In this document: in pieces, positions 1 through 64,000 of the stretch | How the letters are laid out: the number at the start of each line of letters is the position of its first letter | Numbering within the stretch: the stretch's first letter is position 1 | DNA from: an uncultured virus (IMG/VR IMGVR_UViG_3300030330_003596) | Lineage: Duplodnaviria; Heunggongvirae; Uroviricota; Caudoviricetes | DNA length: 64,000 bases | Virus record (IMG/VR): IMGVR_UViG_3300030330_003596 | Reading direction: 5' to 3' (one strand) | Program-made: the position numbers and the translations under genes | Notes under the pieces: model-generated | Seen by the model: the letters and a program-made list of their open reading frames with translations, nothing else | Told to the model about the DNA's origin: nothing | The model's database searches: none

Positions 1-117
1 TGTAAAGAAAAGACAGTAGCAAGACGACTACTCGGCTTTTATGTTGGCTCTACTGAACAAGTAAAATTGTGGGAATGTAGAGCCTGTAATGCCATTTGGT
101 CGGAAAAAACAAATTGA
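1..117 (+). CDS. 3' end of a small Zn-ribbon-like protein (partial)
   Basis: Open frame from base 1, CKEKTVARRLLGFYVGSTEQVKLWECRACNAIWSEKTN*, with a CxxC motif; translated by hand, not in the ORF track. Confidence 0.55.
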   Translation, partial: CKEKTVARRLLGFYVGSTEQVKLWECRACNAIWSEKTN

Positions 118-148
118 GGGGGAGCGTATGCTCCCTCTCTTTTTTTTT
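116..148 (+). terminator. Hairpin plus T-tract terminator between convergent genes
   Basis: GAGGGGGAGC-GTAT-GCTCCCTCTC followed by a poly-T run. Confidence 0.7.
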
Positions 149-222
149 GGATTTTCTTCAATGCCCTATTTTAAATTCGCTTATTATAAGTTTTGTTGGG
201 CTAAATGAGAGCATCATATCAA

Positions 223-1647
223 TCATGTAATTATACCAATTAACTGTAAAGCATCGATAAGAGCATTTAATTTAGTTTCAAGTGCAGTAACGGCTGCGGC
301 AGTAGTAGTATGGTCTGCGGCAGTAGGATTTGCAGGAGCATCGGGATTAATAGCAGAAGGAGTTAAATTACCAACAGATTGTTGAGCAGCAGGAGTAGTT
401 CCATAAAAACCGATTTGCGGCCCATCATGATTTAAATTACCTTCGATTTCTAATTCGTTTCCTACTTTTAAATTATGTCCTGCTGACATTTCTATATTAG
501 CATGACATTCAATACCTCCTGCATCTTTAAATACCAAAATAGCATTACCATCAGGGCTTCCATCTTCATCTCGAATAGATAAATCAGTTCCGCCATTTGT
601 CATCTGAATACGCCACTGTAATGAAGGACTTGAAGCCATATCGTCAAAAAACAACATAGCAGCATCATAAGAAGAATTTGCACGACCAAAGCGTAAATTA
701 GCATGAGAGCCTGTGCTTGCTACTCTCGCAATAGTAGTTGCTGCCGTTTTAACATCTAAATGGACATCAGGAGAAGTAGTTCCAATGCCTACTCTATTAT
801 TTGCAGAATCAACGTGTAAGGTACTTGTATCAACAGTTAAATCTTTACCTGCGGCAATAGTTACATCGCCAGTTAAATCTAATGTTGCTTCTCCTTGAAC
901 GGCTGAAATAGCATCAGCATCAGTATAAGCAGAAGGAATAGCCGCTAAAGCAGCCTTTGCATTAGAATGAGTATAAATTAAAGCATGGCCATTTTGTCCA
1001 GAACCTACTGTTTGGTCGCCATCAATGGTTAAAGTTCCTAATTTAATATCGCCTGTTCCATGAGGAGTTAAATTAATAGCAGCATTTGAATTAGTCGTAG
1101 CAATATCTATACTGTCGGTATCGCAGGTAATTGTTCCCATTTCAGTATATGTTCCACTTGCACTTCGGGCAATTGAAAAAGAATTTTCTGCCTTCTTAAA
1201 AGTCAAGTATTGAATATCAGGGTCAGTAGATGAACCTTTATACGTTACTACTCCAATAATAATATCGCTTGTATTATAGGAAGGAACTTTATCTACTGCA
1301 CTTGGAGAACGAAAAACGATATTATTGCTGCTATCAACAACCAAAAGATGATAACCATTAGCAGTAGTAAAACCCATCGTTAAATTAGATACCCCGCTTG
1401 CCAAATGGCCTCCAGAAGAAATAACTTTACCTTCTCTACAAATTACTCCTGCGGAAACATCTATTTGTGTATATTGATTAGTTCCAGCAGTTATATTAAA
1501 ACCACTAATAACATAATTTTGTCCTAATCCTAAAGAAAGGGCTTTAATAATTCCAGTATGCGGAAAATCTACGCCATCTTCTATTGGATTAGGTGTTCCA
1601 GTCGTGCTTTGTCCATAAAAGTTCGGATTATTTACCATATTATTCAA
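223..1647 (-). CDS. Tail fibre / distal tail protein
   Basis: 474 aa, Gly/Thr/Ser-rich; NRVGIGTTSP motif typical of marine phage fibres; C-terminal coiled coil; last gene of the tail block. Confidence 0.65.
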   Translation of the reverse strand: MNNMVNNPNFYGQSTTGTPNPIEDGVDFPHTGIIKALSLGLGQNYVISGFNITAGTNQYTQIDVSAGVICREGKVISSGGHLASGVSNLTMGFTTANGYHLLVVDSSNNIVFRSPSAVDKVPSYNTSDIIIGVVTYKGSSTDPDIQYLTFKKAENSFSIARSASGTYTEMGTITCDTDSIDIATTNSNAAINLTPHGTGDIKLGTLTIDGDQTVGSGQNGHALIYTHSNAKAALAAIPSAYTDADAISAVQGEATLDLTGDVTIAAGKDLTVDTSTLHVDSANNRVGIGTTSPDVHLDVKTAATTIARVASTGSHANLRFGRANSSYDAAMLFFDDMASSPSLQWRIQMTNGGTDLSIRDEDGSPDGNAILVFKDAGGIECHANIEMSAGHNLKVGNELEIEGNLNHDGPQIGFYGTTPAAQQSVGNLTPSAINPDAPANPTAADHTTTAAAVTALETKLNALIDALQLIGIIT

Positions 1648-1978
1648 CCTCCAACAAAATAAACAGTTCTAATGTTTCTGTTGTGGAAAACGGGCCAACT
1701 CCATCAAAATTGGTTCTATATACCATATCGCTCCCATCAAATAGGCCGACTTCACGAATTACCTTTCCTTGAATACTACTTCCTGATATAGATACTTTTA
1801 CTTCAAGAACATTTAAATCTGATTTTGTAATAATAATAGATGGAGTAACGCTTAAGGGAACATCTAAATCATTAGCCGTAGGGTTAGTGCTATTACCCCC
1901 TAAACCAATTTTAGCACTATCAAATAAATTATCTTTGATGTGAGTAGCGACTAATGTTTTTAATTTATCTGTAATCAT
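1640..1978 (-). CDS. Small tail/baseplate structural protein
   Basis: 112 aa; IREVGLFD motif resembles tail-collar/fibre N-terminal domains; position in the tail block. Confidence 0.5.
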   Translation of the reverse strand: MITDKLKTLVATHIKDNLFDSAKIGLGGNSTNPTANDLDVPLSVTPSIIITKSDLNVLEVKVSISGSSIQGKVIREVGLFDGSDMVYRTNFDGVGPFSTTETLELFILLEVE

Positions 1979-4900
1979 GCTAAATCTTCCTCCGCTAAAT
2001 CAGTAATTGTAATTGTTCCTGCACCAAAACCAAGCGGTAATCCAAAACCAAGCGGTGTAGTGAATCCTAATGCTGCCCCCGTTGAACTTCTCTTACGCAC
2101 CAACAATTTAAGTTCTTTGGTGTTGAGGGTGTCTAAGAAATTAAATGATACTTCGTTAGAAGTTAAATCCGCACTTCTTAATGCAGACTTTGTTTCTTTA
2201 CTAGCAATTAATAATTCTGAGAAAATATCGGATAAGTCCTTCGTATATCTTCCTAATTGTAATTTAATAAAACCAGTAAGTTGATGTTCCATTTCTAAAA
2301 CAATAAATTCTCCAGTTTCAATATTTTCTCTAGGAAGGGAAACAGTTACAATATCACCGACTCTCAATTGGTTGATTCCTTTATTCTGCATCGTAAAAGA
2401 CAACTTTTGATTAAATCTTGAATGTATTCTAAGTAGTTTGGTTGCTCTTTTATCTACTTCTTCTTGTGTAAGTAATGTGCCATCAACTACTTCTAATGTC
2501 TTCCTTCCCCTGCTATTGATGGAACGAATATCTTTACGGGTCGCTTTGTGTGAAGAACCATATACAATAATTTCATTAAAGAAATCAAATAAAGTAGTCT
2601 GTTTTTCAAATTCAGATATTAAATAATCTCCGCTATCGTCAATAGTAATATCGGTATAGTATTCATTTTCATCTTCTGGTGCGATTTTAAAAACATCATT
2701 TTCTTCTAAAATTTTCATATCTTTTTTATCTAAAATATAATTGATAGCAGAATATAAATCAACACCTTGATAATTTGGTGCTAAAAACATAGGAGTATCT
2801 GTTCCTGTCGTTTGGAATTGTATTTCTTCTGTTTCTAAAAGTTCATTGATTAAATCTTCTCCTTCTAATCCAATGCTAACAGTTGTTCCAATACAGGCTC
2901 TATTGGGTGAAATTTTTAATTCTTTACGGCTATTAACAGTAAATGTTTCAGAAACGGAAACGACTCCCTTTCCATTAAAACCTTCACCTAAAGCAAAACT
3001 TGAAAAATTTTCAGAATTTGAAGAGGTAACTGTTATTTTTTTATTTTCATCACCATCTGAAAAATATAGATTGTAATCTCCATTTGGAAAATTAGTCTGC
3101 ATAAAGTTTTTACTATCTCTTAAAACCAAATGATTATCAGTAGATTGTTTATCAGTATCTACCAAAACAAACATAGACAATACTCCTTCATTTTCAGTAG
3201 TATTTCCTGCTTCTTTCGTTATTCCTTCTCTTGAAGTGTAGTCCTGTTTTGGTTTATACACTTCATTACTATTCGGAATTTTAGTATAAGAAGAACTTAA
3301 AGTGTTTAATAATATTTTATCTGGGAAGAAATCATAAATGCAAGTTTCATTTGGTTGTAATATTCTATATGCTGAATTACTAGATAGAGGAGTATCTGTA
3401 ACAATTTTATGTGAATTAGCGTCTGAGGAATTAACTTCATGAGAAATAACATAGATTAGATTATTAGGAACAACATTATTCATTCTTTTTCCAATATTTA
3501 AACTGCTTGTAGTTGCTGTTGGGGTTGAAGTAGAGAATGTAATGTCTGTTCCATCAGTATGTTTTCCACTCTCTATTGCTAAATAACAACCTGTTATGTC
3601 GGTAAGTTTTAGAAATTGATTTTGAATAACAGGAACTGTGCCTGAAGCCGTTATATTATCGAGGTCAAAATCATATTCATATACTGTTCCATTAGAAGAT
3701 TTGGAACTAGTTTCATCTACATCATAGGTAAATGTTAAAGAATCGGTATTTGAATCAGTTGCAGCAGTATCTAAAACAACAGTAGTAGTATTAGTAATTG
3801 AAGAAATTTTTGTTCCAGTAGGAATACCAGTTCCCGCAACGACCATACCACTCGATAAAACAGAAGAATCCGCAACAGTCAAAGTAGTGTTTCCTTGTTT
3901 GGTGCAATTCTGTGTATAAGAAGGAATACATAATCTTGGTTTAAATACCATATAACTTCCATCTACTGCATAAGGTTTTGAAGTTGTAAAATCAGAACCT
4001 ATCAAAGCCTCGTCATCAAATCTGTTTTTAAATTCTTTAAAATGCGTATCTGATTCAATGGTAAAGTGTTTTGTAGAAAAGGGCTTCATACTCGTTCCTG
4101 TTCCATCAACGTGTTCTACTGTATTTGTGTTCTTCAAAACTCCTGTTGTAGCACCAACTTCAACTTGACTGGCCCCACCATCTTCAATAGAGAATCTATC
4201 TAAAGATACTCCTAACATACCATAATAAAGAGTATTATTCAAGTGCGGAAATAAATTAGTAAAGAAAAACAAGTCTGTTAAATCAGCAGCGTCTATTTGT
4301 GCAAAATCAGAAAATTTATCATTTACAAAAGGCAAATAAATTTCGTCATTTGCATTAGCAGGAAAAGCCACATTTCTTGCATACTCATAGAGCCAATCAT
4401 TGACATCATCTCCATATCCTGTGTCGCTGGGAACAATGGCACATTTAAGAGGGTGCAATCTGCCATTACCTACTCTTGCAAAAGTATCAACACGATTTCT
4501 TCCGTCTACGTCTATAACAGTAAATTTATATTTAACTGCATTTTGTGGGGCTGTTGCAGTAAATCCTCCACTATTTTTTCTGGTAAAATTTGCAAAGTCT
4601 GTTAATTCAAAAGCAGTTTTAGGAGACGCAGGGTTCAGTGAGTTACTACCATTACCAGCACCAGTAGTAACAGTTCCTATTAAATGACCAGAAGTGCTAT
4701 CAAAAAGAAAATCGCCATCATCTAAAGTTTGATTAGAAGTAAATGTAATAATATCGGCAGTATTTCCTGAATTCTTAGCAATTGAAGAAATAGCACCAGA
4801 ACCCGCTAAAGTTACCTTTTCCCAACCGATTATACCAGAATAAATCGTATCTTTTATTTCTCTTTTAATTGGTTTTTCTGGATTTACCCTATTAAACATA

Positions 4901-7900
4901 AAATCAAAAGTGAGTTCCGTTAATCTCATTAAGCCAAATCTCTTAAGGTTGCTAATATCAATATCTGTTGAAAAATCAACCGTTTGATAATTAGAGTCTG
5001 TGAGAGATAATCTATTTGTTGTGTTTAAAGAAGAGTCTTTTTGTTCTTTGTTTTCTATCAAAAATAAATTATATTTAGATAGATTAAACTTATTATCTAC
5101 ATTAAAAATACTATCTTTTCTTAAAGAAGAATATGGCAATATGTCTCCTATTGTATAAAGAAATAGCCTTGAGGCAGATTCATCATTATTACTATACTGC
5201 GCTTCCAGAAGGTCAGCGACTCCAGTTTTAATAAAAACGTCATCTTCATTATCATGTATTCTTCTAAAAGTACCGCTTGCTCCATAAGGGGTAGTTAAGC
5301 CTCTTAAGTCAAATGGTAGTGTTCTATATGTAGAAAGAGTTTTATTAAACTCATTCAAATTTTCACTCGCTATATTTGGCTTGAACTGATAATTTGATGT
5401 AAAGTAATTTAATTTTGACCTGTTATCATATAGTTTTGGAACAACTACATCGTTAGTGTTTGCAATACTCCTATTATCAGTTAAAAAATTACCAGTAATA
5501 AAATCCTTAGACTTATAGTAGAACTGTCCATATGAACGTGAATAGTCTCGACCTCCTGTTAATTCTTCTAAGTTTAGAGGCACTAATCCTCTATTTGTTT
5601 TATCTGTTGTCGAAATTGAATTAAAACTTTTAGGATGTGGCAGGATGTTAATTTTTCCTCCCCACATATGCTTTCCATTAATAAAAACCAAATCATTGGA
5701 CTTTTTAGTGCCTATATACAATTTTTCCCCAACTGTAAAGGCATGAACAGCCCTATCTAAACGTATTTTTTGTTCATGGATTGTTGTTCCTCCAGCATCA
5801 CTATAAGTTTCGACTACAAAACTAGTAATTTTACCAACAAATGTTTTTATTCCTGTTGTAGTGGTAGAACTAGAATTACCAACAAATATTAAATCATCTC
5901 GCTTTAAATCATAAGTGGAATAATTAGTAGATACTAAACTATCAAAAGTGTTAGAACCATGAAGAACACTCACTGCCCCAGCAGCAGTAAAAGTATTATC
6001 TTCGTTTGTAAAATGATAATCAGTTTTTCTACCTAGAGTTATTGGTATATATGGAGCAAGTTCTATTTCAGTAATATTATCTTTTTTTGCTGTCGAAACA
6101 ATTTCAAAATCAATTAAAGTATTTACTGTATCAAAAGAAGATTTTCCTGCACTACCATGCTCATCCTTTAACAATGTCTGGAAAGCAAAATCATTTGAAA
6201 TAGATGAAGGGCTATTGATAGCATACCCTACTGCTCCTTCATTTGTATTTTGGCTTGTTCCGATTAAAGAAGTATCTTCTCCGCCAAAGAATACTGCATC
6301 TGTTGTAAAATTAAAAGTAGCAGCAGAACTTATTGTAAATGTTGTATCGCTATCAATAGAAACAATTGTTGCCCCTATTGGAATAAAGGTATGTTCTTTT
6401 ACTTCCATACCAACTAATAAGTCCGAAGTATCTGCAACTGTTACTGTTGTATTTGATGATGTTGTTGTGGCACTTTTTCTAATTGATTTAATTTTATTGC
6501 CTGCCGTAAAAACAAATCCTCTATTCGCTGCTCCAGTTAATGAAGAGGGTTTATTTGTAGCCAAAGCATTTGAACCTAGTGCTTTCGTTAATACATAGTT
6601 CTTTTCTGTATCTATATACAATGCTTCAGAATTAAGTTCTGTTATCGCAGGTGTAATTATTAATCTTCTTTTTGTGCTAGAAGTGTGATTAGAGAGATTT
6701 GTAATTTCGCCAACATAACCATTTGGCCCAAATAACCTAACACCAGCAAAAACTCTTCCCTCTAAAACAGAAGTATTTGCTATAAGAACATCTAAATCAA
6801 TTTGAGTGTCTCCTAAAGCAATAGTATGTGTGTCTCCTGAATTAAGTTCTTCCAGTTTATTATATGGACTATTGCTAGAATAAATAATATCTTCACTAAA
6901 CAAAGTGTTAAGATTCACAATAGGAGAAAGTAATTTGTTAAACTTATCCCTTCCTTTAATCTCTACAATAGTTTGTCCATTTTCTTTTTTGGATTCTATG
7001 CTTTCTATTTCTCCATTGAATCTTTCAATGAATAATTGATATTGTCCTTTTGTAAAACTCAAAGGATTAGTATTATACGAATCATCACCAAAAGATAATG
7101 TAAGCATATTTTTAACTGCATCACAAGCAGTTACAGACGCAAATCTTCCTTCATGGTTTAATGAAGTAAAGGAAACATACATCTTACTAAACCTTCCATT
7201 TAGTAAGTGAGTATCGAGCATAAGTGTGCCATCATTTGCGTTATATGCTCGCCTGTGAAGCACTTCTCCGCTTGATGGGCTTACGGTCTGTGCAGTAAAA
7301 ATTCCATCATCCTCGCCTCTTGCATAGGGGTCTGAAGTGTCATTTTGAAAGGTAATCGTCTGCGTTGTTCCGAAGAGAGTTCCAAAAGAATTAACAATTA
7401 AAATTTTATCGCCTAATTTAACCTCATCACCTGTATTTAAAACCGTTCCTAAATCATATTCAGTTTCAAACGAAAATACAAATGCTGATGTTGATGAATC
7501 ATAAGTGGCCTTTAATGGGAAAAATTCATTTAAGTCACTACTATGAATATTATGACGTGCTCTATATGCAGTAAATTCTTTTATTTTTCTTGGAATAATT
7601 CTAGCATTGTCTATGATAGAAGTTTCTGAAAATCCACCCTTACCATCAATAGATTCTGTATTTATGTGGTCATAAGCATTATATAAGAAGTTTGATTTTG
7701 TTGGTGAAAAGTCATAATGTAAATATCTTGTTGGCCCAGTATATGCTGGCGAATTGATTTCATCATCTGATATTCTTCTAGCATTAACATAAGTTAAATT
7801 GTAGTTAGTTGTATCAGCCGTCGCAGAATAATTTTCATTACTTGTATAATTAGTAGATTGGGCCGCATCTAAATCTCTTAATTTATCTGTTAATTTAACT

Positions 7901-8631
7901 CTATGTGTGAATTTGCTATAATCAATAACCGTTTTTCCAAAGTCTTGAACTGTAACAAATGTTATTGAGGGGTCACTACTACTTAAAGTAAAACTGTTTG
8001 ATGTTCCTGATTCTCTCATAGCAAAATATTTAGTGTTGTGGTCTAATTCTTTTTCCTTATCTAACCCATCATAAAAATAAAATGATGGTCTAGCAACAGC
8101 AATATTTCTTGCTGGCTGGTCTTCCTGATTAGGAGTTAAAGCGGTGTCTTGAAGCAGACCTAAAGAAAGAGCAACAATATCTGTATTTTGTGTAACTTGA
8201 AATATAATGAATTTGGTATCTTTTGGTATTTCATTACCCAGTTTTGGTTCAAATTCAAAAGCATCGCCTATTAAATCCTCTGTTTTAACTTCGGTAATTT
8301 TAGCAAAGTGGTGCTGTAAAGGAGAATCCGAATATATAAGAACAAAGTAATCATTTGTTGTAAATTTTAGTGTTGTAGCATTCCAATCAGTTGGATTAAA
8401 TCTAACACCTGTCGTAGTTAAAGAATCATAACATTTGATTCTAAATCCTTTTGTATTAGCAAGATTAGAATTTTCAGTAACGGTTCCGCCAAAACCAGTA
8501 ACAGATACAGAAACTCCACCATGTTTAACAATAGCAGTATTGATTCTGTCTCCGTTGGAAAAACCACCGAAAGAAGATAGATGTGGATTTGTTGGTGCAT
8601 TAAAGTCATCCCCAGTAACTCTCAAACTCAT
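1975..8631 (-). CDS. Large tail tip / hub-central fibre protein
   Basis: 2218 aa downstream of the tape measure gene; hub-like C-terminus (LRVGDIVTV...FIVLEMEH); beta-rich. Confidence 0.65.
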   Translation of the reverse strand: MSLRVTGDDFNAPTNPHLSSFGGFSNGDRINTAIVKHGGVSVSVTGFGGTVTENSNLANTKGFRIKCYDSLTTTGVRFNPTDWNATTLKFTTNDYFVLIYSDSPLQHHFAKITEVKTEDLIGDAFEFEPKLGNEIPKDTKFIIFQVTQNTDIVALSLGLLQDTALTPNQEDQPARNIAVARPSFYFYDGLDKEKELDHNTKYFAMRESGTSNSFTLSSSDPSITFVTVQDFGKTVIDYSKFTHRVKLTDKLRDLDAAQSTNYTSNENYSATADTTNYNLTYVNARRISDDEINSPAYTGPTRYLHYDFSPTKSNFLYNAYDHINTESIDGKGGFSETSIIDNARIIPRKIKEFTAYRARHNIHSSDLNEFFPLKATYDSSTSAFVFSFETEYDLGTVLNTGDEVKLGDKILIVNSFGTLFGTTQTITFQNDTSDPYARGEDDGIFTAQTVSPSSGEVLHRRAYNANDGTLMLDTHLLNGRFSKMYVSFTSLNHEGRFASVTACDAVKNMLTLSFGDDSYNTNPLSFTKGQYQLFIERFNGEIESIESKKENGQTIVEIKGRDKFNKLLSPIVNLNTLFSEDIIYSSNSPYNKLEELNSGDTHTIALGDTQIDLDVLIANTSVLEGRVFAGVRLFGPNGYVGEITNLSNHTSSTKRRLIITPAITELNSEALYIDTEKNYVLTKALGSNALATNKPSSLTGAANRGFVFTAGNKIKSIRKSATTTSSNTTVTVADTSDLLVGMEVKEHTFIPIGATIVSIDSDTTFTISSAATFNFTTDAVFFGGEDTSLIGTSQNTNEGAVGYAINSPSSISNDFAFQTLLKDEHGSAGKSSFDTVNTLIDFEIVSTAKKDNITEIELAPYIPITLGRKTDYHFTNEDNTFTAAGAVSVLHGSNTFDSLVSTNYSTYDLKRDDLIFVGNSSSTTTTGIKTFVGKITSFVVETYSDAGGTTIHEQKIRLDRAVHAFTVGEKLYIGTKKSNDLVFINGKHMWGGKINILPHPKSFNSISTTDKTNRGLVPLNLEELTGGRDYSRSYGQFYYKSKDFITGNFLTDNRSIANTNDVVVPKLYDNRSKLNYFTSNYQFKPNIASENLNEFNKTLSTYRTLPFDLRGLTTPYGASGTFRRIHDNEDDVFIKTGVADLLEAQYSNNDESASRLFLYTIGDILPYSSLRKDSIFNVDNKFNLSKYNLFLIENKEQKDSSLNTTNRLSLTDSNYQTVDFSTDIDISNLKRFGLMRLTELTFDFMFNRVNPEKPIKREIKDTIYSGIIGWEKVTLAGSGAISSIAKNSGNTADIITFTSNQTLDDGDFLFDSTSGHLIGTVTTGAGNGSNSLNPASPKTAFELTDFANFTRKNSGGFTATAPQNAVKYKFTVIDVDGRNRVDTFARVGNGRLHPLKCAIVPSDTGYGDDVNDWLYEYARNVAFPANANDEIYLPFVNDKFSDFAQIDAADLTDLFFFTNLFPHLNNTLYYGMLGVSLDRFSIEDGGASQVEVGATTGVLKNTNTVEHVDGTGTSMKPFSTKHFTIESDTHFKEFKNRFDDEALIGSDFTTSKPYAVDGSYMVFKPRLCIPSYTQNCTKQGNTTLTVADSSVLSSGMVVAGTGIPTGTKISSITNTTTVVLDTAATDSNTDSLTFTYDVDETSSKSSNGTVYEYDFDLDNITASGTVPVIQNQFLKLTDITGCYLAIESGKHTDGTDITFSTSTPTATTSSLNIGKRMNNVVPNNLIYVISHEVNSSDANSHKIVTDTPLSSNSAYRILQPNETCIYDFFPDKILLNTLSSSYTKIPNSNEVYKPKQDYTSREGITKEAGNTTENEGVLSMFVLVDTDKQSTDNHLVLRDSKNFMQTNFPNGDYNLYFSDGDENKKITVTSSNSENFSSFALGEGFNGKGVVSVSETFTVNSRKELKISPNRACIGTTVSIGLEGEDLINELLETEEIQFQTTGTDTPMFLAPNYQGVDLYSAINYILDKKDMKILEENDVFKIAPEDENEYYTDITIDDSGDYLISEFEKQTTLFDFFNEIIVYGSSHKATRKDIRSINSRGRKTLEVVDGTLLTQEEVDKRATKLLRIHSRFNQKLSFTMQNKGINQLRVGDIVTVSLPRENIETGEFIVLEMEHQLTGFIKLQLGRYTKDLSDIFSELLIASKETKSALRSADLTSNEVSFNFLDTLNTKELKLLVRKRSSTGAALGFTTPLGFGLPLGFGAGTITITDLAEEDLA

Positions 8632-9803
8632 TCATCCACCTCCTCAAATCTTAAGTAAAGAACGGTATTGTTGAGATTAGGCATGAGATTATTAATTGCA
8701 GTAAATTCTGTTTTTCTAATGTTCATGATGCTAAGTTCGTGAAGTTCTCCCATAAATTGATTATTAGTTGTAGCCGTATCTAGCGCAGTAGTTGTGCCAG
8801 TTCCATTTGCCCCAATAAAACAATCTTCTGCCGCTAAAGTAAATGAATTCGTTTGTGTATGCGTTGCTGTTTTAACTAAACGACCGTTAAAAAAGATTTC
8901 AATAGTTTTGTTTTGATTATTCCATGCACAGGCTATATGATAAGTATTATTGATATAACTTGGTTCAAAAAATTCATCATGAATAAAAATTTCACTTCCT
9001 GAAGGAACAGAAACTGAAGGGTCTAGTTTTAAAGTGAGGCTACTTGAGTTAGCCGTGTGAACAATACCAAAAGAAGTAAAAGTCAATCCATCTCGAATAA
9101 ATACTTCTTTACCATTAAATACGTGTTGGTTGGCATTTGTTAAATTAGCGACTTTACTGCTAAAAGGACTCGTCGTAGAACCGATGCTCTTGTATTTTAT
9201 TTTACCATCAGACTCAAATCCCTTCTCTACAAAGGAATCATACTGTGTTCCTAAGTTCGGTAAAATAACCGCATCGCTTGTAAAGTGTTCCATAGCGGCT
9301 GAACCTAATTTAATACCCACCTTAATTTTATATCGAGCAGGGTTATTTTCTGTATGCAAAGTATCGTTTACTAAACTGACTTGAAAATTACTATTGTGGA
9401 ATATTCGCATTTCATGAGAAATACGATTTGCTCTTGTTAAGTATCTTTCATTTTCATGATTGTCTTTATTTCCTGCCGCAACAATATCTTGCCCAATTGC
9501 GGGCATTATTTTCTTGGTAGAAGTATTATAAGAATTACCTCCGCTAATGGAGGTCTTTGTGATATTTGCTGGTTTGTTAAAAGTTCCTGCTGTTCTGTGA
9601 ATACCATATCCATTGACATCATATGGAGTAACAACACATTCAAATGTAAAATTATCATCTAATGCCCAAAGACCATATTTAATATCGCTGGCATCAGAAT
9701 GTGTAGTAGAAATATTATCAGAATAATCTATTGTTAAAAAGCCATTACACATAACTGGAAAAACAAGCGAGCGTTGTTTTCCTGTAAAAATAGCATAAGA
9801 CAT
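8628..9803 (-). CDS. Tail protein with LamG/concanavalin-like domain
   Basis: 391 aa; YHIACAW...IEIFFNG...FIGA...FMGELHELSI LamG-type pattern. Confidence 0.65.
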   Translation of the reverse strand: MSYAIFTGKQRSLVFPVMCNGFLTIDYSDNISTTHSDASDIKYGLWALDDNFTFECVVTPYDVNGYGIHRTAGTFNKPANITKTSISGGNSYNTSTKKIMPAIGQDIVAAGNKDNHENERYLTRANRISHEMRIFHNSNFQVSLVNDTLHTENNPARYKIKVGIKLGSAAMEHFTSDAVILPNLGTQYDSFVEKGFESDGKIKYKSIGSTTSPFSSKVANLTNANQHVFNGKEVFIRDGLTFTSFGIVHTANSSSLTLKLDPSVSVPSGSEIFIHDEFFEPSYINNTYHIACAWNNQNKTIEIFFNGRLVKTATHTQTNSFTLAAEDCFIGANGTGTTTALDTATTNNQFMGELHELSIMNIRKTEFTAINNLMPNLNNTVLYLRFEEVDE

Positions 9804-9812
9804 AATGACACC

Positions 9813-10472
9813 TCAAGGTAAGATAAGGGCAACAACAAATTCTAAACTAAAACTTACATCAACACTTTCTGCACTTAATTCATAACCAAACTGTTGAATG
9901 AAACCTTTAAGCCCTCCCGAAGTTGGTGTTGGAAAAGCCAAAGAACTACTAACACCAATATTATCAAGTTCATTAGGATTGCCTCTTGCTCTAAATGATA
10001 ATGGAATATTTTCAGTTAATGTTCCATTAGTTGTTATTGAAGCGTCTGCCGCTTTTCCTCTATCGACATAATTTTCATTTACTTTAGAGGGTATTAAAAC
10101 AACTAATTCATTAATAGCCTGATATTCAGCAAGACCAGTAGAATCAACTCCAGAAGCAATTAATTGAGCAATTTCTTGTGGAGTAAAAGTTAAAGTATCA
10201 GCAGTTCCGCCTGTTTCTTTATGAGTCCGTCTTATTGTTGTTTCATTAATAAATCCCTGCAAACTAATTCTTTTACTTGACATTCCCAAATCTAAGGCTG
10301 CTGTTTGCGATTCACCTGTTGCTAAACCACTTAAAGGAATAGGAAAAGCAGGAATTTGTTTATCAACAGAAACACTAACACTTGTTACATTTAATGGAAT
10401 AGTATCAATACTAGCACTACTTCCTGAATGTTTTGCTATTTTTAAATATACTGTACTTGTCATAATTATCAC
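9813..10472 (-). CDS. Distal tail (Dit-like) protein
   Basis: 219 aa directly after the tape measure gene; DLGMSSKRISLQG tube-fold-like motif. Confidence 0.45.
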   Translation of the reverse strand: MIIMTSTVYLKIAKHSGSSASIDTIPLNVTSVSVSVDKQIPAFPIPLSGLATGESQTAALDLGMSSKRISLQGFINETTIRRTHKETGGTADTLTFTPQEIAQLIASGVDSTGLAEYQAINELVVLIPSKVNENYVDRGKAADASITTNGTLTENIPLSFRARGNPNELDNIGVSSSLAFPTPTSGGLKGFIQQFGYELSAESVDVSFSLEFVVALILP

Positions 10473-12628
10473 CTTAATGTGCTTGAAGATGTACTTCTAT
10501 TAATTTTTGAACTTATCATTCTTCCAATCTCATCTGCCATTCTTCGCATTTCTGCCTTAGAGGAATCTTTTGCATTAATAGTTATATTGAAATTATTTAC
10601 TGTGCTACCTGTCATTTTTCGGCTATCAGTATTTGAATGGACTCTCGAACCCTTTGGTAAATTAACTAATTCTGGACCCCTTTCTCCAACAATTGTTAAT
10701 CCACCTGCTGAAACTCCACCCTCCGCCATTCCTGGAATTACACTTATTATTTTTCTAACTGCTGCGAAAATGACAACTCCTAATGCTGCTACAAGAATAA
10801 ACGGTAATGAAACTGGTAATAAACTGATAATAAATAATAATGCCTTAGCAGCAATAATTAGAGCCACTATATCACCAAGCATTTTAAATCCTTTTCCTTC
10901 AAGAATACCCTTACTCCATTCAAGGAATCCCACACCAAGAGAATAAACTAATGCTCCTATTACTGACAATGCACCTGCAAAGAGAGTTCCTGCAACACCA
11001 ATCAATACTTTACCTACGCCAATTACTATTTGTAATACCCCTTCAAATACTTTTCCAACATCTCCTTTAAGTAAGCCTGAAATAACTGCGCTAATTCCAC
11101 TTATTGTATCTATAACACCACTAACAACTGTTCCTAATAACCATTCAAATATTCCACTTACAATTCCATAAAACTCTTTTATTCTCTCAGAATTGGCTTC
11201 GAAAAATTTCTTGATAAATATGAATAAGAAACTGAATAATAATATATACATCGAAGCCATGAGTAAAAATCTGCTTACTTGAACTGCAATCTTTTTAATT
11301 CTAGCACGGAATTGTTGTCCTTTTGTATATGTATTATTTGCATTTTTTATTATTTCATCTTGTTTTTCAATAAATTTTTCATATCCTTGAGTCATTTTTT
11401 CATTAAATTCTAATCCTTTTTCAGCATAATATTGAAGATTTAAAATTGGTTTTGAAATGCCAAAACCTTTTTCCAGTTGTCTAGCAAGAATATTACCTCG
11501 CTTTTTTAATTTTTGTTGAACTCCCTTCTTTTCTTCCTTAAGTTCATCAAGTATTCCTTCAAGGTATTCTGCTTGCTCCTTTGCTGCATCTCTATCTAAT
11601 TGGCTTATGCTTGCATCAGTAGAAAGGTTTAACTGCTTTTTAAATTCTGTTTCTGTTTGTCCTATCTGTCCAGTTAATTCTTCTTCTTTTTCTGTTAATC
11701 TGCGAAGACCTTTTTTATCTATTGTTCCTGAAAATAACGTAGTAGTTAAAATATTGCCTGTTCCTTCGGCATCAGCCTTAAGAGTCCTCATTGTTCCGCC
11801 AATGAAATTTAAAGTAGAAGCAAATTTATTTACTAATCTAAAAGTTCCAGGTGGTAAAAACCCATACATGAATTTTCTAACAGAAGCAACTTCAACACCA
11901 AATACCTTTAATTCTTCTCTTGTTGAAGTTAAAAACTGAGCGAGATATTCAGCCCTTGTTCCGCCTTCTTCTAAGTATAATGACATTCCTTCAAAGAAAG
12001 GCAACTTTCTGTCGCCTGTTTCTTTTTTATATTTAGCAATTGCAACTCCAAGTATTCTACTCCGAGTATCTAAGTTTTCATTTGCTTCAATTTCTTTTTT
12101 GACAAACTTGCCATATTCTTCTTGAAGTTTTTTGAATGCTTCAACACGTTCCTTTTCTTTTCTAATCATTTCCTCAGCATCTTGAGGATTTTGGGTCTGT
12201 GCTTGATTTTGCATGGCAGTTGTTACTGCATCAATAGAAACCTGCAACTTTTGTTGCATTTCTATTTGGTCTTTAGTAAACTTTTCTTCTAATTTTTGCC
12301 TTGCTTCTATTTCTTTTTCACTTCTTTCATTTAATGTTTCTAAAATCTTTGCTGTTTTATCAGCACTATCTGTAAAACTTGCTAATAAGGAAGTATTAGT
12401 TTTGTTTAACTGACCTACTGCGACTTGGGCAGCATCATAGTTTTTTCCTAATGTTTCAATTTCAGTTTTATATCCCGCTACTCTATTTTTAAGTGTTGTG
12501 AATTTTTTAGATTGCTGTTCTATATGAGCATTAAGTGTTACAAATTTTTCAGATTGTTCTTCTAAATGTTTATTCATTTTTTGAACTTGTTCGGCAAGTC
12601 CTCGAAATTCATCAGACAAAGCAATCAC
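10469..12628 (-). CDS. Tail tape measure protein
   Basis: 719 aa; coiled-coil N-terminus, hydrophobic segments, C-terminal MAEGG...VGERGPELV motif; follows the tail chaperones. Confidence 0.8.
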   Translation of the reverse strand: MIALSDEFRGLAEQVQKMNKHLEEQSEKFVTLNAHIEQQSKKFTTLKNRVAGYKTEIETLGKNYDAAQVAVGQLNKTNTSLLASFTDSADKTAKILETLNERSEKEIEARQKLEEKFTKDQIEMQQKLQVSIDAVTTAMQNQAQTQNPQDAEEMIRKEKERVEAFKKLQEEYGKFVKKEIEANENLDTRSRILGVAIAKYKKETGDRKLPFFEGMSLYLEEGGTRAEYLAQFLTSTREELKVFGVEVASVRKFMYGFLPPGTFRLVNKFASTLNFIGGTMRTLKADAEGTGNILTTTLFSGTIDKKGLRRLTEKEEELTGQIGQTETEFKKQLNLSTDASISQLDRDAAKEQAEYLEGILDELKEEKKGVQQKLKKRGNILARQLEKGFGISKPILNLQYYAEKGLEFNEKMTQGYEKFIEKQDEIIKNANNTYTKGQQFRARIKKIAVQVSRFLLMASMYILLFSFLFIFIKKFFEANSERIKEFYGIVSGIFEWLLGTVVSGVIDTISGISAVISGLLKGDVGKVFEGVLQIVIGVGKVLIGVAGTLFAGALSVIGALVYSLGVGFLEWSKGILEGKGFKMLGDIVALIIAAKALLFIISLLPVSLPFILVAALGVVIFAAVRKIISVIPGMAEGGVSAGGLTIVGERGPELVNLPKGSRVHSNTDSRKMTGSTVNNFNITINAKDSSKAEMRRMADEIGRMISSKINRSTSSSTLR

Positions 12629-12828
12629 TTTCCTTTTCTTGCCTTCTCCATTTCTTCGGCTTCAAGTTCATTTTGTATATTTATCATCATTAACAAATCA
12701 TTAACTAAACTGTTTGGCATCTTATATACTTCTAAGGGGCTAATCGCCAAAGCCTTAGAAATGGTATAAACGACAACGAGAGAAACGTCTTGTGGTTGTA
12801 TTTTACCACTTTTCATCGCTCCTCTCAA
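12625..12828 (-). CDS. Tail assembly chaperone, frameshift extension (gpT-like)
   Basis: 67 aa in the -1 frame relative to the upstream chaperone; slippery A AAA AAC at 12840-12834. Confidence 0.7.
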   Translation of the reverse strand: MRGAMKSGKIQPQDVSLVVVYTISKALAISPLEVYKMPNSLVNDLLMMINIQNELEAEEMEKARKGK

Positions 12829-13202
12829 TCTTCGTTTTTTTCTTCATCTCCTGATAAAGATTCAAATGGGTTTGGTAAAATATCTTTGAGTTGATTTCCA
12901 ACGTAAGTATTTAACCTGAGAATATCAATTGCCGAAAGACTTGGTTCGGTCTTTGTAATGAAATTTTCAACCATGTATTTAAACATAGCATTCAAGTCTA
13001 AGTCCATTTGTTGCGTTCTTGTGTTAATATTCATAACGCTATTAATGGCTTTATCTACTTCAAGCCATGTGGGTTCTTTGACCCATACCTTGAGGTATTC
13101 ATCGCTTTCGGGTGCTACTTTAATATAATGTAGCGTAGGCTCGCTTAGTGCAAAAAGCACACTTTTATCTGATACAATCTTTTTGTTCAACATATTATCC
13201 AC
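12825..13202 (-). CDS. Tail assembly chaperone (gpG-like)
   Basis: 125 aa between tail tube and tape measure genes, ending in a slippery heptamer. Confidence 0.7.
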   Translation of the reverse strand: MDNMLNKKIVSDKSVLFALSEPTLHYIKVAPESDEYLKVWVKEPTWLEVDKAINSVMNINTRTQQMDLDLNAMFKYMVENFITKTEPSLSAIDILRLNTYVGNQLKDILPNPFESLSGDEEKNED

Positions 13203-13242
13203 CTTTTATACCAACAAACAAACAAACGGTGTTGGTGGAATA

Positions 13243-13362
13243 TTATTCTGCTAATTTAGATTTTACGGGTTCTTCGACCTCTTTTTTCTTTTCAGCCTTC
13301 TTTTTCTTTTTTGGTTTGGATGCTTCTACAATTTGAAGATTTTTTTCGTATCTTGAAACCAT
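13243..13362 (-). CDS. Small Lys-rich hypothetical protein (39 aa)
   Basis: MVSRYEKNLQIVEASKPKKKKKAEKKKEVEEPVKSKLAE with a GGGGTGA RBS; below the ORF-track cutoff. Confidence 0.55.
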   Translation of the reverse strand: MVSRYEKNLQIVEASKPKKKKKAEKKKEVEEPVKSKLAE

Positions 13363-13367
13363 TTTAA

Positions 13368-14987
13368 TCACCCCTGTAAAACCCAATGAGTTTTTACAAC
13401 GCAACCATCTGTTGCTAAGTTTCTTGGCATAACTGTTGCTTCAACAACAATTGGGCCTTTATCGTCTGGAATTGGGAAATTATTTGCACTAATGAAATAA
13501 TCATCGAATTTCAAAGTGATGCTTTCTCCATTTGATTTAGTAAAAATTAACTCAATAGTTTGAGTGGTATTTTCTGAATCATTCAAAAGAGCAGTATAAA
13601 GAGCATCATCGGTTACATGGCCTGTAAATGAAATTTCATACGTTCTTTGTGCAGGAATTGCTTCTTGTATGTCCTTTCCTCCCATTCCTAAAAATCTTCG
13701 GTCTTGAAGATTATTGTTCATGGTTAGTGTTAAAGTATTAATTTTTAAGAAATTATTTCCTAATACCTTAAATGTTCCATCTGAGAAAAAGAATGGTTCT
13801 CTCATTTGGTCAGTATTTGTGCTGCTTTCATAATTGAAGAAAGAAGTTTCAGCATCAACGCCTCTTCTTGCATCATATCGTTCACCTTGTGCTAAGTCAT
13901 GAACATTTTTGGTACTTAAATCAAGAGTCATTTTTACTTCTTCATTCTCGTTAGCGGTCATTGTCAAAGTATTTACTCGACAACCTCTTGCAATCTTTAC
14001 AAAATTTAAATCTTCTGCTTGCGAAGCAGTATTTGTTCTGTATTGATTAGTGCCAGTTAGTTTAGAAAGATTTTGTTCTAAAGCAAAGGAAGGCAATAAA
14101 TCACCATCCTGTTCTTTGAAGGTGTAAGTAATTGCGTCAGAAATTGTTGTTGAACCACTTGCTCTTGTTAATGTGACCATATCATTTAAAGTATGCAAAT
14201 GTGGAGCAAGTGGAGGACAAAATTTATTACCGATTGTTCTAAAGAAAAGAGGGCCAGTTTCACTAACTCCTGCAATATCTACTCCTGTTCCCGCAGAAAC
14301 TCCTGTTCCTTCAATAAAGATTTTATTATTATCTGCACCACCGCCTACTGCATAGATACTAGGAGTTCCGCCACCAACTCCCGCAACAGTAGCATTTACC
14401 TTATCACACTTTCCTAAGAAATAATAGAACCATGCAGCATGATTAGAAACAAAAGCAAGATTACCTCCACTAAAAGAAGTAATTCCTTTATATTGGTAAG
14501 TATAGTTTCTTGAACCACCGAGAGATAGATTTAATTGTTTCATTTCAACTTCTGTTGTTGGGAAGGTAGCACTTTCAAGAATACCTAACCATTCATCAGA
14601 TAAAAGTCTCTTAGTGGCTGTTCCTCCAGTTCCGTCCTTAACGGCAGGAACAGGCGCACCATATGATTTGATTACAAAATATGAACCTGCGGCAATATCT
14701 GTTAAACTGGGAGAAAATTTGATGTCATCTAAAGTGTTTGAAGAAACTCTATGTACTGATTGTAGTTCGTTACTGGAGTTATAAAATTCCAATAAACAGC
14801 CTTTATACAAATCAGTTACTAATAGGAAGGAAGAAGTAAAATCGCTATCTACTCTAATTTCATCAACTTCTCCTCTTCCTCCATTGAACGCTAAGCCGCT
14901 TGTATGCTTTCCACCAACATAAATATCATTTTCTGGTATAAATGTAATACTTGCTCCGCTTCCTAAAAATATTTCTTCATTTGCCAT
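13368..14987 (-). CDS. Major tail tube protein
   Basis: 539 aa; ARGCRVNTLTMT...TLTMNNNL...RTYEISFT pattern of siphoviral tube proteins; position. Confidence 0.75.
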   Translation of the reverse strand: MANEEIFLGSGASITFIPENDIYVGGKHTSGLAFNGGRGEVDEIRVDSDFTSSFLLVTDLYKGCLLEFYNSSNELQSVHRVSSNTLDDIKFSPSLTDIAAGSYFVIKSYGAPVPAVKDGTGGTATKRLLSDEWLGILESATFPTTEVEMKQLNLSLGGSRNYTYQYKGITSFSGGNLAFVSNHAAWFYYFLGKCDKVNATVAGVGGGTPSIYAVGGGADNNKIFIEGTGVSAGTGVDIAGVSETGPLFFRTIGNKFCPPLAPHLHTLNDMVTLTRASGSTTISDAITYTFKEQDGDLLPSFALEQNLSKLTGTNQYRTNTASQAEDLNFVKIARGCRVNTLTMTANENEEVKMTLDLSTKNVHDLAQGERYDARRGVDAETSFFNYESSTNTDQMREPFFFSDGTFKVLGNNFLKINTLTLTMNNNLQDRRFLGMGGKDIQEAIPAQRTYEISFTGHVTDDALYTALLNDSENTTQTIELIFTKSNGESITLKFDDYFISANNFPIPDDKGPIVVEATVMPRNLATDGCVVKTHWVLQG

Positions 14988-15022
14988 GCTATCTCCCCCT
15001 TTTCCTTACTTACTTACTTACG

Positions 15023-15535
15023 TTAGGGAATTGTTTGTGCGAATCGTTTTGCTTCTAATGTTACTTTATATCCGAATAAACGCTTGGCTCTATCATTAGA
15101 TTCGCTTCTTGAACCAAGAAATAACTGATTGAATTTTTCTCCGCTACTTGCAGTATAACCTTTGCGTTTGCTCTCAAGCGTCCTACGCAGTATCAAGTAT
15201 ATAGCCCTTAGCCTATCTTTTCCGTGTGAGGCATCTGCCCCGCCTCGCTCGTCATGTAATACTCTTATATGCAAAGTAAATGAATACGTCTCATTTCTTA
15301 TATCATAGTGAATTGTTGGATATTCTATGTTTTGTGAATCTTCAAACACAACAATTGTTGCAGGTGTCCTACTCAAATCTACACGAACACCCTTATTTGC
15401 AGATAATGTTCTAATGTCAATAAAATCAGGAGTAACTGCATGAGAAGCATCAATTTCTCCTGCACTAACAAGAGCAGTAGCATTAGACGACCAATTGTTT
15501 GATAATAAATCTAAGATAAGAGAGACTTCATCCAC
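15023..15535 (-). CDS. Tail terminator / tail completion protein
   Basis: 170 aa immediately upstream of the tail tube gene. Confidence 0.5.
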   Translation of the reverse strand: MDEVSLILDLLSNNWSSNATALVSAGEIDASHAVTPDFIDIRTLSANKGVRVDLSRTPATIVVFEDSQNIEYPTIHYDIRNETYSFTLHIRVLHDERGGADASHGKDRLRAIYLILRRTLESKRKGYTASSGEKFNQLFLGSRSESNDRAKRLFGYKVTLEAKRFAQTIP

Positions 15536-15714
15536 TCGCTAATCCCTCCTTCAACATATTTCTTAAATTCTTCGATAGCAAATTTTTTAACTTCTTCATC
15601 ACTAAAAGAAATATCATAACCTAAAACTTCTGATAGTTCTTTCATAGCCTTTTGTCTTTCTATTTGGATTTGAAGTAGTTCCTCAAATTTACGAGTATCA
15701 ATATTAAATTTCAT
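15511..15714 (-). CDS. Hypothetical protein (neck region)
   Basis: 67 aa ORF coupled to its neighbours. Confidence 0.5.
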   Translation of the reverse strand: MKFNIDTRKFEELLQIQIERQKAMKELSEVLGYDISFSDEEVKKFAIEEFKKYVEGGISEWMKSLLS

Positions 15715-15715
15715 A

Positions 15716-17029
15716 TTAATCTAAGAAATAAACTAAATCGCCTTTGCCTTTCAAAATATCCATCGCTTCTTTACGAAGTATATCATATTTTTCTTTAGTA
15801 GAAATATTGCCACCCGATTCTGTAATTAGAATACTTTGGTCATCATGTCGTATAATTTCAGATGCTGCTAATTTTGTTGTTGCTTCGTGAATAGCAGAAG
15901 GAACTCTATTATCACCAGCAATATATGAAACAATAACTGAATTATTTCTATGATAAGGATAATCTTTCAAAAAGAAAATACGGCCCTCTTCATTGATAGT
16001 CCAATAGTCTCCAAGTCTTCTTAAGTCTTCTTTGTCTGTAAAATCTATTAATGTGCAAACAGTTGGAATTTGTTCCGTAGTTGTAAATGTTAAAGTATTT
16101 GTTCCGCTTCCCGATGCTGTTCCACTTAACACCACATTTGTTGCATCAGTAATTGAAGCGATAGTAATTGTTCCTGTAATACCTGTTCCACTAACAGTCA
16201 TACCTACGGCTAATTTAGATGAATCAGAAACAGTAAGAGCCGTTGATGCATTTACAGTCGTACATGACTGTTTTATGGTAGCCTTGATGACGCAATCTGC
16301 CCCATCATCCCCCGAAAGTAGGGATGAGAAGAGAATTTGCTTGCCATTATTCTTGTTCTTGGCGGCATAGAAAAAGTCAGAAATGGATAAATTAGATTGA
16401 GTGAGGCTTTTCGGTGCAGTTGCACCAGTAAATTGAGACATTGAAGGAAAAGATTCGTTCACTAAAGAGATGATTTCTTCGTTGGTTGTTTTGATACCAA
16501 AGGTATTATTGAACTCATCGTTTGCTAAATCACTTAAATTGTTTTCAGCAATCATCTCAAAAGATACACCGTTGTTTGGTAATTGTAAAATAATGGAATG
16601 TAAGTCTCTAAAATTCTCAAGCAAAGTAATTTTGGCTTGAGCCGACGCAATTTCAATATACTGGCTACCTTGCCACAAAAGTAAAGAAACAATCTTTCTT
16701 ACTTTCATTTTTGCTAATTGAACAAAACCAACATGACCACCGTAATATGCCTTGTGTGGCAGGTGAGAAAATTCAAAGTTATGGTGTTCATCCTTTGTGA
16801 TAATTGGTCGGTATGACCGCTTTACCTTGTCATCAACGATTCCTTCCACCCTTTTGATAATTGAACCAACTTGGGCCAATGTGGGGAATGTTGAGACTGA
16901 AAAGGCAGGAACTTGAAGTAAGTTGGCAACTTCGGTAGCATTTGTATAGAATCCCCGACCTTGAGAATAATCAGGATTAATTTCTGTAAAATCGCTTGGC
17001 GAGATTGTTTGACCCATTTTAGACACCAA
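15716..17029 (-). CDS. Head-tail adaptor with inserted domains
   Basis: 437 aa; N-terminal YTNATEVANLL and C-terminal VSYIAG..VPSAIHEATTKLAA resemble gp15/gp6-type connectors. Confidence 0.6.
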   Translation of the reverse strand: MVSKMGQTISPSDFTEINPDYSQGRGFYTNATEVANLLQVPAFSVSTFPTLAQVGSIIKRVEGIVDDKVKRSYRPIITKDEHHNFEFSHLPHKAYYGGHVGFVQLAKMKVRKIVSLLLWQGSQYIEIASAQAKITLLENFRDLHSIILQLPNNGVSFEMIAENNLSDLANDEFNNTFGIKTTNEEIISLVNESFPSMSQFTGATAPKSLTQSNLSISDFFYAAKNKNNGKQILFSSLLSGDDGADCVIKATIKQSCTTVNASTALTVSDSSKLAVGMTVSGTGITGTITIASITDATNVVLSGTASGSGTNTLTFTTTEQIPTVCTLIDFTDKEDLRRLGDYWTINEEGRIFFLKDYPYHRNNSVIVSYIAGDNRVPSAIHEATTKLAASEIIRHDDQSILITESGGNISTKEKYDILRKEAMDILKGKGDLVYFLD

Positions 17030-18650
17030 TCATTCTCTTTAATTTTCTTACATTCTTTTTGAGTTTATTTGTGTAAGTAACCATACTTCTGTTTTGTCTT
17101 GAACGAGAACCGCTTAGGTTATATTCACCATGCTTAGTCGCTTCAAATGTTAATTCGACGTATGCTTCTCTAAAAGCATCTTTAAGGTCTTCTGCACGAA
17201 CAGTTTCGGCCATTACCTCTTCTTCACCAAATTCAGCAGAATCTTTTGTGCTTTTAACTCCACCTTCACTAATCTCATAATACCTAATTTCAGACTTATA
17301 GTTTTCTTTTTCTTCTTTTGGTAATTTAGCATATTCTTTTTCAGAAATAAAAACTGGGTTTCCATCCTCATCTTTTTCTGTCTTATGACTAAATGCTCTT
17401 TTAGATTGCTCATCAATCATAGATTGAGTTAATGGTTTTCCTTCTTTTCCTGTTTCTACATCCATTACTCGTAAATCTTCTGCTGCTTCAGTAGCAAACT
17501 CTCTATATGTTGGCGCAGTTTTCTTTTTGGTTCTAATATTTCCAATGACCTTAAAAGAATAAACTTCATCAGGAATAACTAAAAATGGTCTAAGTATTCT
17601 CATAATAATATTTTTAACTGCTTCATCTTTAAAGAAGCCTTCAATTGTTCCTGCTCCATCTCCTTCAAATTTAAGATAGGCTTGTTTGTCTGATTCACCT
17701 TGAGGAGTAAATTGATATGTATAATATTTATCTCCGATTTGAATAATATCTTCATCTCTCATTTCATCGGTTCTATCTAAACTGTCTGTTGCGGCTTGAA
17801 CAACATAGTTGTTTATTTCATCGTCAGTATCATCTGAAATCGGAATCTTTTCACCAACGGATTCAAATTCACCATCTTCATTTATTATGGCTTCAGTAAC
17901 ATAGTTATCTTGTGCAGATTCTATATCTAATTTTTGTAAAACAGATTCAGGAATATTAAAAGAGTAATCAATTACTTCCTTTGCAATATTTATTTTTGTA
18001 TTGCTCGGTCTATAACCTGCTTCTTGACCTGTTGTTTCTAAGATAAAATCAGCCTTTACTTTTTCTAAATCACCGTAATCAAATGCAGGAAACTTAGCCT
18101 CAATGTGTCCTTTAAGGCCACTTCGGGCAGGTTGGTGAGAATAATTAAATCTATCATTATATCTTGCGTGTTCTCTAAAAAGAAGTTCAAAGGCAATTTG
18201 GGGTTCTTTTCCATATGCTGAAAAAAAATCATCAAAATCAAAGTCAGGTAGTTTGGTTTTACCACCACGAATAAAAGAAACATCCGTTCCTCTTAATCTG
18301 CCAATAACTTTTCCACTAGTAATATCTCCAACTTTTTTATCTTCAATAAAAGAAAGATTTGCTTCATTAGGACTTTTATCTCTCTTACGAGAAAATATTT
18401 TCCATGAATCAGTATCTCTTTCTAAGATTGGCTTTAAAGGTTCATCAAGAACTTTTTCTAAGATTTTGGTTAATTCACTCTTTAATGCAGCACTATTTGG
18501 CTCACTATCTTCAACGCTTTCTTTTGCTTTTCTCACTCTACGACGAAATTCTTTATTACCGTCAAGAATGTAGTTTTTCATCTGCGTTTCAATAAAAGAC
18601 GCTGAACGGGGCAAACTAAGAGTCTGCTTACCCCAATTGAAATTAACCAC
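17019..18650 (-). CDS. Hypothetical protein
   Basis: 543 aa acidic ORF, no recognised motif. Confidence 0.6.
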   Translation of the reverse strand: MVNFNWGKQTLSLPRSASFIETQMKNYILDGNKEFRRRVRKAKESVEDSEPNSAALKSELTKILEKVLDEPLKPILERDTDSWKIFSRKRDKSPNEANLSFIEDKKVGDITSGKVIGRLRGTDVSFIRGGKTKLPDFDFDDFFSAYGKEPQIAFELLFREHARYNDRFNYSHQPARSGLKGHIEAKFPAFDYGDLEKVKADFILETTGQEAGYRPSNTKINIAKEVIDYSFNIPESVLQKLDIESAQDNYVTEAIINEDGEFESVGEKIPISDDTDDEINNYVVQAATDSLDRTDEMRDEDIIQIGDKYYTYQFTPQGESDKQAYLKFEGDGAGTIEGFFKDEAVKNIIMRILRPFLVIPDEVYSFKVIGNIRTKKKTAPTYREFATEAAEDLRVMDVETGKEGKPLTQSMIDEQSKRAFSHKTEKDEDGNPVFISEKEYAKLPKEEKENYKSEIRYYEISEGGVKSTKDSAEFGEEEVMAETVRAEDLKDAFREAYVELTFEATKHGEYNLSGSRSRQNRSMVTYTNKLKKNVRKLKRMIGV

Positions 18651-18660
18651 TTATTTCACC

Positions 18661-19320
18661 TCACATGAGCCATTTTGCCCAAGCAGCACCTTTTTGAATT
18701 GCTGAACCTAATCCCAAACCACTTGTAGGTGGTTCATAACTCATTTGTCCTTGAGCATCAATCCAGTAAGGACGGCCATATCCATCTGTTCCCGATGGAG
18801 GAACAGGATAGCCTGAACCATTATTCATAGCACCCTGCATTTGAGCATATTGTTGCTGATTGCCAGTAATTCCTGCAATTGCTGATGCTGCGGTTGGCTG
18901 CGTAATTTGTTGTATTCCATTACCACCACCAAAACCTTGAGATTCGAGATATTGTTGTTTGGCCATCTTTCTTTGCATAATAACTTCACTATTGATAGCC
19001 GATTGCAATAACTTTTGAATATCTAAATCAATATTTTCTTGAGTAATTCTTTCATATTCTCTCATAGCATCAGGATTTACAGAAATGATGTTTCCATTTT
19101 GACTAAATGCTAATTTACCTAGCATTTGAGAAACTACTCGTTCAACAACATCTTCCATTAACTTTTCAAGAGCAACCAAGAATTGTTCTCCATGATATTG
19201 AAAGAACTCTTCAACGTGATTTTCCTGTAAAGATAATAAGTTATTTACTGTCTTAAATTGTGCGTCTGATTGTTGCTGAACTGCTCCTAAAACTGTTTTA
19301 TTGCTTGTTCCAAATACCAT
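18661..19320 (-). CDS. Gln-rich coiled-coil protein (GTPase module)
   Basis: 219 aa; C-terminal amphipathic GLGSAIQKGAAWAKWLM. Confidence 0.6.
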   Translation of the reverse strand: MVFGTSNKTVLGAVQQQSDAQFKTVNNLLSLQENHVEEFFQYHGEQFLVALEKLMEDVVERVVSQMLGKLAFSQNGNIISVNPDAMREYERITQENIDLDIQKLLQSAINSEVIMQRKMAKQQYLESQGFGGGNGIQQITQPTAASAIAGITGNQQQYAQMQGAMNNGSGYPVPPSGTDGYGRPYWIDAQGQMSYEPPTSGLGLGSAIQKGAAWAKWLM

Positions 19321-19322
19321 AT

Positions 19323-20003
19323 TTATGCCTCCTTAACTACTTCTTCCTTTGCTTCTTCTTGCGGTAATTCATTTTGTGCTTGAACATTGTGCTTAAGCAT
19401 TAAATGATTGAGTCTTTCCGTCATAATATTTATTTCTGTAATCAAACGAATGACTTCATCCGTTGCCGTCTTTGAATCTCCTAATGCGGGTGGGGTTATA
19501 AACCATCCTGCTGATGTAAGGCTCATAACATCTTCTTTGCTTAAAGTCTTAATTGGCCCACCTTTAAGAATTTTAGGCATTCGTGGTTTGAAGGCACTAA
19601 ATTCTAAACCGTGCTTATCAGCAAGTATCTGTTGTTGTAGCATTTCTAATTGAACGTAAATAGAAGCATGCTTAGGACAATAAGTTCCCATTAGTGGTCG
19701 TCCTTTGACTACACCATCTAAAGGCATAGGTGGACGCATATAATCTCCTTGTTCCCAAACATGATGAAAACCGCAGACAACACACCTATCTTTAAGATTA
19801 AACTTTTTTCCATACTTAATACCTAAAAACTTCTTTGGTTCTGCTTTTAGAACCAATTTAAGTTCTTTTAATTGAGCCTTAGGTTTGTATGAAATAAACT
19901 TGTATTCTTGCACAACACCGCTTGCTCTTGCCTGTTTAAGTGGCGAAAGAGAAGGATTAAATTGTTGTGGTGCAGTTTGTCCTATAATATTATTTTGATA
20001 CAT
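19323..20003 (-). CDS. Putative Zn-binding protein (GTPase module)
   Basis: 226 aa; CVVC...CPKH motifs. Confidence 0.55.
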   Translation of the reverse strand: MYQNNIIGQTAPQQFNPSLSPLKQARASGVVQEYKFISYKPKAQLKELKLVLKAEPKKFLGIKYGKKFNLKDRCVVCGFHHVWEQGDYMRPPMPLDGVVKGRPLMGTYCPKHASIYVQLEMLQQQILADKHGLEFSAFKPRMPKILKGGPIKTLSKEDVMSLTSAGWFITPPALGDSKTATDEVIRLITEINIMTERLNHLMLKHNVQAQNELPQEEAKEEVVKEA

Positions 20004-20008
20004 AATAA

Positions 20009-20689
20009 TCAGTAGTCCTTTATCATTGTAGTAATTCCTCTATAAACCATTTCGGGGTCAGACTTTGCAGATACAATATATTTGAAACATGGTATTCCTT
20101 TATCGTTTAACTTTCTCATACCGTATTTAAATGGTTCAAAAATCTCATGTTTATCTATTTCTTGGCCTTCTGCTAACGGGTATTTTTTCCCCCAAATGTC
20201 ATATTTATTTGCCCAAATACCTATTGCGATTGGATAATCAGATTCTCTTTTCTTTTTTCCATTCGACCATCTGTTTGAAATTATTGAATCGACTAAAAAT
20301 TTCCATGCTAATTGGTGGTCTAAGTTAATTTCATTATCTAAATGTCGGTGGTCAATCATAAAAACAACGTATTTTACTCTTCGGTTTTGCATGTCTTTTT
20401 CCCATTCTTTCCAGTAAATTGCTTCTCCACCAATATCTGCACTTCTTACTGTATGAGAATTACCGTCTATTTTAACATTTTTTCTCGTTGCTCTATGTCG
20501 CCCAACAGTTCTTTCGTTAATTTGTGGCACTTCTCCTCTCGTTCTTAACTGATGACTTAATGTTGTTTTACCAACCATTGTTGCCCCATAAACTCCAAAA
20601 TTAATGGCGTGAACCTTTTTGTAGAATCCTATAATTGCTTCACCGACAAGAATAGCAAATCCTGTCATTAATGACATTAATGCCCCCAC
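20009..20689 (-). CDS. Ras-superfamily (Arf/Sar/Rab-like) small GTPase
   Basis: G1 GATMVGKTT, G2 ERTVG, G3 DIGGE, G4 NKYD, G5 SAK; hydrophobic N-terminal helix. Confidence 0.85.
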   Translation of the reverse strand: MGALMSLMTGFAILVGEAIIGFYKKVHAINFGVYGATMVGKTTLSHQLRTRGEVPQINERTVGRHRATRKNVKIDGNSHTVRSADIGGEAIYWKEWEKDMQNRRVKYVVFMIDHRHLDNEINLDHQLAWKFLVDSIISNRWSNGKKKRESDYPIAIGIWANKYDIWGKKYPLAEGQEIDKHEIFEPFKYGMRKLNDKGIPCFKYIVSAKSDPEMVYRGITTMIKDY

Positions 20690-20895
20690 CCGTTAAGGAG
20701 AGTATCAAAAAGCCAACCCATGACATTAATATCAAAAACACCTAAAATGTTTCCAACAAGAAAACCTGAAAGACAGGCACATGAACCCCAAAAAAGCATT
20801 CGCATCTTCAAAAAAAAGATGTCAGCAGAATGCGCTCTTTGCTGATTGTAAGCGTAGTCTGAATCAGAAAAGCCCATTATGTCGCCAAAGACCAT
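20677..20895 (-). CDS. Small membrane protein
   Basis: 72 aa; hydrophobic MLFWGSCACLSGFLVGNILGVF stretch. Confidence 0.6.
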   Translation of the reverse strand: MVFGDIMGFSDSDYAYNQQRAHSADIFFLKMRMLFWGSCACLSGFLVGNILGVFDINVMGWLFDTLLNGWGH

Positions 20896-20906
20896 TCTTT
20901 CACCGC

Positions 20907-21290
20907 CTATTGAAGTGCGGCTAAGAACTCATTACCAACGCTATTCTCTTCTTCTTGCTGAACAGGTTGATAAAAGGTAGTATTATATTGTTTTGCACTT
21001 TCACGCATCTTTTGTTTTTGTTGTTCATCCCTAGCCTTTCTTTCCCAGTATGCCGCAATTTTACGGTCTAAGAGCCAAAGTTCTATTCTATCATTGAGTG
21101 ATAAATCAAAGATTGCTTTCATAACCATAATTGCACCAATTGTTCCTAAACCAAATAGAACAGAATGGGCTAATGGGCCATATGGGAAATTCATTCCAAA
21201 TGCTGCATATGCCCAAACATTTGTTCCGCTTAATGCACCGACAAATAGAATTGTCATAATTAGACGAGTATCTTGACTTAATGCTGCCAT
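20907..21290 (-). CDS. Two-TM membrane protein with C-terminal coiled coil
   Basis: 127 aa; two hydrophobic segments followed by a charged helix. Confidence 0.65.
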   Translation of the reverse strand: MAALSQDTRLIMTILFVGALSGTNVWAYAAFGMNFPYGPLAHSVLFGLGTIGAIMVMKAIFDLSLNDRIELWLLDRKIAAYWERKARDEQQKQKMRESAKQYNTTFYQPVQQEEENSVGNEFLAALQ

Positions 21291-21299
21291 ATAATCACC

Positions 21300-21617
21300 T
21301 CAAGCGAACTCAACTGAAACTGCCGCACCTGTTCCCGCACCTGTGGATATTTCTAAAAATAATCCATTAGAAGCAATTACACCATGCATATCAAATTCAA
21401 ATGTTGAACTGTTATAAAGCGTTGGGTCGGCTGGATTGGGGGCTTGAAGAATTATTCTTGCTAATTCTTTACCACTTGCCGCAGTATTATCAAATACCTT
21501 AACAGTAGTTATTCCTGTTGTTCCAGTATATTGAGCATGAATGCTAATTAATTTACATTGTCCATTAAAAACTAATGAACTGGCCGTTAATACTCCGCTA
21601 CTTCTGCAACTCGGCAT
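21300..21617 (-). CDS. Small beta-rich virion protein
   Basis: 105 aa; VKVFDNTAASG motif of a type common in marine virus head-decoration genes. Confidence 0.5.
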   Translation of the reverse strand: MPSCRSSGVLTASSLVFNGQCKLISIHAQYTGTTGITTVKVFDNTAASGKELARIILQAPNPADPTLYNSSTFEFDMHGVIASNGLFLEISTGAGTGAAVSVEFA

Positions 21618-21678
21618 GATTCATCACTCTCGCTCAAACTGTCTATGAGGCATCACCCTCTTAACCCTATCGCTAAGA

Positions 21679-21999
21679 TTATTCAGTCAAAGACGACTTT
21701 TTGCTCTTAGCAGGGCTTTTCTTAGATTTAGCCTTAGCGGGAAGAAGATATGCACACAGTTTATCATGTGTATCTAAATCCCTGCCTAAAGCCTTTCCTA
21801 ATCGAGTTAAAACAGAAGGGTCGATTTGCTTCAATTCTTTTCTTTCACTTTCAGCAAAAGAAATATCAAGACAATTATCGCCCAAATATCGTAAAGCGTC
21901 TTGGACAGGAACATCTAAAGAAATATCCCTTGCCAATAACTCTCCATTGACTAAGAGCGTTTTTGCCCTTGAGCCTTTGGTTAGTTTAATTGTTGCCAA
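21679..21999 (-). CDS. Hypothetical protein
   Basis: 106 aa with a GAGGTG RBS. Confidence 0.55.
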   Translation of the reverse strand: MATIKLTKGSRAKTLLVNGELLARDISLDVPVQDALRYLGDNCLDISFAESERKELKQIDPSVLTRLGKALGRDLDTHDKLCAYLLPAKAKSKKSPAKSKKSSLTE

Positions 22000-22009
22000 T
22001 TAAAACACC

Positions 22010-22375
22010 TCAAAGGTTTCCAAATACTCTCAATCTAAATTGCATTCCGCTATGTGTTCCACCATCTGCAACTTCAGCAGGAGTAGCCTGTAAAGCATCA
22101 ACAATTAGCATTGTAAATGATGTTGCGCTAGTATAACTTCCATCTGTTCCTGAAATCACAAAGGTTGGATAAAACTTTACATTGCTAGTTCCAGTATGAG
22201 AAACCGCAGTAATTGTTTTTAATCCGAAATTACTTGCATTAAGAACAACACCAGAAGCATCATAGGTTGAAACATCAAGTAGAGCATCAACCATGTATTC
22301 ATCGCCATTTGCTCTCGGTTTGGTAAAACCCTTATGGTCTGCTAACAGACTCACCGTAAAAACTTCTTCTGTCAA
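22010..22375 (-). CDS. Putative capsid decoration protein
   Basis: 121 aa immediately after the major capsid gene; GAGGTGA RBS. Confidence 0.5.
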   Translation of the reverse strand: MTEEVFTVSLLADHKGFTKPRANGDEYMVDALLDVSTYDASGVVLNASNFGLKTITAVSHTGTSNVKFYPTFVISGTDGSYTSATSFTMLIVDALQATPAEVADGGTHSGMQFRLRVFGNL

Positions 22376-22385
22376 TTAAATCACC

Positions 22386-23738
22386 TCAAAGGAGATTGGT
22401 AATCTTTCCTTGACCCTTGAAGTAAGAACAACCAGTTTCACCCATTGTGCGATAAAGAGCCTTGTTTCCAAGATTACCAACACCGAATGGGTTTCCGTTG
22501 CTGATACCATCTTCAAAGTATTGTGTAGGCTTCATAACAGATAGCCACAAATGGTCAGTATCAAGGAAAAGCATATCGCTAATCAAACTTGAATTGTTTC
22601 CAGTTGAAGGCATAGCAGCAACAGGAATCAAAGGAATGTCGTAGTAGGTAGAAACACGGAATCCGACTTCTTGACCTTTAACACCACGAACACCATTAAC
22701 AGTAGGAACAATTTCCTTTCTATCCATGAATCGCTCTTGGGCTTGTAATAAGTCAGAAAGCGTTTGAAGGGTATCATATCCAGTAAGGATAACCTTTGGA
22801 GAACCACCTGCAACACGGAGTCTTCGGAGCATATCGTTAATAACCGTTAAGGTCAATTGTCGTGCTTCTGCTGAAAGGTAGCCATCACCAAAAGAAACTT
22901 CTGCATCTAAATACTCGTTTCCAGACGCACTTCGGAGTTTTCCGTAAAGAGTGTCAATTTGTTGGTCACTAGCAGAATCAACAAGGTTTCCACCAGAATT
23001 GTCAGCCAACTCAGTTATTTCAGCCGAGTTGCTTACAATCTTGAAAAGAGAAGTATATCCTCTATCAATTGCGTTTGCCGTGTTATAGGCCGTAGTTGGA
23101 GAATAGTTCTCCAATGGCATAACAAGCATGGTGTTTTGAACTTCTGCGTGGTGCTTGCCCATATCTTCTCTCAATTGCGCTCTAATATCACCGATACCAT
23201 CGTCAATTTGAGCCATTTCCATAGCCAATTCGCTGAAAGAGAATTGATGAGCAATAATCTTTGGACTCGTAAAGAGAACATCGTATTCGGGAGCAATTGA
23301 TTGAAGACCGTCTGAATCAGAATCTAATGAAGCATTTTCAGGAACACCACCGATTCGGTCTGCTCTCAAAGAATCAGCACCATAAAGCGCAGTATTGAGA
23401 GTTGTGTTGGAAGCGGCAGAAATGTCCAAGAAGTTTCCTGCTCCACCTGCGGGTCTTTTCTTCAAAATTCTCCAGCCACTTGAAGAATATGGTCGCTTTG
23501 CGATAACAGACAATGCGTTGCATTCTCGGTTTAACATAGACCATACCTTTTGGCCGTAAATCTTGTTGTAAAGATTTGCGTTAATACCTGTTGGGTCGCT
23601 TAATGCGCCATCGTGAGCGACATGAATGCCACTAACGGTTCCTGCCGCTTTAAGCAACTGGTTGCTAATATGCCCAGTTGCGCCCGTTCCGTATGTTTGT
23701 GCTTCTAAATCTGCAATTGTGTTAATATATCCAACCAT
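22386..23738 (-). CDS. Major capsid protein (HK97 fold)
   Basis: 450 aa after the prohead protease; PKVILTG...YYDIPLI...FLDTDHL pattern; strong GAGGTGA RBS. Confidence 0.85.
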   Translation of the reverse strand: MVGYINTIADLEAQTYGTGATGHISNQLLKAAGTVSGIHVAHDGALSDPTGINANLYNKIYGQKVWSMLNRECNALSVIAKRPYSSSGWRILKKRPAGGAGNFLDISAASNTTLNTALYGADSLRADRIGGVPENASLDSDSDGLQSIAPEYDVLFTSPKIIAHQFSFSELAMEMAQIDDGIGDIRAQLREDMGKHHAEVQNTMLVMPLENYSPTTAYNTANAIDRGYTSLFKIVSNSAEITELADNSGGNLVDSASDQQIDTLYGKLRSASGNEYLDAEVSFGDGYLSAEARQLTLTVINDMLRRLRVAGGSPKVILTGYDTLQTLSDLLQAQERFMDRKEIVPTVNGVRGVKGQEVGFRVSTYYDIPLIPVAAMPSTGNNSSLISDMLFLDTDHLWLSVMKPTQYFEDGISNGNPFGVGNLGNKALYRTMGETGCSYFKGQGKITNLL

Positions 23739-23749
23739 CTTAAATCACC

Positions 23750-25009
23750 TCAAAGGTTTCCTCCAACCATCTTATGAATGTCAGCCCAATCCATTTCGGC
23801 TAATTCATCCATTGTAGGGAGTTTGATAGTGGCTTCTTCTTGAGCCTTTAGAATTGTTTCCTTCTCAGTCGTCAAAGACTTTCGGAGGGAAGCAAATTCA
23901 TTCTTAAGAGAAGCAATTTCGCTTTGTGCATCATATTGCGACTTTGCGAGAACGTCTTCTCTTTGAGAAGTTTCAGCGTTAAAGCGAGCCTCAAATTGCT
24001 TTTGAAGGTTATCGTAAGCCAACTTTTCAAGTTGTTCTTGTCGGAAAGCCTCATAAGCCTTCTCAATGTTTCCAACAGACAAATCAAGGGTTTCAAGTTC
24101 ATCGTTGTTAAATGCCTTAACTACTGGTAAATCAGTAGCCTTTGGTCGGCCTCCTTCAATAACGATTCTATCGGCAGGTTCACCGATTTCAACACCCGCA
24201 CCATCAAGGGTAGGAACATAGGCTTTTCTCTCTTCGTCATCCATCATTTCCTCATCCTTCATCTTTTCAGACATCATTTTGTCTTTATCGGGCATCATCT
24301 TTTCTTCATCCTTCATTTTTTCATCCATCAACTTTTCAGACATCATTTTATCTTTGTCGTCCGTCATGTCCATGCTTTCTTCTTCTTCTTTTCTTAGCAT
24401 ATTGACTTCTTCCATAAGAGCGTCAAGTTCTGCTAATGCTTTTTCTATTTTGGTCATTTTTTTCACCTTTTTTGTTTTTTCTTGCTTTAATATGTCAAAC
24501 TTTGCTTCTGGATTAATTCCTTTTTCACAAATAGTGACTTCATGTAATTCTAACTTTGAAATTTCGTTGTATTGCCCAAATTCGTTATTGGTTTTCTTTA
24601 CCTTTTCTAAAGCCTGTCCTCCAATACTGAAACTTCTTAATGAACCTTTTCTAATGCCACGATTAATTTCTTTGGCCTTTTCTATATCGTCTCTTAATTT
24701 AATAACTACGAAGAATCCAACATCATCTACTTCTGTTTTAAACAATCTCCCTGTTTTATCTCGGTATGATTCTACTACTTCTCCGACTTGAACATTTGAA
24801 TGATTTGTCATTACATTTCTAAACTTCGGGTTCTCCATGTATTTATTAACCGCTTCTTTAAGGGCTTTTAATGTGATTAAATCATTTTGCTTATCAACGA
24901 TTTCAATGCTTGCATATCCTCCAATCATTAAATCGTCTTGGCTCTTGAGAATTTTGAAATCCGAAGTGTTGTTTCGCATCACCGCAGAAGACATTCTTCT
25001 CAACCCCAA
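23750..25009 (-). CDS. Prohead protease fused to scaffold
   Basis: IGGYASIEIVDKQND...H...SFSIGG...ELHEVTICEKGINPEAKF HK97-type protease, followed by an acidic coiled-coil scaffold. Confidence 0.88.
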   Translation of the reverse strand: MGLRRMSSAVMRNNTSDFKILKSQDDLMIGGYASIEIVDKQNDLITLKALKEAVNKYMENPKFRNVMTNHSNVQVGEVVESYRDKTGRLFKTEVDDVGFFVVIKLRDDIEKAKEINRGIRKGSLRSFSIGGQALEKVKKTNNEFGQYNEISKLELHEVTICEKGINPEAKFDILKQEKTKKVKKMTKIEKALAELDALMEEVNMLRKEEEESMDMTDDKDKMMSEKLMDEKMKDEEKMMPDKDKMMSEKMKDEEMMDDEERKAYVPTLDGAGVEIGEPADRIVIEGGRPKATDLPVVKAFNNDELETLDLSVGNIEKAYEAFRQEQLEKLAYDNLQKQFEARFNAETSQREDVLAKSQYDAQSEIASLKNEFASLRKSLTTEKETILKAQEEATIKLPTMDELAEMDWADIHKMVGGNL

Positions 25010-25023
25010 CTAACCATTAACGA

Positions 25024-25033
25024 GTATATAAAG
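25024..25033 (-). promoter_or_regulatory. Archaeal TATA box upstream of the protease/capsid genes
   Basis: CTTTATATAC on the minus strand; same 10-mer at 54968 and 63937. Confidence 0.55.
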
Positions 25034-25039
25034 AACAAC

Positions 25040-27586
25040 CTATTCTTCAGTAGGAAGGGGTAATTTGTTATACCTATCTTCATAAATATTCCACTTTCCT
25101 TCATCCCCTTCCTTATCAGCAGGAGTTTGTTTATATCCAGTCCATGCAAGCCACATTTTTTGTCCATCTACATCTAAGACTCTATAATGCATTTTAGTTT
25201 CAAACTTGTTGCCTTCTAAGAAATATTCATGGTAGCCATCTCTTTGAATACCTAATTTTATTTTACCAGAATCAACGACCTTTCCTTTAGTTACAGTCTT
25301 TGCTACTTCTGCTGGATATTTACCAGCAGCCCCGAATAAATCAAACAATTCTTCTTCATTCTCAATATCAATTGTCCAGAACATATTTTCTGTCTTTAGT
25401 TTAATTGCTAAAGTTAAATTATCATCTTCTCTAGCGTATAATTTAAATTCACCTTCTCTTAATTCGGGAGGTGTTTTATATTCTCCTTCAACCGCTTTAA
25501 TATCTTCTTTCATGATTTCTTCTTCCTGCATAATTTTATCATCATCAGCAGAAATTTTTCCTTCTTTTTCACTAATGCCATCTCTAAGAATTATCCACTT
25601 CTTTAACTTCTTTACATCAGATTCAAGAACATCTTCGTATAAATCTTTATGTTCTTTCACCAAAAAGTTATGTAGTTCTTTAGGAGTTTTATCTCCACTC
25701 ATTTTTAAGTATTGGAAGGAAGCCACAGTCAAATCACTTTGCTTGGACTTCATAATATCAATCGCTTGTTGCTTCCACATATCTAAGTCCATTGTGGCAT
25801 TCTTAGACATTAAATTATCTTTTTCATATCCATAAATAGTAAAGCCATCTAAATCATATTTGATAATTACATTGGCTTCTCCATGAATATGGTCTGTTAT
25901 TTTAACACCTTTTGTAAATGCCTCAACATCATAATTTAAAGACTTCTTGGTGTCTTGAGAAAGTAATTCTAATGTGACTAATTTATCAGGGTGTTCTACT
26001 TCAGGTATCTCAATAGGTTTCGCTGAGAATAAACTAAACCCTTCTCCTTTCTTTTTGACTTCATCAACCTTTACTCGGATAATTTCCCCAATATCAACTG
26101 CGATTTTTGTATTCAATGCTTTGCCTACATTCAAATAATGCCTCTTATTTATTTCAACAGCACCAGTCATTTCTTCATCAACTGGCCCAACTCCAACAGT
26201 ATAAGAATAAAGATTACTTTTTGTCTTTTTCTTATCTAAAACAATAACATCTAAATCAACAAACTTCTTTAACTTAATCCATTTAGGATTTTTCTTTGTT
26301 CCAATATAATATGTTGAAGTAGAGTCTTTGATAACTACTCCTTCAGATGTAGGAATTTCCATCATTTCTTCAGCATATTTTTCAATATCCTTTAAGTTAT
26401 CTGCTTGGCGAGTATCTTTCTTTGATGGATAAGCAATTGCTTCTCCTGATTTAGAAGAATAGTTGTTGAATAAAATTGTCATTCTATTTTCTAATTCTTC
26501 ATCTGCTAATGTTTGTGCTTCATGCCTAATAATATCAAAAACATGGCACTTTAATTTAGCCTCTTTATATTTATCTTTGAATACATGAGCGATAGTATCT
26601 GCTCTATGGAGAGGTTCATCTCCGTCAAAGAGAACTAATTCTCCATCGAAAATACAATCACCGTATTCTTTCTTTTTTAATTCATCAACCTGTTCTTTAC
26701 ATTTACTAGAAATGTCTTTACCGTTATAAGAATAAATAGTAACCTTATTATCTATTTTATGTAATTGTACTCTCATGCCATCATACTTTTCTTGAACATA
26801 CCAATTGCCACTAAAGCCTTTTAATTCCTCAATGTCCTTAACTTCAAAAATTCTATACATTGGTTTATTAGGAACAATAAATTGAGAGATAGATTTTTTC
26901 TCATCATTAGGAACAGACTTCTCTACTCCCTCAATATCTTTCAATTCTTCCCAATCCTTCTTTTCATTCTTAGAAAAGAAAATTAGTTCTAACATATCCA
27001 TAGCAGCCTTTACTTTGGATTCGACCTTCTTTGAGTCTTTTCCATCCCCGTAATGCTCAATAATATAGAGGGCAATATCATCCGATTCTAAGTCAAGACC
27101 CTTAAGACCCTCCGTAATCGTGTCGGGTTGCATCCCTTTAACGCTGTAAATGTCATCAGATAGGGCTTTATTGTCATCCCTTAAAGCATAATGCACAAAT
27201 TTAACCATGCTTTCTGGATTATCCAATAATTCTTCAAGGACATTATCCTTGAACATAGATGCGAATGGGTCAGCGACAATAGGCGACGAATAGCGAAGCA
27301 ATTTTATTTTTTCATACAGTTCTTTCGCTTGTCTTGAAGTAGGGTCTTTTGTGTCCTTATCTTCTAAATCCTTCTCATCAATAAAGTTTCGCATTTCTTT
27401 TCCTGCGGCATCTGATTCTTCATATGATTCAGTAATCATATCTACGGCTTTACGCCAACGACCCGAATATTCTGTTGGGTCGTGAATAGCAGATAAATAG
27501 GCTACTCTTGTCTTTTCAAATAGACGAAGAATTTCTTGGGAAGGTTGCTTATCCTTCTCAATAGAAGCCAATTTCATACGAATCAT
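25040..27586 (-). CDS. ATP-dependent DNA ligase with N- and C-terminal extensions
   Basis: Motif I QEKYDGMR, III FDGEL, IIIa FDII, IV EGVVIK, V WIKLKK. Confidence 0.88.
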   Translation of the reverse strand: MIRMKLASIEKDKQPSQEILRLFEKTRVAYLSAIHDPTEYSGRWRKAVDMITESYEESDAAGKEMRNFIDEKDLEDKDTKDPTSRQAKELYEKIKLLRYSSPIVADPFASMFKDNVLEELLDNPESMVKFVHYALRDDNKALSDDIYSVKGMQPDTITEGLKGLDLESDDIALYIIEHYGDGKDSKKVESKVKAAMDMLELIFFSKNEKKDWEELKDIEGVEKSVPNDEKKSISQFIVPNKPMYRIFEVKDIEELKGFSGNWYVQEKYDGMRVQLHKIDNKVTIYSYNGKDISSKCKEQVDELKKKEYGDCIFDGELVLFDGDEPLHRADTIAHVFKDKYKEAKLKCHVFDIIRHEAQTLADEELENRMTILFNNYSSKSGEAIAYPSKKDTRQADNLKDIEKYAEEMMEIPTSEGVVIKDSTSTYYIGTKKNPKWIKLKKFVDLDVIVLDKKKTKSNLYSYTVGVGPVDEEMTGAVEINKRHYLNVGKALNTKIAVDIGEIIRVKVDEVKKKGEGFSLFSAKPIEIPEVEHPDKLVTLELLSQDTKKSLNYDVEAFTKGVKITDHIHGEANVIIKYDLDGFTIYGYEKDNLMSKNATMDLDMWKQQAIDIMKSKQSDLTVASFQYLKMSGDKTPKELHNFLVKEHKDLYEDVLESDVKKLKKWIILRDGISEKEGKISADDDKIMQEEEIMKEDIKAVEGEYKTPPELREGEFKLYAREDDNLTLAIKLKTENMFWTIDIENEEELFDLFGAAGKYPAEVAKTVTKGKVVDSGKIKLGIQRDGYHEYFLEGNKFETKMHYRVLDVDGQKMWLAWTGYKQTPADKEGDEGKWNIYEDRYNKLPLPTEE

Positions 27587-28119
27587 CTATTTCTTTCGTA
27601 TTCAGGGTCTAATGTTTCTCCCGAATATTCTGAATCATAAAACTTAGTTTGTTCGGGAACTTCGGATAATTCTTTTTCAAGAGCCGCTAACTTTTGATTA
27701 ATTTCAACCATCTTATCCATAATTGCAGGTTGTTCGCTAATCTTTGCCTCTTTAATCTGCTTAGCCATACCAGAAAGCATGGTGGAAAGACCATCAATTT
27801 GACTAATTAACTTAACTCTTTTCTCATCATCTAAGAAAGGATTTGTTTCATAATCTTCAGGTAAAATGTTCTTTAATAACTTTACCATCTTTGTGATTTC
27901 TCCTGCATAAGCATGAAAAGTATCGGGGCCATCGTTTGATTCGGCCTTGTAGTTATAATTTTCAGCCTTTGGTCGCTTTAATTTAAACGCTTCTGATTCA
28001 TCATCCATAGGATTTCTATTATTATCCATCAGCGATTGATAAAGTATTTCCTTTGCATCTCTCGCTTTTTCAATCATAAGACTAATTTTTCTTTCTTCTC
28101 TTGTAACTCTCTCAGGCAT
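27583..28119 (-). CDS. Hypothetical protein
   Basis: 178 aa helical ORF. Confidence 0.6.
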   Translation of the reverse strand: MPERVTREERKISLMIEKARDAKEILYQSLMDNNRNPMDDESEAFKLKRPKAENYNYKAESNDGPDTFHAYAGEITKMVKLLKNILPEDYETNPFLDDEKRVKLISQIDGLSTMLSGMAKQIKEAKISEQPAIMDKMVEINQKLAALEKELSEVPEQTKFYDSEYSGETLDPEYERNR

Positions 28120-28124
28120 TTAAA

Positions 28125-28370
28125 TCACTCCATCTTTGAAACCATCTTATGAATTTCAGACCAATCCATACTTGAAACATCAGTAGTAGGTAATGAATCA
28201 ATACCGCCAACGGTATTATCCATAGCAGGAGTAGGACTTTCAGAAATAACCAAACCTGCTTTCATTAGAAGACTATCTTTTGCATAAATGGTCTTTTCTA
28301 ATGCTTCAACCTTAGCAGTTAAAGCCTTAATGATTTCTAATACATCTTTGTTAATACTTTCTTCTGTCAT
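28125..28370 (-). CDS. Small scaffold-like protein
   Basis: 81 aa; coiled coil; C-terminal MDWSEIHKMV nearly identical to the protease/scaffold C-terminus MDWADIHKMV. Confidence 0.6.
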   Translation of the reverse strand: MTEESINKDVLEIIKALTAKVEALEKTIYAKDSLLMKAGLVISESPTPAMDNTVGGIDSLPTTDVSSMDWSEIHKMVSKME

Positions 28371-28732
28371 CTCTTTTCCTCCTTCTTTCCTCTTGGATGG
28401 ACTAAATCTCTTAATTGCCTATAAAGAAGTTCATACTCTTTACGAAGTTTGGTAGCAGTGGCCACTATATCAATGTTCCTTTCATCCATTGACTTCATTT
28501 TCTTGTTTAACTTCTTATCTGATTTAACCAATTCTAATTCTTTAAGAGTAGAAATTAATTCACCCAGTTTAGTAAAGTCTTGACCAAAAAATTCTGTTGG
28601 TTCAGCCGCTTGAAGTGTTTTCTTTAACTTCTTTCTTCCTTTAGCATCTAACGAATCAAGAAGTTTCTTAGGTCTTTTTTTCTCTTCTTTGAGAATAAAA
28701 TCTTCTCCCTCTCCATAGTAATCCCATGTCAT
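28367..28732 (-). CDS. Hypothetical protein
   Basis: 121 aa ORF coupled to its neighbours. Confidence 0.6.
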   Translation of the reverse strand: MTWDYYGEGEDFILKEEKKRPKKLLDSLDAKGRKKLKKTLQAAEPTEFFGQDFTKLGELISTLKELELVKSDKKLNKKMKSMDERNIDIVATATKLRKEYELLYRQLRDLVHPRGKKEEKR

Positions 28733-30360
28733 TATTCTTCCTCTCCGCTAGCAAGACTCTTTAATTCTTCAATAATGCCTCCTAATGCATTTGACCTTTC
28801 TTGATACTTTTCAGATGCTTCTTCAAATTCAGTCATTTTAGCAGCATTAAGAGTGGGGAATCCTTCAAAAACACCGTCCACTACCCTAACATCAGGATTT
28901 TCCATCATAAATTCAGTAAAACCTTGAGTGATTTCCCCTTCTGATTCACGGGTAATTTTAGCCATTTGATTAGAATATCTCCTTAGATAAGACAACAAAT
29001 TAATGCCTTTTGTCAATTTTTTCTTAACAGGAGTAGAAGGCTCTAATTCTCTAAACATTCCCAAAAACTTTCCGAGTTCTTTAACATTTTCATCTTGGTC
29101 AAAAGCATCGAGGTCTGTCTTTAATCGCTCAAGTTTTCTTCTTTCTTGAGCAATCTCTCTTTCTAATTCTTGAGTGGCTTCACTTACATATTTTTCTCTA
29201 TTTTGGTTAATATCATTAAAAGTATTAGTTAAAGCCTGAATATCCTTAACTCTTCCCGAAGATATGACTCTTTTAAGCGAAGCATTTAATTTACTAATTT
29301 TTCTAGAAACAATTTTATCTTTATCTTTAAGGATTTCTTCTAATTGTTTGATTTTGTTTTCAAGAAATACTCTAGTTGTCATAATCTGTCTATTATTAGT
29401 TTGAACAGCCTCAACCTTTCTTAACGCTCTTTCATACTGAGTATTCACGCCTAAATCAACATTTTTCTTTTTGGCTCTTTCCATCATGAGTAGTCTTTCT
29501 CTTTTGACTCTTGGCCTATCAACAAGTGCTCTTGGTTTTCTTCCATATGGGTCTTTTTGAGTATATAATATTTCAAAGACCTTTAAGAAATCAATTGGTT
29601 CTTTTCCTTCAACTTCATATGTTAAATCTAAAATACTTTTAAGCATTCTATCTATTCTATTAACATCAATATCTTTTCCTGTTCTTTCTTCTTCTCTTTG
29701 GGTTCTACTTATATTATATTTTTTACCAGTCAAAATCCCATCAACTAAAAGTTTTCCATACTTATTATTTAAGTAATCAGGGTCTTTCTTAATTAGTGTT
29801 AAAGTAGAAAGTAATTTACCAGTAGCAGCAGAAGAACCCAATTTAAGATACTCTTTCATAGCCCCTCTAACTACGGTGACTTTTCTCGTTTTATTTCTTA
29901 TTCTCTTTTCAATAACTTGAACATTTGCTTTTTCAGCGATATCTAAAAGAATATCTTTTTGATAATCTAATAAAGATAATTCTTTATAAGCATCTTTTTC
30001 TTCAGATTGCCTATCAATTCTTGAACCATAGGCTTCCTCTTCTAATCTCGCTTGTCTTCCTGCTTCATCAGAATAGATTTCTTCTTCAGTTGTTAAATCA
30101 GATTCGCCTTCTTCAAGACTTGATTGTTCATCAGCCCTTTGTTCTTCAGCCCTTCTTTCTTCTTCCTCTTCTTCATTCTTAGCAATCTTAATGTATCTAC
30201 GATATTCAATCATGTTTTGAGAAGTAAGATTATTTACTAATGAATCCTTAATTAAAGAAACATTAGCCCCCTCATTAACTAATAAAGAGGTCTCTTCATC
30301 TAAATTAGCCTTTCTTAAAACACTTATCAACGACTTATCTTTGGCTAATTCATAAAACAT
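28732..30360 (-). CDS. Coiled-coil hypothetical protein (possibly internal virion protein)
   Basis: 542 aa, charged and helical, just downstream of the portal gene. Confidence 0.55.
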   Translation of the reverse strand: MFYELAKDKSLISVLRKANLDEETSLLVNEGANVSLIKDSLVNNLTSQNMIEYRRYIKIAKNEEEEEERRAEEQRADEQSSLEEGESDLTTEEEIYSDEAGRQARLEEEAYGSRIDRQSEEKDAYKELSLLDYQKDILLDIAEKANVQVIEKRIRNKTRKVTVVRGAMKEYLKLGSSAATGKLLSTLTLIKKDPDYLNNKYGKLLVDGILTGKKYNISRTQREEERTGKDIDVNRIDRMLKSILDLTYEVEGKEPIDFLKVFEILYTQKDPYGRKPRALVDRPRVKRERLLMMERAKKKNVDLGVNTQYERALRKVEAVQTNNRQIMTTRVFLENKIKQLEEILKDKDKIVSRKISKLNASLKRVISSGRVKDIQALTNTFNDINQNREKYVSEATQELEREIAQERRKLERLKTDLDAFDQDENVKELGKFLGMFRELEPSTPVKKKLTKGINLLSYLRRYSNQMAKITRESEGEITQGFTEFMMENPDVRVVDGVFEGFPTLNAAKMTEFEEASEKYQERSNALGGIIEELKSLASGEEE

Positions 30361-30369
30361 TTAATCACC

Positions 30370-30594
30370 TCAAAAGGGAATATTTTCTTTCTTTCCTCTT
30401 TTCTTAGAGGGTAATAGAATAACATCAGGATTATCTGCCGAAGAAGGCATAGCCTTATGAGAAGTATCTGGTGGTAATCCGACAGACATATCACGGTTCT
30501 TCTTTACTTTATTGTTCTGTTGTGCAGTTAAAGCCTTTACTTGGGCTAGTTCTTTTGTTAATCTTCTTTGCTTTTGGTTTAAATCTTCACTCAT
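30370..30594 (-). CDS. Hypothetical protein
   Basis: 74 aa with a GGAGG RBS. Confidence 0.55.
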   Translation of the reverse strand: MSEDLNQKQRRLTKELAQVKALTAQQNNKVKKNRDMSVGLPPDTSHKAMPSSADNPDVILLPSKKRGKKENIPF

Positions 30595-30926
30595 ATTTTC
30601 GCCTCCATTAAATTTCCTTGTGTTCTTTCTAAAATTTCAATAAGTTCTTCTTTTGACATTCTATAAATTTTTTCTGTAATAGCATCTACTAAATCTTCTC
30701 TTGTCATTTCAGCCAAATTATCCAATCTTTCTCCAAACATAGAATCAAATGAAGGGTCATCTGTTCTTCCTACGGGAGTTATGCTGGGCTTTCCACCAGA
30801 CATTCTTGTTTGTGGCTTTTGTCGAGATTTATCTCTAATTTGTTTTCTTTTACTAATTAATTCTCTCCAATTCATCTTAACCAACTCTCCTTTCTGTTCT
30901 TCTGTCGTTATTTTGATTTCCAGCAT
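30591..30926 (-). CDS. Hypothetical protein (likely true start MNWRELISK)
   Basis: ORF track; the internal Met just after the portal stop carries a W-tag variant. Confidence 0.55.
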   Translation of the reverse strand: MLEIKITTEEQKGELVKMNWRELISKRKQIRDKSRQKPQTRMSGGKPSITPVGRTDDPSFDSMFGERLDNLAEMTREDLVDAITEKIYRMSKEELIEILERTQGNLMEAKI

Positions 30927-32517
30927 CTAATGGCAATCCCGACATCCTCTTATCGGGGGCTACGCTCATGGAGGGTTTATTTCTTGTGGTCGCAGGGTTC
31001 TCCTGTGGCTTACTTCCACCCTGTAAAGCCTGTTCCTGCATTTGACCCATTTGCGAAGCATCAATGTTTGTTCCTGCATAGGGGTCAGTTTCCGTTTTTT
31101 CTTCTTCTCCCTGTCCTTCAGGTTTTTCTTCGGGTTCAGGTTTTTTAAACGTAAATTGACCATCTTCATCCATATCAACTTCAAATCCTAAATTTTTTGT
31201 TGATGCAGCGATATTGACTTCAATCTCACGCTTACGAAGAACTGCGATTTCATCCTCCTCTTCGCTTGGTGGTAGTTTTAAATTCCAATCTGTAATACCA
31301 AATTGTTTTACAAGGAATGGGAAAACATAATTATTATAGACAGTCTGTGCCTTTTGAACGGCTCTATTTGTAACAAGAATTTGCATACCTTCATTGTTTA
31401 ATCCACCGCTTGTGGTATTATCAGCCATGAATACCTTGCTTACACCATAAAATGCTGAGATTCTATCTCTCAAATCATCCTTAACAGACACATAATCCAT
31501 CTCTTTGAGACTGTCCATGAATTTAATCCATTCAACCGCACCTTTTCCTCCTTCGGCTTCAATTCCCATAACAGGAATAAAGTGCGGGTCTGCCTCCATT
31601 TTTTCTTTTACTGAACGCCAAAAGGAACGCATTGAATCCATATTTCTGGTTTGAACTGCAAGTAACCCTCTCGGCATTCTACTCTTAGTATATGATTGAT
31701 TAACATAGTTCTCCATAGCAATAAGAGTCATAATATTATTAAACAAAGTAATAACTGGAGACATACCATAAAGACGAGAAGGACTATATTTACTAAAGTG
31801 CAACACTTCTCCTTTCAAAAAGTGTTGGTCATCTCCTTTTACTCTATTAACATAATGAACAGGAAATAGACTACTACCGCAAACTTCACATTTTTCATGC
31901 GGGTCTTTATGAATAACACCACGATGATTTACACAGGTAAATCCTTTCGTTCCTCTTTGTCCATTTTCATCACTATAAATAAACATAGTAACTGGGTCGC
32001 CCCGATAAACTTCTTTAATGCGGTGCATTCTAATTTTACCATTGCCATCAATAAAATACTCTTTAACAAGAACGATGTAAGCATCATCCATAATGTTTAA
32101 ATCATCTTCAAGTTCCTGCAATACATCAATAAATAATTGTTCAGATTTATTTACATAACCTTCAATGAATTTCTCAGCGTATTCTAATTGTTTAACATCA
32201 GGAATTTTTAAATCAGAAGATTCACACCTTGAACATTCTTGGACTGGTCTTTTATGTTCTTTACCACAATTATTACATCTTGCTTCATATGCCTTTTCCC
32301 AAACATAACCTCTTCTGAATACTTCTTGTTTTAACTGAGTAATACAAGTTCTCGCAATAACTGATTGATTAACAATATTATAGATAATTGGGCCAGTCAT
32401 CATGTGATTGGTTTCTCTTTCCTGAATACCCATATTGTAGACTTTTCTATCGGCAGGTTTAGGAGTTTGTCTCCTAAACAAGTTAGTGATACTAAATCTT
32501 CTTTTTTCTTCAACCAT
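30877..32517 (-). CDS. Portal protein
   Basis: 546 aa; EVLHF...LYGMSPV...PRGLL...RISAFYGVSKVFM HK97-type portal pattern; between terminase and protease. Confidence 0.85.
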   Translation of the reverse strand: MVEEKRRFSITNLFRRQTPKPADRKVYNMGIQERETNHMMTGPIIYNIVNQSVIARTCITQLKQEVFRRGYVWEKAYEARCNNCGKEHKRPVQECSRCESSDLKIPDVKQLEYAEKFIEGYVNKSEQLFIDVLQELEDDLNIMDDAYIVLVKEYFIDGNGKIRMHRIKEVYRGDPVTMFIYSDENGQRGTKGFTCVNHRGVIHKDPHEKCEVCGSSLFPVHYVNRVKGDDQHFLKGEVLHFSKYSPSRLYGMSPVITLFNNIMTLIAMENYVNQSYTKSRMPRGLLAVQTRNMDSMRSFWRSVKEKMEADPHFIPVMGIEAEGGKGAVEWIKFMDSLKEMDYVSVKDDLRDRISAFYGVSKVFMADNTTSGGLNNEGMQILVTNRAVQKAQTVYNNYVFPFLVKQFGITDWNLKLPPSEEEDEIAVLRKREIEVNIAASTKNLGFEVDMDEDGQFTFKKPEPEEKPEGQGEEEKTETDPYAGTNIDASQMGQMQEQALQGGSKPQENPATTRNKPSMSVAPDKRMSGLPLDAGNQNNDRRTERRVG

Positions 32518-32570
32518 GAATTACACCCCCTGTTTTAATCCTACGCTATCCTTGCCTATCAACGCTTCGG

Positions 32571-32810
32571 TCATGGTTGGCCTCTATCCTCTATGTCATA
32601 TCTTTCGTTGCTTGAACGAAGCATTTCATCTAAAATACCCTTTAAATAGGTGGCTCTATTTTCAGGTTTTCTAAATCCTAACTTTAAATAATAAATAACC
32701 ATTCTTTGATTGATAGAGGCAAGATTAGAATATCTAACATATTTAGTTCTATCTCTTGGCAATTCATCATTTAGAATACCTTCTTTTAATTTTTTCCATG
32801 TCATTGCCAT
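32571..32810 (-). CDS. Hypothetical protein
   Basis: 79 aa starting M(A)MTWKKLK. Confidence 0.5.
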   Translation of the reverse strand: MAMTWKKLKEGILNDELPRDRTKYVRYSNLASINQRMVIYYLKLGFRKPENRATYLKGILDEMLRSSNERYDIEDRGQP

Positions 32811-32911
32811 TTTGATTCACTCATCCCTTTTGGTTTGCCATGTGCAATCCAACATAAATTGCAGAATCCAAATGGTTTATCTCCAAATGCGTAACATATG
32901 CCGCAATACAT
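32801..32911 (-). CDS. Small Zn-finger protein (36 aa)
   Basis: MYCGICYAFGDKPFGFCNLCWIAHGKPKGMSESKWQ; translated by hand. Confidence 0.45.
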   Translation of the reverse strand: MYCGICYAFGDKPFGFCNLCWIAHGKPKGMSESKWQ

Positions 32912-32934
32912 AAAATTATGATTTCCTAATACTT

Positions 32935-33219
32935 TCAACAGTTCCACCTTCTTCGGGCGGCTCTTGCTTTTTCACTATAAGTTCCGTCGGCTCGTTTAAA
33001 TCCTCTTGACCTCGCACAGAAAGATTTACGCCTTTTTGCTGCTTTGCTGCCTCTTTTTAATTTACTTGGTTTAGTAGTAACTGGTGGCTTTAAATTAGAA
33101 CCTTGTTCACGCTTAAACTTGGCACGACCTTTAGCACTTAATCCACCTGTTCTTGCGTGAATCTTTTTGTTATAACCCTTGAAAGGTTTCTTCTTAAGAA
33201 TTTCTTGCCATTCTTCCAT
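32935..33219 (-). CDS. Basic conserved phage protein (DUF6321-like) with W-tag
   Basis: GGLSAKGR...RRKSFCARS...RRRWNC motif; N-terminal MEEWQEILKK. Confidence 0.6.
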   Translation of the reverse strand: MEEWQEILKKKPFKGYNKKIHARTGGLSAKGRAKFKREQGSNLKPPVTTKPSKLKRGSKAAKRRKSFCARSRGFKRADGTYSEKARAARRRWNC

Positions 33220-33223
33220 TATA

Positions 33224-33736
33224 TCACCCTCTTTGCATATTTGTTCCAGTTTGCCTCATAGAAGGAAGAGAGGAAACTCCTTGTGAACCAATTGCTCTTT
33301 TTGCTTGGTCAAGGTCTTGTTGAGTTATTGGTCTATTATTAAATTTATAAACCCGTTTCATTTCATTCTTAAGTCTTTTTCCATACTGTTTAAAGGCTTG
33401 ATTATATGCAAATTTTACATTATCATCTTGAAATTGAAGTCCAAATTTTTCAATATCTTCTGGTTTATGAGTATAAATATCTCCATCTTCGTGCATAAAG
33501 ATTTTACCTTCCTTTCTTAACTTAGATAGGGCTTGTTTGATTTTTGATTCTTTGCCGAATTGCTTTAGGTTTTTCATTCCCAATGCTCCGCCTTCCTTCT
33601 CTATCTCTCTAAGAATTTGACGCTCTAATTTTGCCATTTTCATTCTAGGACTGATATTCATAAAATCAGTCATTTCATCAGGGTCTTCCTTAAATGGTTT
33701 TTTTAATATATTTTGCCAGTTAGTCATACTTATCAC
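33224..33736 (-). CDS. Hypothetical protein with W-tag, possible winged helix
   Basis: MTNWQNILKK; ILREIEKEGG...ALSKLRKEGKI. Confidence 0.5.
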   Translation of the reverse strand: MISMTNWQNILKKPFKEDPDEMTDFMNISPRMKMAKLERQILREIEKEGGALGMKNLKQFGKESKIKQALSKLRKEGKIFMHEDGDIYTHKPEDIEKFGLQFQDDNVKFAYNQAFKQYGKRLKNEMKRVYKFNNRPITQQDLDQAKRAIGSQGVSSLPSMRQTGTNMQRG

Positions 33737-34409
33737 CTATCATATAGCCTAATTTTTTTCCTGCTTGAATATCACTTGGATAATGACTTCCCATTTGCAT
33801 TCTTGATAAAGAAATCCTATCTGCCATTTCTTTAAGTTCTTTCCTTTTGTTTGGGTATTTCTTTCCTAATACTTTTTCTAATCCATGAGCCAACATTGAG
33901 TGTCCACTTGGAAATGCAGGAGTATCATCTGTTTTTGTTTTTGTTGTTTGAATTTTATCTGAAATTTCGTGAGGTCGTGGTCTTTGATATTTCATTTTTA
34001 AAGAGATGGCATAATAGTTTATGTCCTTCATAAAATCTTCATAATCTTTTTTATTTGCATCAACTATTTTAAACATTTCTATTTCTGGTTTTAAGTCAGA
34101 ATCTTTCATTTGTTTTGGTGTAAGTTTCTTTTTTTTCATAACCTTTAATATAGCAGGTATTTCTGTTTCCTCTTTTGGATAACTCATTTTTGGAATATCT
34201 AACTTTATTTTAGGACTCCTTTGTAAAATTTTACTTTTATCCTTTGATAACTTTCCTTGCCAAGTTCTTTTTTTAAGAATATCAAACCAACTTTTTTTAA
34301 CATAACCACTAGCATAAGCCGCCTGTGCAACTTGAACCGCTTTCTTTCTTGTTTTAAATGGGCCTTTTGAACCCCAATAAAAGCCGTCCTTCTTTTTGGT
34401 TATTGGCAC
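33720..34409 (-). CDS. PAP2/haloperoxidase-family phosphatase
   Basis: Motifs KMKYQRPRP, FPSGH and SRMQMGSHYPSD; internal SWFDILKK. Confidence 0.8.
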   Translation of the reverse strand: MPITKKKDGFYWGSKGPFKTRKKAVQVAQAAYASGYVKKSWFDILKKRTWQGKLSKDKSKILQRSPKIKLDIPKMSYPKEETEIPAILKVMKKKKLTPKQMKDSDLKPEIEMFKIVDANKKDYEDFMKDINYYAISLKMKYQRPRPHEISDKIQTTKTKTDDTPAFPSGHSMLAHGLEKVLGKKYPNKRKELKEMADRISLSRMQMGSHYPSDIQAGKKLGYMIGDKYD

Positions 34410-34415
34410 TATTTA

Positions 34416-34553
34416 TCACTTCTCTTTTATTTTTTTAACATATTCACGAATCCTTTTCGCTTGGCTAGTATGCATAGCAATTGCTTTATCTAACTCTTTA
34501 GCAATCTTTTCTAATTCGCTAACATCTTGTTTTAGTATTTCTTCCCATTTCAT
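34416..34553 (-). CDS. Small protein with W-tag (45 aa)
   Basis: MKWEEILKQDVSELEKIAKELDKAIAMHTSQAKRIREYVKKIKEK; translated by hand; fills the gap between coupled genes. Confidence 0.65.
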   Translation of the reverse strand: MKWEEILKQDVSELEKIAKELDKAIAMHTSQAKRIREYVKKIKEK

Positions 34554-34897
34554 TTCTTCATCCTCTCCGTTTTTCTTTTGCTTGATTCTTTTCTTGCTAA
34601 GGCTACCTTATGTGCTGCATTTAATCTCTTTTTTGTTTCAGGGTCTTTTGCTCTTTTAGCCGCCACTCTTGCTCTTTGTTCAACTAAGTTAATTATTTGT
34701 GATTGTCTCTTATGTGGTTTTGATTTAAACGAACCGCTTGCAAATGTTCCTCTTACATCTTTTGCTGTTTTAAACTTTACAGGAACAGTATCTTTTGGGT
34801 TTTCATCTGTATATAATCTTCTTGTTGAACCTTTTGGTTTCTTACCTGTTCCTTTCTTTGGGTCAGCCTTTAAGATTTTTTGCCACATCATAATCAC
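34550..34897 (-). CDS. Basic conserved viral protein with W-tag
   Basis: MMWQKILK followed by DPKKGTGKKPKGS.RRLYTDENPKDTV. Confidence 0.6.
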   Translation of the reverse strand: MIMMWQKILKADPKKGTGKKPKGSTRRLYTDENPKDTVPVKFKTAKDVRGTFASGSFKSKPHKRQSQIINLVEQRARVAAKRAKDPETKKRLNAAHKVALARKESSKRKTERMKK

Positions 34898-35178
34898 TTT
34901 TGACTAAACTTCTTTCCTGTTGGAACATGCTGAATACCTTTTTTGCGACCTTTTCTCTTCTTTGCGTCTTGATACCTTAAGGTTTTTTTATCTGTTCTTT
35001 GATAAGTTGATTTCGGCATATATCTTCCTTTAGTCTTAGATGGTGCTTTTTTTCCTTTTGCTTTTGCTCGGTGTTGTTCAGCACTTCCCCAATCTTCATC
35101 AGTCCAAGTAGATAAGTCTTGTTGCCTTTTTGATTTGGCTTTAAGAATATTACGCCAATTAATTTTTATATCCGCCAC
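34894..35178 (-). CDS. DUF5872-like protein, C-terminal half, with W-tag
   Basis: Probable GTG start at 35178; INWRNILK followed by QQDLSTWTDEDW...GRYMPK. Confidence 0.55.
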   Translation of the reverse strand: MADIKINWRNILKAKSKRQQDLSTWTDEDWGSAEQHRAKAKGKKAPSKTKGRYMPKSTYQRTDKKTLRYQDAKKRKGRKKGIQHVPTGKKFSQK

Positions 35179-35377
35179 CAGCCCTCTTATACGCCTGAGC
35201 CAACATCTGCGCTTTTCTTGCAGACCATTGACCTGCCGCACCACCTTTTGTTCCTCGTTTAATTCTATTAAAAATTCTTTTTCTCATTCCAGGTTTTGTA
35301 TAGTTTCCAGACTGATTTACAGTAGATTTCTTCTTTTTCTTTTTCTTTAAAATATCCTGCCATTCCATTTTTTTCAC
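35159..35377 (-). CDS. DUF5872-like protein, N-terminal half, with W-tag
   Basis: MEWQDILKK followed by NYTKP...GGAAGQWSARKAQMLAQAYKRAGGGY. Confidence 0.6.
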   Translation of the reverse strand: MKKMEWQDILKKKKKKKSTVNQSGNYTKPGMRKRIFNRIKRGTKGGAAGQWSARKAQMLAQAYKRAGGGYKN

Positions 35378-35380
35378 TTC

Positions 35381-36988
35381 CTATATTTTTCCATATTTTT
35401 TAATGTGTTCTTTAATATATTTATGCATTCTTCCAATGGCATAACTATAATTTTGACCAGACCTATACATTAAATGTGCTTTTTCTAATTCCTTAAATAT
35501 TTTATTACCTGTTTCATCAAGATTTTCAGGTTTCTTTCTTAAAAGTTTTTCAGTAGTAGAAATAATGAAATCTACTTCTCTATCACCTAAATTTTTTCTA
35601 TCTCTTAAATATGGATTAGAAGAACCCTTAATAATAGTTCCAATGTTTTCCATTTCATCCATAACTGACATCTTACAATTATCTTTGTATTTTTGTATAT
35701 CATCTAAATAAATGCCTTCTTTTAGCCAATCAAACCCCACATGGTCTTTATGGTTTTCCCATTTCATTAACTTAAAAATCTCATCACAACGGCCTTTATA
35801 CCAATCTGCTTTCTTGTAAGATTTCTTCATACGAATCAATTCAAGAAGTAATTTAGCGTTTCCTTTCTTTAATCTAAAATGAGGCAAACACTTTGTCAAT
35901 AATTTTGTTACGTCATCTTGAGAATAAAAGTTTAACCTGTTAATTAATCGAGTGGCCTGTGGAGATTTTTGGTCTAAGTGCATACGACCAAAACCAAGAG
36001 ACTTATGCATTTCTTCCATGAATGCACGACCCCTTGTTCCTGTTGCTACTAATCCTACTCTTGGATTCATATTGCGGTCAAGAGTAATATAACCATCTGA
36101 GTCAATAAATGCAGCAGTATAAGCCCAAATGTTTTTCTTAATCATAGAAGGAACTTTGTAATAATTACCCTTGATAGAAGTGATTTCTAACTTCTTAATG
36201 GCTTTTGAAATAGAATTAGGGCTTGATGCTTTATGTAAAGTAGAAGGCATTCTTTCGTGTATTCCAGCAGCATTAATTCCTGGATTTTCACAAACTGCTT
36301 TAAGAATGAAATCTTCTGTTCTTTGTCTCTTTGATTTTGTTAAAGACTGGTCTGTTATTTTACCAATAGCATTTCTAAATTCTTTCTTTGCTAAACTCAT
36401 TGTCTTATGCAATACGGAGTATTCTTTTCCATAAGCCATTCCATTCTGTTCTAATTCTGCTTCCCAGTATTTACAAAGAGCATCAATCGTTTCTCTTCTT
36501 AATTCAGAACTCTTCATCTTATGAAGTTTAGATAAATCTTTTTCATTATATCTCATCTTACGCAAAGGAACTTGATAATCAGATAGCCATGTAATAGAAT
36601 CAATGCACTTGTTTAAATGGTCTGTATAAGCATCAATCATTGTATCAATTGCTTTAGACATTCTTGTTCGATGTTCTCCCTTTAATGCTCTACGAGACTT
36701 TCGCATCTTTCTAACTAAATCAGGAATTGAATGTTCCTGAACAATATATTCATTGGGAAAAACAGAAAGCCTCTTTCTTGCATCACTGGCATTAATATTA
36801 AAAGCATTAGATAATTTAACAATTTCTTCATGCTCAGACATAACATAAGAATTATTAAAGATACTCTTCAATTCAGTATCTAGTTCTGTTTCTATGCTAT
36901 CTTTGACTTCTTCTTCTTCTTCATCTAAATCGGCTAAACGGTTCATTTGTTGAGCCGCTTGACGGTATTTATCTGCCTGTTCTGTCAT
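35381..36988 (-). CDS. Protein with an HTH and a LAGLIDADG endonuclease domain
   Basis: YTAAFIDSDGYI LAGLIDADG motif followed by LPHFRLKK; preceded by an HTH-like segment and a long helical N-terminus. Confidence 0.75.
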   Translation of the reverse strand: MTEQADKYRQAAQQMNRLADLDEEEEEVKDSIETELDTELKSIFNNSYVMSEHEEIVKLSNAFNINASDARKRLSVFPNEYIVQEHSIPDLVRKMRKSRRALKGEHRTRMSKAIDTMIDAYTDHLNKCIDSITWLSDYQVPLRKMRYNEKDLSKLHKMKSSELRRETIDALCKYWEAELEQNGMAYGKEYSVLHKTMSLAKKEFRNAIGKITDQSLTKSKRQRTEDFILKAVCENPGINAAGIHERMPSTLHKASSPNSISKAIKKLEITSIKGNYYKVPSMIKKNIWAYTAAFIDSDGYITLDRNMNPRVGLVATGTRGRAFMEEMHKSLGFGRMHLDQKSPQATRLINRLNFYSQDDVTKLLTKCLPHFRLKKGNAKLLLELIRMKKSYKKADWYKGRCDEIFKLMKWENHKDHVGFDWLKEGIYLDDIQKYKDNCKMSVMDEMENIGTIIKGSSNPYLRDRKNLGDREVDFIISTTEKLLRKKPENLDETGNKIFKELEKAHLMYRSGQNYSYAIGRMHKYIKEHIKKYGKI

Positions 36989-36997
36989 ATAAATACC

Positions 36998-38428
36998 TCA
37001 AAAATTCAAACCTATGGTAGAGGAATAGCCTCGTTGTGGCCGTTGTGGTTCATCGCCAAACAGCCCTAAATCGTCAAGCAGTATGAAGTTATCTGATGCT
37101 TGATATGTGGCTGCATTTGCTAAAGCAAGACTCATAACCATATCGTCGTGCGCTCCAATTCCTTCAAATTTTCCTCGTTCAGTAATAGCAAACATCGACA
37201 TTTCTTCAATCAATAAAGAAGAAACTTTTCTACTCTCTTCGTTGCCGTATGGGAAGTTAATCTTTCCATTTTCAAGAGTCATTTGTAAATTGAGAATAAT
37301 CTCCTGTTTCTTTCTTCGGGTTGTATCGAAGTCATGAACATTTACATCTGCGACTTGACGAAGTTCCTGAGTAAAAGATTTAGCGAATGTATTTGTTTCA
37401 AACAGAATAACTTCTGGTCTGAACACTTGGTTTAATAATTTCACCTTCTGTATATTCTCACGAAATTGAACGTTCTTTGCTCGGTCAATATATACAATGG
37501 ATTTATTTTCGTTCTCATCCATTTCAAGAACAGTAATCACGTTATAGTCTCCATCTGTTGAAATAGCAGGGTCTACGCCTATAAAGTATTTATATCCTTC
37601 ACGCTTCAATGGTTTTAAAACCAAATCTTTATTCTTTGCATTATCCAAATGTTCTGGATTAAAGAGAGATGTTCCTGTTGAAATAGGCACACACATATAT
37701 TCTCTTGTGAACATTAAAGAACCAACTTCTGCCTTACGAGCCATCAACGCCTCATAGTTCCAACGGTCAGGCCACAACGGTTCGTTTAGTGCATTTAAAC
37801 ACGGATATGTTCTAACAGTATAAGCAGCATTTTCTGATAATTGCTGGTAAATATCTGTATAACTAAACGGTGTTCCAATAACACGCAAAGATGCAGTATG
37901 GTGAAGTGTAGGAATCATATCCCCATAAAACCAATCCGTAACCTTTTGAATACCAGTCATACTAAATTCTTTCAAAGGGTCGTCAATAATAATCTCTTGA
38001 GGGTGAAGTCCACGAATCTGAGAACCAACCGACCTTTCAAGGATTTGATTGCCATTTGTCAATGTAATGTTTCCAATAGCCCAACCTCTTGCAGGTTTAA
38101 ATTTTTTGAGCATAGGATGAGTAAACATCTTGTCAATATCTCTCATGTGAACTAAAGTCTGTTTTTGGTTAGAAGAAATGTAAAGCATTTGATATGGAGG
38201 CTCTTCAAAGATTAATTTCCATACAACCCATGAATGCATAAATACAGATTTTCCGTGGTCTCTTGAACAAATAATTACAGTCCTTTGCGTAGTGTTCATT
38301 AATTCATGCCATTCCTGTATGTATGATGGGAAATCAAAACCTAATACATTTTGAAAGAAATAAGGAAATGAGTTTTTGGATAACTGCATATCCATCTCAT
38401 GTTCAAAATTGAAGGCTTCAAGTTCCAT
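36998..38428 (-). CDS. terL: Terminase large subunit
   Basis: Walker A SRDHGKS, Walker B IIIDD, coupling motif GTP, nuclease motifs GVDPA and HDDMVMSLALA. Confidence 0.92.
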   Translation of the reverse strand: MELEAFNFEHEMDMQLSKNSFPYFFQNVLGFDFPSYIQEWHELMNTTQRTVIICSRDHGKSVFMHSWVVWKLIFEEPPYQMLYISSNQKQTLVHMRDIDKMFTHPMLKKFKPARGWAIGNITLTNGNQILERSVGSQIRGLHPQEIIIDDPLKEFSMTGIQKVTDWFYGDMIPTLHHTASLRVIGTPFSYTDIYQQLSENAAYTVRTYPCLNALNEPLWPDRWNYEALMARKAEVGSLMFTREYMCVPISTGTSLFNPEHLDNAKNKDLVLKPLKREGYKYFIGVDPAISTDGDYNVITVLEMDENENKSIVYIDRAKNVQFRENIQKVKLLNQVFRPEVILFETNTFAKSFTQELRQVADVNVHDFDTTRRKKQEIILNLQMTLENGKINFPYGNEESRKVSSLLIEEMSMFAITERGKFEGIGAHDDMVMSLALANAATYQASDNFILLDDLGLFGDEPQRPQRGYSSTIGLNF

Positions 38429-39711
38429 TATTCTTCACCACTCTCAGCCTTTCCATCTGCATAATCTTGAAGAGATTCTTCTATTTGTTTAATTTTGTTT
38501 TCATCGGTTCCTCTAAGTTTCAAAATGGCTAATAAACTTTTTACTCTATGGGTATTAGTATATCCACTAACTCCATATTCGTTAAACATCTTTTCTGCTT
38601 CTTTAACAGTCAATTGATTATTTTCTGGTTTTTTACTAGTCAATTGCTCACTTTCTTCTTCATCATCCCACATAGGAAAGTATTTTGAATCTTCAGGCTC
38701 ATCAGTAGCAAACATTGTTGTAAAGACTATAACTTTGCCTCCACTATTATTTCTAATGTCTGTTCCTTGTTGTTGTGGTAAATACTCGCCCTCATCTACA
38801 ATATCAAATAAAACCTTAACCTTACTATTCTTAGAAACTGGGAAATATCCTCGTTTTGCATCAAATCCGCTTTGCATAATTTTTTCTCCAAAATACTGCA
38901 AACTTTCTTCATTAGCAATATGTTTAGGAACTCTTGCTGGCTCGTCGCCTTTCATTTCTCCTCCCTTGCCTCTATAAATGTAATGACCTGTAACAATAAA
39001 ACGATTATCAGTTGTTTCCATTGTTTCTGGATTGTTTAATTCTTCATGAATCATTGATACATAGCCACCAGAATCAGTATTATAGCCTGTAAATTTTTCA
39101 TATGGAGGCTGAGAAGGTTGCCACTTAATAATATCTCTCCACCCTCTTTGGTTTGATTTTAACAGATTAAACCATGCTGGCGTAGGGTCGTCAATAAATA
39201 CGCACTTTGCAAAATCACCTTCACCACGAATAGAACGAATAGCCCAATTACCATTAGGATATGCACTATTCCAAGCATTCACTATTTGTTCAGGTAGCAT
39301 TTGAGAAACCTGTTGGAAGTCATTATCTTCGGGAAACTTCCATCCGTTTTGTTTTGCTTTAGCAATCCAACGAGCGTTATCTCCATCTCTATGTCCAAAT
39401 GCCGCAACTAATGGTTTTGATTGATTCAACTGCGGTTCTCTCGCTATCTGTAATGCTCGATTATTTCCACCAATTTCTCTTCCCTTAGCACTAGCATACA
39501 TTCCACCAACAACAGTATGTGATGGATGTTCTTTAAATCCAACTGTTGATATTGCTTTATTATCATCATCAACACGAATAAGCCAACTATCTAAAGCATA
39601 GATACCAGATTCTAAATCAGCCCTGCGAGTATAGGGGTCGTCAGGATTATCTTGAGCAAACCTACTTTTCATATCTTCATATGAAAAAATCGCAGGGAGA
39701 ACTTTAGGCAT
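38428..39711 (-). CDS. Hypothetical multidomain protein (N-terminal GNAT-like?)
   Basis: 427 aa; VGGMYASAKGREIGG weakly resembles an acetyl-CoA loop; internal AWFNLLK and GWRDIIK. Confidence 0.45.
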   Translation of the reverse strand: MPKVLPAIFSYEDMKSRFAQDNPDDPYTRRADLESGIYALDSWLIRVDDDNKAISTVGFKEHPSHTVVGGMYASAKGREIGGNNRALQIAREPQLNQSKPLVAAFGHRDGDNARWIAKAKQNGWKFPEDNDFQQVSQMLPEQIVNAWNSAYPNGNWAIRSIRGEGDFAKCVFIDDPTPAWFNLLKSNQRGWRDIIKWQPSQPPYEKFTGYNTDSGGYVSMIHEELNNPETMETTDNRFIVTGHYIYRGKGGEMKGDEPARVPKHIANEESLQYFGEKIMQSGFDAKRGYFPVSKNSKVKVLFDIVDEGEYLPQQQGTDIRNNSGGKVIVFTTMFATDEPEDSKYFPMWDDEEESEQLTSKKPENNQLTVKEAEKMFNEYGVSGYTNTHRVKSLLAILKLRGTDENKIKQIEESLQDYADGKAESGEE

Positions 39712-39717
39712 GAAACA

Positions 39718-42207
39718 TCACCTAAAAGATGCTTTAATCATATATACTTGTTCACCACTAATTCCGTATTCCTTTGAAATATTGTCGTGAGAATCTACTG
39801 CCTTAATGATTTGCTCCACTTCAAACGAAGTCAAATCAATGTTTTCATCAACCTGCATCTTTGTAATCATCTTGTTAATTCCATACTCATTCATAGGAAT
39901 CTGTGCGTAAATGATAGGCTTTCCTAATTCTTGCCTAATTACATCGTGGGCCTTTAATAACTTGTGAAGAAGAACAGGTAAATCCACTTGAGCCGATTCA
40001 AAGATAGCCTTTAATCTATTATATGCTGTCTTTTTAGCAGGTTTTCCTTTTGTTAGAATACCTTGATTCATGTCCAACCAATGAGGTAATGCGAATACAG
40101 GGAATGGCTTTCTAGCCTTAAAATCGTTATAAAATAGTTTTGCTCTTTCTTTAATAGATTTTCCTTCAAAGTCTTTACCTTCTCTCTTCAAATCATTAGT
40201 TTCTTTCATATAGTGATGAATTAATGCAGCAGCATAATTGTTATTTCTTTCCCTTGTTCCTTCACCAAAAATTTCAGTTAAAGCATCAGCAAATTCTATA
40301 CCATCAACAATCAAACCGCCATCAATTTGAATCTCAGGCATAAAGATATTGTCCAAGAAATCAGCAATAGCGACCATATCGCCAGTATCAATCTCTTCTC
40401 TTGAGCCTTCAAAGAGAGTATCATAAGCACCCGACATAACAGTTTCCATTCCTAATTCTAAACTCATTGTTTGAATAACTTTTGAACCAATGCTAGAACC
40501 AAACGCAGGAATCTCAATAGGCATCATTCCACTATAAAGAGGGTCAAAATAATAAGCAATTGCTGAATCTAACATCTTTTGTAATTCTGTTTTAAACCCA
40601 CGTAATTCGTCTCTAATTTCACCTTTTTGATTTAAAGACAAAGGAATTTTACCTCCACCGATTTCAGTTACACTTGAACCTCTTGCATCTCTCGCTTCCA
40701 TGACGCTTCCTCTTCTTCGTCCTTTTGTGCTTCTTGTTTCTACTTCAGCCCTAAAATCCTCTCCGCTTAAAAGGTCATATAAATCATTAAAGAAATCTTT
40801 AATCTTGGCAAGATTATCAAAAGTAATATCTTCTCCTTCTTCAACAGAAACGAATTTTTTCTGTGAATACATTTTTGCAAACGTTGTATTTGCTAAAACT
40901 GATATTGGTAGACACATATCTTTTGTTTCACTTTCATCAAGAATTTGAGTGTTTTCTACTTGGTCTAACCATTCTGCAATATCAGCCGATGTTTCTAAAG
41001 AAACCTCGCCATAATCATCAGCCTCTTCTAATTGTTCTTCCATATCTTCCAAAAGAGAAAGAATTTCGGTTTCCATTTGGTCATTGATAGCAATAAGTTT
41101 TGTTCCTCTATTATATTCATAAACCAATAATGGGTCAGCACGTTGCATAACTCCCTCATAATCTTCATCCCAACGAAGTTTTGTTTGAAGTAATTCTTCT
41201 AATTCATCAACAATATTCATATCTATTGTACCACCTTCGGTGCTGCTGGATGCTGCTAAAGAACCTTCAAGATACTGTACTAAAGAAGCATTTACATCCC
41301 CGAATGATTTCGGGTCATCAGCATATCCGCTTTGGTCATCTTCTTTTACAGTCATTCTGTCTAAAGCCAATCTATGAGCAATAATGTTAAAGAAACGATG
41401 ATAACCAGACTCAAACCTTTGTTCGATAACTGGGAATTTAGCAATGTATTCTAAATTAGTATTTCCTGCTTGCCTGTAAAGTTTATTAAAGGTATCTTTG
41501 ATTTCTTCAGGAAAATCAATATCTTTTACTTCAATGAAGAAGTTTGTCAAGTCTTCTTCAAATTGCTCATAAAGATTTCCAATACGAGTCCAATACTCAT
41601 AAATTTCTTTACGAACGTCTTTCTTAGAAACATCTACTGCTCCTAAGTACTTATTAATATTAATCTTAAATTCTTTATATTCAGCAACATCCAATCTATC
41701 TTCAAGAACTTCTTTAATTTGAGTCAGATTATGCCTAAGATTTTCTGGAATATTTCCTGCCAAAGCAGTATCAATATCTTTTAAAACTTCAGGCTTGGGA
41801 TTTCTTATATCTATCGGGTCATTAATTTTAGTGTTCATTATCTCATTAGCACTAATTTTGCTTCCTTTGGCGTATAGATTTAAACTTAAAAAAGCCCCAA
41901 CACTAGTTTCTAATCCCTTTACCTGCGCTGTTTCTCCTTTAAACTTTTTATCTTTAAGACTAGAACGAATAAGTTTAACTGCTGCCTTCTTCTTTTCTTT
42001 AATTTCTTGCATGGCCTTTTCTTTTTGACCTGCATCTGTAATCATAAGAGTGTCTTCTTTTAAACGATTTTCAAATCGAGTAACAATTTTATTAATTTCA
42101 GTTCTTCTTTCAGAAGCGTCCGTTGTTCTTGCTAAATCAGCAAGTCTTTCAGTAGACAAATCTAGCATTTCTTTTTCTTCACGACTTAGTTCTACCATTT
42201 TACTCAC
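39718..42207 (-). CDS. Large acidic hypothetical protein (possibly internal virion protein)
   Basis: 829 aa, helical and acidic. Confidence 0.55.
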   Translation of the reverse strand: MSKMVELSREEKEMLDLSTERLADLARTTDASERRTEINKIVTRFENRLKEDTLMITDAGQKEKAMQEIKEKKKAAVKLIRSSLKDKKFKGETAQVKGLETSVGAFLSLNLYAKGSKISANEIMNTKINDPIDIRNPKPEVLKDIDTALAGNIPENLRHNLTQIKEVLEDRLDVAEYKEFKININKYLGAVDVSKKDVRKEIYEYWTRIGNLYEQFEEDLTNFFIEVKDIDFPEEIKDTFNKLYRQAGNTNLEYIAKFPVIEQRFESGYHRFFNIIAHRLALDRMTVKEDDQSGYADDPKSFGDVNASLVQYLEGSLAASSSTEGGTIDMNIVDELEELLQTKLRWDEDYEGVMQRADPLLVYEYNRGTKLIAINDQMETEILSLLEDMEEQLEEADDYGEVSLETSADIAEWLDQVENTQILDESETKDMCLPISVLANTTFAKMYSQKKFVSVEEGEDITFDNLAKIKDFFNDLYDLLSGEDFRAEVETRSTKGRRRGSVMEARDARGSSVTEIGGGKIPLSLNQKGEIRDELRGFKTELQKMLDSAIAYYFDPLYSGMMPIEIPAFGSSIGSKVIQTMSLELGMETVMSGAYDTLFEGSREEIDTGDMVAIADFLDNIFMPEIQIDGGLIVDGIEFADALTEIFGEGTRERNNNYAAALIHHYMKETNDLKREGKDFEGKSIKERAKLFYNDFKARKPFPVFALPHWLDMNQGILTKGKPAKKTAYNRLKAIFESAQVDLPVLLHKLLKAHDVIRQELGKPIIYAQIPMNEYGINKMITKMQVDENIDLTSFEVEQIIKAVDSHDNISKEYGISGEQVYMIKASFR

Positions 42208-44455
42208 CTAATGTTAAAAGACCGAATTTTTCTACAAATTGTTTCTTTGCTAAAATTACTTGATTGTCTGGGAATTGTGCTGGTTTTTTAGCAAACTTTT
42301 CGAGTACTAATCTAAATGCTTCAATAATCTCATCCTGCATATTTTGGATAATCTTAACCATATTGTCATTTAATTTCTTAGCGGCATCTTCCGCTTTCGT
42401 TGAGTCGGGGTTATCGTCTATGGTCTTAAATGCTTTCCTCACTTCTTCATCTCCTGCCAACTCATCAACTTGAGCAAAGAACGCTAAACTCTTTTCAGGG
42501 GTTATTGAGTCAAATCTTGATTCATTTTCTAAACGGTCAGCAAGACCAATCAAACCGCCTGTATCTTTTAATTTTTTAGACATAACTAACAAATATTGTT
42601 CAAAATCAGTCATGTTTAGAAGTTCTTGGCGCATTCTTTCAGCCTGTTCAGAAATATCTGTTTGACTTCGGCCTTCAGAAGATATTCTCTTAGTTTCTTC
42701 GATGTCTTTTTCTAAATTTGCTATCTTTGCCTTTGACCTTGCCATTGTTTCTTCAGCAACATCTTCTTTAAATTGTTTCTGTTTTTCTTTGGCTGCATCT
42801 AATTTTTCTTGGAGAGTCTTAAGTCTATTTTCATATCTTTTCTTCTCCTTTTCTCCAAATTTAGCAGATTTTGCTCTAACTCCTTCAGAATATGCTTCTT
42901 CGGGAGTAACCTTTTGAAGTCCATCTCCTTCATCTACTTTCACTTCAGCATAATTGGCTAATTTCTTAGCATCAATGTTTTCCATTATAATTTTGCCTTC
43001 TTCATCTCTAACTTGACTACCAGATTCATCTATCTTTGGCCTATTAACTGGAACTAAAACACCATCTTTAAAATATTCGATAGTATAATCTTCTCCTTGC
43101 TCATAACCCATCTCTTCGAGATATTTTTCATAAGCAACCGCTTCTTTTACAGTAAAATTACCTTCAAGAAAACTTAATTGTTCTAATTGCAGTTCTTCTT
43201 GTTTTTCAGCGATAGTATTTTCTAATCTTTCGCTATCAGCAATCTTTTTACGAATATCAGCAGTAATTTCCTTTCTGCTTCTACCTGCAATTTCTATTCC
43301 ATCTTCACCAGTAAAAGTTCTAATGTTTAATCCACGCTTTGTTGTGTTTTCTCCTTCAACAAGGGCATTATAAATCTCATCAATAATCAATTCAAAGGCA
43401 TTTTTGTCTGAAAGTGTTTCTTGAGTTCTTACTGCATTAAAAAATGGTTTTGCCCAGTCTTGAGGAAACTCATTTGATAGAATAATCTTAGCGAATGGAT
43501 TAACATTCATGGATTTATTGCTGCCCTTCTCCAAAAATATAATATTTGGAAAATCAGCGCCGTTTGGTAACTTTTTTGGCCTAAATGCTCTTGTGCTTCC
43601 CTTGATTTTATCAACTGCTTTAATATATTTAAGTACAGATGCACCAGAAAAGGGTTCAACGACTGTCATTTTCTGTCCATAAGCAACAAAAATTTTCTTT
43701 TCACGAACTTTGTCGTCAATATCAACAGATACGTTACCCGAAATGAATAACATTTTGGTATTTGTCTTTTTTCCGCTTTCATCTCTAGTGATTGCGTTAT
43801 AAGTCTCTCTTAATTTATTCTTTTCATCAAGAGTTTCTTTAGAATCTCCCTTTTTTGTAATCATTCGGCTAATTAATTCAGAATCTGACTTTAAATCTGT
43901 TAAAATAGAGCCTTCTTTAAATTCTCCACCAATTGCTTCAGCAAAATCTACTAAAAGTTGCTCATTTGATGGTGGATTTTCAAACATAATGACAGATTGA
44001 CCCGTTCTTTCACGCAAAATATCCAAAGAGTCTCTAATATCTCGGTTGGCTTGAAGAGTTCTCTTACTTAAATCAGCATTTTCTTCAATATTTTGCAAAA
44101 TTTCATCAACTTTTGCTTGATTTGTACCTTTTTTGGCTTCTAAAGCCTCTTTGATTAACTTTCTAACGTCATCAATTGTCATAAAACTGGCGGCATCTTT
44201 CAATTTTTGAACATTTTCTTTCATTTGTTCAAGAGTTTGGTCGCCATACGGAGGTTGCCCGTATAAATCTTTTAATTTTTGCAGGTCAATTGTTCCTGCA
44301 TCTACTTGACGAAGAATATTTTTCAATGTTTGTGGTTCAGTTCGCAGATTTTTAATTTCTTCAACTGCTTTTTCTGTTTGAGCAGCATTGACGATTACAA
44401 AGGCCAAAGTATTTTTGTCCGATGGAATCATTTTTAACTGCTCAAACCAATTCAT
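42200..44455 (-). CDS. Large coiled-coil protein with W-tag
   Basis: 751 aa starting MNWFEQLK. Confidence 0.55.
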   Translation of the reverse strand: MNWFEQLKMIPSDKNTLAFVIVNAAQTEKAVEEIKNLRTEPQTLKNILRQVDAGTIDLQKLKDLYGQPPYGDQTLEQMKENVQKLKDAASFMTIDDVRKLIKEALEAKKGTNQAKVDEILQNIEENADLSKRTLQANRDIRDSLDILRERTGQSVIMFENPPSNEQLLVDFAEAIGGEFKEGSILTDLKSDSELISRMITKKGDSKETLDEKNKLRETYNAITRDESGKKTNTKMLFISGNVSVDIDDKVREKKIFVAYGQKMTVVEPFSGASVLKYIKAVDKIKGSTRAFRPKKLPNGADFPNIIFLEKGSNKSMNVNPFAKIILSNEFPQDWAKPFFNAVRTQETLSDKNAFELIIDEIYNALVEGENTTKRGLNIRTFTGEDGIEIAGRSRKEITADIRKKIADSERLENTIAEKQEELQLEQLSFLEGNFTVKEAVAYEKYLEEMGYEQGEDYTIEYFKDGVLVPVNRPKIDESGSQVRDEEGKIIMENIDAKKLANYAEVKVDEGDGLQKVTPEEAYSEGVRAKSAKFGEKEKKRYENRLKTLQEKLDAAKEKQKQFKEDVAEETMARSKAKIANLEKDIEETKRISSEGRSQTDISEQAERMRQELLNMTDFEQYLLVMSKKLKDTGGLIGLADRLENESRFDSITPEKSLAFFAQVDELAGDEEVRKAFKTIDDNPDSTKAEDAAKKLNDNMVKIIQNMQDEIIEAFRLVLEKFAKKPAQFPDNQVILAKKQFVEKFGLLTLGE

Positions 44456-44456
44456 A

Positions 44457-44789
44457 TTAATCTCTCCGAACAGTAAAAGGATTAAATGGTTCTTTTTCTT
44501 CTTCTTCAGGTTTATCTAAAAATTGACCACCTGTGTATCTCGCTTCTCTTTTGGCCTTTTCTTCTCTTAGCCTTTTTTCTTCATTGAGCCTCTTAGTTTC
44601 GGCTCTTTTTTTATTTGCCTGTTGTTGTCTTTCAGGAGAAAGAGGTTTTCTTGGCTTATCAGTATATATTCTTCCAGCCTTTCTTCTTCTTAAAGCACTT
44701 CTTTTTGTTGGAGATGCACCGTATTCTTTAAAGTCAAAGGCATCGCCTCTTCCTGCATATCCTCTTTTAATAATTTCTTGCCACTTCAT
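44457..44789 (-). CDS. Basic protein with W-tag
   Basis: 110 aa starting MKWQEIIK. Confidence 0.55.
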   Translation of the reverse strand: MKWQEIIKRGYAGRGDAFDFKEYGASPTKRSALRRRKAGRIYTDKPRKPLSPERQQQANKKRAETKRLNEEKRLREEKAKREARYTGGQFLDKPEEEEKEPFNPFTVRRD

Positions 44790-45271
44790 TGTAGTCTCTC
44801 CTGCATTTTCTTAGCGTGTTGTATTCTATCTTCATTTGAATAGAACTGTGCAGTAGTTTCCATTAACTGATTGAATTGTTCGGGTGAAGCATAATTGACC
44901 CCATTTCTCTCAAAATCATCATAACCTACAAACTCCAATTCCCCAATCAATTCATCTATTGCTTCTTTAACCTCTTTATTAGAAACCAAAGTATAGTCTA
45001 ACTTACCCATACCCGCCATTGTTTTTTCGGGGTCATCCTTCAAATCAATATTTTCTTTAGATTCTTTTGCTTGCTTTATTGTAGGCTTTCCTATATCTTT
45101 CATAGGTTTTTTTGTATTTGCCTCCGAACCATAGACGGCATAAACTACGGCTTGATTAAAATAAGGAGTCCAATAGCCCGTATCTTTTTCGGATTGGCTG
45201 CCTTGATATAGAAAAGGAGTTTCTGTTCCACTAATAGAATATGGCTTTTTCAATATAATTTGCCAAGTCAT
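44786..45271 (-). CDS. Possible ADP-ribosyltransferase-fold protein with W-tag
   Basis: MTWQIILK; FLYQG...GYWTP...AVVYA resembles the ART strand-1/strand-2 motifs. Confidence 0.35.
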   Translation of the reverse strand: MTWQIILKKPYSISGTETPFLYQGSQSEKDTGYWTPYFNQAVVYAVYGSEANTKKPMKDIGKPTIKQAKESKENIDLKDDPEKTMAGMGKLDYTLVSNKEVKEAIDELIGELEFVGYDDFERNGVNYASPEQFNQLMETTAQFYSNEDRIQHAKKMQERLQ

Positions 45272-45933
45272 TGTAATCTCTCCTGCATCTTCTGTTTAAT
45301 ATCCAGCCAAATCTCAGGGTTGTTCTGTGCTAACACTTCTTGAACAATTTGCATCTGTGCGACAATAATGGTGTCTTGCCTTTTGTGAATCAATTTACCC
45401 TTAAACTCCATAAGATACTTCAAAGATTCTCTAATCTCTCTTGCTAACTTAGTTAAGGCATCAATCATCTTAGGGTCGAGGTCATTCCCTAAATCGTTGA
45501 ATACCTGCTCTAAACGCATATCTAACTTCTGTACGTTATTTGATAGCAAATCAACTTCATTAACTTCCTTTTTCGCTATCATCATGGCCGCAGATTCTTG
45601 CACTATTGGTGTCAGGTGGTGCTTCATGTGTCTTTGCACCTGCGTTTTTGTGGTGTTGAGGGCAGAAGAAACAGCCTCACTTGAGATATTACCTTCTTTT
45701 AACGCTTGTTCGTAGTGTTTCCTCATTGGGTCTGTGCATAGAACACATTGAGGATTAGACGACATTTTGTATTCGCCCATGTGATTTCTTTGATGTTGTG
45801 CCGCAGTTCCACTTCTCCAGTTATGAATAGTGTCTAATTCGTCGCAACTCGCCTGTCCTGTTTCAAGAGCCGATTCAAGTTCTTCTCTATTCGGGGCTTG
45901 GCATAAACCGCAACGCTTACGATTAACGGTCAT
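45268..45933 (-). CDS. Tandem C2H2-like/HTH DNA-binding protein, candidate terminase small subunit
   Basis: Two CxxC...HxxxH repeats plus a C-terminal coiled coil; upstream of terL. Confidence 0.45.
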   Translation of the reverse strand: MTVNRKRCGLCQAPNREELESALETGQASCDELDTIHNWRSGTAAQHQRNHMGEYKMSSNPQCVLCTDPMRKHYEQALKEGNISSEAVSSALNTTKTQVQRHMKHHLTPIVQESAAMMIAKKEVNEVDLLSNNVQKLDMRLEQVFNDLGNDLDPKMIDALTKLAREIRESLKYLMEFKGKLIHKRQDTIIVAQMQIVQEVLAQNNPEIWLDIKQKMQERLQ

Positions 45934-47091
45934 TTAATCTCTCCATAAAAGTTGTTGCCACATCTTAGAAATAACCTTTTGTTCAGGTTTATATCGTCCA
46001 GTATCTTCACCAAATTTTTCTCTAGCGGTCTTTCTATAATCAAAACCGCCTTTTCTGTCGCCTTGCCACGCTCGGAAATCATTTGGTGCTTTTTTAGTAT
46101 TTTTTCTCTTTAACGCTCTATCAACTAAATTAATAATAGGTAGGGCAGTAGCAGTTAATTTAAAACTAACAACCCTCCCAGTTAAAGCATCCTTTTCATC
46201 CTCTTTACCAACATTAGTAATTTTTCTTGCTGGTTTTTGTTCAAGAGGCTTAACTGCGAATGTAGTGGCCTGTAAAGATGACCTTACTTTTTTAGTCAAT
46301 AAACGACCACCTGCATTCCAAAAAGATTCATTACGGACAACATCATTAAAGAAAGACTCAACTGATTTAATTTCATCCAAATCAACCTCATCCACTCCTT
46401 CGGGTATTCTATCTACTTCAACTTCTATTTCCATATCATCTATAAATTCAGTCGCTTCTTTCATTAACCAAAGCAAACCTTTGGGATTAGCGAACTCCGT
46501 CTTGGTTCTTGAGAATAATGCTTGGTGCGGTGGATTTCCTCCATTAAAGCCATCGGGGGCATCAATGTGTGCAAACCACGAAGAAGGAGCAGCAGAAGTT
46601 TTATTTTTTTCAGCATACCAATCTGTTGCATAATGTCCTGCAACCTTTCTTGGTCTTTTCTTCTGACCTGTTGCAGTATAGTCTTGTTCAGTAAAAACAA
46701 TAAATGCTGGGTCACGAGCAGGAGCACTTTTATTACCAATATCCGAACCTTCAAGATAAAAACTTTCTAATGTATCAGCAAGCGTTTTGATAATCTGTGC
46801 TTGTCCTTCAGTAAATAAATCATTATCTACGAATGCTTCAATGGGTTCAAGAAATTGTATTGCTCCTTGACCATCACGGCCTTTATTTCTACTTTTAGCC
46901 CGAATGTTATTCATCATGTGATTCTTTAAAAACATATAAAGATTAGGAATATTTTTGACCATCATTTTTTCACCTGAAACACCTTGACAGGTTTTTCTCC
47001 AAGTGTTAAAATTTTCAATAAAAGGAAACCTACCACCTTGATTAACTTTGTTTCCTTTATGTGGCTGAAAGTTCTTTTTCTTCTTACTCAT
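45934..47091 (-). CDS. Hypothetical protein
   Basis: 385 aa ORF. Confidence 0.55.
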   Translation of the reverse strand: MSKKKKNFQPHKGNKVNQGGRFPFIENFNTWRKTCQGVSGEKMMVKNIPNLYMFLKNHMMNNIRAKSRNKGRDGQGAIQFLEPIEAFVDNDLFTEGQAQIIKTLADTLESFYLEGSDIGNKSAPARDPAFIVFTEQDYTATGQKKRPRKVAGHYATDWYAEKNKTSAAPSSWFAHIDAPDGFNGGNPPHQALFSRTKTEFANPKGLLWLMKEATEFIDDMEIEVEVDRIPEGVDEVDLDEIKSVESFFNDVVRNESFWNAGGRLLTKKVRSSLQATTFAVKPLEQKPARKITNVGKEDEKDALTGRVVSFKLTATALPIINLVDRALKRKNTKKAPNDFRAWQGDRKGGFDYRKTAREKFGEDTGRYKPEQKVISKMWQQLLWRD

Positions 47092-47977
47092 CCTTTTTCC
47101 TCCGTTTCTTTCTACCTCTTACCACCTTATTAAACATAGCGGGGGCTGAACTAGTAGTTACCGCACCTGCCATTTTAAGTTCAGAATCATCAAAATCAGC
47201 CGTCATTTGTCCAGCAGCATCAAGTAATAATTTAACAAAAAATCGCTTATATTTTTGACCGTATCTATCAGTTAAATCCTCAACACTTGCAGGATTAATG
47301 TCTTTAAGGCTTTGGTTCTTCTTTTGAGTTCTAGCCGTTATTTCCATTCTTGTTAGTTTTTCTCTAACTTTCTCTTTATACTTACCCAAAAGATTATCGG
47401 TCAATGCATCAACAAATGCAAGAAGTTCTTCAATTTCTTTTACCTTTTCGCCTTTAACGGCTGTCTCAAGTCCTATTGCTCCAAACATAGGGTGAAGTAT
47501 TTGTGTTTGAGAAGCAGGGTGTTTAAGGAATGTTTTAAGTCTATAATAAGTGCTTTCTGGGAATTGTCCAGTGATTGCTCCATATTCTGTTGCTCGATTA
47601 GACATTGTAAATTGTTCTAATCCCATACCTGCATGAGTCGCTTCATGCATAATGGTTCTAATAATAAATTCCCTAAGTTCTCTTTCTGTGGGTTCTCTTT
47701 CTAATCTTCGCTGTAAATAATCATAAATTTTCTTATGATTGATTCTTATTCTTTCCTTAGTCAAGTCTTTCATTTCAGGTTTCTTACCACTCCCAAAAGC
47801 ATCCATTATAGCCATTCTTACTTCAAGAGGATGACTATGAATATTTTCAAGTGTATATACACCAAAAGCCCGTAACTTGCCAGTTCCTCCACATTCGTTA
47901 CATCCTTCTCCTTTACAATTAGCACATACATCATCAAAGTCAATATCTTCTACTTTGAGAATGTCGAACCAACCCAT
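47084..47977 (-). CDS. Putative zincin metallopeptidase with Zn finger and W-tag
   Basis: MGWFDILK; CANCKGEGCNECGGTG; IMHEATH (HExxH) with a downstream E. Confidence 0.6.
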   Translation of the reverse strand: MGWFDILKVEDIDFDDVCANCKGEGCNECGGTGKLRAFGVYTLENIHSHPLEVRMAIMDAFGSGKKPEMKDLTKERIRINHKKIYDYLQRRLEREPTERELREFIIRTIMHEATHAGMGLEQFTMSNRATEYGAITGQFPESTYYRLKTFLKHPASQTQILHPMFGAIGLETAVKGEKVKEIEELLAFVDALTDNLLGKYKEKVREKLTRMEITARTQKKNQSLKDINPASVEDLTDRYGQKYKRFFVKLLLDAAGQMTADFDDSELKMAGAVTTSSAPAMFNKVVRGRKKRRKKDE

Positions 47978-47981
47978 AATA

Positions 47982-48293
47982 TCACCTAAATACTTCTGCT
48001 TGTCTTAAAGCATCACTAGCCTTAAATAAAGCCGTCATTGTATTTTGAATCTGTTGTGAAAAATCAAAAGAATAATCTTTTAAATCTGCGGCTTTTAGTC
48101 TTTCTATTCTTAGTAAAATTGCAACGAGTTTAAACATTTCACTTAAAGTAAATTTTTCTATACCGTCTCTATTAAATAATCTTTCAAGAAGGATTATGTC
48201 TCTCTTTTCATTAAAAACCCCATCGAATTTTTCTTCAGAATTTAAAACCTTTGATGAGTATAACTCATTTTTAATAATTCCTTCCCAATCCAT
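47982..48293 (-). CDS. Hypothetical protein with W-tag
   Basis: Starts MDWEGIIK. Confidence 0.55.
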   Translation of the reverse strand: MDWEGIIKNELYSSKVLNSEEKFDGVFNEKRDIILLERLFNRDGIEKFTLSEMFKLVAILLRIERLKAADLKDYSFDFSQQIQNTMTALFKASDALRQAEVFR

Positions 48294-48319
48294 GATTAAT
48301 CCTCCTGCTTACGCATATC

Positions 48320-48511
48320 TCAATCTTTCCGAGTAAATGGATTTTTGGACTTAGGTTTCTTTTTAGCATCTTTAGCCGCTTCTTTCATCGGCTCCTTTTT
48401 ATTGCCATCTTTGTCTAAATCTAAGAAGTCAGGCTTTGCTGCCTTTAATTCTTCATCATCAATCTTTTCAGTTTTACAATGTCCTTTTCTTACAATATCT
48501 CTCCAACTCAT
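48320..48511 (-). CDS. Small protein with W-tag and EF-hand-like loop
   Basis: MSWRDIVRK; KPDFLDLDKDGNKKEPMK. Confidence 0.6.
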   Translation of the reverse strand: MSWRDIVRKGHCKTEKIDDEELKAAKPDFLDLDKDGNKKEPMKEAAKDAKKKPKSKNPFTRKD

Positions 48512-48846
48512 CTTTTATCACCAACGTAAATATTTGGAAGTGTAGGGTTTTTCATTTGGTTCTTTCTTGTATATGGACTCTTAGGGTCAGTTAAACGATT
48601 ATTACTCATATCATCTTCACAGGGCATACAAAGGCCATATCCATCAGTTCCATTAGCAATTCTTAAACAAGGGTCGTTTTGACACTTTGGTTTAAACTTT
48701 CTTTGGTTCTTCGCTTCTTTTCTTTGGGCTTCTCTTGCTTCATTTACGCCTCTACTATCCTTAAACGGATTAAAGGGTTCATCTGGTTTTTTTGAGCGAA
48801 AACGAGCCCCAAAAGGACTTTCTTTTTTAAGAATATCTTCCCACAT
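48508..48846 (-). CDS. Hypothetical protein with W-tag and Cys cluster
   Basis: MWEDILKK; CQNDPC...CMPC. Confidence 0.55.
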   Translation of the reverse strand: MWEDILKKESPFGARFRSKKPDEPFNPFKDSRGVNEAREAQRKEAKNQRKFKPKCQNDPCLRIANGTDGYGLCMPCEDDMSNNRLTDPKSPYTRKNQMKNPTLPNIYVGDKR

Positions 48847-48851
48847 TTAAA

Positions 48852-49196
48852 TCACTTTTTAGGAGTTAAAATTTTATCAACTTCTCTTGAAACACTTTCT
48901 GCTAAAGACCTATATTCGCTAAGCATTTCATTTAAAGATATATCCATTTTACCACCATAAACAGGCACTTGAATATCATTTTCATGTTTTTCAAGTAATT
49001 CTTCAATTTTACCAATACCATCATCTTTAGTAACCAATTTGTTATTAATCAAATAAGCCACACTTTCCGCTACTGCCTTTTCATAATCATCATCTGCTTG
49101 ACTAATCAAAGTATCAATGTAATCTCTACCGTATTGTTCAGATAAATCTCTTGCCATGCTTTCTTTTAAAATATCTTTCCATGTCATCTTAATCAC
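48852..49196 (-). CDS. Hypothetical protein with W-tag
   Basis: MTWKDILK. Confidence 0.55.
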   Translation of the reverse strand: MIKMTWKDILKESMARDLSEQYGRDYIDTLISQADDDYEKAVAESVAYLINNKLVTKDDGIGKIEELLEKHENDIQVPVYGGKMDISLNEMLSEYRSLAESVSREVDKILTPKK

Positions 49197-49465
49197 CTTG
49201 CTTGATAGCCCTTATCTCCTTGAGTTAAAGGTTTAGAATTTTGTCTAATTGCGTCTTTTTCTTGTTTAATGTTATAGAGAACATCTTCTAATTTACTTAT
49301 AATTTCGGCTGCCATAAAAAGAGGAAAACCAAAATACTTACTATTAAGCATATTTACATAGTCCTTTGCATCGTTAATGTCTTCTTCTAACAAAGTTAAG
49401 TCATTTAGCATTTTATCACTAGTGCTTAATTTATCTTCTTTCTTAATTTCTGTTTTCCAAGTCAT
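49193..49465 (-). CDS. Hypothetical protein with W-tag
   Basis: MTWKTEIKK. Confidence 0.55.
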   Translation of the reverse strand: MTWKTEIKKEDKLSTSDKMLNDLTLLEEDINDAKDYVNMLNSKYFGFPLFMAAEIISKLEDVLYNIKQEKDAIRQNSKPLTQGDKGYQAR

Positions 49466-49569
49466 TTCTTATCACCTGTAATCAAGTCTTTCTGTTGTTT
49501 TTCTTCTTCTTTATCTAAACGCTTTGATTCAACATCAAACCATTTATCGAGTAAGGTGCATCTTGTCAT
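49462..49569 (-). CDS. Small hypothetical protein (35 aa)
   Basis: MTRCTLLDKWFDVESKRLDKEEEKQQKDLITGDKK; translated by hand, coupled to the next gene. Confidence 0.45.
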   Translation of the reverse strand: MTRCTLLDKWFDVESKRLDKEEEKQQKDLITGDKK

Positions 49570-49570
49570 A

Positions 49571-49771
49571 TTATCTAATCCTCTTATCGTCAATAAATTC
49601 CATACGGTCGTCAAATTCGCCTCTTCTTTTTAAGTCTTCATATATTGATTCTATTGTATATGGGCCACGACCAGTTCCAAACCTATCACTAACCCACGCC
49701 ATTAACTTTTTTTCACTTAGAAAATGTATTCTAACTGGTTCTCTATCTTTTTTGATAATATTTTCCCACAT
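49571..49771 (-). CDS. Hypothetical protein with W-tag
   Basis: MWENIIKK; GAGGTGA RBS. Confidence 0.6.
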   Translation of the reverse strand: MWENIIKKDREPVRIHFLSEKKLMAWVSDRFGTGRGPYTIESIYEDLKRRGEFDDRMEFIDDKRIR

Positions 49772-49780
49772 AATATCACC

Positions 49781-49942
49781 TCAAAGTGCCTTTTCAATAT
49801 CTTCAATTTCAGATAATAGCGTTTTTACCATCATTTTAATTCGTTTAATCTTCTGTTCTACTTTAACAGCATCGGCAACTTTGCCTTCATCGTCTAATCT
49901 CGAATACTTATCTCTTATTCTTTTTTCTCTTGGGGTTACCAT
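49781..49942 (-). CDS. Small hypothetical protein (53 aa)
   Basis: MVTPREKRIRDKYSRLDDEG...; AGGTGA RBS; translated by hand. Confidence 0.55.
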   Translation of the reverse strand: MVTPREKRIRDKYSRLDDEGKVADAVKVEQKIKRIKMMVKTLLSEIEDIEKAL

Positions 49943-49985
49943 AATATCACCTAAAATTTCTCAAAAAATGTGGCGGAATTTTTTT

Positions 49986-50183
49986 CTAAGACCTATTCCT
50001 ATCAATCTCATTCATCATTTCTATAATACGTAATTCTAATTCAGGCGCAGGGTAAATATTTTCTAATATTCTGCTCATAGCCTCATGTTTTAAATCTGCA
50101 TTTTCAGGAGAATGCATATTAAAACTATATATCTTATCTTCTTTCTTAATTGTATCTTTCCACATAACAATCACTTTTCTCAA
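49986..50183 (-). CDS. Hypothetical protein with W-tag
   Basis: Likely start MWKDTIKK. Confidence 0.5.
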   Translation of the reverse strand: MRKVIVMWKDTIKKEDKIYSFNMHSPENADLKHEAMSRILENIYPAPELELRIIEMMNEIDRNRS

Positions 50184-50369
50184 AATTTGGGCTGGAATTT
50201 TTTTGGCACTTGCGTCCTCAATTTTTTTATAATCTTTGTATTCCCAGAATAAAAACTATTCATTTAAAGTTGTTCGTTTAAAGATAATAAGTTTGGCGGC
50301 CGTGTAATAATGTTGTTTTAATAATGCGTTTAGTAATAATTAAATTAATTATATTAATAGTATTGTTTA

Positions 50370-50609
50370 TTATTCGTCAATATCTACGCCAAAGTCGGTT
50401 AATGATGTTTGCACACGGAACGCTCTTAAGTATTTGTTTAGATTTGTGCGAACTTGTTTTAATTTATTCGTAATATCTGTTAGAGCCTTATTCTCTTCAT
50501 TTGACAATTGTCGTGCATTTGTCCTATTTTCTTTTGCTTCTTCAAGGGTTTCCTTGATTATGGTGAATATCTCATTTAAATACTGTAATGCCTCTTTCTC
50601 AGCCGACAT
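50370..50609 (-). CDS. Hypothetical coiled-coil protein
   Basis: 79 aa; first gene of the minus-strand block. Confidence 0.5.
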   Translation of the reverse strand: MSAEKEALQYLNEIFTIIKETLEEAKENRTNARQLSNEENKALTDITNKLKQVRTNLNKYLRAFRVQTSLTDFGVDIDE

Positions 50610-51010
50610 ACTGTATCATGTTATGGGAGTAAGCCACAGGCTATAATACTGGCGGTTTCACCTTCAAATAATTAAAGTTAATGCTTCAAAACAGGGCTTT
50701 TAAATCAATTGCTCTAAATGAGAAAAAATAAAAAATTTGAAACAAAGCCATATGGTTGGGGATTCTAATATGGGTTTAATCGTGTTATTAAGTTCTGGTT
50801 TAGGTCTATTGATTTCGTATTGGTCTTGCTCTACGCTTTTCTATAAACCGCTATTGGTAACTACAAAATGTTTGTTTACGTCATGTTATGACGAATAACT
50901 ACCTATGTTTCATTATACTCAAATGAGTAGTTAATAACAACCCTAACACCATATGGTAAGGGGAAACTTTGTGTCTCCATTTACCCTAAAATAGATACCA
51001 TTATAAGAGT

Positions 51011-51175
51011 ATGGCAAACAAACAAGGCAAGTGCGAATGTGGCAAAATGATGGTATTCAACCCTTTGAAATTCTATGGCGGTTGGGGCTGCGATTGCTGG
51101 TTTGAAGATGGACTACCAGAATATGACCACGATATTGACTATTCTCCAGAATGGGATGATGGAGATTGTCCTTGA
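51011..51175 (+). CDS. Small Cys-rich acidic protein (54 aa), cassette gene
   Basis: MANKQGKCECGKMMVFNPLKFYGGWGCDCWFEDGLPEYDHDIDYSPEWDDGDCP; followed by a GCC-TTCG-GGC hairpin. Confidence 0.6.
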   Translation: MANKQGKCECGKMMVFNPLKFYGGWGCDCWFEDGLPEYDHDIDYSPEWDDGDCP

Positions 51176-51270
51176 GCCTTCGGGCCATTTATCAAAGATA
51201 CGACCATATGGTTGGCTTTGCCAGTTTACGAAACCCCAGCGAACTGGGGCTACGGAGGGAAAAGCCAGCA

Positions 51271-51777
51271 TCATTCCTCCTCTTGACCTCCTTCGTCGGT
51301 TTTAACCGCAGGTGGGGTCAAAGCAGGGATTTCACCATTCATAGTGCCATCCCAGCGACCTTCTTTGTAGCCCTTTACAAGAGCATCATAGGCTTTCTTA
51401 CCCATTGATTCAGCAAATGCCTCAATGTCTTCAAAAGCACCGCCAGTTCGCCCATGAGGGAGAATAACGGTAGTAATCAAGTCTGCATTAGTAATACCCG
51501 CAAAGGCAGCAATGACCGCATTCTTCACAGAATTGGCAGACAAATCCACTTCTTCGGGCAAAGCCGATTCTCGACCTCTTCGGGCGGCTGGGAAATCCGA
51601 ATACGGACTTCCAATTGAACGAATAGCAGTCCAGTAAGTTGAACGCATATCATCGTTATCTGTCGCATTTCCAAGTGTTATAGACAAAGAAATCGCATGA
51701 CCGACATCTCCCCTATCTTCACGTTCAAGCCATGCTTGAACGGCATTTGTGTTCTTAATCCAATTTTCTTTCTTCAT
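51271..51777 (-). CDS. Uncharacterised protein, paralogue 1
   Basis: 168 aa; YWTAIRSIGS, ARRGRES, PHGRTGG, KEGRWDG; GGAGG RBS. Confidence 0.75.
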   Translation of the reverse strand: MKKENWIKNTNAVQAWLEREDRGDVGHAISLSITLGNATDNDDMRSTYWTAIRSIGSPYSDFPAARRGRESALPEEVDLSANSVKNAVIAAFAGITNADLITTVILPHGRTGGAFEDIEAFAESMGKKAYDALVKGYKEGRWDGTMNGEIPALTPPAVKTDEGGQEEE

Positions 51778-51960
51778 ATCAATTCCTCCAAAAAGGGTTT
51801 GATGCTCCGTTTTCCCTCCGAAGCACTAAATCGGTGGCGATAGCGGATAAGGTTGCTTTTGCATTAACATTCGCAAAGCGAAAAGCAACCATATGGTTTT
51901 ACTTTGAATAAACCCGAAGGGAGCAGTTTTACATCAGCAGATGCTCAGGATGGCGGAATT

Positions 51961-52221
51961 TTAACCCATTAGAAGGTCATAACGGCCTCTAAGGGTAAAT
52001 GGGTAGGGTTCACTCCAAACAAACTCATATTCCCTGCGAAAAGCGTCAAAGAATCGCTGTTCAATATAATTGCCGTTGTCTCTTTGAAACATAAGGCTCA
52101 TTTTCTCAACAACCACGTTATCAATGTTATGGATGGTTGCAAGTGTTTTTGCTGTTTGGATGTAATGTCTGCGTTGGAACATGATTAAAGCCTTATGAAC
52201 CAATAAACATGGTATTGACAC
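51961..52221 (-). CDS. Hypothetical cassette protein (likely start MFQRRHY)
   Basis: Single ORF between sites 51888 and 52232. Confidence 0.55.
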   Translation of the reverse strand: MSIPCLLVHKALIMFQRRHYIQTAKTLATIHNIDNVVVEKMSLMFQRDNGNYIEQRFFDAFRREYEFVWSEPYPFTLRGRYDLLMG

Positions 52222-52297
52222 AAAGTGTCATACCATATGGTTTTACTTTGTACAAACCCCCCGAAAGGGGCTACAAGGGGGATATAGCCTTGTAGTA

Positions 52298-52822
52298 TCA
52301 TTCCTCTTCGGAAACCTCCGTATCTGCCTTAACAGGCGTAGGTTGAATGACAGGAACGCCATCATTCATTTTTAGACCATCCCAACGACCTTCCTTAATG
52401 GATTTAATCATGTAGGAATGAGCCTTACTGCGGTGGGAATCAACCAATTCGCTGAAAGACTCGTAAACTCCACCAGTACGACCATGTGGCACGATAACCG
52501 AGAGAATCAAGTTGTGGTATTCAGTAGGGATTTGAGCAATAGCATTTGCCACATTTTCCTCCACAGTCGCCAAAACAAGTTCCTGTTCGTCCGAGAGAGT
52601 AGATTCTCGGCCTCGTCGTGCAGAAGGAAACCCCTCCATAGTAGAGCCTATTGAACGAATTGCTGTCCAATAGGTGCTACGAAGTTCGTCAGTTTTTGCA
52701 TTATCTCCCAATGTGAGAGAAAGCATAACTGCGTTCAAATTGTCTGATTCAGGCTGATTTTCAGCCCACGCTCTTACTTTGTTTGTATTCAATGTCCAGT
52801 TTTTAATCTTCATGTTTTTCAC
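52298..52822 (-). CDS. Uncharacterised protein, paralogue 2
   Basis: 174 aa; same motifs as 51271..51777; GAGGTGA RBS. Confidence 0.75.
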   Translation of the reverse strand: MKNMKIKNWTLNTNKVRAWAENQPESDNLNAVMLSLTLGDNAKTDELRSTYWTAIRSIGSTMEGFPSARRGRESTLSDEQELVLATVEENVANAIAQIPTEYHNLILSVIVPHGRTGGVYESFSELVDSHRSKAHSYMIKSIKEGRWDGLKMNDGVPVIQPTPVKADTEVSEEE

Positions 52823-52982
52823 CTCGTCCTTTGCAGGAATAGATACTTCAAGTCTGTTATCCCCCTTGAAGCACTAATTCGGATGAATAATCAGATATGG
52901 TTGTTTCTATGCAAAGCAATAAACAACCATATGGTGTTGCTTTGTTGATACCTAAGCCTATTTGAGAGTAAATGAGTAAATC

Positions 52983-53243
52983 ATGCAAGAAGTATGGATA
53001 ATCGAGCAAAAGACAGGAAACGAATGGAAACCACAGATGTATCTTGGCGTTCATCGTTGGGAAACTAACGCAACGGCAGAAATGCACCGACACACTCAAA
53101 ATCTTCAAATCAACGAAATGCGAACTATTCCAGATTTGCGCTCTCCGAAACGTGGTGAAGGAAAGCGTGTTTTTGGCATGAAAATGCGAGTAATCGCTGA
53201 AATTCCATCACACTTCCGAGTTTCCAAACTCAGAATCCGTTGA
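52983..53243 (+). CDS. Hypothetical cassette protein
   Basis: 86 aa between sites 52926 and 53289; followed by a TGGAGGG/TCCTCCA hairpin. Confidence 0.6.
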   Translation: MQEVWIIEQKTGNEWKPQMYLGVHRWETNATAEMHRHTQNLQINEMRTIPDLRSPKRGEGKRVFGMKMRVIAEIPSHFRVSKLRIR

Positions 53244-53966
53244 TGGCCTTTGGAGGGCTTTGTCCTCCATTGGGTACTACAAAGTCTTACCATATGGTTG
53301 TAATAATTGCTTTGCACTTATTTTAACCATATGACGGCTACGCCACAACACACAGGGAAAAGCCTAATTCGGTTTTTTTTGCGCTAATATGTGTGTGTGG
53401 CGAATGAATAGAAAGAAACGCTGCCTACTCCATTAATCCGACTTATTACCGTAGTTTGTTATTCATGCCTTCGTGCGGATAACTAGTATCTCTCACACTC
53501 CATGTTGCTTTCGGGGTTTATTGCGTTTGTTTCGGCTTTGTTTCCGATTGGTATATATGGCCAATCAACCAAAGGAATTTGAAAAGGTGGGAAGAAGAAC
53601 TGGGTATCTCCACTATTGATGCGATTGAGTCGCACTCACTAATAGACGCTCATGGTTTCATATATGAGCCAATAGACCATTCTTACGAACTTGATTAGTA
53701 GTCAAGCGCCTTTTGAGCCTTAATCGTTTTCACAGGGAACAATAATCAGACATTTGCCCATCATATTGCTTTGTGCCACACTACATGGAAGAATGTGCAT
53801 TACCTCCGTCTATTGAGGCATTGATGCTATTCCCCTCCAGTCTTGCATGGACTGGAGCAATAAATCGCTTATCAAATCAAATAAGGTCTTAGATGTGCAA
53901 AGCAATCACAACCATATGGTTTCACTTTGGGAAACCTTACGGTTAATGCATCTATATGCTTAAACC

Positions 53967-54215
53967 ATGTCGAGAGAACACGTAATCCGTCTGCACCGAA
54001 CAGGAAAAACACTCAAAAACTATTTTGAAAACAAGTTTCATGATGCAATGTATACCGATTTGCACATTTATACTGATGAACCAGATGCTATGATTGCATT
54101 ATTTATGATGGAAGAAGAGGCTCGGCACATTTGTAGCCAAGTAAAGAAAGTTATGAGTGACCAACTCATAAAAGAACTTGAAGAACAAGTATTAAGAATC
54201 TTTAACACCTCCTGA
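53967..54215 (+). CDS. Hypothetical cassette protein
   Basis: 82 aa between sites 53911 and 54285. Confidence 0.6.
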   Translation: MSREHVIRLHRTGKTLKNYFENKFHDAMYTDLHIYTDEPDAMIALFMMEEEARHICSQVKKVMSDQLIKELEEQVLRIFNTS

Positions 54216-54414
54216 GTAGGAGCGTAAAACTGCTCATTCCTAAGCAAGAATCAAAAGGCTTCCTTCGGGTCAAAAACAAAGCAGACCATATGGTTGGATT
54301 AAATCGAAGAACGTAGAATGTTCTTATTTACCCGTAGTCAATCCAACTGAAATAGGGAAAACATTTGCGCCCCCAATTTTCTGTCAATTTTTACACCCCT
54401 CTTTCAACTGTGGT

Positions 54415-54780
54415 TATATTAATTCGTATTCATATTCTAATACTAATATTAGTATTATAGTAAAATAAATCGGTTGTCTCATCGTTGTTGGGGAATGAGA
54501 CGAGACAACATATGAGAGATTCTTCAAGGTTGTGTAACATAAGTAAAAATATATTTTATATTTCTCATTATCTCATCTATCTCATCATCATCATCTTCTT
54601 CTTCTTCTCTTACATATACCCTTATTTTCTTATAGGCTATGTAGAGAGATATATTCATGATTCGCATGAGACGAGACGAGACAACCCTTTTTTGCAGGTT
54701 TCTGCAAGGTTTTGCAGGGTTGTGTTGCATAACCCTATCGTCTCATGATGAGACAATAGCCGAGACAGTCTCATGTGTCG
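54415..54780. repeat. AT-rich palindrome plus GAGAC/GTCTC repeats (candidate replication origin)
   Basis: Perfect 20-bp palindrome at 54438-54457; ATGAGACGAGAC at ~54495 and ~54666; inverted GTCTCAT copies; three TGCA(A)GG repeats. Confidence 0.5.
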
Positions 54781-54960
54781 GATAACAAAAATTATTTCAT
54801 TGGGCAAACTATTGAAAGAAATAAATATGATTTGTTTTATTGTAATGTATTGTTTTGATTTGCTTAATTTAGAATCAAGTGAAAGAAGTTGCGTTGGGTC
54901 TGAGCCTGTCTAAGCCAAAGGTTAGTAATGCCTCCATCGAGATTGATTGAGAGACAATTC

Positions 54961-54977
54961 TGCACTCCTTTATATAC
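54961..54977 (+). promoter_or_regulatory. Putative promoter TGCACTCCTTTATATAC
   Basis: Contains TATA box TTTATATA; identical 17-mer at 63930-63946. Confidence 0.65.
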
Positions 54978-54987
54978 CTAAGACAAA

Positions 54988-55503
54988 GTGAAGATGTTGC
55001 CCGAAAAGGGTAAGGAGAGAATATACATGGATGATACAACATGGGAAAGCCTCGTTATAGAGGTGAAGGAATACCTTGAAGCCGACACTACGCTTGATGC
55101 AGGATTGCGTCAAGTGATTGAACTGAACCTGCAAATTGGCACAAATAATGCTAATGAGCGAACTGCCGCAGAAGGAGCATTAAAGGCTCTTTTGAAGGGA
55201 AGAGACGGAACTCCATTCCGTCGAGGCCAAAAAAGCGCAGTTCCAGCCGCAGTTCGTGTTTCAATCGACAGAATTTGTGGAGTTGTTGAAGAAGCCGCTA
55301 TTGGCTACTACAACCACGATGCAGTAATTGGTGCAATTACAATGAAGCATATCAAATCTGGTGGCGGTTCTTACGATAATGCAGAAGATTACGCTTCTGC
55401 TGTTGTTAAGAGAACAAGAAACAATTTGGGCAAAATGTTCAAAGAAGGTTCTTGGGATGGCTCGGTTGATTCCCTTTTAGGCGAATCTACTGAAGAACTC
55501 TGA
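54988..55503 (+). CDS. Uncharacterised protein, divergent paralogue 3 (likely start MDDTTW)
   Basis: PFRRGQKSAVP, HIKSGGGSY and KEGSWDG align with paralogues 1 and 2. Confidence 0.7.
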   Translation: MKMLPEKGKERIYMDDTTWESLVIEVKEYLEADTTLDAGLRQVIELNLQIGTNNANERTAAEGALKALLKGRDGTPFRRGQKSAVPAAVRVSIDRICGVVEEAAIGYYNHDAVIGAITMKHIKSGGGSYDNAEDYASAVVKRTRNNLGKMFKEGSWDGSVDSLLGESTEEL

Positions 55504-55563
55504 GTTTAATACTCATTAAAGTTCTTTAAGTCGTAATTCATTGAATTGTATTCAATGATAGCC

Positions 55564-55595
55564 GAATGGGGGGAAGTTCAGGCTTCCCCTCATTC
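55564..55595 (+). terminator. Strong hairpin after paralogue 3
   Basis: GAATGGGGGGAAG-TTCAGG-CTTCCCCTCATTC. Confidence 0.5.
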
Positions 55596-55608
55596 CTTTC
55601 TTCCAACA

Positions 55609-55700
55609 TGGGGGAAAGGCTGATAATAATAGAAAAAGGCCGTCATATCCTTTTAGCACTTCCATCCTTCAGAGGGATTGCTTTTCAGTCTTCCCCCACC
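55609..55700 (+). ncRNA. Putative structured RNA (three-way junction)
   Basis: GGGGGAAAGGCTGA pairs with TCAGTCTTCCCCC and encloses two hairpins. Confidence 0.35.
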
Positions 55701-55711
55701 TTTGGGTTGAT

Positions 55712-55972
55712 TTGATGCGATTAGTAGAAGAAGTCTATGTTAAGGCTAAAGAAGATTTAATTTGCCAGTCTTGTGGTGTTGATATACCAAAGGACAGTAA
55801 TCATCTTCTTGAGTCTTATGTTCATCATGGCGTTATTTCAACTAGTCATTATTGTCTCAATCCAAAATGCAACCCGCCCAACAATGTTCGATTAAAGTTA
55901 TTTTGGGGCGCAATTGCCATAAGTATTTCTTTATGGGTAATTTACTTTTTCTATCAAAACGCAGGGTTTTAG
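55712..55972 (+). CDS. Zn-finger protein with a C-terminal TM helix
   Basis: CQSC...HYCLNPKC; hydrophobic C-terminus. Confidence 0.55.
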   Translation: MMRLVEEVYVKAKEDLICQSCGVDIPKDSNHLLESYVHHGVISTSHYCLNPKCNPPNNVRLKLFWGAIAISISLWVIYFFYQNAGF

Positions 55973-56111
55973 GTCTATTCGTTTGAGCGACCCCCTGCGC
56001 CCGACTATATACGCCCCCGTATGCAAGGGGTGTTCTTGAACAGTCGCAAAGCAGACTTATTTCACTTTTGTAAATTAATTTGCGTGGCTTTAATTGAACA
56101 ACGATAAATAC

Positions 56112-56196
56112 GCTGGGATGGCTGAGCATGGTTAAAAGCGCAGGGCTTAAACTCCTGTCCTAAAATGGTTCGCAGGTTCAAATCCTGCTCCCAGCA
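56112..56196 (+). tRNA. tRNA-Leu(TAA)
   Basis: Acceptor GCTGGGA/TCCCAGC-A; anticodon arm CAGGG-CTTAAAC-TCCTG; long variable arm; T arm GCAGG-TTCAAAT-CCTGC. Confidence 0.85.
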
Positions 56197-56212
56197 CTTA
56201 TTTCAAATACAT

Positions 56213-56370
56213 GGGGAAAGTCGAGCAAGGGGCTACTAAAGAAGTAAAATGCCGAGTAATCGGTATGCTCCTTTCCCCGCCTATTCACGAGGTTTATCCA
56301 GTAATAACTGCAAAAATGTGAACTCACGGAGATAGTGGCTTGTAAAACCATGAAGCAGTTTCCTCTCGCA
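56213..56370 (+). ncRNA. Two tandem putative structured RNAs
   Basis: GGGGAAAG/CTTTCCCC multi-branch element, then a GAGG...CCTC element homologous to 59439-59512. Confidence 0.45.
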
Positions 56371-56395
56371 TTCAACATATTAAGAGGTAGATAAT

Positions 56396-57823
56396 ATGAA
56401 ACACACACATGAACAAGAAGCAATCTTTAATTGCATAGAAAACAGCGAAAACCACCTAATTGTAAATGCAGGTGCAGGAACAGGAAAAACAACAACAATT
56501 GTAGAAGCGGCAAACAGACTTCCTTACGGAACAAGTAGTGCTTTTCTCGCTTTTAATAGTTCAATTGCTAAAGAATTAGCAAAGAAACTTCCTGAAGGAA
56601 TGCAAGCAAGAACCTTCCATTCTTTTGGACTTGCTGCTATTCGTGCAAATATCAAAACAAAGGTAAATAACTTTAAACTCAATAACATTATTCAAGACCT
56701 TATGGGTGGAGATTACAATGTTTTCCCACTAAAGAAATTAGTATCTTTGGTAAAGGGAAGCCGTGTTAATGGCACAGATAAGGCAGCAATTTACGCTCTA
56801 ATTAATGAATACAATATTAACTTTGATTCAGACCGTGAAGAAAACATGGCTATTGAGAGCATTCCTGCTATTTTGACAATGTGCAGAACGCAAACTTATC
56901 ATGTTGATTTTGATGATATGATTTGGTTGCCTCTTGAAAACAACTATGCATTCCCTAATTTTGATGTAATGTTCGTAGATGAAGCACAAGATTTCAATGA
57001 AGCACAACGAGAAATGATTTCAAAGTGCGTAAATGGTGGTCGTTGTATCATTGTTGGCGACAAAAATCAAGCGATTTACGGATTTCGTGGGGCTGATTCA
57101 AATTCAATTAGCCTATTTCGTGACCGTCTTGAAACTACTGGACGTGAAATTACAGAATTGCCGCTATCAATTACTTGGCGATGTCCACTTTCGGTTGTTA
57201 AAGAGGCAAATAGATATGTAAAGGACTTTACTGCGCCCGATTCCGCTATTGAAGGAACTGTTGTAGTAGATTCAGCATTTAATCCACAACGAAACGATAT
57301 GGTTCTTTGTCCTTACAATGCTCCTTTGGTTGGAGCATTTTACGACTTGATTTCACAAGGCAAATCTGCGTATATTCTCGGTAGAGATATGACAAAAGGT
57401 TTAATTAATGCCGTTCACAGAATTAGTAAAAACAACAACATGGGCGTTGAGGAGTTTGAGCGTTTGTTTCAAAAAGACTTTGCTTACAATTATCAACGAC
57501 TAATTCAGCAAAAGAAACAGAATCAAGCGATGGCTCTTGAAGATAAAGCCAATTGTATTCAGATTTTCATTAACAAAGCAACAACCGTTGGAGGAATTAT
57601 TGAAGAGATTAAGCGTGTCTTTGACACAAAAGATGAAGGTGAAATTATGCTTTCGACTGTTCACAAGGCTAAAGGACTTGAAGCAGATAATGTATATATT
57701 CTCGCAACTGACAGAATGCCACACCCACTTTCAGGAAAGGAAGGCAATAATCTTTGTTATGTAGCGATTACAAGGGCTAAGAAGAATTTGTTCTTTTGTG
57801 GTCCAAGACCAGCAATTATATGA
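56396..57823 (+). CDS. UvrD/Rep-like SF1 helicase
   Basis: AGAGTGKT, DEAQD, GDKNQAIYGFRGA, STVHKAKGLE, YVAITRAK. Confidence 0.9.
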   Translation: MKHTHEQEAIFNCIENSENHLIVNAGAGTGKTTTIVEAANRLPYGTSSAFLAFNSSIAKELAKKLPEGMQARTFHSFGLAAIRANIKTKVNNFKLNNIIQDLMGGDYNVFPLKKLVSLVKGSRVNGTDKAAIYALINEYNINFDSDREENMAIESIPAILTMCRTQTYHVDFDDMIWLPLENNYAFPNFDVMFVDEAQDFNEAQREMISKCVNGGRCIIVGDKNQAIYGFRGADSNSISLFRDRLETTGREITELPLSITWRCPLSVVKEANRYVKDFTAPDSAIEGTVVVDSAFNPQRNDMVLCPYNAPLVGAFYDLISQGKSAYILGRDMTKGLINAVHRISKNNNMGVEEFERLFQKDFAYNYQRLIQQKKQNQAMALEDKANCIQIFINKATTVGGIIEEIKRVFDTKDEGEIMLSTVHKAKGLEADNVYILATDRMPHPLSGKEGNNLCYVAITRAKKNLFFCGPRPAII

Positions 57824-57998
57824 GGTAGATATGATGAACACTTATTTAGAAGCACTTAAACATTTAAAAGAAGAAGCGATGCAAGAAGATATTGATGAGA
57901 TATTAGAAGACTTATTGAGTATTGTTGAACAAGATAGAGGAACTAATTATGTCATTTCTCTTCTTGGAGATTATCTCGAATCAATTTTGGAGGGCTAA
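57798..57998 (+). CDS. Hypothetical protein
   Basis: Likely start MMNTYL after a GAGGT RBS. Confidence 0.5.
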   Translation: MVQDQQLYEVDMMNTYLEALKHLKEEAMQEDIDEILEDLLSIVEQDRGTNYVISLLGDYLESILEG

Positions 57999-58000
57999 AT

Positions 58001-59305
58001 ATGGAATCAATTGTAGCAAAGCGTGAATTAGGTAATGGCCGATGGGATAGAGCCTTAAAGCGCAAAATGGTTGAATTGTCCGTTGCTGATAATTATGATG
58101 AAGCAAAAGAAGAATGGATTGCTACTGGTGAAGTTTGGTGGGCAGGAAACGAAGAAGTTCCTGATTGGGTCGCTAACTCACAAATGGGGCAAGGTAAATG
58201 TCTTTGTGGACATATTGTAGTTTATCATTTTCAAATTACTAATACTGAAAATGGTATTGTTGAATGTGTTGGTAGCGACCATATCAATACTTATCTAATT
58301 ATGCGAGCAATTGCAGAAGATGAGGGTATTTCGGTTGATGCTATTACTGATGAAAAGATTCAAGCATGGATTGATGTGCGAACAAAATCAATGAAAGCCG
58401 AAGCATGGTGGAAAGCCAATGGTGAAGGATTTGAATTGATGTTTGATTCAGTCAAAGAAATGGATTTATTCTACAATGTTCGTGATACAAAGAAAATGTA
58501 TTATGACCCTGAAACACAATGGTATGATACTGAAAAGGTTATTCGTAAGCGAGCAGATGGTCAATTCGGTTCTCCTGATTATAAGATGGCTTCTATCGTT
58601 TGGCGATGGAATCATCCAGAAAATCCAAAAGCACAGATTAATACAACAGGCTATCCTAATGACAATCTAATGAAGGATTTGTCTTTGTTCTATGTAATGC
58701 AAGCCCAGTATTTACCTCGATTTAATGAGGCAAAAGAAAAGCGTGAAAAGCGTATTTTTGAAATAGCAGAAAAACGAAGATTGGCGGAAGAACGACGAGA
58801 ACAAGCCCGTATTCGTGCGGAAGAGGCAGAAGCGGAGCGTTTGCGTATTTACAATCTTCCTGAGAATGTCGAAAAGCGTCGTCTTCAAGCAATTGAAGAT
58901 GAAAAGCGCAGACTAGAACAAGTTCTTATTCGTGAAAAACAACGACAAGAAAGAGAACAACGTGATAAAGCAAGAGCAATTGCTAAAGAAATTAAGCAAA
59001 ACGAAACACTAAAATCAAATAATGATGAGTTTGAAAATATGTGCGACTATTATGGTGTGCCTATATTTGACGAATCATTCGCTGGTAATAATTGGGAACG
59101 AGAGTTTCTATCAAGTATTAAGGAGCAAATGCTTCTAGGCAAAACAATGACCAATAGGCAATTGTCTGTTTTGGAAAAAGTATTGACTCAAGACCCAGCA
59201 ACAGAAAAGCAAATCAATTATTTGATTAGTCTTGGTTATGAAGGCAGAACAGATAACCTTACAAAAATGAAGGCTAGTCAATTGATTGAAGAACATATTC
59301 AATGA
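58001..59305 (+). CDS. Hypothetical protein with Zn-binding motif and coiled coil
   Basis: CLCGH...VGSDH; C-terminal PATEKQINYL...KASQLI. Confidence 0.65.
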   Translation: MESIVAKRELGNGRWDRALKRKMVELSVADNYDEAKEEWIATGEVWWAGNEEVPDWVANSQMGQGKCLCGHIVVYHFQITNTENGIVECVGSDHINTYLIMRAIAEDEGISVDAITDEKIQAWIDVRTKSMKAEAWWKANGEGFELMFDSVKEMDLFYNVRDTKKMYYDPETQWYDTEKVIRKRADGQFGSPDYKMASIVWRWNHPENPKAQINTTGYPNDNLMKDLSLFYVMQAQYLPRFNEAKEKREKRIFEIAEKRRLAEERREQARIRAEEAEAERLRIYNLPENVEKRRLQAIEDEKRRLEQVLIREKQRQEREQRDKARAIAKEIKQNETLKSNNDEFENMCDYYGVPIFDESFAGNNWEREFLSSIKEQMLLGKTMTNRQLSVLEKVLTQDPATEKQINYLISLGYEGRTDNLTKMKASQLIEEHIQ

Positions 59306-59351
59306 AAGGTAAAAGCAATCGTGCGCTTAGTTTACGACCTTTCTTGAAACC

Positions 59352-59515
59352 GCAGGTTTAAAAGTAAAAATTATCAAACAAATCTTGTCATTTTACTTCC
59401 TTGACATAATTTATTGATAGTTTTCCTGCACCTATTCACGGGGTTTTTTCAGTAAAAACAACATTCTTCTACCTCAGAAATAAATGGACTCCTGCCATGA
59501 GTTGTTTTCCCCATG
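59352..59515 (+). ncRNA. Two tandem putative structured RNAs
   Basis: GCAGG-TTTAAAAGTA-AAAA...TTTT-CCTGC, CCTATTCAC linker, then GGGG-TTTTTTCAGTA-AAAACAAC...GTTGTTTT-CCCC. Confidence 0.45.
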
Positions 59516-59811
59516 CCTTTCAAGGTGTAATTATGATTAATTGGATTAAAAAGTTCTTTGTTGTAGCAAAGAAAAGTAAAAGTAGGCCCAAGTGCAATAT
59601 ATGTTTCTTAGGTGCAGACTATCATATGTTGGTTCAATTTCAGCGTCTTAACTTAGAAGAGGTAGACAATAAAATACTAATCAAAATTTGCGAGAGTTGT
59701 TACAATGAAATTAATGAAAGATATAATCCCGATTCACAATCACCGACCATACAAGAAGGAGTTTTTACTCAGGAGTTATTGGGCGGAAAAGAACAGAACA
59801 AGGGTCTTTAA
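59497..59811 (+). CDS. Small Zn-finger protein (likely start MINWIKK)
   Basis: CNIC...CESC; AAGGTG RBS. Confidence 0.5.
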   Translation: MSCFPHAFQGVIMINWIKKFFVVAKKSKSRPKCNICFLGADYHMLVQFQRLNLEEVDNKILIKICESCYNEINERYNPDSQSPTIQEGVFTQELLGGKEQNKGL

Positions 59812-59879
59812 AAAACTAAGGAGTTTAGGTATGCCTCCTTATCAAGCATACCAAATATCAATAAAAAGGATGTATGAAA

Positions 59880-60038
59880 ATGAATAAAAATAGAAGAGAA
59901 TGTTTGTATAAAATACTTGAATATGCTACTAAAGCATTACAATACGAAGAACAGATGAGTTCACATTGGAAAATTTGTGTAAGTCTTCTTCGACATGAAT
60001 TGGGAGTATTGAAGAGTACATACGATGAAGAGGAATAA
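59880..60038 (+). CDS. Small hypothetical protein (52 aa)
   Basis: Translated by hand; ends in a GAGGAATAA junction. Confidence 0.45.
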   Translation: MNKNRRECLYKILEYATKALQYEEQMSSHWKICVSLLRHELGVLKSTYDEEE

Positions 60039-60040
60039 AT

Positions 60041-60301
60041 ATGTTATGGAAAGAAGAAGCAAAGGAATATCTAAAGCAGTATAATGGAGACACTTCATAT
60101 ACTACTGAATATGTAGAAAGCCTTGTTCCACAGTATTATGTCGATATTATGGAAGTAGCAACATTATTGGAATTGTATCATGGGGTAATTGATGAATCCA
60201 ATGTAGGAGAAAACATAGCAACAGTATTACAGCATCAAATCTTTCTTTTCTATCAAGAAAAGTTATTTGATGCATTGGCAGAAATTTTAGAGGAGGAATA
60301 A
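60041..60301 (+). CDS. Hypothetical protein
   Basis: 86 aa; GAGGAATAAATATG junction. Confidence 0.6.
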   Translation: MLWKEEAKEYLKQYNGDTSYTTEYVESLVPQYYVDIMEVATLLELYHGVIDESNVGENIATVLQHQIFLFYQEKLFDALAEILEEE

Positions 60302-60303
60302 AT

Positions 60304-60588
60304 ATGAATTTAGAACAAGCAAAATGGAATATAGAAAGACTATTGAGTGATAAATATGGTAGTGGTTCAATTAACCAATTGAAACAACTATTTGATGTTC
60401 TTATGGCCTGTGGAGTAGGTTATACTGCAAATCGTGAAGATAAGAAATCAGCAAATCATGGGCCATTTGATATACGCAACCATGAGGCTTTGATGACTGT
60501 TTTATCAGACCGTGAGACAATTCGAGAATTGGTTCGACGATGGTATTATCGAGTCGAAAACAAGGACTTTGAATTTAAGGAGGACTAA
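60304..60588 (+). CDS. Hypothetical protein
   Basis: 94 aa; GAGGAATAAATATG junction. Confidence 0.6.
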   Translation: MNLEQAKWNIERLLSDKYGSGSINQLKQLFDVLMACGVGYTANREDKKSANHGPFDIRNHEALMTVLSDRETIRELVRRWYYRVENKDFEFKED

Positions 60589-60590
60589 AT

Positions 60591-60839
60591 ATGGAATTAA
60601 CATATATGAACATGAAAGTAACATACGGGAATATTATTCACGATGACGGAACGATTGTAAAGAGAACTATTACAAAATATGAAACAATGCAAGATTTACG
60701 CCAAGCATGGAGTGAATCGTTGCGATTGGCAACAATTCGTGAAGCCAACCTAAAGGAATTAACAATTGAAATAAGGGAATATGTTCCTGCGGAAGAGTAT
60801 TTCGATGTATATGATATGTCTCAAGAGGAAGAAGAATGA
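60591..60839 (+). CDS. Hypothetical protein
   Basis: 82 aa; GAGGACTAAATATG junction. Confidence 0.6.
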   Translation: MELTYMNMKVTYGNIIHDDGTIVKRTITKYETMQDLRQAWSESLRLATIREANLKELTIEIREYVPAEEYFDVYDMSQEEEE

Positions 60840-61510
60840 ATATATTTGCACTATCAAAATGCCCACATGAATCAGCACGACAAATGCTTGATAAGCATAT
60901 TATCAAAATGCCGACAGAAACCTGTCAAATGCTGCACACTAATATTGTTTATATGCAATTTGTTAATGCACACGGTAAAGAACCGACTTTGGGTGAACTT
61001 AAGGCTTTTCACAAGGCTAACGAGTCAAAACTGATGAAGCCAGCGATGCTAAACCACCCCTCAACGATATGGGCGAGGCAATCTTTCTGTAATTTTATGT
61101 GGCTTTTTGAACATGGATTGGCTCTTTGCGAAGAACACAAGATTCGTTACCCTAAAGAAGATGAAAAGGGAAACATCATAGAACACGGTTCATATCATAG
61201 AATACTCCAATGTAATTCTCATACTGATTTGGTTATTGATTTTCAATTCAATAAAGATTCTTTGACACCAGTATCTATTGCTATGGATGACAGATACAGA
61301 ATCAAGAACACATTTGACGACGAATGGGAATTTGTAATACAGTCCTATCGTCATTACTATCTTGAAGGCAAATGGGATATTGCCGAATGGAGAAACAATA
61401 GGCGACCAGATTGGTTTCCTGCGAATCACTTCGCAAAGAAATATAATGTAGGAGTTCGTGCCTATAATTCCCGAAACCCACGATACCCAAAACAACTAAT
61501 GGAGGAATAA
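60836..61510 (+). CDS. Pyrimidine-dimer DNA glycosylase/endonuclease V-like protein
   Basis: MNIFAL...DKHIIKMPTETCQML...NHPSTIWAR...ALCEE...YRHYY family pattern. Confidence 0.7.
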   Translation: MNIFALSKCPHESARQMLDKHIIKMPTETCQMLHTNIVYMQFVNAHGKEPTLGELKAFHKANESKLMKPAMLNHPSTIWARQSFCNFMWLFEHGLALCEEHKIRYPKEDEKGNIIEHGSYHRILQCNSHTDLVIDFQFNKDSLTPVSIAMDDRYRIKNTFDDEWEFVIQSYRHYYLEGKWDIAEWRNNRRPDWFPANHFAKKYNVGVRAYNSRNPRYPKQLMEE

Positions 61511-61512
61511 AT

Positions 61513-61806
61513 ATGAGTTATGTAAGAGATAAAAGAGTAGAGACAATGAGACAGATGATTTCAGAAACCTTAGATGAAAACGATGTAGACTACATGGTAT
61601 GGAAAAAGAAACTTGAGGAACTGATTTTTGAATATCAAAACCCCCATATTTATGGCGGTCAAAAATTTTGGGAATTTAGTCATCGTGATGAAGAGGTGCT
61701 TAAAGATGCTCTTTGGAAACTTATCAAATGGATGTTTTCTACTCATCCGAATTATAGAGATAGCACAGTTTGGCGAAGAGGATGGAAGCCACCACAGGAG
61801 GAATAA
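61513..61806 (+). CDS. Hypothetical protein
   Basis: 97 aa; GAGGAATAAATATG junction. Confidence 0.6.
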   Translation: MSYVRDKRVETMRQMISETLDENDVDYMVWKKKLEELIFEYQNPHIYGGQKFWEFSHRDEEVLKDALWKLIKWMFSTHPNYRDSTVWRRGWKPPQEE

Positions 61807-61808
61807 AT

Positions 61809-61919
61809 ATGAATATTAGAATAGCAAACCGATGTATTGGATGTAATGTAGTAGTAAGCAGAAAAAAACCTTATTGTTTTTCTTGCTTGAATGAATTAAA
61901 AGAAAAGGCAGGTGAATAA
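61809..61919 (+). CDS. Small Zn-finger protein (36 aa)
   Basis: CIGC...CFSC; GAGGAATAAATATG junction; translated by hand. Confidence 0.5.
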   Translation: MNIRIANRCIGCNVVVSRKKPYCFSCLNELKEKAGE

Positions 61920-62172
61920 AATGTTTAGTGAATTTGAAAATAAAATATTAGATAAATTGAAGAAAGAATTTGGTTCGTTGCATGATGCGATGGAAGAAGA
62001 GATTGTTACAGAAAAAGTTAAAGTTGCACGTAATCTTTATGAATTATCTGTTGAAGAGTTTCGTGTCAATCAATCAGCGCATAACTATAATATGCTGATT
62101 CTTGCTATGGTTTCACTTCAATATTGGAATCAAAAGAGAGTTCGTTTCTTTAGCACAACGGAGGACTTTTGA
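61912..62172 (+). CDS. Hypothetical protein
   Basis: Likely start MFSEF after AGGTGA. Confidence 0.55.
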   Translation: MNKMFSEFENKILDKLKKEFGSLHDAMEEEIVTEKVKVARNLYELSVEEFRVNQSAHNYNMLILAMVSLQYWNQKRVRFFSTTEDF

Positions 62173-62552
62173 TGACAAGAGATGCACAAGGTAGACTAAA
62201 TTCTCCTAAAGAACAACATTATATTAATTCACAGGAACCTGAACCCGACCATCCATGCGAAAAATGTCAAGGAATAGGTTGGTATAAAGTACCAAACCAT
62301 CGTCTTGAAATAATGGAGAATGTCGAATGTATGGATTGTTTGTTAAATCAACAGTTCAAAGACCACTTAAAAGAGGAATTAACCCGCTTGTTAGTGAACA
62401 CAAGCCCACAAAAACTTGCTCAAATTGTAGCACAGTTAGTTGTCAATTCGGTGGATAGGAACGAAAATGACGACATTCAACGAATTGAAGGCATCATTCA
62501 TACTAAGAATGTAATCAATGCCCTTGCGCTTGCGGAAGCGTATTCACAGTGA
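62169..62552 (+). CDS. Zn-finger protein
   Basis: CEKCQGIG...CMDC. Confidence 0.55.
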   Translation: MMTRDAQGRLNSPKEQHYINSQEPEPDHPCEKCQGIGWYKVPNHRLEIMENVECMDCLLNQQFKDHLKEELTRLLVNTSPQKLAQIVAQLVVNSVDRNENDDIQRIEGIIHTKNVINALALAEAYSQ

Positions 62553-62564
62553 TAAATGGCTTAT

Positions 62565-62639
62565 GGGCATATGGTGTAATGGATAGCATTTTGGCCTTCT
62601 AAGCCGAAGATACGGGTTCGATTCCTGTTATGCCCGCCA
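62565..62639 (+). tRNA. tRNA-Arg(TCT) with encoded CCA
   Basis: Acceptor GGGCATA/TATGCCC-G-CCA; anticodon arm TTGGC-CTTCTAA-GCCGA; T loop TTCGATT. Confidence 0.9.
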
Positions 62640-62751
62640 TTTATCGCTAATGACCAGCCTTGACCTAACGACGGCCATTTTTGGGGTCTTTAAATACCCT
62701 CGACTCGATGTTATTTCAAGGCGCATACACAATCACAAATGAGGAATAAAA

Positions 62752-63120
62752 ATGTATAGTAAAACAGAAACAATGCAAACTGTTGTTCTTAATGTTCTTT
62801 TGAATAATAGGGATGTAAAAATTGCAGAATTTAAGAATGCACTAATTCATGCAGGATTAGTTAAACAAACAGATGAGGCTATGATAAACACAATTCGTGC
62901 TCTATTAATTAGTCTGAATAAGTTCTTCAAAAGACACAATGTTCGATTATATATGGACTATGGGCGAGCATTTAAACTCGCATATTCTCCAACAGACGAG
63001 GCAATTAAATTTGCTAATCTTAACTTGAGAGAGAATATGTATGACGAAGAAGGAGAAAATGTTGGGTGGTTTTTTCAACACCCAGTAGCATTAGAAAAAG
63101 AAAGGTTGGAATTAATATGA
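62752..63120 (+). CDS. Hypothetical protein
   Basis: 122 aa; GAGGAATAAAAATG junction. Confidence 0.6.
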   Translation: MYSKTETMQTVVLNVLLNNRDVKIAEFKNALIHAGLVKQTDEAMINTIRALLISLNKFFKRHNVRLYMDYGRAFKLAYSPTDEAIKFANLNLRENMYDEEGENVGWFFQHPVALEKERLELI

Positions 63121-63356
63121 ATAAAAATGTAGAATTTAGAATAATTGACTCAGCAGATATGCCACCATTGGTAATATCGCAGAATGAAAATGATGAACCA
63201 AAAGTGGTGATTAATACTTATCATCGACTTTGGTTAAGTCTTCACCGACGATTAATTGCAGGTATTATTGATGCTCTACCTGAAAAACTAGATATGATTT
63301 TAACTGCATATCTTGAACAACAAAGAGCATACGAAAAGATGGACAGGGTTGAATAA
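63066..63356 (+). CDS. Hypothetical protein (likely start MNKNVEF)
   Basis: ATGA overlap with the preceding stop codon. Confidence 0.55.
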   Translation: MVFSTPSSIRKRKVGINMNKNVEFRIIDSADMPPLVISQNENDEPKVVINTYHRLWLSLHRRLIAGIIDALPEKLDMILTAYLEQQRAYEKMDRVE

Positions 63357-63358
63357 AT

Positions 63359-63811
63359 ATGGTAGGAATAACAAAGAAATGCGAGTATTGTGGTAAACTA
63401 TTTACAACTAAAAGCACAAAAACAGCATCATGGGAAAGAAGTTGTTATGAATGCCACACCCATAGAAAGAGAGCGATTCATATTCACAGAACACAGAATA
63501 AACATAATAATCTTGAAATGTCTCTTCGTGATGAAATGGAAAATCTAACGAAGAAAATAACTGATATTGATGTTCTTATTTCTGCGGAAGTAAGTAATGC
63601 TATGTTGAATATGACAGACAATGATATTTTTGAGAAACTCAATGAATCTATCAATAATAGATTAGATAGTCTTGAATCTAAAGTTCAAGAAAAATTGATT
63701 GAGCAAATTGCTAAAATGGAAGAAGAGAACAAAAAGTTCCGAGAAAAAATTCAAAATCAAATAATGATATTGAATAACAAAATTGTAAAAATAATGAAGG
63801 AGATGAAATAA
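63359..63811 (+). CDS. Zn-finger plus coiled-coil protein
   Basis: CEYC...CYEC followed by heptad repeats. Confidence 0.6.
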   Translation: MVGITKKCEYCGKLFTTKSTKTASWERSCYECHTHRKRAIHIHRTQNKHNNLEMSLRDEMENLTKKITDIDVLISAEVSNAMLNMTDNDIFEKLNESINNRLDSLESKVQEKLIEQIAKMEEENKKFREKIQNQIMILNNKIVKIMKEMK

Positions 63812-63925
63812 ATGTTAGGAAAATTAGTTAAAGTAGCGGCATTAACAACAATAGGATTAGCCACAGGATTAATAGGAATAGGATTACTGGCGGCCCTTGA
63901 GGATGCTGATTACCCTTTGGAGTAG
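63812..63925 (+). CDS. Small membrane peptide (37 aa)
   Basis: MLGKLVKVAALTTIGLATGLIGIGLLAALEDADYPLE; translated by hand. Confidence 0.45.
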   Translation: MLGKLVKVAALTTIGLATGLIGIGLLAALEDADYPLE

Positions 63926-63929
63926 GGTT

Positions 63930-63946
63930 TGCACTCCTTTATATAC
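63930..63946 (+). promoter_or_regulatory. Putative promoter TGCACTCCTTTATATAC
   Basis: Identical to 54961-54977; upstream of an ORF starting at the window end. Confidence 0.65.
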
Positions 63947-64000
63947 TTTGGAAGAGTAGAGAAAACACATCGGAGATGATATTATGATTAAGTTAAGAAT

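Follow-up and report, generated by a model that had tools for sequence, protein, structure and literature searches.

What would a tailed virus of archaea do with a small GTPase encoded among its structural genes? The question is raised by five adjacent genes within a 64,000-nt stretch of DNA (the window; i.e., the whole stretch analyzed), the source of which is a magrovirus-like tailed virus of Poseidoniales (marine group II archaea). An initial annotation had proposed that these genes form a membrane-remodeling or egress module, or a membrane anchor for virion assembly. A review, in its relevant portion, describes the egress machinery used by archaeal tailed viruses as completely uncharacterized (PMC10791045). 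The papers on magroviruses or archaeal tailed viruses consulted here contain no mention of the GTPase family.

Genomic context of the module

We refer to the lineage carrying the module between capsid and tail genes as group A, and to distant virus groups as B and C. In group A, the genes form a co-directional block in the order protease, capsid, three small genes, module, and tail genes, with gaps of 9–11 nt or overlaps; the module of the window is likewise tightly packed and co-directional with the late structural genes. Upstream lies the major capsid protein (22386..23738, minus strand; Pfam SU10_MCP, E 3.7e-6; phrog_24667 "major head protein", E 9.3e-20) and downstream the tail tube protein (13368..14987, minus strand; Pfam Phage_tube_2, E 2.1e-15; phrog_290). 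The module had been placed between capsid and neck genes; the capsid side of this placement stands, and on the neck side the 543-aa and 437-aa ORFs downstream of the module gave no neck-protein identity, their sole match being phrog_17057 (unknown function).

Across the minus-strand block from 226 to 47977, hydrophobic segments (Kyte-Doolittle of at least 1.6) occur only in the tape-measure protein, which has four, in the GTPase, and in the two upstream neighbors of the GTPase. None of the 73 window ORFs scanned matched a PHROG lysis-category family; at the PHROG level, the earlier remark that the window holds no recognizable holin or endolysin is thus upheld.

Identity of the GTPase

The ORF at 20009..20689 (minus strand) encodes a small GTPase of the Ras superfamily in which the five G motifs are complete and an Arf/Arl-like G domain is preceded by an N-terminal hydrophobic anchor. 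Read from a GTG codon, the protein is 226 aa long; the true start is probably the ATG at 20677, giving 222 aa, since this codon overlaps the stop codon of the preceding 72-aa gene as TAATG and most orthologues begin with MSLM or MSVM. Sequence and alignment locate, all on the minus strand, the G1/P-loop GATMVGKTT (residues 35–43; 20561..20587), the G3/switch II motif DIGGE (residues 85–89; 20423..20437), the G4 guanine-specificity motif NKYD (residues 161–164; 20198..20209), and the G5 motif SAK (residues 207–209; 20063..20071), with the switch-I threonine, Thr61, invariant in the group A alignment. G1, the switch-I threonine, DxGG, NKxD, and SAK are invariant across group A GTPases, and G1 and NKxD are retained in 63/63 distinct group A and 70/70 distinct group B/C sequences. 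The residue that closes G3 is more variable between groups: the motif reads DxGGE in 63/63 group A proteins, and DxGGQ (43), DxGGE (14), DxGGD (6), DxAGE (4), or DxGGH (3) among the 70 from groups B and C. With Glu at the position of the catalytic Gln in group A, hydrolysis may be slow or partner-dependent.

An AlphaFold2 model of the GTPase (pLDDT 89.5, pTM 0.84) was matched by Foldseek, a check that the initial annotation had recommended, to Rab and Arf chains with a probability of 1.00. With VIA-align, the best match was Arf6 (Z 18.9, rmsd 2.4 over 162 residues); Arf/Arl chains occupied ranks 1–31 (Z 18.9–17.9) and Rab rows scored 17.1–17.6, Z differences of less than 1 being treated as ties. 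The family profile searched against the PDB retrieved Rab33B, an Asgard GTP-binding protein, Arl3, and KRas at E values of 1.8e-8 to 1e-6. In sequence searches the best Pfam match of the viral GTPase is PF01926, and the family leans toward Arf. The window protein lies below curated cut-offs (MMR_HSR1, 20.0 vs 21.9 bits; Ras, 15.6 vs 21.6; TIGR00231, 21 vs 42.5) and has no match to Pfam Arf (PF00025) at E ≤1; the latter profile matches 14/32 family members at E ≤1, and four remote members pass its cut-off of 22.3 bits (27.2, 57.2, 36.5, and 24.5). Conserved motifs, together with a confident model that matches Arf, Arl, and Rab structures, place the identity of the protein far beyond chance, and the complete G1–G5 small GTPase first described from the letters of the window is borne out by five motifs, canonical in order and in spacing, on a Ras-like fold. 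The viral protein also carries extra insertions, i.e., a polybasic loop, itself conserved, before β5 and a stretch after NKxD; Lys/Arg residues in the 18-residue loop before β5 average 4.2 for group A proteins and 7.6 for those of groups B and C.

Membrane attachment

Codons for residues 4–22 (LMSLMTGFAILVGEAIIGF; 20624..20680, minus strand) specify a hydrophobic N-terminal helix with a 19-residue Kyte-Doolittle mean of 1.89, and DSSP assigns helix to residues 2–26 of the model (pLDDT 58–72), confirming the helix noted at the outset. Glu17 within it is invariant and two Lys residues lie behind it. Over the 63 group A sequences, the helix has an Eisenberg mean H of 0.70 and a hydrophobic moment of 0.17; from its uniform hydrophobicity and the two lysines behind it, the helix is predicted to anchor the protein in the membrane, leaving the G domain on the cytoplasmic side. 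The mean Kyte-Doolittle value of the helix is 1.19 in groups B and C vs 1.85 in group A, such that not every group may have a true transmembrane anchor.

Arf proteins attach through an N-terminal amphipathic helix with Gly2 myristoylation. An Arf/Sar1-type helix was rejected for the viral protein, the helix being uniformly hydrophobic by the values given above and the MSLM start lacking Gly2; the analogy that had been drawn with these proteins is therefore imprecise, the viral helix having rather the look of a transmembrane anchor like that of SRβ. In Ras/Rab/Rho-type attachment, a C-terminal Cys (CaaX or CC) is prenylated. None of the 133 distinct viral GTPases has a Cys for lipidation among its last five residues, and the window protein ends in ...TTMIKDY.

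Flanking proteins

Both upstream membrane proteins of the initial annotation were recovered, with two and one hydrophobic segments, respectively. The 127-aa protein (20907..21290, minus strand) has its hydrophobic segments at residues 10–28 and 43–61, followed by a charged helix rich in Lys, Arg, Glu, and Gln (RKIAAYWERKARDEQQKQKMRESAKQ) and a conserved C-terminal EFLA.LQ tail. Judged by this arrangement, it looks like a class II holin in form; it has no Pfam or PHROG family, and neither membrane protein matches a holin family in these two collections. The 72-aa protein (20677..20895, minus strand) has a single hydrophobic segment at residues 33–51 between a conserved polar N-terminus (D..GFSDSDYAYNQ.RAHSAD) and a Trp/Gly-rich C-terminus. 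Positional counterparts in group B share the architecture of the 127-aa protein and have a layout similar to that of the 72-aa protein; homology between groups A and B was not demonstrable with hhalign (probability 4.3% for the 127-aa and 10.7% for the 72-aa protein).

Downstream of the GTPase, a 226-aa Cys/His (zinc-type) protein (19323..20003, minus strand) is conserved in all groups (group A vs B by hhalign, probability 97.1%, E 7.1e-11). Its previously noted CxxC/CxxH pattern resolves into a putative metal site, C74-x2-C77 ... C109-x2-H112 (19668..19784, minus strand), that includes a nearly invariant Arg102 and a GTYCP motif. This motif, like C74 and C109, is the same in every group; at the position of C77, the seven distant-group members aligned have Asp or Thr. 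The protein has no Pfam family, and its monomer model is poor (pLDDT 56.6). An ArfGAP finger has the form CxxC-x16-CxxC followed by the catalytic Arg. This candidate was rejected for the viral protein, in which the spacing is C-x2-C-x31-C-x2-H, Arg102 precedes the second pair, and 0/22 members match ArfGap. OapC (PF09845) likewise matched 0/22 members at E ≤10, and this profile found nothing in G001, the nearest viral genome; the control genomes of Haloferax and Methanosarcina do match.

The last gene of the module encodes a 219-aa protein (18661..19320, minus strand) that is Gln-rich, as first described, with 27 Gln among 219 residues (12.3%). Besides a conserved helical center, it has a low-complexity stretch rich in Gln, Gly, and Asn, and its C-terminus (GYGRPYWID...AIQKGAAWAKWLM) is specific to group A. 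The group A and B proteins align by hhalign with a probability of 88.9% (E 2.4e-6). No Pfam family was found at E ≤0.1, and among the PHROGs the protein weakly matches phrog_14074, annotated "virion structural protein" (E 0.0046, about 100 residues).

Conservation and distribution

The five genes are collinear in 67/67 fully covered loci selected by their GTPase, and all five are present in 32/32 capsid-selected loci with at least 5.5 kb of downstream sequence. The tightly coupled five-gene set read from the window, with its ORFs at the minus-strand coordinates given here, is thus co-conserved in relatives, the synteny on which that reading had been made to depend, and a three-gene core extends to distant groups: the GTPase, zinc-type, and Gln-rich genes are adjacent and homologous in groups B and C (100%, 97.1%, and 88.9%, respectively, by hhalign for A vs B), with GTPase identities of about 22–35%. 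Location inside the virion gene block, as originally described, is lineage-specific. In three group B genomes (G002, G003, and G005), the module lies 7.0–7.7 kb upstream of terminase, 9.8–10.6 kb from portal, and about 20–23 kb from the capsid gene; the group C module comes after a thermosome gene. As its position in distant groups thus differs from that near the capsid gene, the module can be separated from virion genes and appears to be self-contained. In 27/70 group B/C loci, the third ORF upstream of the GTPase, which directly precedes the pair of membrane-protein genes, is longer than 1,500 aa, and the junctions between the module genes are recurrent insertion sites for accessory ORFs.

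The median identity of the GTPase among loci is 86%, and in 13/13 capsid-selected loci with a capsid protein no more than 75% identical, the GTPase is the more conserved of the two (78–87%). The family is narrow, with 63 representatives among 1.84 billion proteins. A search of 185,579 species genomes gave only two loci, which share a single MAG that probably carries viral contigs; the GTPase family is virus-borne, without a close cellular counterpart. A tblastn search of the GTPase against 50,697 phage records gave no match and the best 50 viral folds listed all come from giant eukaryotic viruses, consistent with the earlier statement that small GTPases are unusual in tailed viruses. The cultured halovirus HVTV-1, whose capsid protein is 25% identical to that of the window, has no P-loop in the eight genes between its capsid gene and tail assembly chaperone.

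Discussion

We tentatively regard the five genes as a self-contained, virus-specific membrane module around an Arf-like switch, a reading that we grade jointly with the late role proposed for it; what we infer, as an appreciable possibility that falls short of an even chance, is a GTPase switch that is anchored in the membrane and acts late, in egress or membrane remodeling. The GTPase with its zinc-type and Gln-rich partners, the holin-like protein with two transmembrane segments, and the 72-aa protein would, late in infection, target the cytoplasmic membrane of the host. In its GTP-bound form, the anchored GTPase would recruit, or be regulated by, the zinc-type and Gln-rich proteins, with the zinc-type protein being a possible effector, or a GTPase-activating protein acting via its near-invariant Arg102. 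The likeliest role would then be to time or execute membrane disruption or remodeling for the release of tailed virions. The need for such an egress function is consistent with the absence of PHROG lysis families among the 73 window ORFs.

Other observations count on the opposite side. They include the lack of a holin family match, the lack of a nearby cell-envelope-degrading enzyme, the position of the group A module where assembly or virion proteins are expected, and the phrog_14074 match of the Gln-rich protein (E 0.0046). They further comprise Glu in place of the catalytic Gln in group A, the less hydrophobic helix in groups B and C, the lack of C77 conservation in aligned distant members, the lack of an OapC/ArvC match for the zinc-type protein, and membrane-protein homology between groups that is not demonstrable.

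Several known systems resemble parts of the module. In Arf, Sar1, and Gα proteins, G3 typically reads DxGG followed by Gln, His, or Glu, with DxGGQ in Arf and DxGGH in Sar1; DTAGQ is typical of Ras and Rab. The viral G3, DxGG then Gln, His, or Glu, is thus akin to that of Arf/Arl/Sar1 proteins, as are the Z scores of 18.0–18.9 for Arf6, Arl1, Arf1, Arl6, and Arl3 (17.7 for Asgard ArfR1) and the use of an N-terminal helix for membrane contact. The viral family differs in its uniformly hydrophobic helix, in the group A Glu instead of Gln or His, in its insertions (the polybasic loop and post-NKxD stretch), and in a G5 SAK as found in Ras/Rab. SRβ, the β subunit of the SRP receptor, has an Arf-like G domain on an N-terminal transmembrane helix. 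Chain 2fh5_B (Z 17.9) ties with the top matches, the hydropathy-based anchor is of the same kind (1.89 at residues 4–22, two Lys; weaker in groups B and C), and 15/32 family members match Pfam SRPRB (PF09439) at E ≤1; however, the best of these scores 22.5 bits vs a cut-off of 25, the window GTPase has no match, and the viral gene has other neighbors, with no SRα-like partner or SRP context around it. Giant eukaryotic viruses also encode Ras-superfamily GTPases; the best 50 BFVD matches listed are all of this kind, and the mimivirus Rab structure 5xc5 aligns with the window GTPase at Z 17.6. Those proteins are Rab/Ras/Ran-type by name and belong to viruses of eukaryotes, whereas the window family occurs in tailed archaeal viruses, has an N-terminal membrane anchor, and lacks a close cellular counterpart.

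For the arrangement of the genes, lysis cassettes and an archaeal vesiculation operon are the nearest comparisons. Phage lysis cassettes typically lie at the end of the tail genes or just before terminase, and we know of none with a GTPase. The group B module, located after an ORF of ~2,000 aa and upstream of terminase, recalls such a position; the viral module differs in having neither a holin family match nor a nearby endolysin. The small size, two hydrophobic segments, and highly charged C-terminal domain of the 127-aa protein agree with the definition of a holin in the review portion cited above (PMC10791045). A precedent comes from Haloferax, in which, as described in part of Mills et al. 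(2024), the Arf-like GTPase ArvA drives vesicle formation with a Zn-ribbon and a SepF-like protein, and deformation of the cell membrane by ArvABC (OapABC) was demonstrated experimentally (PMC10927574). In this archaeal-world operon, too, an Arf-like GTPase with a membrane-seeking N-terminal helix is followed by a protein that binds Zn and by another small protein, and PF01926 is the best Pfam match of the viral GTPase as it is of ArvA, compared by its description in that source (PMC10927574). The viral module differs in its two added membrane proteins, in a zinc-type protein that does not match OapC/DUF2072 (PF09845; 0/22), and in the lack of a DUF2073 SepF-like Pfam match (E ≤0.1) in either the Gln-rich or the zinc-type protein.

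Four other explanations were weighed. Phage T4 prohead assembly begins at the membrane, and the GTPase and its partners could comparably form a membrane-bound assembly platform or checkpoint that tethers or times capsid assembly, packaging, or head-tail joining. The group A module does lie within a co-directional capsid-to-tail block (gaps of 9–11 nt or overlaps) and is core to that lineage (32/32 loci), the group C module adjoins a thermosome chaperonin gene, and the low-complexity Gln-rich protein could be a scaffold; we nonetheless consider this unlikely, as the module is remote from capsid and portal genes in three group B genomes, HVTV-1 manages with a matching capsid protein and no such GTPase between capsid and tail genes, and none of the partner proteins shows similarity to known scaffold, portal, or connector families. 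Rather unlikely is a module that is not itself an egress device and instead serves host take-over, signaling mimicry, or superinfection exclusion at the membrane, with division, secretion, vesiculation, or envelope biogenesis as targets, or the entry of competing viruses being blocked. Here, the very strong conservation of the GTPase (median 86%; above capsid in 13/13 divergent loci) would fit interaction with a conserved host partner, and the confinement of the family to these viruses (63 representatives in 1.84 billion; two loci in 185,579 species genomes) and the recurrent insertion of accessory ORFs at gene junctions, as in accessory-gene hot spots, also favor this reading. Genes for exclusion or take-over, as a rule, act early and show little conservation, whereas the module genes are core genes embedded in a late operon, at least in group A, with no host-like partner domain recognized among them.

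In podoviruses, the genes for ejection proteins lie with those for head completion, and the membrane proteins of the module, possibly with the GTPase, might similarly be packaged as virion-internal "pilot" proteins that enter the host membrane to aid DNA delivery. Small membrane proteins inside a structural gene block and the phrog_14074 match of the Gln-rich protein (E 0.0046) are in keeping with this; yet that weak match spans about 100 residues, there is little sense in a switch dependent on GTP within a capsid, and the position of the module is not fixed relative to head genes. DNA delivery in long-tailed viruses is moreover usually the task of the tape-measure protein, which in the window has four hydrophobic segments of its own, and we judge a pilot function to be quite improbable. 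A degenerate pseudo-GTPase, acting solely as a structural or adaptor subunit without nucleotide-driven switching, is the least probable explanation. Glu for the catalytic Gln in 63/63 group A sequences and the position of the window protein under Pfam and NCBIfam cut-offs would suit such a protein, but retention of G1, the switch-I Thr, DxGG, NKxD, and SAK, with G1 and NKxD in 133/133 distinct sequences, is not expected had nucleotide binding been lost.

Ultimately, the preferred reading of a late membrane switch admits a more ambitious version that we regard as doubtful, though worth stating, i.e., that the module supplies the egress machinery so far missing for a major group of tailed archaeal viruses, as a system for lysis or release with a membrane-anchored, Arf-like GTPase replacing or supplementing a simple holin clock. 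The GTPase, its zinc-type regulator, the Gln-rich partner, and the membrane proteins would then decide when and where the membrane is breached or vesiculated. If true, the module would be a viral counterpart of euryarchaeal ArvA, and the first known GTPase-controlled release system in any prokaryotic virus.

A five-gene module around a small GTPase

All five open reading frames (ORFs) proposed in the initial annotation are present on the minus strand where it had placed them, i.e., genes for a 127-aa protein (20907-21290), a 72-aa protein (20677-20895), the GTPase (20009-20689), a zinc-type 226-aa protein (19323-20003), and a Gln-rich 219-aa protein (18661-19320). The GTPase ORF carries G1 GATMVGKTT, Thr61, G3 DIGGE, G4 NKYD, and G5 SAK, unchanged in 34 of 34 aligned relatives (69-91% identity). 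Its start is probably the ATG at 20677, since this codon overlaps the upstream stop codon (TAATG) and most orthologues begin there. Sequence family models gave borderline matches (MMR_HSR1, E 7.7e-4; Ras, E 0.012; both below cut-offs), and a PDB search with the single sequence returned Rab33B alone (E 0.18). The family profile matched Rab33B, an Asgard GTP-binding protein, Arl3, Arl8, and KRas in the PDB (E 1.8e-8 to about 1e-6), while the AlphaFold2 model (pLDDT 89.5, pTM 0.84) matched Rab and Arf chains in Foldseek with a probability of 1.00. Motifs, family profile, model, and fold matches thus concur with the original identification of a small GTPase with G1-G5 motifs. In VIA-align, ranks 1-31 for this model were held by Arf6, Arl1, Arf1, Arl6, and Arl3 (Arf6: Z 18.9, rmsd 2.4, 162 aligned), with Z values of 17.9 for SRbeta (the SRP receptor beta subunit), 17.8 for a Lokiarchaeal RagA-like GTPase, 17.7 for Asgard ArfR1, and 17.1-17.6 for Rabs; because Z differences under 1 are ties, the modelled fold leans only slightly towards Arf. 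Some family members are automatically annotated as 'GTPase SAR1 family protein'.

The N-terminal hydrophobic helix ascribed to the GTPase is found in the AlphaFold2 model at residues 2-26, with a Kyte-Doolittle mean of 1.89 over 19 residues. The parallel with the amphipathic helix of Arf/Sar1 does not hold; across 63 distinct sequences of group A (the window lineage), the Eisenberg scale gives a mean hydrophobicity of 0.70 with a hydrophobic moment of only 0.17, as for a transmembrane-type segment. Two lysines come after this helix, and the G domain is therefore predicted to be cytoplasmic. A mid-helix Glu is invariant within group A. Every family member lacks a C-terminal Cys, which excludes Ras/Rab-style lipidation, and a polybasic loop precedes strand beta5 in the GTPases of all groups. 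Hydrophobicity of the N-terminal helix is lower in the distant virus groups B and C (mean Kyte-Doolittle 1.19).

Searches of Pfam, PHROG, and NCBIfam assigned the four partner proteins to no family, with one weak exception, namely that the Gln-rich protein matched a 'virion structural protein' PHROG (E 0.0046). In the 127-aa protein, two hydrophobic segments are followed by a highly charged helix, and the 72-aa protein consists of a polar conserved N-terminus, a single hydrophobic segment, and a Trp-rich end; together with the GTPase, and the tape-measure protein aside, these two are the only products of the minus-strand block 226-47977 with strongly hydrophobic segments. The zinc-type protein bears the arrangement C74-x2-C77 ... 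C109-x2-H112, of which C77 is replaced by Asp or Thr in the seven aligned distant-group members; C74, G78, GTYCP, and P150 are invariant across groups and Arg102 is nearly so. Its AlphaFold2 model is poor (pLDDT 56.6), and its family profile matched 333 proteins, with neither Pfam domains nor informative names among the 120 matches listed. The Gln-rich protein comprises a conserved helical centre, Gln/Gly/Asn-rich low-complexity sequence (27 Gln in 219 residues), and a C-terminus specific to group A. In the ESM Atlas, this protein and the zinc-type protein matched unnamed clusters only, with scores of at most 0.82.

Co-conservation within the window lineage

Synteny was checked in two sets of relatives, i.e., the 80 closest viral contigs by GTPase (83-100% identity; from 273 matching stretches) and the 80 contigs nearest by capsid protein, chosen to avoid selecting on the GTPase. 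The five genes occur in the same order in all 67 GTPase-selected contigs with enough flanking sequence, and are present in 32 of the 32 capsid-selected contigs with at least 5.5 kb downstream; the five genes are co-conserved in these relatives. At each of the 13 loci with a capsid protein no more than 75% identical, the GTPase (78-87%) is the better conserved protein.

The tight coupling of the genes described for the window is real there and not obligatory in relatives, in which inserted accessory ORFs separate the 72-aa gene from the GTPase gene (10 loci) or the latter from the zinc-type gene (17 loci). Many otherwise unlike accessory ORFs open with the heptapeptide MW[KEFW]x[IV][IL]K. This start was found for 43 ORFs of at least 50 aa at 30 of 179 loci and for three in the window (minus strand; 49771, 48846, and 34888); examples from the viral loci fetched for comparison are L015:5056-5691, L015:5706-5999, L062:6681-6986, L062:6983-7531, and L037:6666-7235; ORFs inserted at module junctions are among those that share it. 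The shared start may serve as a targeting tag, or mark the boundary of a cassette or of recombination.

Distant relatives and mobility of the module

When 1.84 billion representatives were searched exhaustively with HMMER, only 63 GTPase relatives emerged at E <=0.001, with no canonical cellular GTPases among them. Full-length relatives of 22-35% identity keep the motifs, and through two such proteins we reached a large second group (B; 127 viral stretches, loci L081-L160) and a small third group (C; 4 loci, L161-L164). In both groups, the GTPase gene is followed by homologues of the zinc-type (hhalign probability 97.1%, E 7.1e-11) and Gln-rich (88.9%, E 2.4e-6) genes, and preceded by two other genes. 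One encodes a ~190-aa protein, in which a charged Gln/Met/Glu-rich helix accompanies two hydrophobic segments, and the other a ~82-aa protein that has a single hydrophobic segment between its polar N-terminus and Trp-rich end. These two proteins are like the two membrane proteins of the window in form, with no homology detectable by hhalign between the window proteins and their positional counterparts in group B (probabilities of 4.3% and 10.7%). In group B, a further protein of 80-90 aa, again with two hydrophobic segments, is encoded behind the Gln-rich gene.

The module changes position as a whole. The portal, terminase, and main capsid-protein match of three group B genomes (92-118 kb) are 46-49%, 37-39%, and 42-47% identical to those of the window, respectively, and in these genomes the GTPase gene is located 7.0-7.7 kb upstream of the terminase gene, 9.8-10.6 kb upstream of the portal gene, and some 20-23 kb away from the capsid gene. 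Group C has a thermosome gene (group II chaperonin, Cpn60_TCP1; L161:4250-5785, E 5.5e-133; L164:3820-5481, E 1.7e-140) just upstream of the two small ORFs preceding the GTPase gene, and no portal, capsid, or terminase like those of the window was found in the one 110-kb genome searched. HMMs of genes flanking the module in group A (543-, 437-, 105-, 106-, and 121-aa ORFs, and the capsid protein) had no match among the genes that follow the module in groups B and C. The cultured halovirus HVTV-1, with a capsid protein matching that of the window at 25% identity, encodes a P-loop in none of the 8 genes between its capsid and tail assembly chaperone genes. The placement of the module inside the virion gene block thus stands for group A only, given its other sites in groups B and C and the lack of a P-loop gene between the HVTV-1 capsid and tail genes; the module is outside the virion architecture that is common to the window and this cultured relative. 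A tblastn search with the window GTPase gave no match in 50,697 phage records.

At 27 of 70 group B/C loci, the two membrane-protein genes are directly preceded by an ORF of >1,500 aa, the third one upstream of the GTPase gene. These ORFs are ~2,000 aa long. The giant 2218-aa ORF of the window (1975-8631, minus strand) ends the tail gene block; it has no Pfam family and a weak, C-terminal-only PHROG match.

Among 185,579 species genomes, the GTPase was detected in a single metagenome-assembled genome (MAG), labelled Maricaulis, at two loci (L166, 86% identity; L167, 64%) that are probably viral contigs mis-binned into a bacterial MAG. Remote GTPase relatives are singletons on 1.2-11 kb contigs; for two of them, the search returned no viral locus (P0165) or the protein itself only (P0172).

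Genomic setting

By sequence, the window is that of a magrovirus-like tailed virus of marine group II archaea, since gp088 of Poseidoniales virus YSH_150918 is 78% identical to its GTPase and the other close GTPase relatives come from marine metagenomes. A minus-strand gene run (223 to 49465) includes genes for the large terminase (36998-38428; phrog_38, E 3.6e-55), portal (30877-32517; phrog_18178, E 4.7e-65), prohead protease (23750-25009), major capsid protein (22386-23738; SU10_MCP and phrog_24667), and tail tube (13368-14987), as well as a tail assembly chaperone and a tape-measure protein. Within this structural block, between portal and protease, is an 848-aa ORF (25040-27586, minus strand) with an ATP-dependent DNA ligase domain (residues 251-440, E 5e-30). 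Between terminase and portal, a PAP2-superfamily (lipid phosphate phosphatase type) protein is encoded (33720-34409, minus strand; Pfam E 4.2e-12), which could target host lipid carriers or the envelope. The 535-aa ORF adjoining the terminase gene (35381-36988, minus strand) matches phrog_5046 (HNH endonuclease; E 4.7e-5). On the plus strand are tRNA-Leu (anticodon TAA; 56112-56197), tRNA-Arg (anticodon TCT; 62565-62639), and, at the end of the window, a 150-aa ORF (63359-63811) with a weak integrase PHROG match (E 1.5e-5). The strand switch at 49500-56000 contains few long ORFs and no family matches; G+C is 0.418 at 52-54 kb compared to about 0.33-0.36 elsewhere, and the GC skew changes sign near 54 kb. 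This region may be an origin or regulatory region.

No Rfam families, tRNAs, or notable repeats were found inside 18000-22000. A bacterial-type promoter scan, the model of which is not applicable to archaea, gave 23 sites versus 31.8 in shuffles, and ten terminator-like sites were uninformative. One marine metatranscriptome run contained 5% of sampled words, and an 837-nt RNA-library contig of a relative (63 differences) covers 20346-21182, holding the 72-aa gene in full, the greater part of the 127-aa gene, and a portion of the GTPase gene; this contig is weak RNA evidence that proves neither transcription nor a single transcript.

Proposed function

The module joins a predicted nucleotide switch and membrane anchor to fixed partners, two or three of which are membrane proteins; it has a core genome position, a late-operon context in group A, and a distribution confined to viruses of one host lineage. 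We tentatively favour a model in which, late in infection, the module would act on the host cytoplasmic membrane to bring about egress or membrane remodelling. Several observations incline us to this reading. No recognisable lysis gene is present among the 73 window ORFs scanned, in line with the initial annotation, which had recognised no holin or endolysin; the 127-aa protein has textbook holin form; and the site of the module in group B is typical of lysis cassettes. The main players in the egress machinery of archaeal tailed viruses are, in the words of one review, 'still completely uncharacterized' (PMC10791045), and work on Haloferax describes membrane vesiculation driven by ArvA, an Arf-like GTPase that acts with a Zn-ribbon protein and one further protein (PMC10927574).

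The vesiculation operon ArvABC (OapABC) and the viral module are alike in design. The viral zinc-type protein has no match to OapC (the ArvC Zn-ribbon, PF09845), and we accordingly claim a resemblance of design and no membership.

Other roles were weighed against egress or membrane remodelling. The module could form a membrane-bound platform for assembly, which we consider unlikely, or serve host take-over or exclusion, which we place just below the platform. We doubt that its products are packaged ejection proteins, and give least credence of all to the GTPase being a pseudo-GTPase adaptor.

Novelty and significance

The term 'GTPase' is absent from the main text of the magrovirus and archaeal tailed virus papers examined, the supplementary gene tables of which might list the family, and we found no literature linking magrovirus with GTPase. 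For Poseidoniales with virus and GTPase, matches concern Asgard archaea and eukaryogenesis by their titles and abstracts; for Caudoviricetes with small GTPase, no such gene is described in the papers examined, and one more concerns haloarchaeal plasmids by its title and abstract. The family thus appears to be unremarked in print. What is new is a virus-specific Arf-like GTPase family with a predicted N-terminal anchor and its own partner set.

Ultimately, the five genes belong to the core of these viruses, centre on a putative Arf-like switch, and are better conserved than the capsid protein among divergent relatives; their products are therefore concrete candidates for tests by heterologous expression. 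Arf-like GTPases with predicted membrane association are now extended to viruses of non-Asgard archaea, and such viral proteins bear on the spread of GTPase-driven membrane remodelling before eukaryotes.

Follow-up and report, generated by a model that had tools for sequence, protein, structure and literature searches.

Whole cassettes of a small-gene array are inserted, deleted, transposed and inverted between related viruses, and the homology between them stops inside a 10-bp palindromic core. The array occupies positions 50747-54294 of the window (the whole stretch of DNA analysed here, 64,000 nucleotides), and we think it probable, if far from assured, that this region is where a group-B-like magrovirus has its hyperplastic array of accessory genes, with the nine sites acting as junction modules.

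Magroviruses are among the most abundant archaeal viruses in the surface ocean, and to our knowledge neither they nor their hosts have been cultured. Judged from gene content, the window belongs to a group-B-like magrovirus, a kind of tailed virus that infects Marine Group II (Poseidoniales) archaea: the virus has a tailed-virus structural module and a near-complete archaeal-type replication module, and its archaeal-virus genes include a TFB homologue, an RFC-like clamp loader, XPF/Hef, an ATP ligase, a split PolB, a class II RNR, a chaperonin (GroEL-type) and tRNA-Leu/Arg. As far as they go, the descriptions of group B magroviruses in PMC5434244 agree with this gene set. The array lies between the structural and the replication modules.

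Layout of the array

The first-pass annotation of this DNA had reported nine palindromes within 3.6 kb, which we recovered at exactly the same coordinates (Table 1); eight are exact copies of ACCATATGGT and one is the variant GCCATATGGT. Its description of the flanking pentamers also held, in that six sites carry both CAAAG and CTTTG, at spacers of 3-11 nt, and the sites at 50747, 50948 and 54285 carry a single arm. The sites delimit units of 201-694 bp, in line with the ~200-700 bp first estimated, and six of these hold one small gene each in the mixed orientation originally described (+,-,-,-,+,+). The unit at 53289-53911 contains no long ORF, and the first unit, which is conserved and retains the last position among relatives, contains only a 42-aa ORF.

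The claim that arms at gene 3' ends are always short stood as a tendency and fell as a rule, with 66 of the 83 terminator-side spacers in 19 arrays measuring 3-5 nt; promoter-side spacers in 19 arrays were 3-5 nt long in 39/87 cases and 6-9 nt in 46/87. The hairpins at gene 3' ends, also part of the original description, are GC-rich and visible both in the sequence and in the folds, and do not conform to the bacterial terminator consensus.

Table 1. Coordinates of the sites, cassettes and related features in the window.
Feature	Position	Strand	Details
Core 1, GCCATATGGT	50747..50756		Boundary; left arm only, CAAAG 50743-50747, abutting on the backbone side
42-aa hydrophobic ORF	50770..50898	+	Terminal unit 50752-50952
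Core 2	50948..50957		Right arm only, CTTTG 50967-50971 (spacer 9)
54-aa Cys-rich protein cassette	51011..51175	+	TATA-like ACCCTA 50983-50988; 3' hairpin 51176-51185
Core 3	51203..51212		Between two convergent gene ends; CAAAG 51193-51197, CTTTG 51216-51220
168-aa paralogue cassette	51271..51777	-	Promoter-side stem-loop 51847-51894; 3' hairpin 51234-51249
Core 4	51888..51897		CAAAG 51874-51878 (spacer 9, promoter side of 168-aa gene), CTTTG 51902-51906 (spacer 4); fold z -2.1
73-aa protein cassette	51961..52182	-	TATA-like ACCATG 52208-52213; 3' hairpin CCCGAAGGG 51913-51921
Core 5	52232..52241		CAAAG 52221-52225, CTTTG 52246-52250; fold z -2.2
171/174-aa paralogue cassette	52298..52813	-	Promoter-side stem-loop with ACCATAT 52895-52901; 3' hairpin 52259-52270
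Core 6	52926..52935		Between divergent genes; CAAAG 52912-52916, CTTTG 52940-52944; fold z -3.6
86-aa protein cassette	52983..53243	+	TATA-like ACCTAA 52950-52955, ATG 33 nt on; 3' hairpin 53251-53269
Core 7	53289..53298		CAAAG 53280-53284, CTTTG 53310-53314 (spacer 11); fold z -5.3
Conserved structured RNA, ~280 nt	53580..53858	-	In ORF-less cassette 53294-53915; TATA-like ACCTTAT 53881-53887; CCTTTT at end
Core 8	53911..53920		CAAAG 53898-53902, CTTTG 53925-53929; fold z -2.6
82-aa protein cassette	53967..54215	+	TATA-like ACCTTA 53934-53939, ATG 33 nt on
Core 9	54285..54294		Boundary with replication-side backbone; left arm only, CAAAG 54277-54281
Third paralogue (28% identical), outside array	55027..55503	+	Downstream of canonical TTTATATA box 54968-54975 and GGTAAGGAG

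Movement of cassettes between related viruses

The comparison set comprised 75 arrays, 62 of them with both ends, carrying 1-12 sites per array. Cassette order varies across this set, and seven DNA families were found in both orientations. When cassettes shared by two viruses but set beside different neighbours were aligned (17 pairwise comparisons), the homology stopped 4-22 nt beyond the core centre, whereas beside the same neighbour it continued for ~170-200 nt, to the end of the compared stretch. Inversion with both ends at cores was verified for cassette aa (86% over 738 nt) and cassette ae (73% over 335 nt); cassette G gave an inverted match with one end reaching a core, and the inverted alignments of cassettes N and A were limited to the cassette interior.

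A single insertion can be read to the letter in arrays L385 and L319, whose flanks are 97.2% identical and of which L385 carries an extra 314-nt cassette within the core, the insertion reading ACCATATG, then CTTTG...CAAAG, then CATATGGT. The array shows accessory-gene turnover in such viruses, with cassette flux visible down to natural variants that are ~97% identical. As a candidate for rearrangement within a population, a single joint of 51202 to 52232 appeared among the assembled contigs of public runs, its short side only 27 letters long. A fixed order in relatives was the outcome that the first-pass annotation had set against its own cassette reading; order and orientation vary, the junctions lie in the core, and the cassette reading survives.

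Invariance and confinement of the core

With at most one mismatch allowed, ACCATATGGT has 13 matches in the 64 kb, a number reached in 0/100 shuffles of the window (mean 1.47, maximum 5). Nine are the palindromes of the array, and the remaining four, with one mismatch each, are dispersed over the window. The shorter form CCATATGG occurs 11 times, nine times inside the array and twice outside it (21178 and 29543). The exact 10-mers were all clustered in 4/4 complete relatives of ~94 kb (8, 9, 8 and 8 copies) and likewise in 10/10 further records, with 5-9 copies apiece, and of the records retrieved with the capsid protein, all 5/5 with a completeness of 98% or more have a single array each, with 6-10 clustered copies of CCATATGG and 0-2 strays. 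With the motif absent from the rest of the complete relatives, the signal first noticed in the window stands.

ACCATATGGT is the junction core at 8/9 sites of the window and at 506 cores across the 75 arrays, and it is unchanged between viruses whose cassettes have no detectable DNA similarity. The array boundary is marked by a single-copy landmark, the 17-mer ACAAAGCCATATGGTTG, found once per array in 74 viral stretches. When 185,579 species genomes were scanned for the full site, 39 stretches came back, none of them titled Poseidoniales; 37 stood each on its own contig, about the chance expectation, and the other two were on one 14.7-kb virus-like contig holding five sites.

Stem-loops and transcription signals

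Each unit is an autonomous cassette bounded by half cores at both ends, in the order half core, stem-loop (CTTTG loop), TATA-like element, gene, GC hairpin, stem-loop, half core. The junctions take the form GGT-x-C(AAA)G-x'-ACC-ATAT-GGT-y-C(TTT)G-y'-ACC, in which the core halves are the bases of two stem-loops and CAAAG and CTTTG each provide a C-G-closed triloop. The arms are a property of the cassette, and the core is common to both neighbours. In the promoter-side stems of A/B, 91.5% of cells were paired and 7/16 pairs showed compensatory change, which 0/500 shuffles matched. On 42 of 200 sides the spacer adjacent to GGT could pair along its whole length with the bases just ahead of the next ACC, compared with a mean of 1.5 and a maximum of 6 in 200 decoy sets.

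Within the cassettes an archaeal TATA-like element lies ~30 nt ahead of a leaderless ATG. Aligned on that ATG, 115 distinct short-leader sides showed an A+T content of ~0.86 at -25..-22, a C/A-rich stretch at -33..-28, A at -3 and C at -1, and their core centre-to-ATG distance peaked at 51-56. Sigma-70-like promoters were not enriched (11 vs 15.7 expected). In the 168-aa cassette, the distal arm of the stem-loop is the BRE/TATA-like aaaagcaACCTTAT (ACCTTAT 51847-51853), the 5' UTR is structured and contains GGAGG, and an RNA-derived contig terminates at 51824, ~24 nt past the TATA-like element.

On the 5' side, the distal stem arm would end in ACC, after which comes an A/T-rich box placed ~25 nt ahead of a leaderless ATG, and this would act as an archaeal BRE/TATA promoter; in the paralogue and RNA cassettes the same elements would instead precede a structured leader. 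On the 3' side, the GC hairpin with its short T-run, followed by the stem-loop, may serve as a terminator or 3'-end stabiliser. From the presence of both kinds of signal we infer that each junction is a portable promoter/terminator (insulator) module, the two roles being suggested by geometry and by the one RNA-contig end. These signals would offer a first sequence-level view of promoters, leaders and 3' ends in Poseidoniales, with two classes, leaderless starts ~25 nt past an A/T-rich box and structured leaders.

Cassette genes and a structured RNA

Searches of Pfam and PHROGs gave no family for any of the 13 small proteins of the window. The 168-aa and 171/174-aa proteins are 49% identical, and this two-paralogue family is resident in 18/19 arrays; its 47 array members have just two nearly invariant residues, both Gly. 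A confident structural model has an all-alpha fold, for which Foldseek returned no recombinase match (best E-value 1.2) and VIA-align, with Z up to 8.6, only generic three-helix bundles over residues 2-60.

The ORF-less cassette encodes a new, abundant structured RNA, for which Rfam has no family. Across seven relatives its structure comprises 86 pairs, 32 of them with compensatory changes, and an RNA-run contig covers 53584-53791 at a depth of 265, the paralogue genes standing at ~10.

How cassettes may be exchanged

A junction that is both repeated and palindromic would also be a point of recombination, into which cassettes can enter in either orientation; the palindromic design leaves orientation free, and the mixed gene orientation follows from recombination of the cassettes at a symmetric core. 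Under the explanation that we favour, the machinery exchanging the cores would most likely be the general recombination apparatus of virus or host, helped by the cruciform-prone structure of the sites, and exchange would presumably proceed via excised circles. This mechanism has been proposed for the promoter-early stem-loops (PeSLs) of T4-type phages, and it would require no dedicated recombinase. A core-binding protein, whether regulator or recombination factor, would be required to account for the invariant core.

Some features sit uneasily with this explanation. The sequence shared between sites is tiny, 10 bp (6-8 bp at the L385 insertion), a length short for homologous exchange and more reminiscent of the overlap in a site-specific reaction. 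Moreover, the occurrence of the same structured arm at both cassette ends fits a mobility signal better than a promoter element, and the promoter-side stem-loop is unexplained as an RNA structure because it lies upstream of the inferred transcription start.

We regard as possible, though doubtful, a dedicated site- or structure-specific recombination system with integron-like logic, in which a viral or host enzyme that has escaped recognition would attach to the core between its hairpins and cleave the central ATAT/CATATG, so excising, integrating and inverting cassettes, whose orientation the symmetric overlap would leave free. The invariance of the core between otherwise dissimilar cassettes speaks for such a system, as do the frequency of inversions, the precision of the L385 insertion (CATATG is left on both sides), the near-constant presence of the two-paralogue family, and arms, present at the two ends of every cassette, in which the fold is conserved and the sequence, the loop apart, is not. 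The armless backbone-side half-sites are what would be expected of a circle integrated into a bare core. Among the virus proteins there is also a DNA-binding domain of the large-serine-recombinase type that stands alone (PF07508, E 3e-7; phrog_95, E 8e-15, with only 226-312 of 651 covered).

The searches for the enzyme itself tell against this system. In the complete relative G002, Pfam on 68/98 and PHROGs on 88/98 ORFs of at least 90 aa revealed neither a catalytic recombinase nor a transposase, and no catalytic domain of the tyrosine, serine, DDE or HUH kinds; the 23 large and 13 small ORFs of the window likewise gave no match to a tyrosine-recombinase family, in agreement with the first reading of it. 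The array paralogues, with their two near-invariant glycines and an all-alpha model that matches no recombinase, argue in the same direction, and the core-to-pentamer distance varies from -1 to 11 nt, unlike known recombinase core sites. A novel recombinase is conceivable because ~60% of the virus proteins are without a family. In the boldest form of this proposal, which we consider rather unlikely, magroviruses would carry an integron-like, enzymatically new cassette exchange, a viral factor reading the core and triloop hairpins as folded or cruciform DNA and excising, integrating and inverting cassettes, the RNA gene included. The candidate factors would be the two array-resident paralogues or the protein with the standalone serine-recombinase-type domain. 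The defined 10-bp site with its hairpin arms offers a testable target for a new recombination or regulatory protein.

It is very unlikely that the array is static and that its sites do no more than serve a single dimeric regulator of the small genes, as operators or as an upstream activating sequence. The palindrome is perfect and limited to one regulatory region between divergent modules, and in the largest cassette class its centre lies at a fixed ~52 nt ahead of the ATG, all as an operator might be placed; but gene order and orientation are not fixed, the junctions fall inside the core, site 51203 has a gene 3' end on either side, the arms covary as paired stems, unlike the half-sites of a protein, and the full site is absent from the host-type genomes scanned. 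The operator alternative of the first-pass annotation is thereby refuted as a full, fixed-order explanation. A regulator remains compatible with the data as the force keeping the core invariant, because the core has a fixed place upstream of promoter-like elements.

That the cassettes are small non-autonomous transposons, with terminal inverted repeats GGT..CTTTG / CAAAG..ACC inserting into ATAT or TA with target duplication under a transposase acting in trans, is scarcely credible: their ends are indeed inverted repeats, a 4-6 bp duplication (ATAT/CATATG) is one way to read the L385 insertion, and the N-terminus of a 418-aa viral protein weakly matches a Myb/Tc3-like helix-turn-helix (E 6e-4 and 0.012), but that protein matches nothing in PDB or NCBIfam, the searches gave no DDE domain, cassettes never occur outside the array in the four complete relatives and ten further records, and the backbone flanks hold the full palindrome and not merely TA.

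Relation to known systems

Integrons resemble the array in being arrays of small mobile gene cassettes whose order differs between relatives, in having a backbone-side site simpler than the cassette sites, and, as a resemblance only, in boundary sites kept as a folded hairpin more than as sequence (here the arm stems covary). They differ in that no IntI or other tyrosine recombinase was found here with Pfam or PHROGs, and in that here every cassette has a site at both ends, its own TATA-like element set a constant distance ahead of the ATG, and either orientation. The attC core consensus is RYYYAAC...GTTRRRY, and a GTTRRRY-type core is absent from the junctions, where the core is ACCATATGGT. 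We therefore rejected integron membership on three counts, IntI, the attC core, and promoterless cassettes in one orientation read from a common Pc.

Shufflons and other invertible systems (Rci/sfx, Hin, Cin) likewise invert DNA segments at short repeated sites. Shufflons use a dedicated recombinase and asymmetric repeats to supply alternative 3' ends of one gene, whereas here complete, independent genes are gained, lost, moved and inverted between intergenic sites; with no Rci-type recombinase found by Pfam or PHROGs and sites that bound complete genes, this membership too was rejected. What stands of the original proposal is self-contained cassettes recombining at a symmetric core; its likening of the array to the integron or shufflon families does not.

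Of the systems known, the PeSL cassettes of T4-type phages come closest, together with a similar motif in the halovirus HGTV-1. As described by Arbiol et al. 2010 (PMC2839356) and Comeau et al. 2014 (PMC4122927), PeSLs are 'mobile regulatory cassettes', short repeated composites of promoter and stem-loop/terminator motifs between small genes, of unknown function, of a hyperplastic region; here too 13 small proteins are without a family and array content varies. Insertions, deletions and replacements among related viruses with junctions in the motif are common to both, and exchange via small circles has been proposed for PeSLs as we propose it here. The array differs from the PeSLs of those accounts in its archaeal host, with a promoter that would be BRE/TATA-like and not sigma-70; in having as its core an invariant palindrome of 10 bp, common to neighbouring cassettes, for which those PeSLs offer no counterpart; in mirror-symmetric hairpin arms with a conserved triloop at both cassette ends; and in cassettes of both orientations, frequently inverted, with all copies in a single array.

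HGTV-1, a haloarchaeal myovirus (Sencilo et al. 2013, via PMC3950731), is likewise an archaeal tailed virus, with a TATA-like box and an inverted repeat before most ORFs of its left part, and the likeness to the small ORFs here is one of description. Its authors, as reported in PMC3950731, compared the motif to PeSLs and suggested roles in transcription and shuffling; a palindromic core at junctions, cassettes in both directions and shuffling shown by comparison do not figure in the description given there. The array brings three new features, a palindromic core, hairpin arms that covary and inversions that occur often, and it widens the idea of the mobile regulatory cassette from T4-type phages to archaeal viruses.

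The core motif is confined to one array

The palindromic cores form a real and well-delimited array. Allowing up to one mismatch, the 10-bp core ACCATATGGT has 13 matches in the 64-kb window, against a mean of 1.47 in dinucleotide-preserving shuffles, none of 100 of which reached 13. The array itself comprises nine sites from 50747 to 54294, eight exact copies of ACCATATGGT and one GCCATATGGT, and just two copies of the inner 8-mer CCATATGG lie outside it across the 64 kb. Both arms, CAAAG and CTTTG, accompany the core at six sites, 3-11 nt off, and a single arm does so at three. The units between neighbouring cores, here called cassettes, measure 201-694 bp; six carry a single small gene each, in the order +,-,-,-,+,+, another lacks any long ORF, and a 42-aa ORF is all that the first contains. 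Our recount agrees with the first-pass annotation on the palindromes, their arms, the unit sizes, and the content and orientation of the genes.

That annotation had made the signal depend on the motif being sparse elsewhere in the genome. Its density is low in the rest of the window, and in complete relatives it is clustered in one array: all exact 10-mers of four complete relatives (8, 9, 8 and 8) fall inside one array of 3.5-4 kb, and ten more records, retrieved via the motif, have 5-9 copies each in a single cluster and none elsewhere. As an independent sample we took eight records retrieved via the capsid protein rather than the motif. All five that were at least 98% complete had one array of 6-10 clustered copies of CCATATGG with 0-2 strays, and all three incomplete records had 0-1 copies. 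The motif is absent from the nearest record to the window's genome (G001), a 45-kb fragment. One IMG/VR record of 184.7 kb (G006) has two arrays 94 kb apart; it contains two different magrovirus genome copies head to tail (stretches L003, L016, L336 and L353), with arrays of 8 and 6 cores, and probably arose when two lineages were joined in assembly.

A blastn search of the region against a phage collection gave no matches. Scanning 185,579 species genomes for the full two-arm site returned 39 stretches, of which 37 stood alone on their contig, about chance level; the other two (L219 and L220) belong to one 14.7-kb contig in a flavobacterial MAG bin. With five complete sites, this contig resembles a virus fragment, and most likely it is a misbinned piece of a magrovirus. 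The full two-arm site is not a feature of cellular genomes, and we rejected a host operator because the site is no commoner than chance in these prokaryote genomes.

The virus and its host

Genes for the portal, large terminase, capsid protease, major capsid and tail occupy a long minus-strand block of the window. A plus-strand block opens at about 55 kb with a helicase, and the array sits at the switch between the two. The window's tRNAs are tRNA-Leu and tRNA-Arg. Relatives of the 168-aa array protein are encoded by ten viral contigs, one of which (G002) is complete at 94.9 kb and aligns collinearly to the window, with a nucleotide identity of 75-94%. Its genes include a chaperonin, an ATP-dependent ligase, an RFC-like clamp loader, a split family-B polymerase, XPF/Hef, a Cas4-like nuclease, a class II ribonucleotide reductase and a TFB (TFIIB) homologue. 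A matching gene set, two tRNAs and a split polymerase are described, in the relevant passages of Philosof et al. (PMC5434244), for the group B/B1 magroviruses of Marine Group II archaea. This match makes the host archaeal, and the rules of bacterial promoters do not hold.

The TFB/TFIIB homologue (L015:10645-11523 in G002) has a Zn-ribbon (PF08271) and matches NCBIfam NF001658 (E 4.5e-8); the main text of the founding magrovirus paper makes no mention of TFIIB/TFB. Such a viral homologue could direct virus-specific promoters. Adjoining the array, 54400-54800 in the window is AT-rich with repeated GAGACGAGACAAC / GTCTC inverted repeats, and may be a replication origin.

Anatomy of a junction

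We read the flanks outward from every core in the window and in 18 other arrays. Either side of the core has the same layout: ATGGT, a spacer, CTTTG, the spacer's complement and a final ACC, with a gap of 0-2 nt between CTTTG and the spacer complement in 133 of 225 sides. CTTTG is thus a TTT triloop closed by a C-G pair, and one half of the core is the base of its stem.

The spacers vary between sites while their complementarity is kept. On 42 of 200 sides the 3-4 bases beside GGT are fully complementary to those preceding the first downstream ACC, compared with a mean of 1.5 and a maximum of 6 in 200 sets of decoys with spacers swapped between sides; per position, 62% of spacer bases pair versus 32.5% in decoys. 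When promoter sides from the two cassettes encoding the paralogues (the 168-aa and 171/174-aa array proteins; 14 sequences) are aligned, 91.5% of cells are paired and 7 of 16 pairs have compensatory changes, values reached by none of 500 shuffles; slid controls pair at 37-53%. Layout and complementarity together give a junction of the form GGT-x-C(AAA)G-x'-ACC-ATAT-GGT-y-C(TTT)G-y'-ACC.

The arms move together with the cassette, and the outermost half-sites, which face the backbone, are armless. Arms at gene 3' ends had been described as always short. This is true as a tendency, 66 of 83 terminator-side arms having a spacer of 3-5 nt, but not as a rule; on the promoter side, 46 of 87 arms have a spacer of 6-9 nt.

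Cassettes are gained, lost, reordered and inverted at the core

To compare relatives, we cut them at the cores and clustered the resulting units into DNA families. Cassette order varies among genomes with conserved flanks. Where common cassettes have different neighbours, homology stops 4-22 nt past the core centre (17 pairwise comparisons), whereas with the same neighbour it extends some 170-200 nt further, as far as the comparison reached. A boundary-site 17-mer occurs once per array in 74 stretches, and with this conserved site we oriented 75 arrays, 62 of them having both ends. They have 1-12 sites (mode 9) and span at most 5.4 kb.

Single events separate closely related sets, one trio being J-af-ag-C-A-H-ah-ai-B, ...A-ai-H-ah-B and ...A-ai-ah-B, and seven families are seen in both orientations among the 75 arrays. 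For families aa and ae the inverted alignment takes in the entire cassette, from core to core (with 86% identity across 738 nt for aa); the inverted match of G touches the core at one end, and those of N and A lie in the cassette interior only. At the protein level too, cassette families change place, and one is inverted between stretches L008 and L009. The most recent event that we saw separates L385 from L319, whose flanks are 97.2% and common cassettes 95-99% identical: in L385, a 314-nt cassette with minimal arms is inserted in a core that L319 has intact, giving the junctions ...ACCATATG|CTTTG...CAAAG|CATATGGT..., with CATATG at either side. Degenerate junctions like these are rare (18, versus 422 full cores with at least one arm).

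The first-pass annotation had proposed cassettes that recombine at the symmetric core, a fixed gene order across relatives favouring operators instead. Order and orientation vary, with junctions at the core and homology ending near it, and the comparative data bear out recombination at the core. Contigs from public runs include one joint of 51202 to 52232 at two cores, its short side just 27 letters, and loose ends at 50725/50758 and 51198 where other sequence stands beside the same cores in other samples; we do not count these as proof of rearrangement within a population.

Cassettes as proposed transcription units

Where a gene 5' end faces a site, an A/T-rich box follows the distal ACC. With 115 distinct short-leader sides lined up at their ATG, A+T reaches about 0.86 over positions -25 to -22 and C/A are over-represented from -33 to -28; the preferred bases are A at -3 (0.68) and C at -1 (0.59). 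Core centre and ATG most often lie 51-56 nt apart. By what is established for archaeal promoters, such geometry is that of a BRE/TATA promoter yielding leaderless mRNA, and we infer that cassettes are transcription units, those with short leaders having a promoter of this type and a leaderless mRNA. The core has ATG on both strands, a trap for gene callers: on ten promoter sides in the 19 arrays the longest ORF begins at the core itself (distance 0), the real start likely lying downstream.

The two paralogue cassettes and the RNA cassette have a leader that begins with a common motif, followed by a hairpin (Table), and in the paralogue leaders a GGAGG-type Shine-Dalgarno comes after the hairpin; the promoter-leader module seems to have been duplicated between cassettes. 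A metatranscriptome contig over the 168-aa gene stops at 51824, inside the conserved leader motif and about 24 nt past ACCTTAT (51847-51853), contig ends being weak evidence. The canonical TTTATATA box is used by a backbone gene. As a general promoter box ACCWTAW was rejected, since its frequency elsewhere in the window is no more than background (50 matches on both strands in about 60 kb beyond the array).

Gene 3' ends that face a site carry a GC-rich hairpin, with a short T-run, ahead of the arm. The hairpin had been reported from the first reading, and we found it both in the sequence and in folds; these hairpins do not match the bacterial terminator consensus.

Bacterial promoters were considered and dropped. 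A -35 role for CTTTG, like the -33/-7 motifs of Bacteroidetes, fell because the gene set is archaeal and sigma-70-like sites are not enriched in the region (11 found versus 15.7 expected). N4-like hairpin promoters, served by a virion RNA polymerase, were set aside: the 2218-aa ORF (1975-8631) matched no polymerase family and only one weak, unnamed PHROG.

Leader and RNA features of the array (window coordinates)
Feature	Position	Strand	Context
Common leader start T(A/T)(G/T)TGCT(T/C)C and the hairpin after it	51778-51830, 52814-52875, 53830-53860	minus	two paralogue genes and RNA cassette
Conserved structured RNA, ~280 nt	53580-53858	minus	inside the ORF-less (RNA) cassette 53294-53915

A structured RNA and a small protein

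The structured RNA has no family in Rfam. RNAalifold on seven relatives gave 86 pairs; compensatory changes occur in 32 of them, and numerous G-U pairs are valid on the minus strand only. A metatranscriptome contig covers 53584-53791 at a depth of 265, versus about 10 on neighbouring genes. Elsewhere in the array, a 54-aa protein of no known family (51011-51175) has CxC, CxC and C-terminal Cys motifs and is possibly zinc-binding.

Candidate proteins acting on the site

We searched G002 against Pfam (68 of 98 ORFs of at least 90 aa) and PHROGs (88 of 98), and found no catalytic domain of the tyrosine-recombinase, serine-recombinase, DDE or HUH types. In a 142-aa protein (L015:12661-13089) the sole domain is the DNA-binding 'Recombinase' module (PF07508) of the large serine recombinases; it matches positions 226-312 of the 651 in phrog_95, and the catalytic domain is absent. 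A 418-aa protein shows nothing beyond a weak Myb/Tc3-like helix-turn-helix, and further searches gave no support for it as a transposase.

The paralogues occur in 18 of 19 arrays, usually in two copies, and the 168/174-aa pair has a third copy outside the array. Their family has 96 relatives at E <=1e-3 among 1.84 billion representatives and corresponds to no Pfam, PHROG or NCBIfam family; against PDB sequences the 168-aa protein matched nothing beyond designed helical repeats. Its model is confident (pLDDT 91.9) and all-alpha, with no Foldseek match, nothing in the ESM Atlas, and only generic three-helix bundles by VIA-align. Just two residues of the family are nearly invariant, both glycine, which argues against an enzyme. 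We consider a dedicated, possibly new, recombination system rather unlikely.

Comparison with known systems

The array had been likened to an integron or a shufflon; it lacks the defining features of both, and neither label holds. The words palindrom, promoter and cassette are absent from the main texts of three magrovirus papers (PMC5434244, PMC10160649 and PMC11706807). In halovirus HGTV-1, a TATA-like box and inverted repeat before ORFs have been likened, in the passage concerned (PMC3950731), to the promoter-early stem-loops (PeSLs) of T4-type phages, and its likeness to our array is by that description rather than by sequence.

The closest described kind is the PeSL itself. The pertinent passages of PMC2839356 and PMC4122927 describe repeated promoter and stem-loop/terminator motifs between ORFans in hyperplastic regions, where related phages differ by indels or replacements and from which mini-circles arise. 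On that account the magrovirus array belongs with such mobile regulatory cassettes. Compared with PeSLs as described there, which have no counterpart to the invariant palindromic core common to neighbours, the array is new in its mirror-symmetric, covarying triloop arms at both cassette ends, in its free orientation with frequent inversion, and in its archaeal setting.
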